From NCBI RefSeq assembly GCF_018398935.1, contig NZ_CP074694.1:4650001-4682000 (forward strand): DNA of 32,000 nt. The letters are read 5' to 3'. Positions 1 to 32,000 of the stretch are shown here, piece by piece. Each line of letters begins with the position of its first letter. Positions within the stretch are counted from its first letter, which is position 1. The notes below the pieces were generated by a model. The model saw nothing but the letters and a program-made list of their open reading frames with translations. It ran no database searches and had not been told where the DNA came from. Source of the DNA: Telmatocola sphagniphila (GTDB lineage Bacteria; Planctomycetota; Planctomycetia; Gemmatales; Gemmataceae). The translations under genes and the position numbers were made by a program.

Positions 1-2301
1 AAAATTCGGCCGGTGTTGATTGCCGAGTGCTATTCCTGCCATGCGGCGGACGCCAAGAAAATCAAAGGCGGCTTGCTGCTCGATACTCGCGAAGCTACCC
101 GCAAGGGCGGCGATACCGGCCCGGCCGTGGTTCCAGGCGATTTGAATAAAAGCCTGCTGATCAAAGCCATTCGCTATAACGATGAGCATTTGCAAATGCC
201 GCCCAAAAACAAGCTCTCTCCCGATGTGGTCCAGGATTTTGAAACCTGGGTGAAAATGGGAGCGCCCGATCCGCGCGATGGGGGAGCGAAAGCTGCCCGA
301 ACGGAAATCGACATCGAAAAAGGCCGGCAGTTCTGGTCCTTCCAGCCGCCGAAAAAATCAGCGGCTCCCCAGGTCAAGGATTCGCAATGGGCGAAAGAGG
401 ATTTAGATCGGTTCGTACTGGCCGGGCTGGAAGCCAAGGGGCTGAAGCCGGTGGCGGATGCCGAACCGGCCACGCTGTTTCGCCGCTTGCATCTGGATCT
501 AACCGGGTTGCCGCCCGCGCCGGAGCAGGTGAACGCATTCCTGGAGGCTTATGCGTCGAAACCGCAGGCCACGCTGGAAAAGACGGTCGATGAGCTGTTG
601 AACTCCCGGCACTTCGGGGAACGTTGGGCCCGGCACTGGCTGGATGTCGCCCGATACGCCGAATCGACCGGCAAATCGGTGAATATCAACTATCCCTTCG
701 CCTGGCGCTATCGGGATTATGTGATCGAGGCTTTCAACGCCGACAAGCCGTACGATCAGTTCATTCGCGAGCAGATCGCGGGCGATCTCCTTCCCGCGAC
801 CGACGAGAAAGACAAAGCCCGCAAGACCGTGGCCACCGGGTTTCTGGCCCTTGGCACCAAAACGCTGAATGAAAGGAACCGCCTGCAATTCGAACTCGAT
901 GTCGTCGACGAGCAGATTGACGTCGTGACGCAGACTTTCCTCGGAATTACCGCGGCCTGTGCCCGCTGCCACGATCACAAATTCGATCCCATTCCCAGCA
1001 AGGACTACTACGCTCTGGCGGGGATTTTCCGCAGCACGGAAACCTGCTACGGAACTGTCACACTCATTCAGGCCCGTTATCCGTCTGCCTTGATTCAACT
1101 CCCCGCGAGTGTCGATCTTCCCTCCGGTTTGCCGCCGTTGAGCAAAAGCGAACGAGAGACTATAGAGAAGCAAATCAAGGATTTTCGGGCCGATCTCGGC
1201 AAGGGCCCGCTCGAGCCGGCCACTCTCCGGGCTCGAACGCAAATCGCGCTACTGGAAGCGAAGCTGGCGATGTATGAAAAGGACGGGACACCCAAGAAGC
1301 AGGCCATGGGCGTTCGCGAAAAATTCCGAACGGTGGACAGCCCGGTTTATAGTCGCGGTGAACCGGAACATCCGGCGGAAGTCGTCCATCGGGGCGTGCT
1401 ACAAGTTGTCAGCAAAAGTATGCCGACCATTCAAAAAGGAAGCGGCCGTAAAGAATTGGCCGATTGGATCGCTTCCTCCGATAATCCGCTGACGGCCCGC
1501 GTCTATGTCAATCGCATCTGGCTGCATCTCTTCGGACGCGGCCTCGTCACCACCTCCGATAATTTTGGGGCTACCGGTCAGGCGCCGAGTAATCCGGAAT
1601 TGCTCGATTACCTGGCCCTGCGCTTCATTAAGGAAGGCTGGAGCACCAAGAAGCTGATCCGCGAACTGGTGTTGAGCCATACTTATCAACTGTCCAGCAA
1701 GTTCGACGCGAAAAATTACGACCTCGATCCCGATAACGTGCTGCTCTGGCGGATGACGCCGGCCCGGCTCGATGCCGAAGTACTCCGGGATGCGATGCTG
1801 ACGGCCAGCGGTTTAATCCAACTGGCACCACCGCAGGACTCTCCTACGGCCCGCGCCGGGGAAGGTTTCGCCATCGCTCGGAGACCGGGAATTTTGGGAG
1901 TGCAGGGACAGAACGATTCCCACCGTTCGATTTATCTGCCGATCATTCGCGACAATTTGCCGGAGCCCTTAGCACTGTTCGATGCCGCGGATGCGAGCAT
2001 CGTAGTCGGCGAACGGGCGAACACGACCGTCCCGGCGCAGGCTCTTTTTCTGATGAACAGTCCTTTCATGATCCGGCAATCGGAAGCTCTGGGGGATCGT
2101 CTGCTCGCGGCCAGCACGACTGACAGCGATCGGATTCGCCAGGCTTATCTGATGCTGTTCAATCGCTTGCCCAACGAAAAAGAAATGGCCTCGGCCGAGG
2201 AATTCATCCAACAGTACGGGAAGTCAAAGAAAGCTCGAACCACCTGGGCGGCTTTTTCTCAGGCGATGTTGGGTTCGGCCGAGTTTTTGATGCGAAACTA
2301 G
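1..2301 (+). CDS. PSCyt/DUF1549/DUF1553-family protein with a planctomycete cytochrome-c-like N-terminus; 5' end cut by the window edge
   Basis: The frame is open from nt 1, and the listed ORF 13..2301 merely begins at an internal GTG. There is a CYSCH (CxxCH) motif near the N-terminus. Further motifs are HFGERWARHWLDVARYAES (DUF1549-type), CARCHDHKFDP and RIWLHLFGRGLVTTSDNFG (DUF1553-type). Its usual DUF1501 partner follows 22 nt downstream. Confidence 0.85.
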   Translation, partial: KIRPVLIAECYSCHAADAKKIKGGLLLDTREATRKGGDTGPAVVPGDLNKSLLIKAIRYNDEHLQMPPKNKLSPDVVQDFETWVKMGAPDPRDGGAKAARTEIDIEKGRQFWSFQPPKKSAAPQVKDSQWAKEDLDRFVLAGLEAKGLKPVADAEPATLFRRLHLDLTGLPPAPEQVNAFLEAYASKPQATLEKTVDELLNSRHFGERWARHWLDVARYAESTGKSVNINYPFAWRYRDYVIEAFNADKPYDQFIREQIAGDLLPATDEKDKARKTVATGFLALGTKTLNERNRLQFELDVVDEQIDVVTQTFLGITAACARCHDHKFDPIPSKDYYALAGIFRSTETCYGTVTLIQARYPSALIQLPASVDLPSGLPPLSKSERETIEKQIKDFRADLGKGPLEPATLRARTQIALLEAKLAMYEKDGTPKKQAMGVREKFRTVDSPVYSRGEPEHPAEVVHRGVLQVVSKSMPTIQKGSGRKELADWIASSDNPLTARVYVNRIWLHLFGRGLVTTSDNFGATGQAPSNPELLDYLALRFIKEGWSTKKLIRELVLSHTYQLSSKFDAKNYDLDPDNVLLWRMTPARLDAEVLRDAMLTASGLIQLAPPQDSPTARAGEGFAIARRPGILGVQGQNDSHRSIYLPIIRDNLPEPLALFDAADASIVVGERANTTVPAQALFLMNSPFMIRQSEALGDRLLAASTTDSDRIRQAYLMLFNRLPNEKEMASAEEFIQQYGKSKKARTTWAAFSQAMLGSAEFLMRN

Positions 2302-2323
2302 AGGCCTTGCGGGAGAATCGACG

Positions 2324-3700
2324 ATGTTCCTGAATCGACGGACGCTATTACAGACCACCGCCAGCGGCTTCGGATATATGGCTTTTTCGGCGCTGGCCGC
2401 GCAAGCATCGGCAAAGGACAACAAGAATCCTCTCGCCCCGAAGTCGCCGCACTTCACGCCTAAGGCCAAGCATGTGATTTTCCTCTGCATGGACGGCGGT
2501 CCTTCGCACGTCGACACCTTCGACTACAAGCCGAAGTTGCAGTCCGATGACGGCAAGCCCTACAGCCGCGGCCGCTTCAACGGCGCCAAACTGCTCGGTT
2601 CCCCCTGGAAGTTCAAAAAAAGCGGACAGAGCGGGCAGATGATTTCCGAACTCTTTCCGCATCTCGCCCAGCAGGCCGACGATCTGTGCATACTCAACGG
2701 TATGCATACCGATATTCCCAATCACCCGCAGGCATTTTTGCAGATGCACTGCGGCATCTTCCAGTTTCCAAGACCTAGCCTCGGTTCCTGGGTGCTGTAC
2801 GGGTTGGGCACGGAAAACGAGAATCTGCCTGGATTCATTACAATTGCTCCACCGCCTACCAATGGTGGACCAGCGAACTACGGAGCCTCGTTTCTGCCGG
2901 CCGTTTATCAGGGTACGAAGATCGCCGGGAATGGCCCGCGGCAGTTCGGCGAGGACGCCAAAGTCGCCAACATCGAGAACTCCAAACAATCGGTCTTCGC
3001 TCAACGGCAGCAACTCGATTTTCTGCAATCGCTAAATCGCAACGCACTCGATCAGATGGGTCCGAACCCCAACATCGAAGGCCTCATTGAATCGTACGAA
3101 CTCGGTTTTCGCATGCAGGCCGAGTTGCCCAAGGTGATGGATACCAAGAACGAATCACAGGAAACCTTGAAGCGTTATGGCATCGGTGAAGCGGAAACCA
3201 ATGTCTTCGGCAAACAGTGCCTGATCGCCCGCAAGATGGTCGAAGCGGGGGTTCGCTTCGTGGAAGTGACCAAGCCCGCCTGGGATCAGCACCGAAACTT
3301 GAAGAACGATCTGGCGGCGAATTGTCACGCGGTCGATCAACCGGCGGCCGCTTTGATTGCCGACTTGAAAGCTAGAGGATTACTGAAAGATACCCTGGTG
3401 ATCTGGGGCGGCGAGTTTGGCCGTACTCCGGCCGCGCAGGGGAACGATGGCCGGGATCACAACTCGAAGGGTTACAGCATGTGGATGGCCGGGGGCGGCG
3501 TCAAAGGTGGCTTAACCTACGGCAAAACGGACGACTATGGCTTTGAGGCGGTCGAAGGAAAAGTTCACATCCACGATTGGCATGCGACGATACTGGCCCT
3601 GCTGGGATTGGACCACGAGAAATTGACCTGTCGCTACGCCGGGCGGGAAATGCGACTGACCGATACCAAGGGAACGGTAGTGAAAGCCATCATGACCTGA
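2324..3700 (+). CDS. DUF1501-family protein (sulfatase/alkaline-phosphatase-like fold) with a Tat-type signal
   Basis: ATG at 2324 with GGGAGA 8 nt upstream. N-terminus MFLNRRTLLQTTASGFG...AAQASA has a twin-Arg-like signal. Core motifs are CMDGGPSHVDTFDYKP, WGGEFGRTP and GRDHN. Confidence 0.85.
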   Translation: MFLNRRTLLQTTASGFGYMAFSALAAQASAKDNKNPLAPKSPHFTPKAKHVIFLCMDGGPSHVDTFDYKPKLQSDDGKPYSRGRFNGAKLLGSPWKFKKSGQSGQMISELFPHLAQQADDLCILNGMHTDIPNHPQAFLQMHCGIFQFPRPSLGSWVLYGLGTENENLPGFITIAPPPTNGGPANYGASFLPAVYQGTKIAGNGPRQFGEDAKVANIENSKQSVFAQRQQLDFLQSLNRNALDQMGPNPNIEGLIESYELGFRMQAELPKVMDTKNESQETLKRYGIGEAETNVFGKQCLIARKMVEAGVRFVEVTKPAWDQHRNLKNDLAANCHAVDQPAAALIADLKARGLLKDTLVIWGGEFGRTPAAQGNDGRDHNSKGYSMWMAGGGVKGGLTYGKTDDYGFEAVEGKVHIHDWHATILALLGLDHEKLTCRYAGREMRLTDTKGTVVKAIMT

Positions 3701-3710
3701 CTATTAGCGG

Positions 3711-3764
3711 CGCATCGCTAGATGCGTTAGCACAAAACGCATCTCCGGAAACCCTCCGATGCGT
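3711..3764. terminator. Two adjacent hairpins between convergent genes; possible bidirectional terminator
   Basis: Hairpin 1 is CGCATC-gcta-GATGCG (3711-3726). Hairpin 2 is ACGCATC-14 nt loop-GATGCGT (3737-3764). Both stems reuse the same CGCATC/GATGCG word. There is no clear U-tract. Confidence 0.3.
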
Positions 3765-3810
3765 CGCTAATAAAAACGCGAGTCGCTAATAAAACGAGAG
3801 TCGCTAATAA
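3763..3810. repeat. Three direct copies of GTCGCTAATAA spaced 19 and 18 bp apart
   Basis: Copies lie at 3763-3773, 3782-3792 and 3800-3810. A near-inverted copy, cTATTAGCG, lies at 3701-3709. The last copy abuts the stop codon of the minus-strand gene at 3811. Confidence 0.6.
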
Positions 3811-4569
3811 TCAGCCGGCAATCAGCATGATCAGAGACATCGCCAGCATCAGACCATCTTCGATGATGGTCACGTAACTCATCGGTAGATTGAAAACCGT
3901 CCCCAGGCAGGCGCAGCGAATCTTCTTTTTATTCAGCACCGTTTGCAGCACACCCACCAGACTAATCGCCATCACGAAAAACGTGATCAGATTCACATTC
4001 ACCGGAGTTATGGGCGTATCGGCCAGGTAAGCCAAGCCTAACCCGAGTTCTATGAACGGATAAACAAATCCGTATGCGTAAATTCGATGAGCTACGATAT
4101 CGTACCCGGCATAGGCATCGGCGAACGCTCGCAGATTCAGCAATTTAAAGAAGGAAAAGACCAGAAAGAACCCGGCCATGAAATTCCGCATAGCCCGCAT
4201 CGGCTGCCAGTGACCGGCAGCAACTTCCAGCGCCGCTACACCGAGGAGCAGATAGCCGAGAATGAGAATTAGCGGCAAATAGGTCTTTGCTCCCGGTTCA
4301 GGCAAGGCAGGCGCTACGGGTGTGACGGCTTCGGAAACCATCCCCAACGACAGGGAAGTTGGTAATTCCTTGAGCACCGCATAACCGGCGGCGCTGACTC
4401 GCTCAGGGACCTGAGCCAGGACGCTCTCGTCCCCTTCGACAGTTAATGTTTTCTGGGTCGAATCGACATCTGCCGACCAACTTTTTAGCCCGGGCAGACT
4501 TTCGAGATGCGGCTTCAAGGTCGAGACGCATCCGGCACAACGCAGATTGGTTTGGTATTTTCGGATCAT
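3811..4569 (-). CDS. Membrane protein: N-terminal HMA-like metal-binding domain fused to a MauE/DoxX-like multi-pass domain
   Basis: ATG at 4569. The N-terminal ~65 aa read LRCAGCVSTLKPHLESLPGLKSWSADV...TLTVEG, a CxxC in an HMA-like context. Several hydrophobic helices follow, with the RCACLGTVF cysteine motif typical of MauE-type proteins. Confidence 0.65.
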   Translation of the reverse strand: MIRKYQTNLRCAGCVSTLKPHLESLPGLKSWSADVDSTQKTLTVEGDESVLAQVPERVSAAGYAVLKELPTSLSLGMVSEAVTPVAPALPEPGAKTYLPLILILGYLLLGVAALEVAAGHWQPMRAMRNFMAGFFLVFSFFKLLNLRAFADAYAGYDIVAHRIYAYGFVYPFIELGLGLAYLADTPITPVNVNLITFFVMAISLVGVLQTVLNKKKIRCACLGTVFNLPMSYVTIIEDGLMLAMSLIMLIAG

Positions 4570-4587
4570 ACTGTCATTCTACGCCGA

Positions 4588-5670
4588 TTAGCGTTGAACG
4601 CGAGCAGATCCACCTTTGGCGAAGGCTTCCACTTCCTCGAGTTTCGCCATGGTGACGTCGCCGGGGAAAGTGGTGAGCAAGGCTCCGTGAGCCCAGCCGA
4701 GCCGCAGGGCTTCCTCGGGCGAACGGCCCGTGATCAAACCATAGATCAGACCGGCCGCAAAGCCATCGCCACCGCCGATGCGGTCGTGAACGTCCAGGTG
4801 CGTTGTCGGACTGATGTAGCGATGCCCATTGAGCCAGACGACTGCAGCCCACTCGTGGCGATTGGTGGAATGAACTTCTCGAAGGGTGGTGGCCACGCCT
4901 TTGATGTTAGGGTATTTGTGAACCACGCCGTCTATGGACTTGAAGAAAACCTCAGGATCGAGTTTCGAGGTTGCATGGACATCCGGCCCGGTGATCCCAA
5001 GACCTTTTTGCAAATCCTCTTCGTTACCGATCAGCACATCGACATTTTCGACAATTCGGCCCATAACCTCATGCGTTCTTTTCAGGCCTCCGATGGCGGC
5101 CCAGAGTTTGGCCCGGTAATTCAAGTCGAACGAGACGATCGCCCCGGCGGCCTTGGCGGCCTGCATGCCTTCGATAATCAGTTCCGCGGTGGTCTCCGAA
5201 AGGGCCGCGAAAATGCCACCCGAGTGGAACCAGCGAACGCCGCTGGCGAAGATCTTTTTCCAGTCGAAGTCGCCGGGCTTGAGCAACGAGCCGGCTTCGT
5301 TGGATCGGTTGTAGAAGACGACCGGCGCTCGAACGCCGAGACCGCGGTCGCTGTAGACGGTGGCGATGTTGGGGCCGCGCACGCCGTCATGGTCGAACCA
5401 TTTGTAGAACGGGGTTACGCCGGCTTCGCGAACGCGGGCCTGCACCAGTTCGCCGATGGGATACTTCACCATGGCGGTGGCGACGCCGGTCTTCAGGCCG
5501 AAGCAGTCGGCCAGATTGGCCGAGACGTTGTATTCACCGCCGGAGACGTGAATATCGAAAGAACGGGCTTTGCGAAACGGAATCAGACCCGGGTCGAGCC
5601 GGTGAACTAAAGCCCCTAGAGAGAGAAAATCGAGTTCGCAAGCATCGGTCCGGATATTCAGTGAGTTCAT
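4588..5670 (-). CDS. PfkB-family sugar kinase, 2-dehydro-3-deoxygluconokinase-like
   Basis: ATG at 5670, 360 aa. C-terminal GGGDGFAAGLIYGL matches the PfkB signature-2 region. Overall length and the N-terminal LSLGALVHRLDPG layout resemble KdgK-type members. Substrate is not certain. Confidence 0.75.
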   Translation of the reverse strand: MNSLNIRTDACELDFLSLGALVHRLDPGLIPFRKARSFDIHVSGGEYNVSANLADCFGLKTGVATAMVKYPIGELVQARVREAGVTPFYKWFDHDGVRGPNIATVYSDRGLGVRAPVVFYNRSNEAGSLLKPGDFDWKKIFASGVRWFHSGGIFAALSETTAELIIEGMQAAKAAGAIVSFDLNYRAKLWAAIGGLKRTHEVMGRIVENVDVLIGNEEDLQKGLGITGPDVHATSKLDPEVFFKSIDGVVHKYPNIKGVATTLREVHSTNRHEWAAVVWLNGHRYISPTTHLDVHDRIGGGDGFAAGLIYGLITGRSPEEALRLGWAHGALLTTFPGDVTMAKLEEVEAFAKGGSARVQR

Positions 5671-5782
5671 GGTTATCTCGAGAAATCAGCCAACGGATTA
5701 CCAGCCGTTCGTGGCGAAATTATAGCCGAAGATTGGTATAAGCCCAGACCAGTGGGAGCCCGGAAGACTCCCTTCGGGCCAC

Positions 5783-7117
5783 TTAGAGAATGAATTTGCT
5801 CAAATCTTCGCGTTTGACGATTTCACCCAGTCGGCTTTGCACATAAGCGGCATCGATCACCACCCTTTTATCGGTCAGGTCGGAACCTTCGAAGCTGATT
5901 TCTTCGACGACACGCTCCAGAATCGTGTGCAAACGGCGGGCGCCGATGTTCTGGTGGGTGCGGTTGACTTCGTAAGCGATCTCGGCCAGGGCTTCGATGC
6001 CATCCTGGGTAAATTCGAGTTGAACGCCTTCGGTACCGAGCAGTTGAGCATACTGTTTCGTGAGAGCATGCTTCGGCTCGGTCAGAATCCGCAGAAAATC
6101 GTCGCGGGTGAGATCGGTCAGTTCCACGCGAATGGGGAAGCGGCCCTGAAGTTCGGGCATCAGATCGGCCGGCTTGGAGACGTGAAACGCCCCCGCCGCC
6201 ATGAAGAGAATGTGATCGGTGCGGACCGCGCCGTTTCGGGTGCTGACCGTCGTCCCTTCCACCACGGGCAACAAGTCACGCTGCACCCCCTGTCGAGAGA
6301 CATCGGGGCCATGGGAGGAGGAAGGACCGCAGACTTTATCGATTTCGTCGATGAAGATGATGCCCGAATTCTCGGCCAGATCGATGGCCTTTTCGTTAAC
6401 CGAAGTCCTGTCGATCAGAGCTTCGGTTTCCTGTTCCATGAGTACTTTGCGAGCTTCCGCCACCGTGAGGGTGCGATTCTGGGTGCCCTTGGGCATCATC
6501 TTTTCGAACATGTTCTGCAGATCGACATCCATCGATTCCATGCCCATATTGGAGAAAACCTGCACGGGCACCATCTTCTGTTCGATGGACAGCTCGACCG
6601 TTTTCTCCTCGTATTCCCCGGCCAGTAGTTTCGCTTTGAATTTTTCGCGCGTCCGCTTTCTTCGCTCGGTCTCCTCGCTGGTTTCCTCCGGGTCATAGCG
6701 TTTATCGTCGGGGAAGAGGAGATCTAACAATCTTTCGGTGACCTTTTCCTCCGCGCGGACTTTGACCTGTTCGCGCTGCTGCTGCTTGACCAGATTGATG
6801 GCGGCGTCGAGCAGATCGCGAACCATGCTCTCGACATCCCGACCGTGATAGCCGACTTCGGTATACTTGGTGGCTTCGACTTTGACGAACGGGGCACCGA
6901 TCAACTGAGCTAGACGGCGGGCGATTTCCGTTTTACCCACACCCGTCGGCCCGATCATGATGATATTTTTGGGGGTGACGTCTTTTCGAAGTTCCGGGGC
7001 CAGCTGCTGTCGGCGCCAGCGGTTGCGAATGGCCACGGCCACTGCTTTTTTGGCCGCCGGTTGACCGACGATGTATTTGTCCAATTCGGCGACTATCTGT
7101 CTTGGCGTAAGATCCAT
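5783..7117 (-). CDS. hslU: ATP-dependent protease ATPase subunit HslU
   Basis: MDLTPRQIVAELDKYIVGQPAAKKAVAVAIRNRWRR, Walker A GPTGVGKTEIARRLA and Walker B IIFIDEIDK. The ATG at 7117 is preferred over the listed TTG at 7129. Confidence 0.95.
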   Translation of the reverse strand: MDLTPRQIVAELDKYIVGQPAAKKAVAVAIRNRWRRQQLAPELRKDVTPKNIIMIGPTGVGKTEIARRLAQLIGAPFVKVEATKYTEVGYHGRDVESMVRDLLDAAINLVKQQQREQVKVRAEEKVTERLLDLLFPDDKRYDPEETSEETERRKRTREKFKAKLLAGEYEEKTVELSIEQKMVPVQVFSNMGMESMDVDLQNMFEKMMPKGTQNRTLTVAEARKVLMEQETEALIDRTSVNEKAIDLAENSGIIFIDEIDKVCGPSSSHGPDVSRQGVQRDLLPVVEGTTVSTRNGAVRTDHILFMAAGAFHVSKPADLMPELQGRFPIRVELTDLTRDDFLRILTEPKHALTKQYAQLLGTEGVQLEFTQDGIEALAEIAYEVNRTHQNIGARRLHTILERVVEEISFEGSDLTDKRVVIDAAYVQSRLGEIVKREDLSKFIL

Positions 7118-7125
7118 TGAAATTC

Positions 7126-7332
7126 TCAAAGAGTTTCGACCAGGGCTTTTTCCGCAGCTTCCTGCTTGCGCAGTTCTTCCAAAATCTGTTCCGGGGTGAG
7201 CCAGATCACTTCGCCTTTTCCGGGCCCGGCTACCGGAACGCTCTGGCCCAGTAGGGCGCTGCGCCGCAGAACATCTCGAATCGCACGCTGCGCGGCCTGC
7301 GTATAGGCCCGACCTTCAGGACTTTGGTTCAT
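7126..7332 (-). CDS. Hypothetical 68-aa protein; candidate partner or antitoxin of the upstream zeta-like kinase
   Basis: ATG at 7332 has AAGGAA about 8 nt upstream. The alternative ATG at 7365 has GAGG immediately adjacent, which is poor spacing. The ORF overlaps the 3' end of the zeta-like gene by 17 nt, and its stop lies 8 nt before the hslU ATG. I recognise no family. The product is MNQSPEGRAYTQAAQRAIRDVLRR...LTPEQILEELRKQEAAEKALVETL. Confidence 0.5.
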   Translation of the reverse strand: MNQSPEGRAYTQAAQRAIRDVLRRSALLGQSVPVAGPGKGEVIWLTPEQILEELRKQEAAEKALVETL

Positions 7333-7912
7333 ATCGGATTTCCTTTTGAAATCTTCCCCAGACATCCTCGTTTAGAACGTTTGGCATTGCACTACCAATT
7401 CCCTCGGCAATTGAGGCAGTATTAAGACCGCTGTTGTTGTAAACAAACCACCTGTCTGCCAGTGGCCGATAGTGATCCCAAAACAATTTCAAGCTTCGTT
7501 TGTATCGGCGGTGGATCGTTTCAGCTGGAATATCGTGGCCCCCCTGGCTCACCCGATACTGCACACGGGAAACCGCCAATTCCACCGATCCCGGCCAGAG
7601 GTAATGCAACAGTATTTCGTATCCTTCCGCTTTTAATTTCTGGATCAGAGGAATGTAGGATCTTCCCGAAAGAGTCGTCTCCACCGAAAAGTTGGCTCTC
7701 TTTTCCCTCAAGGCATTCAGCCATTCCACCAATATCCGGCCTGCTTCGAAGGCCACACTTTCCGGAAAGAAGCCATTGAGTCCTCGGGCGATCTGGTCGG
7801 CATTGACGAAAATCAGAGGCGGGGAAGATTTACCAATCAGTTCCGTGGCCGCGGATGATTTACCGGCTCCATTGATTCCACCCAGCAACACGAATAGCGG
7901 TTTCGTTGCCAT
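7316..7912 (-). CDS. Zeta-toxin-like / COG4185-type P-loop kinase (198 aa)
   Basis: Start [20 protein letters not shown] contains a Walker A motif. The block FSVETTLSG...GYEILLHYLWPGSVELAVSRVQYRVSQGGHDIPAETIHRRYKRS matches my recollection of the zeta toxin/COG4185 family. Its ATG (7912-7910) overlaps the hslV stop as TGATG. The listed 290-aa ORF (to 8188) is an upstream extension running out of frame through hslV and is rejected. Confidence 0.8.
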   Translation of the reverse strand: MATKPLFVLLGGINGAGKSSAATELIGKSSPPLIFVNADQIARGLNGFFPESVAFEAGRILVEWLNALREKRANFSVETTLSGRSYIPLIQKLKAEGYEILLHYLWPGSVELAVSRVQYRVSQGGHDIPAETIHRRYKRSLKLFWDHYRPLADRWFVYNNSGLNTASIAEGIGSAMPNVLNEDVWGRFQKEIRYEPKS

Positions 7913-8448
7913 CACTCCAGGGTCGTAACGCTGATGTTTTTGTTGGTGTAAATGCAGAGCTCGCCGGCAATCTCCATGGCCGCTTTCACGATCTGGCCCG
8001 CGTCTAACTTCGAATGTTGCATCAGCGCTCGGGCAGCCGCTAAGGCATAAGAGCCGCCGGAGCCGATCGCCAGGATGCCGTCGGTCGGTGCGATCACATC
8101 GCCGGTGCCCGATACCAACAACAAATGATCTTTGTCGAGCACGATGATCATCGCTTCGAGCCGGCGCAGGGCCCGGTCGGTACGCCAATCCTTGGCCAGT
8201 TCGGTCGCGGCCCGGGGGACTGATCCCTGATGATCCTTAAGTTTGGTTTCAAATCGCTCGAGTAGGGCAAAAGCATCCGCAGCGGCTCCGGCAAACCCCG
8301 CGAGGACCTTACCATCTAACAGTTTTCGCACCTTTAGAGCGTCATTTTTCATGACGATATTACCGAGCGTAACCTGCCCATCGCCCCCGATGGCGGATTT
8401 TCCGTCGCGTTTAACAGCCAAAATTGTGGTGGCGTGGATGCGATTCAC
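7912..8448 (-). CDS. hslV: ATP-dependent protease subunit HslV
   Basis: [39 protein letters not shown] and [14 protein letters not shown]. The GTG at 8448 has AGGAA 7 nt upstream and gives [10 protein letters not shown], resembling the short pro-sequence of Bacillus CodW-type HslV. The listed ATG at 8484 has no SD and would add 12 aa. Confidence 0.9.
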
Positions 8449-8640
8449 AAAAGATTCCTGGGTCTGAACCGAACTACCTGGCATGGCATAAATAATGGAC
8501 AGCGCCGGGAAACCCTATCGTGGGATTTTGCCGGAACCATAGGATTATATTAGCCGGGGAGGAATGAATTCGCTTGCCTGACCCCTGCCTGGCACCAAAT
8601 AATTACTGGAAACCATTCCGGTGATCTCAGGGAGACCGAT

Positions 8641-9753
8641 ATGAGAGCGTGGTTCGGCAAACTGCTTGCAGTGGTATGCACCGTCAGCCTGATGGCTGGA
8701 GGAACAGCCCAAGCCCAGGCAAAGAAGGCGGCCCGTTTATTCGTAGAAGATGGCGCGGGTCTCTTCAGCGAATCGACTATCAAGAAAGCCAAGGATACGA
8801 TTGCGGATGTGCTGGGCGACCGGGAGCGCGAAGTTCACATTCAGACGTATGCGAAACTATCGGACGACGATCACAAAGAGTTCGAAGCTCTGAAAAAAGA
8901 CGTCGATGCCAAGAAGGCTGAGGTGAGTGAACTCGAAAAATTCTGGGACCGTTGGGCGAAAAAGAAAGCTGTCGGCGATAAGGATGTGGTGGTTTTGATC
9001 AACAAGAGTCCCGGGATGGTTTACGTTCTGTCCGATTCCCGGGCGACTAAAGAAGGTTTCGATAAATCGAACGACAGAAAATTGAAAGATATGCTGACAG
9101 CGGGTTTACGGGAAGCGGCCAGCAAAACGACACCCGCCGATCAGGAAGTGGCCCGAAATGTCGCCCTGATAGATGGCGTGAAGTATCTGGCGAATAACCT
9201 TCCAACTAAGAGTGTTCCCGCCAGTCGAAACAGTGGGAATACGACGAATCACAACAACGCACCGGCCCGTAACGGGGCAGCGCGCGAAGGGGGTGGAATG
9301 ATGTCCTGGATTTGCATCGGTCTGTGTATCGTTGCCGGTATCTGGCTGATCTCCGGTCTGTTCCGTGCCTTCTCCGGTGGCGGGGGCGGGGGTTATGGTC
9401 CGGGCGGTGGTATGGTCGGCGGCGGTTACGGGGGTGGAGGCGGCGGATTCTTCAGCGGCCTCATGGGCGGCTTGTTCGGCGCGGTCGCCGGAAACTACCT
9501 CTACAACAACCTCTTTGGCGGCAGCACCAGTTCGGCCTGGGGTAGCGACAACTACAACAACTCCGGTGGCGGGGATTATGGCAACAACGATGCCGGGGCC
9601 GGGGACTTCAGCGACGGTGGCGTCGGCGGGTCCTTCGATGACGGCGGATCGGCCGGTGGCGGAGATACGGGTGGTGGCGGCGGAGATTGGGGTGGTGGAG
9701 GAGGCGACTTCGGCGGTGGTGGCGGAGATTTTGGTGGCGGCGGCGATTTCTAA
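8641..9753 (+). CDS. Secreted/membrane TPM-domain-like (YgcG-like) protein with a long Gly/Asp-rich C-terminal tail
   Basis: Signal peptide LLAVVCTVSLMAGGTAQAQA. LFVEDGAGLFSESTIKKAKDTI resembles the start of a TPM domain. There is one TM helix, WICIGLCIVAGIWLISGLF. About 130 aa of Gly-rich sequence follow, ending GGGGGDWGGGGGDFGGGGGDFGGGGDF. Confidence 0.6.
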   Translation: MRAWFGKLLAVVCTVSLMAGGTAQAQAKKAARLFVEDGAGLFSESTIKKAKDTIADVLGDREREVHIQTYAKLSDDDHKEFEALKKDVDAKKAEVSELEKFWDRWAKKKAVGDKDVVVLINKSPGMVYVLSDSRATKEGFDKSNDRKLKDMLTAGLREAASKTTPADQEVARNVALIDGVKYLANNLPTKSVPASRNSGNTTNHNNAPARNGAAREGGGMMSWICIGLCIVAGIWLISGLFRAFSGGGGGGYGPGGGMVGGGYGGGGGGFFSGLMGGLFGAVAGNYLYNNLFGGSTSSAWGSDNYNNSGGGDYGNNDAGAGDFSDGGVGGSFDDGGSAGGGDTGGGGGDWGGGGGDFGGGGGDFGGGGDF

Positions 9754-9765
9754 ACTACCCATCCC

Positions 9766-9787
9766 GGGGGCTTCGGCCCCCTTTTTT
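9766..9787 (+). terminator. Rho-independent terminator after the TPM-like gene
   Basis: GGGGGC-ttcg-GCCCCC perfect 6-bp GC stem (9766-9781), followed directly by TTTTTT (9782-9787). It sits 13 nt after the stop at 9753. Confidence 0.8.
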
Positions 9788-9810
9788 CGTTTCGGAAATC
9801 TAACATCTCC

Positions 9811-10605
9811 ATGTCTATCACAGCGATCGTTTTTCCCTTCGATCTTTACGGTTCACCAGGCACCCGCTTAGGAGCGGAAAACCTCGGCGATGCCTTGCGC
9901 GAGATGCGTTCCGATGCCCGGGCCGAAACTCAACCCGCGCGCAGTCAGGCCTATCGCGATCGGCTGAAAATCGTCGAAATCCCGTTTGAGACACTTAAGC
10001 AGTATCGATCGTGGTTAGCGCGCGGTAAGAAACTATTCGCAAAGCAGGAAAAGACTTTTCCGATCTGGCTCTCCGGCAATCACCTGGGAGTTTTGCCCGT
10101 TTATGAATCACTCCCGGCGGATACCTTGGTGTTGCAGTTCGATGCCCATCTGGATATTTTCAATCTCGCCGGCTGCACCGAAGAGTTGTCGCACGGCAAC
10201 TTCGTGATGCATGCAAAGCCCTGCCCGAAATTGATTAACTTGGGGCATCGCGATCTCTTTTTGCCGACGGATCATATCAACAAATACTATTCCGATACTT
10301 TTTCGAGCCTGGAACTCACGGCTCGTCCCGAGTCGAGCGCCAAGAAGCTTTCGAAACTCGTTCAGTCCGCCAAGAAAATTTGGATCGATATCGACTGTGA
10401 TGTCTTCGACCCCGCCTATCTCCCCGCCGTGGCTCAACCCGAACCGATGGGATTATCGCCTTTGGCGGTAGTCGGATTGTTGGAGGCCGTCTGGTCCAAA
10501 AAGGTGATGGGAATTTCGTTCAGCGAGTATCTACCGGCGCGGGATGATAATGATTGCAGCCTGGCCGCGCTGTGCTGGATGCTGGAATGGGTGTTAGTGA
10601 GGTAA
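9811..10605 (+). CDS. Arginase/agmatinase/formiminoglutamase-family (ureohydrolase) protein, short form
   Basis: LQFDAHLDIF (His/Asp metal site), SHGNF and WIDIDCDVFDPAYLPAV (DxDxD metal site). Length is 264 aa. Substrate is unknown. Confidence 0.75.
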   Translation: MSITAIVFPFDLYGSPGTRLGAENLGDALREMRSDARAETQPARSQAYRDRLKIVEIPFETLKQYRSWLARGKKLFAKQEKTFPIWLSGNHLGVLPVYESLPADTLVLQFDAHLDIFNLAGCTEELSHGNFVMHAKPCPKLINLGHRDLFLPTDHINKYYSDTFSSLELTARPESSAKKLSKLVQSAKKIWIDIDCDVFDPAYLPAVAQPEPMGLSPLAVVGLLEAVWSKKVMGISFSEYLPARDDNDCSLAALCWMLEWVLVR

Positions 10606-10610
10606 AATGC

Positions 10611-11012
10611 GAGCCGCGGGTTAATAGACACGGGTTAATAGACACGGGTAAGAAACCCGCGGCTCAATTCTGGAAGCCCTCCGGGCTTCCAATTAGAAGG
10701 TTACAAAATCGATGGAAGCCCGGAGGGCTTCCAGATTACAGACCCCGGTTGACTCGCTCTGCGAGGCTACCGGGGGGGAACAGGCACGCAACGCGAGGCT
10801 ACCGGGGGGGAACCAAAAAATACGCCCTAACAAATATTTTCCCCGGGTTAAAAACCCGTGGCTCAATTCTGGAAGCCCTCCGGGCTTCCAATTAGAAGAG
10901 GACAAAATTGATGGAAGCCCGGAGGGCTTCCAGATAACAGACCCCGGTTGACTCGCTCTGCGAGGCTACCGGGGGGGGAACAGACACGCAACGTGAGGCC
11001 ACCGGGGGAAAT
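10611..11012. repeat. Left array of composite REP-like hairpin repeats (two ~199-bp units)
   Basis: A leader stem GAGCCGCGGGTT...AACCCGCGGCTC (10611-10665) encloses 2x CGGGTTAATAGACA. Hairpins TGGAAGCCC-TCCG-GGCTTCCA lie at 10671 and 10870. Their reverse complement, TGGAAGCCC-GGAG-GGCTTCCA, lies at 10713 and 10912. Each unit also carries 2x CGAGGCTACCGGGGGGG. The array ends GAGGCCACCGGGGGAAA. Confidence 0.9.
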
Positions 11013-11031
11013 GAAAATGAACGCTAACCCA

Positions 11032-11484
11032 TCATTCCCAAACATATCGTTCGTCGTATTCAATCCGGTATTGGTGCAACCAATCGCGATATTCCTCCTG
11101 GTAAGAAATCTTGCGATGATGCTCTCTTTGATTGCGAATGTATATTTGGATTTGTTCCAAAAAGGATTCGCTGACGGAAAACGCTCCATAGCCTTTCTGC
11201 CAATAAAAGTTTTCCAGCGAGGAATCAACCTTTTTGAGCCAGATACTGGAGGATCGTTTGACTTCCTGGACGATCTCGGCCAGACACATCGTTCGAGATT
11301 GAACGAACAGGATATGCACATGATCCGGTTCCGAGTTCATCTCGATCGCCGGAACCTCCAGCTCCCGCAGAATACCCCCGAGGTAATCATGAAATCGGGA
11401 ACGGAACGAATCGAGCAAAAGAGGAAGCCGGTATTTGGTCGAGAAAATGAGATGGACGTACAACTTCGAAAGCGAATGAGCCAT
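11032..11484 (-). CDS. IS200/IS605-type HUH Y1 transposase, REP-associated (RAYT-like)
   Basis: MAHSLSKLYVHLIFSTKYR, HUH motif DHVHILF, WQKGYGAFSV and the catalytic-Tyr region IQIYIRNQREHH. The ATG at 11484 is preferred over the listed TTG at 11502. A hand-counted sample (11041-11100) gives ~45% GC, lower than neighbouring genes. Confidence 0.85.
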   Translation of the reverse strand: MAHSLSKLYVHLIFSTKYRLPLLLDSFRSRFHDYLGGILRELEVPAIEMNSEPDHVHILFVQSRTMCLAEIVQEVKRSSSIWLKKVDSSLENFYWQKGYGAFSVSESFLEQIQIYIRNQREHHRKISYQEEYRDWLHQYRIEYDERYVWE

Positions 11485-11585
11485 GGGCGATGTCTCCGAC
11501 AAGTAAGAATTGATGAAGATTTATATCGATTACGTGCGATTAACTAGGCGCAGAAAATACTGACGAAAATTTGACGGGTATAGAT

Positions 11586-11962
11586 GGGCCCGGGTTAATT
11601 ATCGCATCGGATAATAGCCCCGGGGATTACATCCCCGGGTTAAAAACCCGTGGCTCCGATCTGGAAGCCCTCCGGGCTTCCGAATAAATGGTTACAAAAT
11701 TGATGGAAGCCCGGAGGGCTTCCAGATAACAGACCCCGGTTGACTCGCAAAGAGAGGCTACCGGGGGGAAACAGACACGCAACGCGAGGCTACCGGGGGG
11801 GAACCAAAATATACACCTTACCAAATATTTTCCCCGGGTTAAAAACCCGTGGCTCAAATCTGGAAGCCCGGAGGGCTTCCAGATTATAGACCCCGGTTGA
11901 CTCGCATAGCGAGGCTACCGGGGGGGGAAACAGACACGCAACGCGAGGCCACCGGGGGAAAA
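11586..11962. repeat. Right array of the same composite repeats, in the same orientation as the left array
   Basis: It starts with CCCGGGTTAAT, as the left array does. Hairpins lie at 11662 (TCCG loop), 11704 (GGAG loop) and 11861 (GGAG loop). The last unit lacks the first hairpin and spacer. There are four further CGAGGCTACCGGGGG copies. The array ends GAGGCCACCGGGGGAAA, like the left array. Confidence 0.9.
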
Positions 11963-12041
11963 AGACATCTTCATCAGACATTCCGCCCACCACACCTAGA
12001 ATAACCTCTCTTAATCGCTCACACGAACCGGAGATTTTCCC

Positions 12042-13271
12042 ATGCGATCCATACTGCTGTTTTTGGGATTATTCTGTCTCGCTCCGAGCGCTCACGGCGA
12101 CGATTGGCCGCAGTGGCTAGGCCCGACTCGCGATGGCATCTCTCAGGAAACCATCGCCCCCTGGAAAGAAGTTCCCAAGGTGCTCTGGAAGGCTCCCGTC
12201 GGCGATGGGCACTCTTCCCCGGTCGTGGCCCACGGCAAAGTTTTCCTATTTTCGATGGCCCTGCAGGACGGCAAGCAGCACGAACAATTGCAGGTTTTCG
12301 ACGCCAAAAAAGGCGATCTGCTCGAAACGGCCTCCTATCCCAAGGACAAATACGAATCGATCTTCGGCAACGGACCCCGGGCCACCCCAGCCGTTTTCGA
12401 TAACACCGTTTACACGTACGGCAATACAGCCGTGCTCTCGGCGTTTTCCGCCGATAAGATTCAACAGCCGCTATTTCAAAACGATCTTTTGAAAGAGTAC
12501 AAAGCCAAGAATCTGACTTTCGGCATCTCCGCCTCGCCGCTGGTGGTGGAAAATCTCGTGGTGGTACCCGTCGGCGGTGCCGGGCATGGGATGATGGCGT
12601 TCGACCGCAAGACCGGCAAAGAAGCCTGGAGCGCTCTCGACGACCCGGCTAGTTATGCCGCGCCGGTTTACAAGCATAATCAAATTATCGCCCTGACCGG
12701 GGCCAACGCCGTGGGGTTATCGCTAAAAGGCGAAGTGCTCTGGAAGTATCCTTTCAAAGATTTACTAAACGAAAGCTCCACGACGCCCGTGGTCATCGGC
12801 GATAAAGTTGTCGTCAGCTCGGTCACGGCCGGGGCAGTCTGTCTGGAAATCAAGGAAACCGACGGTAAATGGTCGGCCAAGGAACTCTGGAAAAAACCGG
12901 AGTTGAGCTGCTACTTCTCAACGCCCATTGTGCTGTCGCCGGAGCACATGCTGATGGTGACGGGCAACGCCATTCCCCCCAAACCGGCCCGGCTGCGCCT
13001 GGTCGAAATCGCCACCGGCAAAACCCTCTGGGAGCACGAAAAAATCGGAAAGTATCACGCTTCGCTGATCAAACTCCAGGACGGCAAAGTTCTGGGCGTC
13101 GACGATAATGGCTATTTGTTCCTGATCGATCCCACGGTCGAGAAATATACCGAACTCAGTCGTAGCCGTCTCTTCCCGGCCAATGGCAACGCCTGGGCGC
13201 ATCCCGCTCTGGTCCACGGCAAACTTTACGTCCGTAGCGCTAAAGAACTGTTCTGTTTCGAACTGAAATAG
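12042..13271 (+). CDS. Secreted PQQ-like/BamB-like beta-propeller repeat protein
   Basis: ATG at 12042 with GGAG upstream. Signal peptide [32 protein letters not shown] is typical of planctomycete PQQ-like propeller proteins. Blade-like segments repeat along the protein. Confidence 0.7.
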
Positions 13272-13312
13272 ATCTCCGGTTGTCCCTTAACTGTTCACAT
13301 GAAAGAATCTTG

Positions 13313-14248
13313 ATGCGTACTCTGATTACCGGTGGCGGTGGTTTCATTGGCTCCCACCTTTGCGAACGATTTCTCAAAGAAGGCCACGAAGTTATCTGCG
13401 TCGATAATTTCATCACCGGCTCGCTCACGAACCTCGACGAGTTCCGCGACAATCCCCGATTCACGTTCATCGGACACGACATCTCCAATCCGCTGAAAAT
13501 CAAAGGCGAAATCCACAACGTTTTGCATTTCGCCAGCCCCGCCAGCCCCGTCGATTATCTGAACTATCCGATCCAGACTTTGAAAGTCGGGTCTCTCGGC
13601 ACGCACGTATCGCTCGGGATTGCCAAAGAGAAAAAAGCCCGCTATCTGGTGGCCAGTACCAGCGAAGTTTACGGCGATCCCGAAGTGCACCCGCAACACG
13701 AAAACTACTGGGGCAATGTCAATCCCATCGGCCCGCGCGGCGTCTACGATGAAGCCAAGCGATTCACCGAATCGATGGTGATGGCCTACCATCGCACGCA
13801 CGGCTTGAACACCCACATCATCCGAATCTTCAACACCTACGGCGAACGCATGCGGCTCGACGATGGCCGGGTGTTGCCGAACTTCATGGGGCAGGCGCTG
13901 CGCGGCGAACCGATCACCGTCTACGGCGATGGCTCGCAAACCCGAAGCTTTCAATACGTTTCCGATCTCGTCGAAGGAATCTGGCGGCTACTGGCGACCG
14001 ATTATCACGAACCGGTGAACCTCGGTAATCCGGATGAAGTGACAATCCTGGAATTCGCCAAGGAAGTGTTGGAACTCTCGGGCAGCAAGAGCGAAATCGT
14101 CTACAAACCGTTGCCGCAAGACGATCCCAAAGTTCGTAAGCCCGATATCACTCGGGCCAAGCAATTGCTCGGCTGGGAACCTAAGGTCAAACGCCAGGTC
14201 GGGATGAAGCAAACTCTCGATTTCTTCAAGAAAAAGATGGGTAAATAA
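13313..14248 (+). CDS. UDP-glucuronate decarboxylase (UDP-xylose synthase)-like extended SDR
   Basis: [20 protein letters not shown] contains GxxGxxG. Further motifs are [36 protein letters not shown] and YDEAKR (YxxxK). The ATG at 13313 is preferred over the listed TTG at 13280. Confidence 0.85.
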
Positions 14249-15370
14249 TCATCTGAAGAGACGGTAAGTCTCTTCTGCTCGCTGCTGTAATTTCTTGAGG
14301 ACCTCGGCGGCATCGGCCCCGGAGGCGAACCTCATGCAAACCGGCCAGCCCGCTTTTTGCGGCTGGCCCGCTCGGGGCAGATCGGCCCACGAAGCATCCA
14401 ATTCCCGCCCGTGCGGAAAAGGAAAATCCACTCTCGCATACAGGATGGCTTTGCCCTCGACCATTTTCCCATTTGCCAACTCCGCCGAGATTTGCCCCTT
14501 TTCAAAACAGGCCAAGTGATCGCGAAGCAACGGGTAGTCCGTAACCCGTTCGTAAAGCTCGACCGCTGCGGTGTAGCGCGGGTTCACTTCCACCAAGTAA
14601 GCCTGCTCCTGATGAAGCAGGAAATCGATGCCAAATAAACCCCGCAAACCGCATTCATGAGCAACCGCATCTCCCATCGCTTGTAACTGCCTTTTGAGTT
14701 CCTCGTTCACGGGAAGCGGACCGATGTTGCCTGCATACAAAAACCCGCTTGCCCCCAGCCAGGAAGTCCCAATCAGTTGCCGATTCAGGGCCAGTAAACG
14801 AGTTTCGCGCGGATGAGCGAGGAATATCGCCGAGTGCGGTTCGCCGGGACAGAATTCCTGAAAGTAGTAATCGGGATGCGCGGCGATTTCCGTTCCGGCC
14901 ACTTGGTGAATTCCCATTCCGGCTGATTTGCCCTTCGGCTTTTTCAGCCAGTTTCGCTTACCGGGTTGCGCAGTCTCCGCCAGTTCTAGCGCGGGCAAAT
15001 TGTATTTGCGAAGGATTCGCGACAGAAAAAAGGGGTCGCGCACTATTCGCAGGCTCTCGCCGGCATTACCGTAGAGCGGCCGTTGCAGTGCGAGTCGATC
15101 CACGACATCGGGATGATTTTCCAGCCCGCCGGTGTAAATCAAAGGGGCTTTCGGAAAAGAATTCAAAGCATCCAAAAATCCGTTTGGATATTCCTCGAAA
15201 GAAAGGACGCGCGTCGTGGCGATCCGCTGAAGATCGGTATCGCCGAACAGATCGATCGCGAAGACTTCCCGACCCACCCGTCGAGCCGATTGAGCCGCCG
15301 CTCGCGCGGAAGCTCCGATCACGATCAAAGGGGAACTCAGATCATCCCCCAGAGTCGGCGCAAGCCCCAT
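14249..15370 (-). CDS. ATP-grasp domain protein (COG2232-like predicted carboligase)
   Basis: GLFGIDFLLHQEQAYLVEVNPRYTAAVE is an ATP-grasp C-terminal E-x-N motif. The N-terminal PLIVIGASARAAAQSA is Rossmann-like. The ATG at 15370 still overlaps the upstream gene by 34 nt; the listed start at 15421 overlaps it by 85 nt. Confidence 0.6.
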   Translation of the reverse strand: MGLAPTLGDDLSSPLIVIGASARAAAQSARRVGREVFAIDLFGDTDLQRIATTRVLSFEEYPNGFLDALNSFPKAPLIYTGGLENHPDVVDRLALQRPLYGNAGESLRIVRDPFFLSRILRKYNLPALELAETAQPGKRNWLKKPKGKSAGMGIHQVAGTEIAAHPDYYFQEFCPGEPHSAIFLAHPRETRLLALNRQLIGTSWLGASGFLYAGNIGPLPVNEELKRQLQAMGDAVAHECGLRGLFGIDFLLHQEQAYLVEVNPRYTAAVELYERVTDYPLLRDHLACFEKGQISAELANGKMVEGKAILYARVDFPFPHGRELDASWADLPRAGQPQKAGWPVCMRFASGADAAEVLKKLQQRAEETYRLFR

Positions 15371-17727
15371 TCGAAGCCGAGGAGGGAAACGAACAGAATC
15401 AACAAAGTAGGCAGGAACCAACTGTTGGCATTGCGATGCCAGTCGGGATACAGCTTGGGTTTAGCGTTGAGCGCCTGCACTGGATTTTTCAACATTTCCT
15501 CGAGGAACGACGGCAAACGATCGACCCGCCGTACGGCATCCTGCACCGTGCCATTCGCGGTGTTCTCGATGGCGAGTAGTATGTCGTAACGGGCCGCCGG
15601 TTTGATCAATTCGTCGGAAATATCAGGAAAAACGATGTATCGGGCCATCGCATCGCCGGTGACCTCATGGCCTTCCGCATCTTTGCCCTGCCCCCAGGCG
15701 ACAACGCGATATTCTCCGGGCTGGGTGACCTCGAAGGCACTGACAAATTGTCCCTTCGCATCCCGCTCCGGCGGTTTGGCTTTGTTCTTATCGGGAGTTT
15801 CCTGCCCTTGCAGGATCTGGAATTTAATATCCGCCGTGGGAATGTCTTCCCCGCGTTTATCGCGTACGCCGAAGCGGATGGTCTGCTTGGCGCTTTGAGC
15901 CAGTCGTCGGAATTCCGGCCGGGCGTAGACAACCCCTTCCACTTCATCTTGATGAGCCAGCCAGAGGACGACCTGCTTCCAGAATCGCAAGGTCAGATCG
16001 TAGCCTTCCGGCTTATCCGGCAGGCCGAGCTTACGCCAGGACCGACCGAGGGTATTGACACCAAAGGCCAGCGTTCGCCCTTTGCCGACTTCCATGCCGA
16101 CCATCAGCGGCGCCTCCTGCCCGTTCTCCCGCCGAGCAACCGCCAAGGGTATATGCCCGGTCTTGGGAATGCCGATCGGTGTGTAGCCTTGGAGTCGGGT
16201 ATTCGGCTTTCCCGCCGGGTCGTTCAGCCGATTCCAGATTTCCTTGTTCTTTTTCGGGTCGCTGTCGAGCTTCAGCATGAAATTGTTGAGGCCGGTCGGC
16301 GTGGGAATAATCTGAATCCGTTCCTCGTCGAACTGCTGAACTTCTCCGAAAGAAACCGGAAGGATATCGGCAATCGGCCGGCCGGTGATATTCCAGCGAT
16401 CGTCGGCCGGGGTGTCGGGGGAGCCGGCGAACGAATCCTGGCCGCCGAGCATCATCAGCCCTACTCCCTTATCGCGCACCAGTTTTTCGATTTGCGTCAT
16501 CAATTTGGGATTGATGGCCAGCAGCCGTTTGGGAGAGACGTTACCGAGAATAATGACGTCGTAGGCTTGTTCGGTCAGGTCGAATTTTCGCTGTTCGGAT
16601 TCAGGTAAGGGATCGTCGGTCTGCCGGAGAACCTCGACGAAATCGAAACGCTTGTCGCCGGCCAGCGCGGTGCGCAAGTAAGCAAAATCCTCGTGCAGAC
16701 GGTAGATCAAAAGAACGCGAACGCCTTCTTTGGTAACGCTGAAATAACTTTCAATCGTGTTATTCAGCACGGTGGTTTCGCCCGGGAGCGGTTCCAATTC
16801 GACCTTCACTCGATACTCGCCCGGCTTATCGGGAGCCTTGGTGAGAATTTCGATTTCATTCCCCAGCTTTTTAGGAAGCTGGACATCGTCGGTTTTCACT
16901 AGCTTATCGTCGATGAAGAGTTTAATTTTGGTTCGCGCTCCTTCAAAGCCCAGCGCATCGGCGATCACCTTGATGCGCAGATCGGCTTTGATCGACACCG
17001 GGGAGGGATCGGCGGCGATACTCGTCAGGGCGATATCCTTGGATTCCGAACTGGTCGATTCCTGGCCGACGGCGAAAGAATAGATCGGGCAGCCGATGCT
17101 GCGATATTTCTGAGCTTCGCTGATGGCCGGTTTAGCGACTCCGTTGTCGGCCCCATCGCTCAGGATAAGTAGCCCCCTGAGGCGGGCTTCCCCTTGATAC
17201 TTGTCGTACAACTTCGACATCATGGTCCCGAAATCGGTTCGCTTGCCATCGGGTTTAGCCGTGGCCGGATCCCAGACGTCCTTGGCGGGGTCGAAATCTT
17301 TATCGAACCGGAAGAGCTGTACGCTCACCTGCTGTTCATTCTTTAACGATTCGAGCAGGGGGGCACTCTTCTCCAGGAATTTCTTCATGAATTCCCAGCG
17401 GCTGAGATTATTCGATTCATCCTTGAGGGTCATACTCTCGGAGGAATCGATGGCTACCAGAAGTGTGGAAGGCTGTTTCGGTTTATCGGTGACGGAAATC
17501 GAAGGGCGCAGGGTCGTCAGAATCGCAATCAGCAGCGCGAGCAGTCGCAGGGCGATCAGCAGCAGAATCCGTCGGCCACTGGCCTTGGAATTTCCCAGGT
17601 AAGTCCAGATAGTCAGTCCGATGAGCGTGCCCGCGGCCAGTCCCAAAAAGACATACCCGAAGCGGTCCCCCTCGGTTAAAGGGCGCCACGCCGGGTTACT
17701 ACTGAAATCAAGTTGATAGTCGGCCAT
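15337..17727 (-). CDS. Membrane protein with a VWA domain and an amidotransferase-like (ThuA/GATase1-like) domain
   Basis: ATG at 17727. There are two N-terminal TM helices and a MIDAS-like LLVAIDSSESMTL with LLILSDGADNG. A later block, VLLIYRL...YDVIILGNVSP...GVGLMMLGGQDSF, suggests the second domain. A C-terminal TM helix reads WFLPTLLILFVSLLGF. Length is 796 aa. Confidence 0.6.
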   Translation of the reverse strand: MADYQLDFSSNPAWRPLTEGDRFGYVFLGLAAGTLIGLTIWTYLGNSKASGRRILLLIALRLLALLIAILTTLRPSISVTDKPKQPSTLLVAIDSSESMTLKDESNNLSRWEFMKKFLEKSAPLLESLKNEQQVSVQLFRFDKDFDPAKDVWDPATAKPDGKRTDFGTMMSKLYDKYQGEARLRGLLILSDGADNGVAKPAISEAQKYRSIGCPIYSFAVGQESTSSESKDIALTSIAADPSPVSIKADLRIKVIADALGFEGARTKIKLFIDDKLVKTDDVQLPKKLGNEIEILTKAPDKPGEYRVKVELEPLPGETTVLNNTIESYFSVTKEGVRVLLIYRLHEDFAYLRTALAGDKRFDFVEVLRQTDDPLPESEQRKFDLTEQAYDVIILGNVSPKRLLAINPKLMTQIEKLVRDKGVGLMMLGGQDSFAGSPDTPADDRWNITGRPIADILPVSFGEVQQFDEERIQIIPTPTGLNNFMLKLDSDPKKNKEIWNRLNDPAGKPNTRLQGYTPIGIPKTGHIPLAVARRENGQEAPLMVGMEVGKGRTLAFGVNTLGRSWRKLGLPDKPEGYDLTLRFWKQVVLWLAHQDEVEGVVYARPEFRRLAQSAKQTIRFGVRDKRGEDIPTADIKFQILQGQETPDKNKAKPPERDAKGQFVSAFEVTQPGEYRVVAWGQGKDAEGHEVTGDAMARYIVFPDISDELIKPAARYDILLAIENTANGTVQDAVRRVDRLPSFLEEMLKNPVQALNAKPKLYPDWHRNANSWFLPTLLILFVSLLGFEWGLRRLWGMI

Positions 17728-17825
17728 TCATTCGCTCCCTCTATGATTATCCTGAGAGTGTGCAGAGAATGCAATAAGGCAGCTGTCGGGAAGCCACCGT
17801 TTCCGGGAGTTTGCAGGGGAGGAAA

Positions 17826-20800
17826 ATGCCGAGGAATGCCAAATTACCGCTGGAAACCTGGCGCCTGAAGAACGCCAGCCTCGGCAGCACGAACCTGGCC
17901 GCGATCGAAGAGGCCTGCCCGATACCGCTGCGCGAAAAGCTGCTGTCGGCGCTCGACCGGCTGATGCCGACGCTGGCCGATCAGGACCGCGCGCTCAATA
18001 ATCTCGAACGACTGACGGCCACGGGGAAATTTTTCAGCAGCATCGAGAACATCAGCAGCACGCTGGAATCGCTGCTGCCGCTGTTCAGCACTTCGCAATT
18101 TCTTAGCGATGTGGTGATCTCCCAGCCGGAAAATCTCGACCTTCTCGAGTTTCCGGCCCGTCTCACCCCCACGGCGGTGGAGTTGACCCGCCTCGTCACC
18201 GATCAAGTGCTGCAAGCGGGCGATGATGCGACCGTCCTGAAGATCCTCCGAAAATTCCGCCAGCGGCAGATGGTTCGGATCGGCTTCAACGACATTGTTC
18301 GAGAAAGGCCGCTCGAAGAGATCACCGGCGATCTTTCGAATCTGGCCGATGCCTGCATCGAAGCCGCGTTGCAGGTCTCCCTCCGGAACGCCGCGAATAA
18401 ATATGGAGCGCCGTTGCGTGAGGATGGCCAGCCCTCGCACTGCACCGTGCTGGCTTTCGGGAAACTCGGCGCCCAGGAATTGAACTATTCCAGCGACATC
18501 GATCTGATGGTGATTTTCGATGAGGAGGGACAGCCGAAAAATCGCCGAGGGATCAGCAATCAGGAATTTTATTCGCGCATCGTTCCGGAAATCGTGCGCT
18601 TGCTCTCGGCCCATACCGATCACGGACAGGCCTATCGCGTCGATCTACGACTTCGACCTGAAGGCAGTAACGGCGCGCTGGCCCGCAGCCTTTCCAGCAC
18701 GCTTTACTACTACGACACCCTCGGTCGGACCTGGGAACGGCAGGCGCTCATCAAAGTTCGCCCGGTGGCCGGGTACCTGCCCTTGGGAAAAGAGTTTCTT
18801 CAGAGCATCACACCCTTCATTTATCGCAAATATCTGAACTTCGCGGAGATCAACGGCATCAAGGCCATGAAGCGGCTGATCGAGAATAAAACCCAGAAAG
18901 CCGGCGTGGACGATCGCGAGGTGAAGACCGGCCGGGGGGGGATCCGCGACATCGAGTTCACCATTCAATTTCTCCAGTTGCTCAACGGCTGCGATCTGCA
19001 GGATGTTCGGAAACGAGGCACGCTGGAAGCCATGAGTGCCCTGGAAGAGGTCGGCTGCCTGACCGATACCGAATATCGCGGGCTCGACGATGCTTACCGG
19101 TTCTTGAGAAAGACCGAGCACCGCTTGCAATTACTTTTCGATTTGCAGACGCATCGGCTCCCATCCAAGGAGGAAGACCTGCGCACGCTCGCACGCCGGA
19201 TGGGTTACACGGAGCCGGAGAAACCGCGGCCGATCGCCCGCATCGTGGCCGAGGAAAATGTGCTGAGTCCGCAGAAGCATTCGCCGCTCGATGAACCTCC
19301 TCCCGGGCTGTCACTCGATACCCGCGCGCTACTCATCGATCCACTCGAACAGTTCCTGCTCGATTATCAGGAAAAAACGCTGCTTAATCGGACGATTCTC
19401 GATCACCTGCTGCACCAGAGTTTCGCCGATTCGGACGAGGCCGCGGAACCTGAGACGGATCTGGTGCTCGATCCCGACCCGGACGAAAAAACCATTCATA
19501 TGATTTTCAGCCGGTATCCCTTTCGGAACATCCCGGCGGCCTATGCCAACTTGATGAAGCTTTCGCGCGAGTCTTCACTGTTTCTATCCACGCGGCGCTG
19601 CCGGCACTTTTTAGCGAACATTGCGCCGCGCTTACTGAAGGCGATTTCCGAAACGCCCGACCCCGATCTGGCTCTGGAAAATCTGGAGAAAGTGACGGCC
19701 TCTCTCGGGGGCAAAGCGGTTCTCTGGGAGTTGTTCAGCTTCAATCCCCCCAGTCTGAAACTTTACGTCGATCTCTGCTCCAACAGCCCGTTCCTCTCGG
19801 AGATCCTGATCAACAATCCGGGGATGATCGACGAACTGCTGGACAGTCTGGTTTTGAATCAGCCGCGCAAAATCGAGGATTTGCGTCAGGAACTGGCCGA
19901 GCTGACCCGCGGGGTTGATAAACCCGAAGCGCTCGGCAGCATCCTGCACAGTTTCCAGGATAAAGAGATTCTCCGCGTTGGCGTGCGCGACCTGTTGGGT
20001 AAAGATCGCATTTTCGAAACCACGGCGGCCATCAGTGACATTGCCGAAACGCTCCTGGAAACTGTGATTCAACAGCAGATGCCGACCCGCCTCGGCGTGC
20101 CGCGACTGCCCGACGGCCGGGCCTGTCGATTCACCTTTCTCGGGGCCGGTAAACTCGGCGGCAAAGAGATGAGCTACCATAGCGATCTCGATTTGCTGCT
20201 GATCTACGAAGGCGAAGGCGAGACCGGATCCCCGGTACCCGGAGACCATTATTTTCGGCCGGTCGATAACTTCCTGTACTTCACTGAACTGGCCCAACGC
20301 GTCATCAAGGTCATGGGCCAGATGGGTCAGCATGGTAAGCTTTACAGCGTGGATATGCGGTTGCGGCCGACCGGCAAATCGGGTTCACTGGTCTCATCCC
20401 TGGAAGCATTCCAGCGCTACTACCAGTCCCCGGCCGCGCAGATCTGGGAACGGCAATCGATGGCGCGGGCCCGGCCGCTGAAAGGAGATACCCAATTCAA
20501 CGAACAGGTGATGGCGGTGATTCGTGAAGCCATTACGGGTGTGACCTGGAGCACGGTCGTCATCGAGGAAATCCGTTCGATGCGCAAGCGCCTCGAGCAT
20601 TCCGCCTCGCCGCGCAGTTTAAAGCGAGGACCGGGGGGAATTGCCGATGTGGAATTTGCGATTCAACTTTTGCAGATCAAGTATGGCCGGGGGTTCCCGC
20701 ATATTTTGCAGCCTAATGCCTGGGCCGCGCTGGATGCATTGCACAACACCGGGCTATTGCCTTCGGCGGAGTATCAAACTCTGAAACTGTCCTATTCGTT

Positions 20801-21008
20801 CTTGCGGTTAGCCGAGAGCCGGTTGCGCATCGTCACCAACCGGCCACAAAATGAATATCCCGAAGCGAGCGTGGAACAGGATAAACTGGCGCGCCGGCTA
20901 GGAATCGCCGGTTTACGCACGGCGGCCGACCTGCGCGATGAGATTCAGAGAGTGACCGGCAACGTTCGCAAATGCTACGAGTCGATGCTGCAACGCGAAC
21001 AGGCTTAG
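17826..21008 (+). CDS. glnE: Bifunctional glutamine synthetase adenylyltransferase/adenylyl-removing enzyme GlnE
   Basis: Two nucleotidyltransferase halves are present: GKLGAQELNYSSDIDLMVIFD with YRVDLRLRPEG, and GKLGGKEMSYHSDLDLLLIY with YSVDMRLRPTG. The ATG at 17826 has GGGGAGG upstream and is preferred over the listed TTG at 17811. Confidence 0.92.
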   Translation: MPRNAKLPLETWRLKNASLGSTNLAAIEEACPIPLREKLLSALDRLMPTLADQDRALNNLERLTATGKFFSSIENISSTLESLLPLFSTSQFLSDVVISQPENLDLLEFPARLTPTAVELTRLVTDQVLQAGDDATVLKILRKFRQRQMVRIGFNDIVRERPLEEITGDLSNLADACIEAALQVSLRNAANKYGAPLREDGQPSHCTVLAFGKLGAQELNYSSDIDLMVIFDEEGQPKNRRGISNQEFYSRIVPEIVRLLSAHTDHGQAYRVDLRLRPEGSNGALARSLSSTLYYYDTLGRTWERQALIKVRPVAGYLPLGKEFLQSITPFIYRKYLNFAEINGIKAMKRLIENKTQKAGVDDREVKTGRGGIRDIEFTIQFLQLLNGCDLQDVRKRGTLEAMSALEEVGCLTDTEYRGLDDAYRFLRKTEHRLQLLFDLQTHRLPSKEEDLRTLARRMGYTEPEKPRPIARIVAEENVLSPQKHSPLDEPPPGLSLDTRALLIDPLEQFLLDYQEKTLLNRTILDHLLHQSFADSDEAAEPETDLVLDPDPDEKTIHMIFSRYPFRNIPAAYANLMKLSRESSLFLSTRRCRHFLANIAPRLLKAISETPDPDLALENLEKVTASLGGKAVLWELFSFNPPSLKLYVDLCSNSPFLSEILINNPGMIDELLDSLVLNQPRKIEDLRQELAELTRGVDKPEALGSILHSFQDKEILRVGVRDLLGKDRIFETTAAISDIAETLLETVIQQQMPTRLGVPRLPDGRACRFTFLGAGKLGGKEMSYHSDLDLLLIYEGEGETGSPVPGDHYFRPVDNFLYFTELAQRVIKVMGQMGQHGKLYSVDMRLRPTGKSGSLVSSLEAFQRYYQSPAAQIWERQSMARARPLKGDTQFNEQVMAVIREAITGVTWSTVVIEEIRSMRKRLEHSASPRSLKRGPGGIADVEFAIQLLQIKYGRGFPHILQPNAWAALDALHNTGLLPSAEYQTLKLSYSFLRLAESRLRIVTNRPQNEYPEASVEQDKLARRLGIAGLRTAADLRDEIQRVTGNVRKCYESMLQREQA

Positions 21009-21013
21009 ACGGG

Positions 21014-21685
21014 TTATTTCTTCTCTTTCCACTTCACATTGCGAAACTCGATCGGCGATCCCTCCGCCTCCAGTCCGAAGTAACCTTTCGCCAACGGACA
21101 GTCTTTCCATTCCGAGGTCACGTAGCCGTTGTGCCAGAGGGTGATCGATTTTCCCGCGCAGTGAATTTCGGTGGTATTCCATTCTCCGGGCGGATAGCCC
21201 CGCTGCCGGCCGAGAGACTCAGTGCGGAAACGCTTCTTAGATCCATTCACTAAGGTCTCTCCAAATAGGTAGCCGATATTCTGATCGCCGATCTGCACCT
21301 GATGCCAGGAGGATCCGTCGGAGCTGTTGCGGACATAAAGTCCGCTGGTGTAGGGCTTCTTCTCGGCTTGTTTGCGGAACTTCCATTCGACGTGCAGCGT
21401 GCCGTCGGCCAGTTCGTGCTCCCAAAGCAGCATCTCGTGAAACCCCGCAGCTTCGCACAGCATCGATTCCTTGCCTGGCTTCCAGGGATTTTTTTCCAAC
21501 AATTTTCCACCTGGCGGAATCGGAACGCGCTTCCAGCCATTCAGGCCTTTTCCTAGTAAATCGCTCCATCCTTCAGGGTTTTTCTTGAATTCCGAGGGGC
21601 TGAATGGGGAATCCTGGGGAACTTGTGCGGACAGCGGCGGGCAAAAAATGAAAAAAAATCCGATTATAAGCAAGTTCTTTTGCAC
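21014..21685 (-). CDS. Secreted DUF1080 (3-keto-disaccharide hydrolase-like, concanavalin-like fold) protein
   Basis: Signal peptide LLIIGFFFIFCPPLSAQ. Motifs GLNGWKRV, TLHVEWKFR, EWNTTEIHCAGKSITLWHNG and GYFGLEAEGSPIEFRNVKWKE follow the DUF1080 pattern. The start is a GTG at 21685. Confidence 0.7.
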   Translation of the reverse strand: MQKNLLIIGFFFIFCPPLSAQVPQDSPFSPSEFKKNPEGWSDLLGKGLNGWKRVPIPPGGKLLEKNPWKPGKESMLCEAAGFHEMLLWEHELADGTLHVEWKFRKQAEKKPYTSGLYVRNSSDGSSWHQVQIGDQNIGYLFGETLVNGSKKRFRTESLGRQRGYPPGEWNTTEIHCAGKSITLWHNGYVTSEWKDCPLAKGYFGLEAEGSPIEFRNVKWKEKK

Positions 21686-21738
21686 GATGCGTTCTCTTCA
21701 AGTTCACGGATGAATGCGCACACGAGAATGGCTCCTCG

Positions 21739-23163
21739 ATGAGTATACCTGAAAACATCAACGTCGACTCTTCACGATCTCCCGTGGAGCGCGTTCTACT
21801 ACTGGCCTGGCCGGTTCTACTGCAGCAGGCATTGATTCTAGCCGCCGGGCTTTACGATCGTTGGGTGGCGGGGAACTACTTGCCGAGCGATGAAAATCTG
21901 CACTCCTCCTATCAGGCGGCTTTGAGTACCGTTCAATATCTCGCCTGGAGCATCTCCTGTTTCGCCGTGCTGGTCAGTGTCGGATCAACCGCACTAGTCG
22001 CCCGATTCATCGGCGCGGGGGAAGTGGAAGACGCCAATCGCGTGACCAATCAATCGATCATTCTCGCGATATTTTTCGGCATTCTCGCTTCCCTCGTCGG
22101 ATTATGGAAATTACCCGATTTGATTGCTCTGCTGAAATTGGATCCGCCCTCCGATCGATTAGCGATTGAAATGCTTCAGCCGGTGATCTTGTTTCTAGTA
22201 TTCCAGATGATCGAACTCTCCGGGATCGCCTGCTTGACGGGGGCCGGGGATACCAAGCCCGGCATGCTGGTGCTGGGCGGTGTGGCGGTTTTCAACATAC
22301 CGATGGTTTATCTGTTCTTCCATGGTTTTTGGATCCTGCCAGCATTCGGCCACCAGGGAATTACGCTGGGTACCGCCGTCAGCCATTCGATCGGCGGTCT
22401 GGTCGTTCTCACCTTTCTCATAAAAGGTCGGGCCGGCCTGTCGCTGCAACGCCGGTTGTTTAAACCGCAGATCATTTTGATCAAGCGGATCCTGCGGGTG
22501 AGCATTCCCGCCGCCATCGATTCGCTATCCGTCGCCGCCTGCCAACTCTGGTTCCTATCGCTGGTGAATGTGCTGGGAAAAGAAGCGGCCACCGCTCACG
22601 GTAATGCCATCGGCTGGGAGGGTCTGGGCTATCTCTCCGGTCAGGCCTTTGCGACGGCGGCCGCGGCTCTGGTAGGTCAGAACCTGGGGGCTCGCAACCC
22701 AAATGAAGCCGCCCGCTGTGGCTGGACCGCTTTTGCCATGGGCAGTATCTGCATGGCGGTCATGGGACTCGTTTTCTACCTCTGCGCCGAGCCGATGCTG
22801 CGGCTATTCAACCCCTACCCGCACCAGCAGCCGGTGATCGATGCCGGGGTACCCGTTTTGCGACTGGTGGCCTTCGCCATGCCTGCCCTCGCGGCGATCA
22901 TCATTTTTACCGGGGCACTACGCGGCGCGGGCGATACCCGCATGCCCATGGTAGCGACCTGGATCGGGTTCCTCCTCATCCGAATGCCCCTGGCTTACCT
23001 ATTTACGCGCAGCACCATTGATCTGGGAAGCTTGGGAACCATCAAGGGCTGGAACCTCGGATTGATTGGAGCCTGGTGGGCTATGTTCATCGATCTGGCC
23101 ATTCGCGGGGCGCTATTTTTCTGGCGGTTCAGCTCCGGACGTTGGAAGAAAGTGGTTGTATGA
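21739..23163 (+). CDS. MATE-family efflux transporter
   Basis: 474 aa with about 12 hydrophobic helices. The GAGDTKPGM / GALRGAGDTRMPM motif is duplicated, once per half, as in NorM-type MATE proteins. Confidence 0.85.
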   Translation: MSIPENINVDSSRSPVERVLLLAWPVLLQQALILAAGLYDRWVAGNYLPSDENLHSSYQAALSTVQYLAWSISCFAVLVSVGSTALVARFIGAGEVEDANRVTNQSIILAIFFGILASLVGLWKLPDLIALLKLDPPSDRLAIEMLQPVILFLVFQMIELSGIACLTGAGDTKPGMLVLGGVAVFNIPMVYLFFHGFWILPAFGHQGITLGTAVSHSIGGLVVLTFLIKGRAGLSLQRRLFKPQIILIKRILRVSIPAAIDSLSVAACQLWFLSLVNVLGKEAATAHGNAIGWEGLGYLSGQAFATAAAALVGQNLGARNPNEAARCGWTAFAMGSICMAVMGLVFYLCAEPMLRLFNPYPHQQPVIDAGVPVLRLVAFAMPALAAIIIFTGALRGAGDTRMPMVATWIGFLLIRMPLAYLFTRSTIDLGSLGTIKGWNLGLIGAWWAMFIDLAIRGALFFWRFSSGRWKKVVV

Positions 23164-23328
23164 ATGTTATCGCTTCGAAAATTTCCCTAACGGTACGAAC
23201 CACCCAATTTAACGCAAGTTGGGTACTAACAAGATTAAAACCTATTGACGGCAACTCATGACTCGGGCATTGTTGAGACGATGATGTAGGTGATTGGCTG
23301 CGCTCAGGGCCAAGGAAGGAAAACTCTA

Positions 23329-23946
23329 ATGAAAATGCGTGACCGTAATTACTGTATCCTTGCGTTATTTGCGGTAGTGGCCATGGGTTCGACGGGTTGT
23401 TCGTCCTTGTCCAATACCGGTAATGGAGCATTGATTGGCGGCGGTGCCGGTGCGGGCCTCGGTGCGGCGATTGGTTCCGCGTCGGGCCATACAGGCGCAG
23501 GCGCCCTCATCGGTGGTATCACGGGGGCCGCGGCCGGTGGTCTGATCGGAAACGATATGGACCAGAAGGAGAAGAAGACCGAGCAGGCGAAACTGGCCCA
23601 GGCTCAGGCCGCTGCTAACGCGAAGCCGCCGCTTACGGTGGAAGATGTTCGCCAGTTAGTGGCCAGTGGAACGCCGGATGATGTGATTATCAATCAGATC
23701 CGCACAACCGGCTCTACTTATAAACTGACCGCGGCGGACATCCAGTACCTGACACAGAATGGCGTCAGCAACCGGGTGATCATGGAGATGCAGAATGCCA
23801 AGCAGGTTACCGTGGTGACTCAACAGCCGGTCATCGTGCGACAAGCACCGCCGCCTGATGTGGTCTACGTCCAGCAGCCGGTTTATGTAGCTCCCCCACC
23901 GCCGCCTCCACCAGCGGCCAGCTTCCGATTTACTTATATTCGCTAG
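23329..23946 (+). CDS. Lipoprotein with a glycine-zipper segment, a duplicated helical motif and a Pro-rich C-terminus
   Basis: ATG at 23329 with AAGGAAGGA upstream. Lipobox VAMGSTGC. Glycine zipper GALIGGGAGAGLGAAIGSASGHTGAGALIGGITGAAAGGLIG. Tail APPPPPPPAASF. Confidence 0.6.
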   Translation: MKMRDRNYCILALFAVVAMGSTGCSSLSNTGNGALIGGGAGAGLGAAIGSASGHTGAGALIGGITGAAAGGLIGNDMDQKEKKTEQAKLAQAQAAANAKPPLTVEDVRQLVASGTPDDVIINQIRTTGSTYKLTAADIQYLTQNGVSNRVIMEMQNAKQVTVVTQQPVIVRQAPPPDVVYVQQPVYVAPPPPPPPAASFRFTYIR

Positions 23947-23965
23947 TAGTTGAACTGCGGGCGAG

Positions 23966-24475
23966 TTAAGAGACACTCAGCCGTTGCCGGGCACGTTCCC
24001 GCAACGGCTTTTGTATTTCCTGGGGCAAAAACTTGCTCATATCACCATCCAGGAGAGCAATCTGCCGGAGCAGCGAACCGCTGACGTGCGAGAACTCTTC
24101 CTTGGCCATCAGGAAAATGGTTTCAATTCCCGGATCGAGATTCAGATTCATCAGCGACATGGTAAATTCATATTCCATATCGCTGAGGGTGCGCAGGCCG
24201 CGCACCATAATGCCAGCCCCCACCTCCCGGACGAACCGAACCGCCAAGCCTTTGAAGGGCCGGACGACCACATTTGGGAATGGCTTGGTGACGAGTTGAA
24301 GCAGTTCGACGCGTTCGTCGAGGCTGAAGAAGGGGCTTTTATCCGGATTAACACCCACTCCCACAATTAATTCATCCATGATTTTGCTGGCCCGCTGGAT
24401 GACATCCAGATGACCGCAGTGGACCGGATCGAAGACGCCGGTGTAGACGGCGCGGCGGGGACTCAGCGTGCTCAT
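23966..24475 (-). CDS. coaD: Phosphopantetheine adenylyltransferase CoaD
   Basis: AVYTGVFDPVHCGHLDVIQRA carries the HxGH nucleotidyltransferase motif. Also present are FFSLDERVELL, MVRGLRTLSDMEYEFTM and HVSGSLLRQI. The ATG at 24475 is preferred over the listed TTG at 24481. Confidence 0.92.
   Translation of the reverse strand: MSTLSPRRAVYTGVFDPVHCGHLDVIQRASKIMDELIVGVGVNPDKSPFFSLDERVELLQLVTKPFPNVVVRPFKGLAVRFVREVGAGIMVRGLRTLSDMEYEFTMSLMNLNLDPGIETIFLMAKEEFSHVSGSLLRQIALLDGDMSKFLPQEIQKPLRERARQRLSVS
23979..24018 (+). terminator. Candidate intrinsic terminator for the lipoprotein gene, lying inside the 3' end of convergent coaD
   Basis: AGCCGTTGC-13 nt loop-GCAACGGCT forms a 9-bp perfect stem (23979-24009), followed by TTTGTATTT. 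Confidence 0.4.
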
Positions 24476-24779
24476 GACCAACCTGCCGGGATAAGGAAAC
24501 GATCATTTTTTGAAGCGGAAATTCTCTCGCCCAAACGTACTTGGATCTATTTTAAGTCGGGCCATGAAATTCACCTAGGGCAGTTCGTGGGGGGCCAATC
24601 AGGGGTTGTATTCGGGGCGAATTATTTATTGCGCCAGCGCACAGACAAAAATTGCGATCTATATTGCGCATGGGGAAGAGAAATGTTCCACCGCAAATAA
24701 GCCGAGGCTTTCCGCGGTTCGGGGCATTGTCGCGGGCGTTAAAACTTAGCGGCCGACGATCGCCACTGAGGAGCAGGTT

Positions 24780-26144
24780 GTGTCTCAAGCACGAGCATTG
24801 GAATTACTGCGTGAAGGAATTGCCGCCGCACGAGCGGGCGATAAACCACGGACGCGGCAACTGTTGAGCCAGAGCACTGCGCTCGATCCTACTAACGAAA
24901 TTGCCTGGCTCTGGTACGCCGGGGTGACCGATTCACCTGCGGAAGCTCTTCGCTTTCTGGAAAAAGTTCTGCAAATCAATCCCCGGAACGAGCGGGCACT
25001 GACGGGCATTAAGACGGTTCGGCTGCAGGCGGGGATTGCAGCGGCCAAGGCTCAAGATCGCAGCGGGGCTCGCGATCTGCTACGGTTGGTGGTCGCCGAG
25101 GAGCCGCGTAACGAAGTGGCTCTCATGTGGCTCGCGGGGGTTACGGATTCGCCCGAAGAGGCCCTGGGCTATCTTCTCCGCGTTCTGGAGATCAATCCAA
25201 ACAACGAAAGAGCCAAGAGCGGGGTCACTTACTACCAGAACAAGATTCCCAAAGCGCCGCCGGTCACTCCCGCGCCGGAACCGCTCTCACCGCCTCCAAT
25301 TTCCCTCGAGAAAAGTTCGGCCGTCTGGATCTGTCCGTTCTGCTCCACAGGTGCGGAAGTCAAACTCAATCGCTGCCCCAATTGCCGGGCGATCCAGGTT
25401 CCGCATCAGATCAATCTGGAAACCTTTACGCCGGATGTCGATCGCGAGAAGATTCGCACCGCCGTCATGAAACTGACGATGCAGCTGCGGACCAAGCCCG
25501 ACTACGCTTCCAATTACAATCTCGGTTTGGCCTGTCTGAATCTGGGCCGGATCGATGAATCGATCCATCACTTCACGGCGGCGCTTCGCTTTCAGCCCGA
25601 TAATGAAGCGCTCGATGTCTTTTTACAGCAGCTCGAACAGAGAAAAACCACCCCGGAGCGGGCTTCGATTCGCGTGCCTGCGAAATCGAACCCGGTCGTG
25701 GCCGGAGCGATGCGTCCGCCGACGCCGAAGCCGTTATCCTCGGATTCCGGGTCCAAGCGGATGATCCTGGTTGTCGACGACAGTCCGACGATTCGCAAGC
25801 TGGTGGCCATGACCATGATCAAAAACGGTTACCGGGTCGTCGAAGCCAGCGAAGGCAACGAAGCGGTCACTCGCATGCAGGAACAGGGCACTCCCGATCT
25901 GGTGCTCCTCGATATCAACATGCCCGGGATGGATGGCTACACGCTTTGCAAGCTGATCCGTCAGAAGCCGGAAACGTCCAAAATTCCGGTGATCATGCTG
26001 TCGGGCAAGGATGGTTTTTACAACAAAATTCGTGGGAAAATGGCAGGTTCGACCCTTTATCTGACCAAGCCCTTTCAACCCGATGCTTTGCTGAAAGTCG
26101 TGCAGAAGTACTGCCCGGCGGATGGGATGGCCGTCACCGCTTAA
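24780..26144 (+). CDS. PilG-like response regulator: duplicated TPR-like module, 4-Cys zinc ribbon and C-terminal receiver domain
   Basis: GTG at 24780 with GAGGAG 7 nt upstream. Two ~72-aa repeats read ...NEIAWLWYAGVTDSPAEALRFLEKVLQINPRNERA... and ...NEVALMWLAGVTDSPEEALGYLLRVLEINPNNERA.... The zinc ribbon is CPFCSTGAEVKLNRCPNC (about 25332-25385). The receiver runs from about 25755: ILVVDDSPTIRKLV...LLDINMPGMDGY...VIMLSGKDGFYNKIRGKMAGSTLYLTKPF. That sequence closely resembles Pseudomonas PilG as I recall it. Confidence 0.8.
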   Translation: MSQARALELLREGIAAARAGDKPRTRQLLSQSTALDPTNEIAWLWYAGVTDSPAEALRFLEKVLQINPRNERALTGIKTVRLQAGIAAAKAQDRSGARDLLRLVVAEEPRNEVALMWLAGVTDSPEEALGYLLRVLEINPNNERAKSGVTYYQNKIPKAPPVTPAPEPLSPPPISLEKSSAVWICPFCSTGAEVKLNRCPNCRAIQVPHQINLETFTPDVDREKIRTAVMKLTMQLRTKPDYASNYNLGLACLNLGRIDESIHHFTAALRFQPDNEALDVFLQQLEQRKTTPERASIRVPAKSNPVVAGAMRPPTPKPLSSDSGSKRMILVVDDSPTIRKLVAMTMIKNGYRVVEASEGNEAVTRMQEQGTPDLVLLDINMPGMDGYTLCKLIRQKPETSKIPVIMLSGKDGFYNKIRGKMAGSTLYLTKPFQPDALLKVVQKYCPADGMAVTA

Positions 26145-26176
26145 AATTCACCGCGAGATAAGTTCAACGGGAAGTT

Positions 26177-26755
26177 ATGAGTTCGATCCTTCGCCCAAGT
26201 CCTGTCGCACCGTCCAGTTCGGCTCCCCGAGCGGTCCCCGCCGCTGCGCTTCCCGATTCTGAAAAATTTCTGACGGAGCTGTGCGATTTTTTGACGAAGC
26301 TCGATCAGGAGCGCGAAATTCTGCGACAGGTCGAACTTCCGGCCGATGCCGAGCGAGCCGTTCAGACGGTGTACCAGCTGGTGGATAGTATCGTGGAGTT
26401 TGCCAACGAGCGGTTTGGCATCAACCATCGGCACGAGAAGTTGCAGGCGACGATTCTGGAATTTTATCAGGACTCGAACGAGCTGTTACCGAGCCTGCGA
26501 CGCCGACGCTTTCAGCGCTCGTTGACGAGCGGCGAATTCGCTGCCCAGAAGGGGCTGATCGCCCGGGTATTGAACTTGTTTGTAGAAGCGTTGTATCTTC
26601 AGTTCGAGTTTTTCACGAGCCAGTTGGCCGATCGGCGGCACGCCCGAATCTGGGTGGAAGCCGCCGCGGTTTTCTGCGTCGACGTGCAGCGAATTTTAAG
26701 ATCCTACGGTTTAACTGAAACGGAAGTACGAAGGAATTCAGGACATGACGAATAA
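26177..26755 (+). CDS. Hypothetical 192-aa, predicted mostly helical protein inside the chemosensory cluster
   Basis: ATG at 26177. The ORF ends 11 nt inside the next gene, implying coupled translation. Codon usage and GC look native. I recognise no motif. The N-terminal 30 aa are Pro/Ser/Ala-rich. Confidence 0.5.
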   Translation: MSSILRPSPVAPSSSAPRAVPAAALPDSEKFLTELCDFLTKLDQEREILRQVELPADAERAVQTVYQLVDSIVEFANERFGINHRHEKLQATILEFYQDSNELLPSLRRRRFQRSLTSGEFAAQKGLIARVLNLFVEALYLQFEFFTSQLADRRHARIWVEAAAVFCVDVQRILRSYGLTETEVRRNSGHDE

Positions 26756-27110
26756 CACCATTCTGATCGTAGACGACTCTCCCACGGAACTCAAGATTGT
26801 GACCAATGCTTTGCGCAATCGGGGTTATCGCATAGTCACGGCCATCGATGGCGATGAAGCTCTGCAGAAGGCTTCGCACGAGAAGCCCCGGCTGATGCTC
26901 CTGGATGTTGTGCTGCCGAAGAAAAATGGTTTCCAGGTCTGCCGGCAATTGAAGAACTCGGCCGAGACCAAGGACATCAAAATCATTCTTCTGACGAGCA
27001 AAAGTCAGGATAGCGACCGCTACTGGGGCATGAAGCAGGGTGCGGATGCTTATGTGACCAAGCCTTTTGAAGAAGCAGAACTGCTTTCCAGTGTCGGTGC
27101 CTTCATGTAA
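26745..27110 (+). CDS. Single-domain CheY-like response regulator, PilH-like
   Basis: ILIVDDSPTELKIV...LMLLDVVLPKKNGFQVCRQLK...IILLTSKSQDSDRYWGMKQGADAYVTKPF resembles PilH/PixH-type receivers. AGGA lies upstream of the ATG at 26745. Confidence 0.88.
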   Translation: MTNNTILIVDDSPTELKIVTNALRNRGYRIVTAIDGDEALQKASHEKPRLMLLDVVLPKKNGFQVCRQLKNSAETKDIKIILLTSKSQDSDRYWGMKQGADAYVTKPFEEAELLSSVGAFM

Positions 27111-27225
27111 GCATTTTCCCGCGCGGAATTTTCCTGCCTCGCCCGAAATGATGTCCTAGATTTCTTCCAGACTCTCAAATATTTTGTGCCGTCCTGTGCG
27201 GCACTGCAACGGGGTTGCCGCTGCT

Positions 27226-29043
27226 ATGACACCTCCAGAAGAAGAGGAAAATATCTCGTTCGAGCTGGTTCTGCCCGGTGCAGACGAGCCATCGAGTATT
27301 GGTTGGCTGGCTCCGCCGAGTCCCCCGGACGGGAATGAATCTCCTCTTCCCGGCTGGCTCAACAACGAAACTTCGGGAGAGGAATTTCGTTCGGGACTGG
27401 TCCCTTCTTCCCCCACGATTATCCGCAAGGTTCGGCAATCCACGCTGATCGTTCGCCGAGATGAAATCGAGCGGGATGCTTTAACCGCCAAAGCCCCGAA
27501 TGTGCCGAATGCATCGACACTTCCTCCCGAAGCTCTGAAAAAAGCCGTCAAGAATCCCCTGGTTTACGGGCTCATCGCCAAAGTTTCGCTGCCGCGCCCC
27601 GCTTTTCAGTTTAAGATCGAACACGATCTGCCCGCGAATGTCGCATTACTGGATGTGAAACCGAAAGCGGCGGTCGTTGGCAATCGCATCATCTGGAGTT
27701 TCGGCCGCGTTGATCCGGGCCAGGAAATCCGCCTTCAACTGGTGATTCAGCCCGAGGAAGGTGCGGTCATCAACCCGTCCGACCTCGCCGTCTTTGAAGC
27801 CGGTTACAAGCAATCGCTGCATTTTCAAACGCCCATCGCCCGGCCGCGGCTGTCGGCAGTGGCAGATGGTCCCATTGAAATGCCGATGGGAACCTGGGAA
27901 ACCGTCCGGCTGCAAATTCGCAATTCGGGCAACTGGCCGGTGAAGAACGCCATTGTTCGCGGACTGCTGCCGACCGGCTTGAAGCTCGGGGAAAATGCTC
28001 CGACTCAGGAAGAAATCGGTTTATTGCTGCCGGGAGAAGTTTACGAATTCAGCTACCGGGTGCGAGCCACGCAGGAAGGTCCGCAGACCATCCTCTTCGA
28101 ACTCAGCGGTTCCGATAATACTTCCTGCCAGGTGGAACGGACCATCGTCGTCCTGGCCCCCAAGCTCGAACTTCGCATCCCGGGGCCAATTCGGGCGGCT
28201 CAGGATCAGGAAGTCGAATTTCAACTCGAGCTTTCCAACTTCGGCCGGGCCTGCACCGAGCAATACGAAGTGTATCTCGATTACTCGGCCCACCTTGAGC
28301 CACTCAAGTTCGAGCGCGGTTCCATCGATTCGGTCCGTCGTCGCCTGAGCTGGACGGGGCCGGCCATGCAGCCGAACTCGGAAGTCTCCTATCCCGTTCG
28401 CTTCAAGACCGCTCAACTGGGAATCGCCGAGTTGAACGTCGAAGTTCGAACGGCCAGCGGTGCACGCATCAAATCGAGCCGGTCGCTGACGATCGAAAAG
28501 CAAACCGACCGCAAGCGCGAGATTCAGGAACAGTTCATCGCGTCGATGGAAGCTCGACTCAACGTGGGATTTCCCGCAGTTAGCGGGGCCGCCGATGCGA
28601 CTGTCGAAACCAGTCAGCACATCGTTTTCAGCATTCATAATTCCGATTTTGCTCTGCCGATGTCTGTCGTGCGTGAAGTCGGCCGGGCTCCTCATACGAC
28701 ACCGGTGCCCAACGTACCCGATTGGTTGGTAGGCCTGGCGAACATACGAGGCGAGATCGTCTCGGTCGTCGATCTCGCAGGCTTCCTGCAAATCAATTCC
28801 TCGGGCGATACGGCCGAGAAGCGAATTCTGGTCGTGCGTAGCCAGCAAAGCAGCGTGCAGACGGCCTTGATCGTCGATCGCATCCGCGGCCTGAGAAATT
28901 TGAACGAACAGACCTTGCAGCCTATGGAAATCGCGTCGCCGTTCGTGCGCGGCCGAGTCGAATCGCAAGGTCTGGAGATATCGCTTCTGCAGACGGAGGA
29001 GATGTTGAATTCTCCCCAGATGCGGCAGTTTGAAATTTATTAA
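27226..29043 (+). CDS. CheW-domain adaptor (PilI-like) with a ~460-aa N-terminal extension containing three Ig-like (DUF11/CARDB-like) repeats
   Basis: The C-terminal CheW domain runs from about 28615: HIVFSIHNSDFALPMSVVREVGR...PDWLVGLANIRGEIVSVVDLAGFL...RILVVRS...ALIVDRIRGLRNL. The N-terminal repeats include LPANVALLDVKPKAAVVGNRIIWSFGRVDPGQEIRLQLVIQP, TVRLQIRNSGNWPVKNAIVRGLLPTGLKL...YEFSYRVRATQEG and EVEFQLELSNFGRACTEQYEVYLDYSAHLEPL...VSYPVRFKTAQLG. No signal peptide or TM helix is present. The ATG at 27226 is preferred over the listed TTG at 27184. Confidence 0.8.
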   Translation: MTPPEEEENISFELVLPGADEPSSIGWLAPPSPPDGNESPLPGWLNNETSGEEFRSGLVPSSPTIIRKVRQSTLIVRRDEIERDALTAKAPNVPNASTLPPEALKKAVKNPLVYGLIAKVSLPRPAFQFKIEHDLPANVALLDVKPKAAVVGNRIIWSFGRVDPGQEIRLQLVIQPEEGAVINPSDLAVFEAGYKQSLHFQTPIARPRLSAVADGPIEMPMGTWETVRLQIRNSGNWPVKNAIVRGLLPTGLKLGENAPTQEEIGLLLPGEVYEFSYRVRATQEGPQTILFELSGSDNTSCQVERTIVVLAPKLELRIPGPIRAAQDQEVEFQLELSNFGRACTEQYEVYLDYSAHLEPLKFERGSIDSVRRRLSWTGPAMQPNSEVSYPVRFKTAQLGIAELNVEVRTASGARIKSSRSLTIEKQTDRKREIQEQFIASMEARLNVGFPAVSGAADATVETSQHIVFSIHNSDFALPMSVVREVGRAPHTTPVPNVPDWLVGLANIRGEIVSVVDLAGFLQINSSGDTAEKRILVVRSQQSSVQTALIVDRIRGLRNLNEQTLQPMEIASPFVRGRVESQGLEISLLQTEEMLNSPQMRQFEIY

Positions 29044-29138
29044 TGGCCTGACGGCCGACCTCCGCCGCTCCCGTACGAGCGTGGAGAGTATTAACCGATT
29101 GAGTAGATCTCGAACTCTATTGAGAGTAGGTAGAACTG

Positions 29139-30632
29139 ATGAACCCCTTATCGAAATTCAGCAACCTGCGCGTCTGGCAGAAACTGACTCTCGTGGCCGT
29201 GGCCCTGACCATGCCGATCCTGATGCTCGCTTATCTGACCATCGCGGGTGGTCGGGGCGAACAGTCTTCGGTCACTGCCTTCGTGGTCATTCTTTTAGGG
29301 GGCGGCCTGGCCGGCTGGCTGATGTATGCGATCACCCGCTCGGTGAATCGGCAGACGCAGTCGATCCGCGCCATGTTCGAGCAGATTTCAGTCGGGAATA
29401 TCGACGCCCGAGCCGAAGTGATCACCGGGGATGAACTCGGCGAGATCGCCAACGGCCTCAACGCCATGATGGATAACATGCGAAGCCTCATCCAGTCGCG
29501 CGAAGAGCGAGATCGGATGCAGGGCGCAGTTATGAAACTGCTCGAAGAAGTTTCCGGCGTCGCCGATGGGGACCTCACTAAGGAAGCCGAAGTGACCGCC
29601 GATGTGACTGGCGCCATCGCCGACTCGTTCAACTATATGATCGGCCAGTTGCGAATGGTTATCGGCAACGTGCAGCAGACCACTCGCCAGGTTTCCCGCT
29701 CGGCCACCGATGTCTACTCCTCCGCGAAGAATCTGGTGGGCGGTACCGAACAGCAATCGAAGCAGATCGTCAGTACTTCCGAGGCCGTCGAAGAGATGGC
29801 GGGCTCGATTCAACAGGTTTCGGAAAACGCCATCGTCTCGGCTCAAGTGGCCGAGCAGGCTCTGAAGAATGCCCAGGCTGGTAACTCGGCCGTGAAGAAT
29901 ACCATCTCCGGGATGGACCGCATTCGCGATCAGGTGCAGGAAACGGCAAAACGCATCAAGCGGCTGGGTGAATCGACGCAGGAAATCGGACAGATCGTGC
30001 AGTTGATCGACGATATCGCCGACCGCACTTCGATCCTCGCTTTGAACGCTTCGATCCAAGCCTCGATGGCCGGGGAATCGGGCCGCGGCTTTGCGGTGGT
30101 CGCCGAGGAAGTGGAACGATTGGCCGATCGGTCGACCGATGCCACCCGCAAGATTGCCACGCTGGTGAAGACGATTCAATCGGAAACCAACGAAGCGGTC
30201 GGGGCCATGGAAAAGGGTATTCAGGAGGTGGTGGAAGGTTCTCGCCTCGCTTCGCAGGCCGGTCAATCGCTGGCGGAAATTGAAGCCGTTTCCAAGAAAC
30301 TGGCCGAGTTGATTTCCTCGATCTCGACCGCATCCCGTCAGCAGGCCAGAGCCTCTGAAGGGGTGGCCAAGTCGATGAACGAAATTTCCGCAATCACCCA
30401 ATCGACCGCGGCGGGTACCAAGAACGCGGCTTTAGCAGTCTCCAATCTCGCCGGACTGGCAGAAGATCTTCGACAATCGGTTTCGATGTTCCGCTTACCG
30501 CGAACCGGCCAGACTGAAGACGGCACCTCGAATTCTCCCCGAGCAACTCGGGCCGGCCTGGATCTCTCTTCCATGCCGAATGTGGGCGGCAATAACAAAC
30601 CCAAAGAAGCGATGCCGGTAACCCGGTTCTAG
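29139..30632 (+). CDS. Methyl-accepting chemotaxis protein, PilJ-like, with a membrane hairpin and no sizeable periplasmic domain
   Basis: Two TM helices are separated by about 10 residues (LTLVAVALTMPILMLAYLTIAG / AFVVILLGGGLAGWLMYAI). A HAMP region follows (GDELGEIANGLNAMMDNM). The segment LLEEVSGVADGDLTKEAEVTADVTGAIADSFNYMIGQL is typical of PilJ/PixJ-type receptors. The signalling hairpin reads ILALNASIQASMAGESGRGFAVVAEEVERLADRS. Confidence 0.9.
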   Translation: MNPLSKFSNLRVWQKLTLVAVALTMPILMLAYLTIAGGRGEQSSVTAFVVILLGGGLAGWLMYAITRSVNRQTQSIRAMFEQISVGNIDARAEVITGDELGEIANGLNAMMDNMRSLIQSREERDRMQGAVMKLLEEVSGVADGDLTKEAEVTADVTGAIADSFNYMIGQLRMVIGNVQQTTRQVSRSATDVYSSAKNLVGGTEQQSKQIVSTSEAVEEMAGSIQQVSENAIVSAQVAEQALKNAQAGNSAVKNTISGMDRIRDQVQETAKRIKRLGESTQEIGQIVQLIDDIADRTSILALNASIQASMAGESGRGFAVVAEEVERLADRSTDATRKIATLVKTIQSETNEAVGAMEKGIQEVVEGSRLASQAGQSLAEIEAVSKKLAELISSISTASRQQARASEGVAKSMNEISAITQSTAAGTKNAALAVSNLAGLAEDLRQSVSMFRLPRTGQTEDGTSNSPRATRAGLDLSSMPNVGGNNKPKEAMPVTRF

Positions 30633-30645
30633 AAATCGAAACTCT

Positions 30646-32000
30646 ATGGATTTCAGTACCGGAGATACTCCGATGAAGAAGAAACCCGATGCGGAACTGC
30701 TGGCCGATTTCGTCGCCGAGGCCAAGCAGTATCTGACGCTGATTCCCGGTTATCTGGAGACTTTTCTGGCCGATAACAGCCAGGGAGAATCGATCCAGGA
30801 AGTCTTCCGGCTCTCGCACAGCATCAAGGGCGCGGCCTCGATGGTCGGCCTTCCGGAACTGAGCGAACTGGGTTACAAGCTGGAGCGCGCGGCCGAGGAA
30901 ATCGGGATGAATCCCGAGTGGGCCAGCACGGATAATCTCGAGTTGTTCCAGGAAACCCTGAACATCATCGGCGCTTATCTGGAGCGCTGTGCCGACGGCG
31001 ATTACGAGGATACTTCCGATCTTCAGGCTCTGACGCAAATCTGGGAAGAACCCACAGCCGCCTTCTCCGCCGAATCTCCTTCGCGTTTGCTGAAGATGGA
31101 CTATAGCGAGGAGGGCCCGGATTTCGGTTTCGATCCCGGCGAGCCCGACCTGGGAAGTTTCGAGCCCGCCGTCGCCGAAGAAAACAGCAGCAGCGAACCC
31201 ATCCCGCCGGAACTTCTGGAAATCTTCGCGTTGGAAGCGGAAGATCACCTCAAGAATATCACCACGCTGCTTCCCGAATTGCAGAACCAGCCGGAAGCCC
31301 GCGATCTGATTCAACAGATCCGCCGCAGCGCTCATACGCTAAAGGGCTCGGCGGCCATGGTCGGCTTCCACGACATCACCCATCTGTCGCACCGGATGGA
31401 AGATCTACTCGATCAGATGTACGAGGAAGGACGCAAGACGACCCCGGAGATTCTGAGCATCCTGTTCAAATCGACGGACGTGCTGGAAGACCTTTCCAAG
31501 GGCCAGAATCGTTCGAGCGAACTGAAAGCCCTCTACGGCGATTTCGAACAGATCCTTCAAGGAACCCCACTGGAATCGGCCGTCGAAGCCGAGGCCCCAG
31601 CGACGGTCGCCGTACCCGTCGAAAGACCCCCCGAGCCCAAGAATGCCCCGATTCCCGCACTGGAGCGGATTGCGGCGGCTCTGGCTGCGGGCAAATTGGT
31701 CGCTCCGGCTCCGGCAGCGGCGACTCCCGAGAAAGCCCGCCGCTCGGGCCAGTTTCTGCGCGTGCCGATCGAAAAATTGGACGATCTGGTGCGCCTGATT
31801 GGCGAGCTGGTCATCAGCCGAACCGAATTCGAACAACGCCTCAGCAATTACGTCCGCCAGATCGAAGAACTCCAGCTAAGCTCCTCGCGGCTGCGCCGTG
31901 CGGCCACCAAGCTGGAAACCGAATACGAAGCCCGCACGCTGGCCAGCAGCCGGTTGCGCAACTTCCCCGGTAAGAACGGCTCTTACCCGATGTTGTCGCT
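30646..32000 (+). CDS. ChpA/PilL-like CheA histidine kinase N-terminal part with at least two Hpt domains; 3' end beyond the window
   Basis: My own translation from the ATG at 30646 is open to nt 32000, so this ORF is absent from the supplied track, which listed no ORF without an in-window stop. Hpt 1 is VFRLSHSIKGAASMVGLPELSELGYKLE. Hpt 2 is IRRSAHTLKGSAAMVGFHDITHLSHRMEDLLD. Next come LRVPIEKLDDLVRLIGELVISRTEFEQ and a coiled-coil-like segment. An alternative start is the ATG at 30673 (MKKKPD). Confidence 0.8.
   Translation, partial: MDFSTGDTPMKKKPDAELLADFVAEAKQYLTLIPGYLETFLADNSQGESIQEVFRLSHSIKGAASMVGLPELSELGYKLERAAEEIGMNPEWASTDNLELFQETLNIIGAYLERCADGDYEDTSDLQALTQIWEEPTAAFSAESPSRLLKMDYSEEGPDFGFDPGEPDLGSFEPAVAEENSSSEPIPPELLEIFALEAEDHLKNITTLLPELQNQPEARDLIQQIRRSAHTLKGSAAMVGFHDITHLSHRMEDLLDQMYEEGRKTTPEILSILFKSTDVLEDLSKGQNRSSELKALYGDFEQILQGTPLESAVEAEAPATVAVPVERPPEPKNAPIPALERIAAALAAGKLVAPAPAAATPEKARRSGQFLRVPIEKLDDLVRLIGELVISRTEFEQRLSNYVRQIEELQLSSSRLRRAATKLETEYEARTLASSRLRNFPGKNGSYPMLS

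Follow-up and report, generated by a model that had tools for sequence, protein, structure and literature searches.

Here we describe a six-gene operon in a 32,000-nt stretch of Telmatocola sphagniphila DNA (the window), which probably encodes a type IV pilus (Tfp) class chemosensory system acting on the pilus motor via the TPR-Cys4-TPR module of its PilG-like protein. By sequence comparison the operon is homologous, component by component, to pilG-pilH-pilI-pilJ-chpA and to pixG-H-I-J-L, and it is a stripped-down form of a pilus-class system in a flagellum-less planctomycete.

Table 1. Features of the chemosensory operon (window coordinates)
Feature	Position	Strand	Product or remark
PilG-like response regulator	24780-26144	+	454 aa
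Four-cysteine motif inside the PilG-like protein	25332-25385	+	putative zinc ribbon
Helical protein (the "orphan" ORF)	26177-26755	+	192 aa
PilH/PixH-like single-domain receiver	26745-27110	+	121 aa
PilI-like Ig-repeat CheW protein	27184 (TTG) or 27226 (ATG) to 29043	+	619 or 605 aa
PilJ-type chemoreceptor	29139-30632	+	497 aa
ChpA/PixL-like kinase	30646-33639 (1.6 kb past the window)	+	997 aa

The six ORFs that the earlier note had placed on the plus strand were all confirmed, in the same order and at the same positions, as intact co-directional frames, and the receiver and MCP motifs it had cited were found exactly in the sequence. The spacing is tight, with successive gaps of 32 nt, an 11-nt overlap (the stop of the helical protein gene over the start of the PilH-like receiver gene), 73 or 115 nt, 95 nt and 13 nt. 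The gene order (CheY-like, CheY-like, CheW, MCP and CheA-receiver hybrid) is that of the Tfp class. Sequence beyond position 32000 contains the kinase core and receiver domain. CheR and CheB (PilK/ChpB) genes, previously reported missing between the MCP and the kinase, are indeed absent there and also downstream of the kinase, where a TIGR03067 lipoprotein gene is followed by a convergent M14 peptidase gene. With CheR, CheB and a second CheW all missing from the operon, the pathway is predicted to have no methylation-based adaptation of its own. The only CheR and CheB of the genome are located in a second Che cluster, 3.1 Mb away.

Each signalling domain was compared with a reference panel of named Tfp, Wsp/ACF, F1, F7 and other systems, and in every case the top match was the corresponding Pil-Chp or Pix protein. 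The Tfp-class reading is supported because of these best matches and because the orthologous cluster of Gemmata obscuriglobus (TPR-REC, REC, Ig-CheW, MCP, CheR, CheA-REC, CheB, CheW) has the exact pilGHIJK-chpABC order. The Pil-Chp/Pix-like class proposed by the earlier note is thus upheld by the panel matches, the receptor tree, the gene order common to Acinetobacter, one cyanobacterium, G. obscuriglobus and Chloroflexi, and the lack of flagellar genes. Homologues of the operon proteins are also labelled PilJ and ChpA by JGI, and PixL by one source.

The receptor has two TM segments, at about aa 15-38 and 44-66, which form a hairpin around a loop of no more than ~10 residues, together with HAMP and a signalling domain of ~40 heptads (Pfam HAMP and MCPsignal, at 1.1e-41), with the tip at E313 and a C-arm of ~138 aa. 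It has no periplasmic domain and no obvious sensing domain; receptors of relatives, including that of the G. obscuriglobus cluster, carry a periplasmic domain of ~290 aa. Sensor-less receptors of the same family were also detected in Limnoglobus and among many proteins from metagenomes, 450-490 aa long. Over 348 aa, the T. sphagniphila receptor shares 52% identity (330 bits) with A. baumannii PilJ, without indels in the signalling domain. The cyanobacterial receptor scored 220 bits, while Tar (128 bits), the Wsp receptors (~115 bits), the Sphingomonas (F-class) receptors and the second receptors of the same genome remained within 95-128 bits, identity to Tar, Wsp and Sphingomonas receptors being about 27-30%. 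The receptor tree placed it in a clade with PilJ at 85/89, with the Wsp receptors on a long separate branch.

In the kinase, Pfam identified two Hpt domains, the dimerisation domain, HATPase_c, CheW and, at the C-terminus, a receiver; it found no P2 domain. Both Hpt domains (HSIKG in Hpt1, HTLKG in Hpt2) retain the H-[ST]-[IL]-K-G phosphosite, and the dimerisation domain (P3) has a ~90-aa insertion relative to Salmonella CheA. Multiple Hpt domains, a C-terminal receiver and a longer dimerisation domain are Tfp traits, which are not exclusive and partly belong to the ACF class as well (PMC10782961). Among named proteins, the kinase core matched A. baumannii ChpA best (36% identity, with 99% of the core covered, 6e-83), and the kinase receiver matched the ChpA receiver best in the panel. 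The CheA core tree, which is poorly resolved, places the family with the ChpA of gammaproteobacteria (83/82), and the sole cyanobacterial reference fell outside this group.

By panel matches and shared C-terminal motifs, the operon contains a receiver pair of PilG type and PilH type; the deep branches of the receiver tree are poorly resolved. In the PilG-like protein, two TPR-like units of ~72 aa precede a CxxC-x10-CxxC motif, which is followed by another TPR and the C-terminal receiver (aa 329-441); Pfam detected TPR families and Response_reg at 7e-28. The top panel match of this receiver is A. baumannii PilG (40% identity, 108 bits). Orthologues were found in Gemmataceae, G. obscuriglobus and Chloroflexi. 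The cysteines of the putative zinc ribbon, C185, C188, C199 and C202, are invariant in six orthologues, one of them from a Chloroflexi MAG. The second receiver (Response_reg at 4.9e-27) is 64-69% identical to its counterparts in relatives. In the panel it scored highest against the cyanobacterial PixH-like protein (46%, 123 bits), followed by A. baumannii PilH (42%, 104 bits), and with both it shares the motif [ST]K.Q..D..WG..QGA..Y..KP.

The PilI-like protein has an acidic, Pro-rich disordered N-terminus, Ig-like beta-sandwich domains and a C-terminal CheW domain (aa 478-610; Pfam CheW at 1.9e-24), the latter having its top panel match in the A. baumannii ORF in the pilI position. The Ig-like part gave a weak match to DUF11/CLIPPER (PF01345; 25.7-27.2 bits, cut-off 24.6). 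AF2 modelled two beta-sandwich domains at residues ~205-425 of the ATG form (pLDDT ~90) and a third, preceding beta region at ~113-200 with low confidence (pLDDT ~40-64). CLIPPER/DUF11 domains are extracellular isopeptide Ig-like domains (PMC12617251). An extracellular location was rejected for the domains of the PilI-like protein, since the fused CheW domain must be cytoplasmic, and we found no signal peptide or TM and no hydrophobic segment at the N-terminus. Paralogues bearing the same Ig-like repeats do have signal anchors. The Ig-CheW fusion was also detected in three other sampled genomes (G039, G040 and G014), G. obscuriglobus and one JGI contig.

The helical protein between the two receivers, described as an orphan in the earlier note, turned out to have a family: a profile search retrieved 78 representative homologues, which range from 88 to 231 aa and mostly measure 160-230 aa, and an ORF of this family fills the same slot in four related loci. 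It has no Pfam match even at E<=10 and no NCBIfam match, and its AF2 model is a five-helix bundle (pLDDT 72). HHalign aligned it with the final ~165 residues of three PATAN proteins at a probability of 95.5-97.4%, matching only their C-terminal non-PATAN part. In Chloroflexi, PATAN proteins occupy the helical-protein slot and carry its domain as the C-terminal tail. These profile alignments indicate that the helical protein is homologous to the tail domain of Chloroflexi PATAN proteins, as a stand-alone copy. In Synechocystis, PATAN serves as the output domain that binds PilB and PilC (PMC11181946). We rejected the helical protein as a PATAN regulator itself, since neither the protein nor the whole genome has a match to the PATAN (DUF4388) domain.

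Elsewhere in the genome, where the earlier note had proposed looking for pil genes, there is a pilus gene cluster at 4.540-4.554 Mb, about 100 kb upstream of the operon, with genes for prepilins, PilC, two PilB and PilT; the genome has nine T2SSE-family ATPase matches. No pilus genes adjoin the operon, which counts against the pilus-class explanation. In the proposed mechanism, the membrane-anchored, sensor-less PilJ-type receptor, the Ig-repeat CheW protein and CheA would form the array, and CheA would autophosphorylate on an Hpt histidine, the intact sites of which are seen in the sequence. Phosphate would then pass to three receivers, those of the PilG-like and PilH-like proteins and the C-terminal one of CheA itself, with the PilG-like protein as the probable output and the PilH-like protein as a potential antagonist or phosphate sink. 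The output may be mediated by the TPR-Cys4-TPR module, probably with the co-translated helical protein; the two would stand in for PATAN, which in cyanobacteria binds PilB and PilC, and the predicted target is the pilus motor (two PilB, PilT and PilC, with the prepilins).

The Pil-Chp systems of P. aeruginosa and Acinetobacter have the same gene order, PilG/PilH-type receivers and a multi-Hpt kinase with a C-terminal receiver, and the A. baumannii locus, whose PilJ aligns with the receptor described here throughout the cytoplasmic domain, also lacks CheR and CheB. In comparison with Pil-Chp, the T. sphagniphila PilG adds about 320 aa of TPR-Cys4-TPR, PilI is extended by about 460 aa that comprise a disordered linker and the Ig-like domains, a helical protein is inserted between the two receivers, the receptor is devoid of the periplasmic domain, and FimL or FimV partners were not identified. 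The kinase has two Hpt domains, whereas the current count for P. aeruginosa ChpA is nine (PMC10782961). The cyanobacterial Tax1/Pix system has the same five-gene order (pixG, pixH, pixI, pixJ, pixL), likewise without CheR/CheB; its first regulator has an N-terminal output domain and its second is a bare receiver (PMC11181946), and its kinase has the C-terminal receiver and long dimerisation domain (PMC10782961), all as in T. sphagniphila. Unlike Tax1/Pix, the output domain here is TPR-Cys4 and not PATAN, the receptor contains neither a GAF nor a phytochrome photosensor, and CheW has the Ig extension. Pilus regulation by Acinetobacter Pil-Chp and by cyanobacterial Tax1 has been studied experimentally (PMC12139848, PMC11181946). 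Since the Acinetobacter and cyanobacterial loci also lack CheR/CheB, the absence of these genes, which the earlier note took as a sign of a divergent pathway, is not unusual for the class.

The closest kin outside the family are uncharacterised clusters of Chloroflexi/Anaerolineae (MAG contigs JACRMI010000009, JBFOMV010000132 and JAUUVR010000045), with 53-54% identity in the kinase core and 68% in the receptor signalling domain; across Chloroflexi and Acidobacteriota together, the identity of these two regions is 53-68%. The Chloroflexi clusters encode the same TPR-Cys4-receiver protein and have the orphan domain in the same slot, where it is fused behind PATAN (DUF4388), unlike the stand-alone copy in T. 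sphagniphila. Beyond the T. sphagniphila set, they encode a ParA/MinD-like ATPase, CheR and CheB as well as another CheW; in the two clusters where Pfam detects a receptor sensor it is dCache, and the CheW extension is shorter, with no Pfam-detected domain. Given these relatives, the pathway is not specific to one lineage, contrary to the earlier suggestion that it may be. The additions to three components noted at that time (TPR with zinc ribbon, Ig-like repeats and the helical ORF) are present, but they are not idiosyncratic, as they are conserved in relatives, the TPR-Cys4-receiver protein and the orphan domain also in Chloroflexi. CheR/CheB, the second CheW and the sensor domain, absent in comparison with the Gemmata cluster, are read as putative losses.

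Several other explanations have been considered. A flagellar (F class) chemotaxis cluster is extremely improbable: grouping of the kinase with flagellar-class kinases is not rejected by the CheA core tree on its own (p-AU 0.16), but flagellin, FlhA and FliG are absent from the closed, 99% complete genome, the receptor shares just 27-29% identity with those of Tar and Sphingomonas type, and the kinase, multi-Hpt with a receiver and an extended dimerisation domain, lacks a Pfam-detected P2. CheZ, CheC and CheD genes are absent too. Decay of the operon to a remnant with no useful signalling, after loss of the sensor, CheR, CheB and the second CheW, is very unlikely as well, even though the G. obscuriglobus cluster has all of these and the system was found in only about 5-6 of the 60 other Gemmataceae genera sampled. 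The six frames are intact and tightly spaced, with one start-stop overlap, relatives share 66-73% identity in the signalling domain of the receptor, and the His and Asp phospho-acceptor motifs are retained; moreover, sensor-less receptors recur in Limnoglobus and metagenomes, and CheR/CheB genes are also missing from the Acinetobacter and cyanobacterial loci examined.

The alternative with more in its favour, although still unlikely, is a system that is Tfp-like by descent and has another function via the TPR module, for instance the control of holdfast or exopolysaccharide, budding-cycle polarity or second-messenger levels. The Pil-Chp system of P. aeruginosa also controls cAMP. The output module is a generic protein-interaction TPR and not PATAN, the operon is separated from the pilus genes, and this genome, which lacks a flagellum, needs a non-flagellar output for its second Che cluster as well. 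Several other Gemmataceae CheA-REC kinases are labelled ACF in the accessible part of Table S2 of PMC10782961, with lengths that differ from that of the orthologue found here. Wsp (ACF; Pseudomonas, Ralstonia) is a non-flagellar pathway too, with a C-terminal receiver in its kinase, but it has CheR-TPR, two CheW, CheB and a diguanylate-cyclase output, while CheR-TPR, diguanylate cyclase and other ACF-type output genes are absent from the T. sphagniphila operon. We rejected ACF (Wsp-like) membership according to this missing gene set, the low receptor identity (28-30%) and the kinase tree, in which a clade with the Wsp kinases was rejected at p-AU 0.03. A pilus-system protein is the top named match of every component, and PATAN proteins are present in the clusters of relatives, both of which count against another function.

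Within this pilus-class reading, it is conceivable, though we consider it rather doubtful, that the TPR-Cys4-TPR module with the helical protein constitutes an undescribed output adaptor without PATAN, that Ig-CheW builds a distinct array, and that the output domain has been replaced stepwise. If so, the Gemmataceae/Chloroflexi series of PATAN-REC, TPR-REC with a PATAN-tail protein, TPR-REC with the tail, and TPR-REC alone would represent the replacement steps.

The six-gene chemosensory cluster proposed in the earlier note was recovered as six plus-strand ORFs, all but the orphan with Pfam matches (see table), and the kinase ORF continues past nt 32000. No CheR or CheB gene lies between the receptor and the kinase, as that note had stated, and none was found elsewhere inside the operon or adjoining it, the downstream neighbours included. 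The stop of the orphan helical protein overlaps the start of the PilH-like gene. A TIGR03067 lipoprotein gene begins 4 nt past the kinase stop (37 nt if an internal Met is used) and is probably co-transcribed with the kinase; beyond it lie a strong hairpin, present twice, and an M14 peptidase gene in convergent orientation. The sigma-70 consensus scan 5' of the operon gave no match above chance.

Coordinates of the operon, its 3' flank and related features (window coordinates unless a handle is given; G000, the T. sphagniphila genome; L001, its stretch containing the window end and the downstream sequence; L093, L098 and L099, Chloroflexi cluster loci)
Feature	Location	Strand	Size	Domains or remarks
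ORF 1, PilG-like	24780-26144	+		Pfam TPR families and Response_reg
ORF 2, orphan	26177-26755	+		No Pfam match
ORF 3, PilH-like receiver	26745-27110	+	121 aa	Pfam Response_reg
ORF 4, Ig-CheW	27184/27226-29043	+		Weak Pfam DUF11/CLIPPER match and CheW
ORF 5, receptor	29139-30632	+		Pfam HAMP and MCPsignal
ORF 6, kinase	30646-33639	+	997 aa	Pfam Hpt (two), dimerisation domain, HATPase_c, CheW and receiver; ORF extended past window end
TIGR03067-domain protein	33644-34093 (L001 3644-4093)		149 aa	Lipoprotein-like signal (MRTLVFFLLFGGC)
19-nt palindrome copies	10672-11880; 34229-34247, 34432-34450 (L001 4229, 4432)			
Second chemosensory cluster	G000:C1:1573302-1582044			Outside window; Ser/Thr-kinase-REC-REC, CheA, CheW, MCP, CheB, CheR
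Ig-repeat paralogues	G000:C1:5918830-5920875, 4785335-4787245, 5345960-5348317		636-785 aa	
ParA/MinD-like ATPase, Chloroflexi	L093 3911-4666, L098 3451-4203, L099 4108-4863			Between PilH-like gene and CheW

The assignment of the operon to the pilus chemosensory class (Tfp), as first read in the earlier note, is supported by BLASTP comparison, the receptor tree and the cluster order in relatives. NCBIfam has no PilG, PilH, PilJ or ChpA models and its matches were uninformative here; in place of class HMMs, a reference panel was built from annotated, named records. The panel included Tfp-type loci from A. baumannii (pilG-pilH-(pilI)-pilJ-chpA) and the cyanobacterium Allocoleopsis (PATAN-REC, REC, CheW, MCP, CheA-REC), a Pseudomonas megaplasmid Chp-like locus, a Deinococcus radiodurans locus, three Wsp-type (ACF) loci, and the Salmonella (F7), Bacillus (F1) and Sphingomonas flagellar-type loci. 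Each operon domain was searched by BLASTP against all panel ORFs. The receptor matched PilJ with 52% identity over 348 aa (330 bits), against 220 bits for the cyanobacterial receptor, 128 for Tar, about 115 for the Wsp receptors and 95 for the second receptor of the same genome. The top panel matches were PilG for the receiver of the first protein (108 bits), a PixH-like protein and PilH for the 121-aa receiver (123 and 104 bits), the pilI-position ORF for the CheW domain and the ChpA receiver for the C-terminal receiver of the kinase. In the plasmid collection, the top named match of the kinase core was A. baumannii ChpA (36% over 99% of the core, E 6e-83). Homologues are labelled 'PilJ' and 'ChpA' by JGI and 'PixL' by one source; the PilH-like receiver, searched by sequence against the PDB, matched generic receivers only and no PilH or PilG structure.

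The receptor tree unites the operon's family with PilJ (85/89) and sets the Wsp receptors apart on a long branch. The kinase tree, which is less well resolved, places the family with gammaproteobacterial ChpA (83/82) and the cyanobacterial reference elsewhere; topology tests on it rejected a Wsp clade (p-AU 0.03) and did not reject an F-class clade (p 0.16). The receiver-domain alignment was too short and the deep nodes of its tree were unresolved. Among the rows of Table S2 of PMC10782961 that precede its Tfp rows, the Gemmataceae CheA entries are ACF; the G. obscuriglobus orthologue of our kinase (1025 aa) was not matched to the 977-aa protein listed there. The dimerisation domain of the operon kinase is about 90 aa longer than in flagellar kinases, which therefore align to the kinase core only from about residue 130, and the longest CheA dimerisation domains belong to Tfp kinases of Chloroflexota and Cyanobacteria (PMC10782961). 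The receptor-PilJ alignment has no gaps across the signalling domain, and the hairpin tip at E313 with an arm of about 138 residues indicates a class of ~40 heptads; for input, the receptor has no more than a two-TM hairpin followed by HAMP.

The same cluster, with an ORF in the orphan's slot, was detected in a further three genomes of Gemmataceae, and one 411-kb JGI contig carries it as well. The Gemmata obscuriglobus cluster has the full pilGHIJK-chpABC order (TPR-REC, REC, CLIPPER-CheW, MCP, CheR, CheA-REC, CheB, CheW) and lacks the orphan. About 0.7 kb 5' of it is a small gene (5307-5624 of that locus, L095, CP042911) in which a weak prepilin N-methylation motif was seen, the sole physical hint of a pilus link. 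Clusters in Chloroflexi MAGs encode a TPR-REC (or REC-PATAN) protein, a PATAN protein, REC, a ParA-like ATPase and CheW, followed by the receptor, CheR, CheA-REC, CheB and CheW; their receptors carry a large periplasmic sensor region, a dCache where Pfam detects a domain. The ATPase recalls the ParC/ParP systems, which position chemosensory arrays.

CheR, CheB, the second CheW and the periplasmic sensor domain, all present in the G. obscuriglobus and Chloroflexi clusters, are missing from our operon and are read as candidate losses. The Limnoglobus roseus receptor (CP042425) is likewise sensor-less; only the MCP, CheA-REC and a 309-aa CheW stand together there, and the PilG-like and PilH-like genes do not adjoin them, which indicates that the operon can be split. 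Full-length kinase orthologues were present in about 5-6 of the 60 other Gemmataceae genera sampled, and the PilJ-type receptor domain in none of the 150 other Planctomycetota genomes sampled (E<=1e-70). Identity to the Chloroflexi relatives reaches 53-54% in the kinase core and 68% in the receptor domain; this high cross-phylum identity, together with the patchy distribution, suggests horizontal spread of the operon family.

The additions that the earlier note had called non-canonical are present, but they are not a private oddity: the TPR-Cys4-TPR-receiver family is conserved across two phyla with its four cysteines invariant, and the Ig-CheW fusion recurs within Gemmataceae.

The orphan has no Pfam or NCBIfam match, and its AF2 model is a five-helix bundle (pLDDT 72) for which Foldseek against the PDB returned generic helical bundles without a significant fold match (best E 0.09). 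A search with a five-member alignment recovered two proteins only, low-complexity words having swamped the candidates; an exhaustive search with a two-sequence profile yielded 78 representative proteins, most of 160-230 aa, with end-to-end matches. In HHalign, the whole helical part of a 75-sequence profile aligned to three proteins with a PATAN domain, in each case to the C-terminal ~165 aa (probability 97.4%, 96.7% and 95.5%; E 1e-11 to 1.5e-8); these proteins stand in the orphan's position in the Chloroflexi clusters. This match and the shared position argue that the orphan is a detached PATAN-tail domain, as judged by profile comparison. Neither cyanobacterial PixG nor the DUF4388 protein of Deinococcus aligned with the profile. 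The reading of the orphan itself as PATAN was rejected, given the lack of a Pfam match, the absence of any DUF4388 match in the whole genome and its alignment to the C-terminal part of the PATAN proteins.

The Ig-CheW protein begins with 110 disordered residues lacking a hydrophobic segment, and its AF2 model has confident beta-sandwich domains spanning residues ~205-425 (pLDDT ~90; numbered from the ATG start). DUF11 was recently renamed CLIPPER, which denotes an extracellular domain (PMC12617251), and this makes a cytoplasmic copy in fusion with CheW unusual. The Ig-repeat paralogues in the genome are envelope-protein-like, with N-terminal signal anchors and Pro-rich linkers, and similar proteins are numerous across Gemmataceae. 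It seems that the module in the CheW fusion was taken over from envelope proteins. The related-locus search of genome contigs with the Ig-CheW query gave no usable match.

The closed 6.59-Mb T. sphagniphila genome (99% complete) encodes two CheA, two MCP, one CheR and one CheB. Flagellin, FlhA and FliG had no match in the whole genome, the same searches being positive in flagellated control genomes, so neither chemosensory pathway can drive a flagellum. The search for pil genes elsewhere in the genome, which the earlier note had advised, revealed a cluster at 4.540-4.554 Mb with three prepilin-like genes, a PilC-like gene, PilB, PilT and a second PilB; the T2SSE-family ATPase has nine matches genome-wide. 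The second chemosensory cluster encodes a 647-aa Ser/Thr protein kinase with two receivers, a 769-aa CheA with two CheW-like stretches and a 646-aa MCP. Its output must be non-flagellar in the absence of flagellar genes, and is perhaps the kinase-receiver hybrid.

We propose that the receptor, Ig-CheW and kinase would form a signalling array. Within it the Hpt histidines may donate phosphate to the PilG-like protein as output regulator, to the PilH-like protein as antagonist or sink, and to the receiver of the kinase itself. The target, most likely the pilus motor, would be contacted by the TPR-Cys4 module, probably in concert with the helical protein. No methylation enzymes are encoded in the operon. 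PixG and PixH are antagonistic in Synechocystis, where the PATAN domain binds PilB1 and PilC (PMC11181946), and PilG and PilH are antagonistic in P. aeruginosa (PMC10519157).

We found no papers on pilus-class chemosensory systems in Planctomycetes in the literature searched. Pseudomonas, Acinetobacter and cyanobacteria are the main organisms in which such systems have been dissected, and the route of the PilG-type regulator to the pilus motor differs by system, through FimL/FimV in one and PATAN in the other. The operon family in Gemmataceae, Chloroflexi and Acidobacteriota potentially represents a third output solution, the TPR-Cys4 module either by itself or accompanied by a PATAN-tail protein, and adds a CheW with cytoplasmic Ig-like domains. 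Its variant series provides a natural experiment in output-domain exchange and in how modules for adaptation and sensing may be lost, and the retention of two chemosensory pathways by a non-flagellated planctomycete raises the question of what each controls.

The hairpin following the gene after the kinase is a 19-nt perfect palindrome, GGA[A/T]GCCCTCCGGGC[A/T]TCC, with 7 matches in the window against 0 expected by chance. Copies occur mostly as inverted pairs at ~40 nt spacing, with two more 3' of that gene, and resemble a family of dispersed hairpins of REP-like or terminator type.

Follow-up and report, generated by a model that had tools for sequence, protein, structure and literature searches.

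CheW is usually regarded as a minimal, single-domain coupler; PilI and ChpC, the two adaptors of the Pil-Chp pathway, have one domain each and a length of about 170-180 aa. Only in a few model bacteria is it understood how chemosensory arrays are positioned, enlarged and connected to outputs other than flagella; the cell biology of the Planctomycetota is unusual and poorly explored.

In Pil-Chp, PilI is the primary adaptor and ChpC serves array extension (PMC13599512). ParP integrates into the MCP/CheA core unit by its C-terminal region and tethers arrays by its N-terminus, which binds a positioning protein and is reached through a flexible, Pro-rich stretch (PMC5706961). FrzB of Myxococcus xanthus is a divergent accessory CheW-like protein which shapes array organisation and is not a core coupler (PMC6952110); it is devoid of the CheA-binding region. 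Rare fusions of CheW with sensory or regulatory domains (PAS, REC and CheR among them) are also known; the survey of CheW domains reporting them names neither an Ig-like/DUF fusion nor the Planctomycetota (bioRxiv 10.1101/2022.05.07.491035). CLIPPER (DUF11) domains, finally, have been described as forming the stalks of fibrillar adhesins, which are secreted; an intramolecular Lys-Asn isopeptide bond is frequent in them, but some DUF11 domains are without it (PMC12617251).

Here a protein is described in which a CheW domain follows a disordered tail and three Ig-like domains. Its gene lies within a 32,000-nucleotide stretch of the Telmatocola sphagniphila genome, indicated below as the window. 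The host has been reported to be non-motile and to lack flagella (PMC3327967): the pathway must therefore control something other than swimming, with an output that is not flagellar. An earlier note on this DNA knew of no characterised CheW of this architecture, and the literature searches likewise gave none.

Gene organisation of the locus

The position of the fusion gene, of its parts and of the neighbouring genes is reported in Table 1.

Table 1. Features of the fusion gene and of the surrounding chemosensory locus (positions within the window)
Feature	Position	Strand	Basis or remarks
TPR / zinc-ribbon / TPR / receiver protein, 454 aa, PilG/PixG position	24780..26144	+	Pfam TPR families and Response_reg
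Conserved helical protein, 192 aa	26177..26755	+	Counterparts in L003, L005, L006, L007
Single-domain receiver, 121 aa, PilH/PixH position	26745..27110	+	Pfam Response_reg, E 4.9e-27
Whole fusion gene: tail, three Ig-like domains, CheW	27226..29043	+	605 aa, stop codon included
Acidic, Pro-rich N-terminal tail (aa 1-107)	27226..27546	+	AF2 pLDDT <50 over aa 1-107
Conserved short linear motif SPLPGWLNNETSGEEF	27340..27387	+	Translation; family alignment
Ig-like domain 1 (aa 110-205)	27553..27840	+	AF2 strands, pLDDT 90-96
Ig-like domain 2 (aa 206-311), CARDB/DUF11-like	27841..28158	+	AF2 and family profile
Ig-like domain 3 (aa 312-426)	28159..28503	+	Pfam DUF11 (CLIPPER); AF2 pLDDT ~95
Helix (aa 430-445)	28513..28560	+	DSSP on AF2 model
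Flexible linker (aa 446-462)	28561..28611	+	pLDDT <50 over aa 446-459
Complete CheW domain (aa 463-600)	28612..29025	+	Pfam, Foldseek, phmmer
MCP, 497 aa	29139..30632	+	Pfam HAMP and MCPsignal
CheA start, two Hpt and dimerisation domain, cut by window end	30646..32000	+	Pfam Hpt (2 stretches), H-kinase_dim

The gene layout, as read from the sequence, is Pil-Chp/Pix-like. The fusion gene takes the place held, in gene order, by PilI/ChpC in the Pil-Chp system of Pseudomonas aeruginosa and by PixI/HmpC in the cyanobacterial Pix/Hmp systems. The order common with Pil-Chp is REC, REC, CheW, MCP, hybrid multi-Hpt CheA-REC, second CheW-type adaptor, and both are non-flagellar pathways with two adaptor genes. 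One defining trait of the Tfp (Pil-Chp-like) class is present in the window and in four other loci (L003, L005, L006, L008).

Several traits set the locus apart from Pil-Chp. About 460 aa of tail and Ig-like domains precede CheW in the fusion, while a tandem CheW-CheW protein serves as the second adaptor. Homologues of CheR/CheB (PilK/ChpB) are absent among the called genes of the eight fusion loci, and could lie elsewhere in the genome. The window MCP, which the earlier note called PilJ-like, may be so named by gene order only: Pfam finds HAMP and MCPsignal, and no PilJ N-terminal domain. Pilus genes are also absent from the window.

The arrangement recurs in related loci. MCP and CheA-REC genes come after the fusion gene in all 7 loci for which downstream DNA is available (window, L003, L005, L006, L008, L009, L010): they are directly adjacent to it in six, while in L010 two unrelated genes lie between. 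A REC gene is usually found upstream of the fusion gene, and the TPR-receiver (TPR-REC) gene is conserved beside it in 6 of the 8 loci. A separate tandem CheW-CheW gene, usually downstream, is present in 4 loci, indicating an ordinary coupling capacity besides the fusion. CheA counterparts that are full-length in other loci read Hpt-Hpt-dim-HATPase-CheW-REC. The MCP in the window features two N-terminal hydrophobic segments, separated by a loop of about 7 aa and followed by HAMP and MCPsignal; the MCPs of related loci are 760-790 aa long.

The gene for the 192-aa neighbour overlaps the next one by 11 nt. Its product matches nothing in Pfam or NCBIfam, and its AF2 model, built from the single sequence (pLDDT 63.5), has no Foldseek match at E <=0.001. 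The scan for promoters and terminators gave results at chance level.

Architecture of the fusion protein

The ORF spans 27184..29043 (+), without interruption of the frame; the ATG at 27226 generates the 605-aa product, which agrees at 100% identity, from end to end, with the NCBI entry 'chemotaxis protein CheW [Telmatocola sphagniphila]'. NCBIfam added nothing specific. The order of the parts is an acidic, Pro-rich tail, three beta-sandwich domains, a short helix with a flexible linker, and CheW. An AlphaFold2 (AF2) model, built with a 24-sequence family alignment, predicts the three beta-sandwiches over aa 111-425 (about aa 110-426) with pLDDT >90, and a CheW fold over aa 463-600 with pLDDT about 90. 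The fusion of CheW to about 460 aa of Ig-like repeats, proposed in the earlier note, is therefore real, but the Ig part measures about 315 aa only, the first 107 aa or so being a disordered tail. The other architectural proposals agree with the data: the acidic, Pro-rich opening, the three DUF11/CARDB-type Ig folds before CheW, which structure prediction might have failed to produce, and the confinement of CheW to the C-terminal quarter of the protein, where both Pfam and AF2 place it.

The tail contains 15% Pro and 12% Glu (aa 1-109) and has a net charge of -7 (aa 1-107); a sequence scan found no hydrophobic segment within aa 1-107. It carries a short motif, new here, of the form hydrophobic-P-x-W-L, whose core, LPGWL, corresponds to aa 41-45 (27346-27360) and falls in a region of low pLDDT in the monomer model. 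The pattern [LIVMFA]PxW[LFM] is present in 18 of the 24 family tails; in 2000 shuffles, 0.30 tails had it on average, and never more than 3. Since the motif is conserved in homologues, upstream of the Ig domains, the true start is not far downstream, as it would be if a stand-alone CheW had been joined to a separate upstream gene.

By sequence and fold, the three repeats belong with DUF11/CLIPPER (PF01345), CARDB and NPCBM_assoc E-set Ig domains. At profile level they are homologous to each other: hhalign joins Ig2 to Ig3 with E 9e-25, Ig1 to Ig3 with E 7e-14 and Ig1 to Ig2 with E 3e-9. Ig1, which contains the peptide quoted as an example in the earlier note (aa 135-176), is the best conserved of the three (mean pairwise identity 0.32), with Y114, H133, P136, P146 and W157 invariant in the family alignment. 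For Ig2, the family profile matches the Pyrococcus CARDB-like domains 3idu/2kl6 and the C-terminal Ig domain of protein 4.2. The Pfam DUF11 match on Ig3 (aa 325-408) is marginal in the window protein, at 25.8 bits for a cutoff of 24.6, no single stretch being significant by itself; DUF11 is matched, however, by all 24 aligned family members at E <=1e-3 (best 3.9e-27). Foldseek matches the Ig domains to tandem Ig repeat proteins at E 1e-10; among its matches are integrin legs, transglutaminase C-terminal domains and ciliary central-pair Ig repeats. The helix that follows bears the family consensus L..LLA.

In no column of the 24-sequence alignment does Lys reach 60%. A conserved isopeptide Lys is therefore unlikely, and so is stabilisation by isopeptide bonds as in CLIPPER domains. 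Unlike typical CLIPPER proteins, the fusion shows no signal peptide.

The CheW domain is, by sequence and model, complete and canonical. Pfam CheW (PF01584) matches aa 464-596 with 86.4 bits (cutoff 23.5; E 1.8e-24), covering positions 1-136 of the 138 in the profile. Foldseek superposes the domain on 2qdl, 8c5v_E and 2ch4 with TM 0.77-0.84 and rmsd 2.0-4.7 A, and phmmer also matches it to PDB CheW chains. N506-I-R508-G509 aligns with the N-L-R-G of solved CheWs, R508 and G509 being invariant across the family alignment; the conserved Arg is the equivalent of R62 in E. coli CheW. With a domain of this completeness (TM about 0.8), a truncated CheW of the FrzB type was discarded.

A conserved family and its cellular location

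An exhaustive HMMER search with the N-terminal 455 aa revealed a family for which word-indexed protein searches had given only 2-3 relatives. The tail/Ig/CheW architecture was found in 26 of 152 representative homologues (at least 26 clusters at 50% identity), and in all 24 aligned members Pfam recognises CheW as well as DUF11. Those with named sources are all from Planctomycetota: T. sphagniphila, one Planctomycetia MAG, one Planctomycetota MAG and one Gemmataceae MAG. On this evidence from sequence comparison the fusion is no artefact and represents a conserved family; the conserved architecture, together with the conserved tail motif, led us to reject a merged gene or a wrong start.

The tail and Ig domains also occur apart from CheW. 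Complete proteins of 248-269 aa, likewise new here, consist of tail, motif, Ig1 and Ig2, without CheW, and lie outside chemosensory loci: the tail plus Ig module may hence be regarded as an independent unit. A scan of the genome contigs gave two short paralogues only. Also new here, the Ig module has more distant relatives of which most are exported, with signal-peptide-like N-termini; a hydrophobic N-terminus is present in 89 of 126 non-CheW relatives.

By contrast with these non-CheW relatives, a hydrophobic N-terminus is found in none of the 26 fusion proteins. In the window protein, Kyte-Doolittle hydropathy and N-terminal charge reveal no signal peptide or TM helix: the highest 19-residue window scores 1.25 and falls inside the CheW domain, and the net charge over the first 40 residues is -9. 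Given, in addition, that CheW needs the MCP tips and CheA in the same compartment, the cytoplasm would be the only location compatible with a working CheW domain. The absence of signal peptide and TM helix, and the placement of the Ig domains at the cytoplasmic side, had both been anticipated in the earlier note; export of the N-terminus through an unrecognised signal, the exception it had allowed for, was rejected.

Proposed role of the arm and alternatives

By analogy, the fusion could well be the coupling protein in the PilI position, integrated into the array, with an Ig rod and a motif-bearing tail which recruit or tether a partner, as in ParP; this is the reading that we tentatively favour. 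The CheW domain would plug into the baseplate of receptors and kinase, with the helix and the flexible linker of about 15 aa as a hinge, and the three tandem Ig domains would form a rod of about 10-13 nm, directed into the cytoplasm. The tail of about 100 aa may expose the W motif for a partner to dock on, so that the arm would act as a tether between the array and another protein or structure, or bring that protein to the array. The rigidity of the rod is an assumption borrowed from adhesin stalks, and the placement of the domains relative to each other is uncertain in the AF2 model (pTM 0.43). The mechanism proposed is the same as that of ParP from Vibrio and Pseudomonas putida, but the likeness is functional only: the N-terminal part of ParP has no sequence relationship to the arm, ParP has no Ig domains, and a ParA/MinD-like ATPase (ParC) is not found among the called genes of any of the eight fusion loci.

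One candidate partner is the TPR-REC protein encoded upstream. In 2 of the 8 loci TPR-REC is not adjacent, and the fusion proteins keep the motif; one fusion protein with a degenerate motif still adjoins a TPR-REC gene. Motif and adjacency being uncoupled in some loci, the co-occurrence neither supports nor excludes TPR-REC as the partner.

Less probably, the arm may be a pure scaffold, in which the Ig rods of adjacent CheW subunits touch and give rise to a further ordered layer below the baseplate, stabilising or spacing the array with no outside partner. Tandem Ig domains are typical structural rods, as in the Foldseek matches listed above, and the adaptor set is elaborate, the additional tandem CheW-CheW echoing the division of labour between PilI and ChpC (PMC13599512). 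A motif so strongly enriched in a disordered tail, however, argues for peptide docking over lattice contacts, and the proteins of tail, Ig1 and Ig2 found without CheW, away from chemosensory genes, indicate that the module works outside arrays.

An input function, with Ig domains or tail binding a cytoplasmic ligand or regulator and modulating the kinase through CheW, as the receiver domain of CheV does, seems improbable. In CheV (CheW-REC) and in the other rare fusions mentioned above, which provide the precedent, CheW is joined, as here, to an accessory domain with an effect on how the array behaves; the accessory part of the fusion differs in being N-terminal, non-enzymatic and Ig-like. The very short periplasmic loop of the window MCP would also leave room for signals entering from the cytoplasm, but the MCPs of related loci are large enough that they may have sensor regions of their own. 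A disordered linker between arm and CheW is, moreover, a poor conduit for conformational signalling, and the Pfam matches are to structural Ig families only, with no ligand-binding signature.

Very little weight is given to an artefact (two genes merged by misassembly, by a frameshift or because the start was wrongly placed) or to an exported N-terminus: the description of DUF11/CLIPPER domains in surface proteins (PMC12617251) and the signal-peptide-like N-termini of most distant relatives would fit it, but the uninterrupted frame, the recurrence of the architecture in 26 independent representatives from different samples, the motif conserved ahead of the Ig domains, the N-termini of the fusion proteins and the compartment required by CheW all speak against it.

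A wider interpretation of the tethering arm is possible, though doubtful: Ig rod and W-motif tail might define an array-organising class of adaptors, specific to Planctomycetota and unrelated to ParP, which couples a non-flagellar array to another structure or output regulator, or builds a second ordered layer below the baseplate. CLIPPER/DUF11 domains, hitherto known from surface adhesins only, would then have been co-opted for the cytoplasm, a setting to which the fusion extends them. Through this conserved CheW family, with its cytoplasmic arm of about 460 aa, the tethering of arrays in Planctomycetota becomes open to concrete tests.

The tail motif is sharply defined and may be used for mutation or as bait. 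It may resemble the C-terminal peptide of FtsZ (D-I-P-x-F-L) and the W-acidic motifs that bind TPR domains in eukaryotes; it is also found in the short stand-alone relatives. It further resembles a segment, NVPDWL, inside the CheW domain itself: as this segment should, by homology, be a core beta-strand, the likeness is probably coincidental.

Domain structure of the fusion protein

The product of the fusion gene is 100% identical, over all 605 aa, to an NCBI entry named 'chemotaxis protein CheW' from Telmatocola sphagniphila, a Gemmata-like member of the Planctomycetota. The frame is open upstream as far as a TTG at 27184, the earliest ATG being at 27226. In Pfam, aa 464-596 match the CheW domain in full (E 1.8e-24) and aa 325-408 give a marginal DUF11 (25.8 bits vs a cutoff of 24.6); other Ig-like families match below threshold only.

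An AlphaFold2 model, built from the 24-sequence family alignment (A4), has a mean pLDDT of 79.9, and is divided into the segments listed in the table; the pTM is just 0.43, and inter-domain orientation is therefore not fixed. When compared to the PDB by Foldseek, the N-terminal part matches tandem Ig-like proteins (E about 1e-10), among them ciliary central-pair proteins, the C-terminal domains of protein 4.2 and transglutaminase, and integrin alpha legs. The C-terminal part matches CheW structures (TM 0.77-0.84). The earlier note had proposed a CheW domain at the C-terminus of a longer protein, preceded by Ig-like repeats, and both readings are borne out. Of the approximately 460 N-terminal residues that it described as Ig-like, the three domains are so, while the first 107 residues form a disordered tail.

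The profile of the Ig region also matches, by sequence, the CARDB-like Pyrococcus domains 3idu and 2kl6. Ig1-Ig3 are mutually homologous at the profile level (hhalign E 9e-25 to 3e-9), a homology invisible to single-sequence BLAST: the repeat is therefore ancient.

The CheW domain is canonical and complete. Its N-x-R-G arginine is invariant across the fusion family, and the predicted model superimposes, by Foldseek, on E. coli and Thermotoga CheW; with these features, it should integrate into MCP/CheA arrays.

Features of the fusion protein, of its gene cluster and of related loci
Feature	Location	Strand	Remarks
Disordered tail	aa 1-107		AlphaFold2, pLDDT <50
Three all-beta domains (Ig1-Ig3)	about aa 111-205, 207-311, 312-425		AlphaFold2, block means mostly 90-97
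Helix	aa 430-445		AlphaFold2
Disordered linker	aa 446-459		AlphaFold2
CheW fold	aa 463-600		AlphaFold2
TPR / zinc-ribbon / TPR / REC	window 24780-26144	+	
Helical protein, 192 aa	window 26177-26755	+	11-nt overlap with next gene; between two receiver genes
REC	window 26745-27110	+	
Fusion gene	window 27226-29043	+	
MCP with HAMP, minimal periplasmic loop, 497 aa	window 29139-30632	+	
CheA, two Hpt domains	window, after MCP	+	runs past window end
Other window features	13-3700	+	
	7316-8188	-	
	8641-9753	+	
	15337-17727	-	
Stand-alone tail+motif+Ig1+Ig2 gene, 269 aa	L001 7797-8606		complete; Planctomycetota MAG
Stand-alone tail+motif+Ig1+Ig2 gene, 248 aa	L002 245-991		complete; Gemmataceae MAG
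CheW-type protein directly after hybrid CheA	L003 15531-16478		
	L005 15310-16257		
	L006 14548-15498		
	L008 11557-12528		

The fusion family and its cellular location

When aa 1-455 alone, without CheW, served as query in an exhaustive HMMER search, 3011 proteins matched (E <=1e-3). The comparison took in 152 sequences (P0001-P0152: the window protein, two matches from a separate protein search and the listed HMMER matches). A C-terminal CheW domain is present in 26 of the 152, among the matches listed, and such fusions make up nearly all the top full-length matches. All 24 aligned fusions match both CheW and DUF11 in Pfam, and many of them also CARDB and NPCBM_assoc. The fusion is a solid and conserved observation. 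Its taxonomic range seems narrow; Planctomycetia is the sole taxon named in the source labels of the listed fusion matches. Where labels are given, they read CheW, 'chemotaxis signal transduction protein' or 'TIGR01451 repeat protein'.

In the literature searched, no paper was found to combine 'CheW-like domain' with 'DUF11', nor was any characterised CheW of such architecture, in line with what the earlier note had stated. A survey of CheW architectures mentions in passing that CheW-like domains rarely occur beside unrelated domains, and names neither DUF domains nor Planctomycetes (bioRxiv 10.1101/2022.05.07.491035). The tail-Ig-CheW architecture is visible to domain databases and annotated as plain 'CheW', but appears to be uncharacterised; the protein is rated as a coupling protein of the CheW kind whose accessory arm is new.

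Hydropathy analysis found no segment of the fusion protein fit for a signal peptide or TM helix, as the earlier note had claimed: the top 19-residue Kyte-Doolittle mean is 1.25, within the CheW domain, and residues 1-40 carry a net charge of -9. This, together with the need of CheW to share a compartment with receptor tips and CheA, points to a cytoplasmic location. Among the matches listed, a hydrophobic N-terminus is present in none of the 26 CheW fusions, as opposed to 89 of the 126 relatives that lack CheW. Judging from sequence, the CheW-fused branch is consistently signal-less, and shares its three-domain Ig module with many apparently exported, planctomycete-type DUF11 proteins. Seven relatives of 590-990 aa (P0003, P0028, P0085, P0094, P0104, P0109, P0111) carry the Ig module with neither CheW nor a hydrophobic N-terminus; unless their start codons are mis-called, these organisms may thus have a wider set of DUF11 proteins that are signal-less and possibly cytoplasmic.

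DUF11 (PF01345) has lately been renamed CLIPPER, a CnaA-like stalk domain, often isopeptide-bonded, of surface fibrillar adhesins (PMC12617251). The fusion Ig domains belong to the same sequence and fold family, but lack the surface context. A conserved isopeptide bond is unlikely, since the family alignment has no conserved Lys column.

A conserved motif in the tail

The fusion tails align poorly; [LIVMFA]-P-x-W-[LFM] is found in 18 of the 24 family tails, and acidic residues with another hydrophobic-Pro usually come after it, as in DLPTWLDMELPEF. In the window protein the motif reads SPLPGWLNNETSGEEF (aa 39-54). Shuffling each of the 24 tails 2000 times gave a mean of 0.30 motif-bearing tails (maximum 3): this excess marks the motif as the putative signature of a short linear docking site.

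V-P-D-W-L, which this family has in its CheW domain (NVPDWL at window 28711-28728, aa 496-501), fits the same pattern. The segment aligns with P..F-I-K-G of E. coli CheW; its likeness to the tail motif is probably a coincidence in a buried strand, mimicry being possible.

Both short genes found in MAG contigs (L001, L002) end after Ig2, without CheW, and their neighbours are unrelated genes. Similar proteins of 230-300 aa are among the best matches (P0007, P0008, P0012, P0013, P0159, P0160). Complete genes in such surroundings imply that the tail+Ig unit works without CheW, outside chemosensory loci, which in turn argues for a role in partner binding, not confined to the array lattice.

Gene neighbourhood

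In the window cluster (24780-32000) every gene lies on the + strand, with short gaps. Seven further fusion loci were compared, six of which reach far enough downstream. In all six, an MCP and then a Hpt-Hpt-dim-HATPase-CheW-REC protein lie downstream of the fusion gene, with two unrelated genes intervening in L010. A CheW-type protein of 315-323 aa follows CheA in four of the six, and contains two CheW domains in all three scanned by Pfam (L003, L005, L006); the window stops short of this position. A REC gene is directly upstream of the fusion in five of the seven loci; in L005 it is two genes away, on the opposite strand. A TPR-REC gene is near the fusion in five of the seven, and in one of these a Ser/Thr kinase is fused to it. 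Across the window and the seven loci, neither a CheR nor a CheB gene was found.

The cluster layout resembles Pil-Chp and the cyanobacterial Pix/Hmp systems, the fusion gene occupying the PilI position. The second, tandem-CheW adaptor recalls the way in which PilI and ChpC divide between them the roles in array architecture (PMC13599512).

Telmatocola sphagniphila was described as non-motile and without flagella, in mother and daughter (bud) cells alike (PMC3327967), so that the output of the pathway is almost certainly other than swimming; the host nonetheless retains a whole chemosensory cluster.

The TPR-REC protein (47-54% identity over five loci) features two internal repeats of about 70 aa, with the striking pattern NE.AWLW.AGV...P.EAL..L..VL.INP.N.RA; after them come a segment like a zinc ribbon (CxxC...CxxC), then the last TPR and the receiver domain. 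The kinase domain of its L008 equivalent is N-terminal. In L006, the gene for a 139-aa PilZ-domain protein (4864-5283, -) lies immediately upstream of TPR-REC, in divergent orientation.

The 192-aa helical protein has no family match in Pfam or NCBIfam; its single-sequence AF2 model is weak (pLDDT 63.5) and gave no Foldseek match. In L003, L005, L006 and L007 the equivalent position holds counterparts of 185-231 aa, all sharing a C-terminal AR.WV..AA.F.ADL motif. Only about 7 residues separate the two N-terminal hydrophobic segments of the window MCP, which is therefore essentially without a periplasmic sensor domain; MCPs at the same position in L003, L005, L008 and L010 are 761-794 aa long, vs 497 in the window.

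Possible role of the arm

The function we infer for the arm (tail plus Ig domains) is docking: suspended from the baseplate by a flexible hinge, it would offer the W motif of its distal tail to a partner. TPR domains bind short peptides, and the TPR-REC protein is thus an attractive candidate; the co-occurrence of its gene with the fusion speaks neither for nor against it. The main rival, self-association of the arm into a lattice layer, is ranked lower than partner docking: both the conserved tail motif and the stand-alone tail+Ig paralogues count against it. A sensory input through the arm is less likely still, as a disordered linker separates it from CheW.

For the proposed docking arm, the closest functional precedent is ParP, which inserts its C-terminal region into the core units of the array and binds ParC, a polar anchor, by its N-terminus (PMC5706961). 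The arm of ParP is, however, unrelated, and the fusion loci have no ParC-like gene. The fusion offers a way to put array tethering to the test in an unusual phylum.

Elsewhere the window contains a PSCyt1/PSCyt2/PSD1 gene paired with a DUF1501 gene, as is typical of planctomycetes, together with a zeta-toxin-like gene and two large ORFs (370 and 796 aa) without a Pfam match at E <=1e-5.
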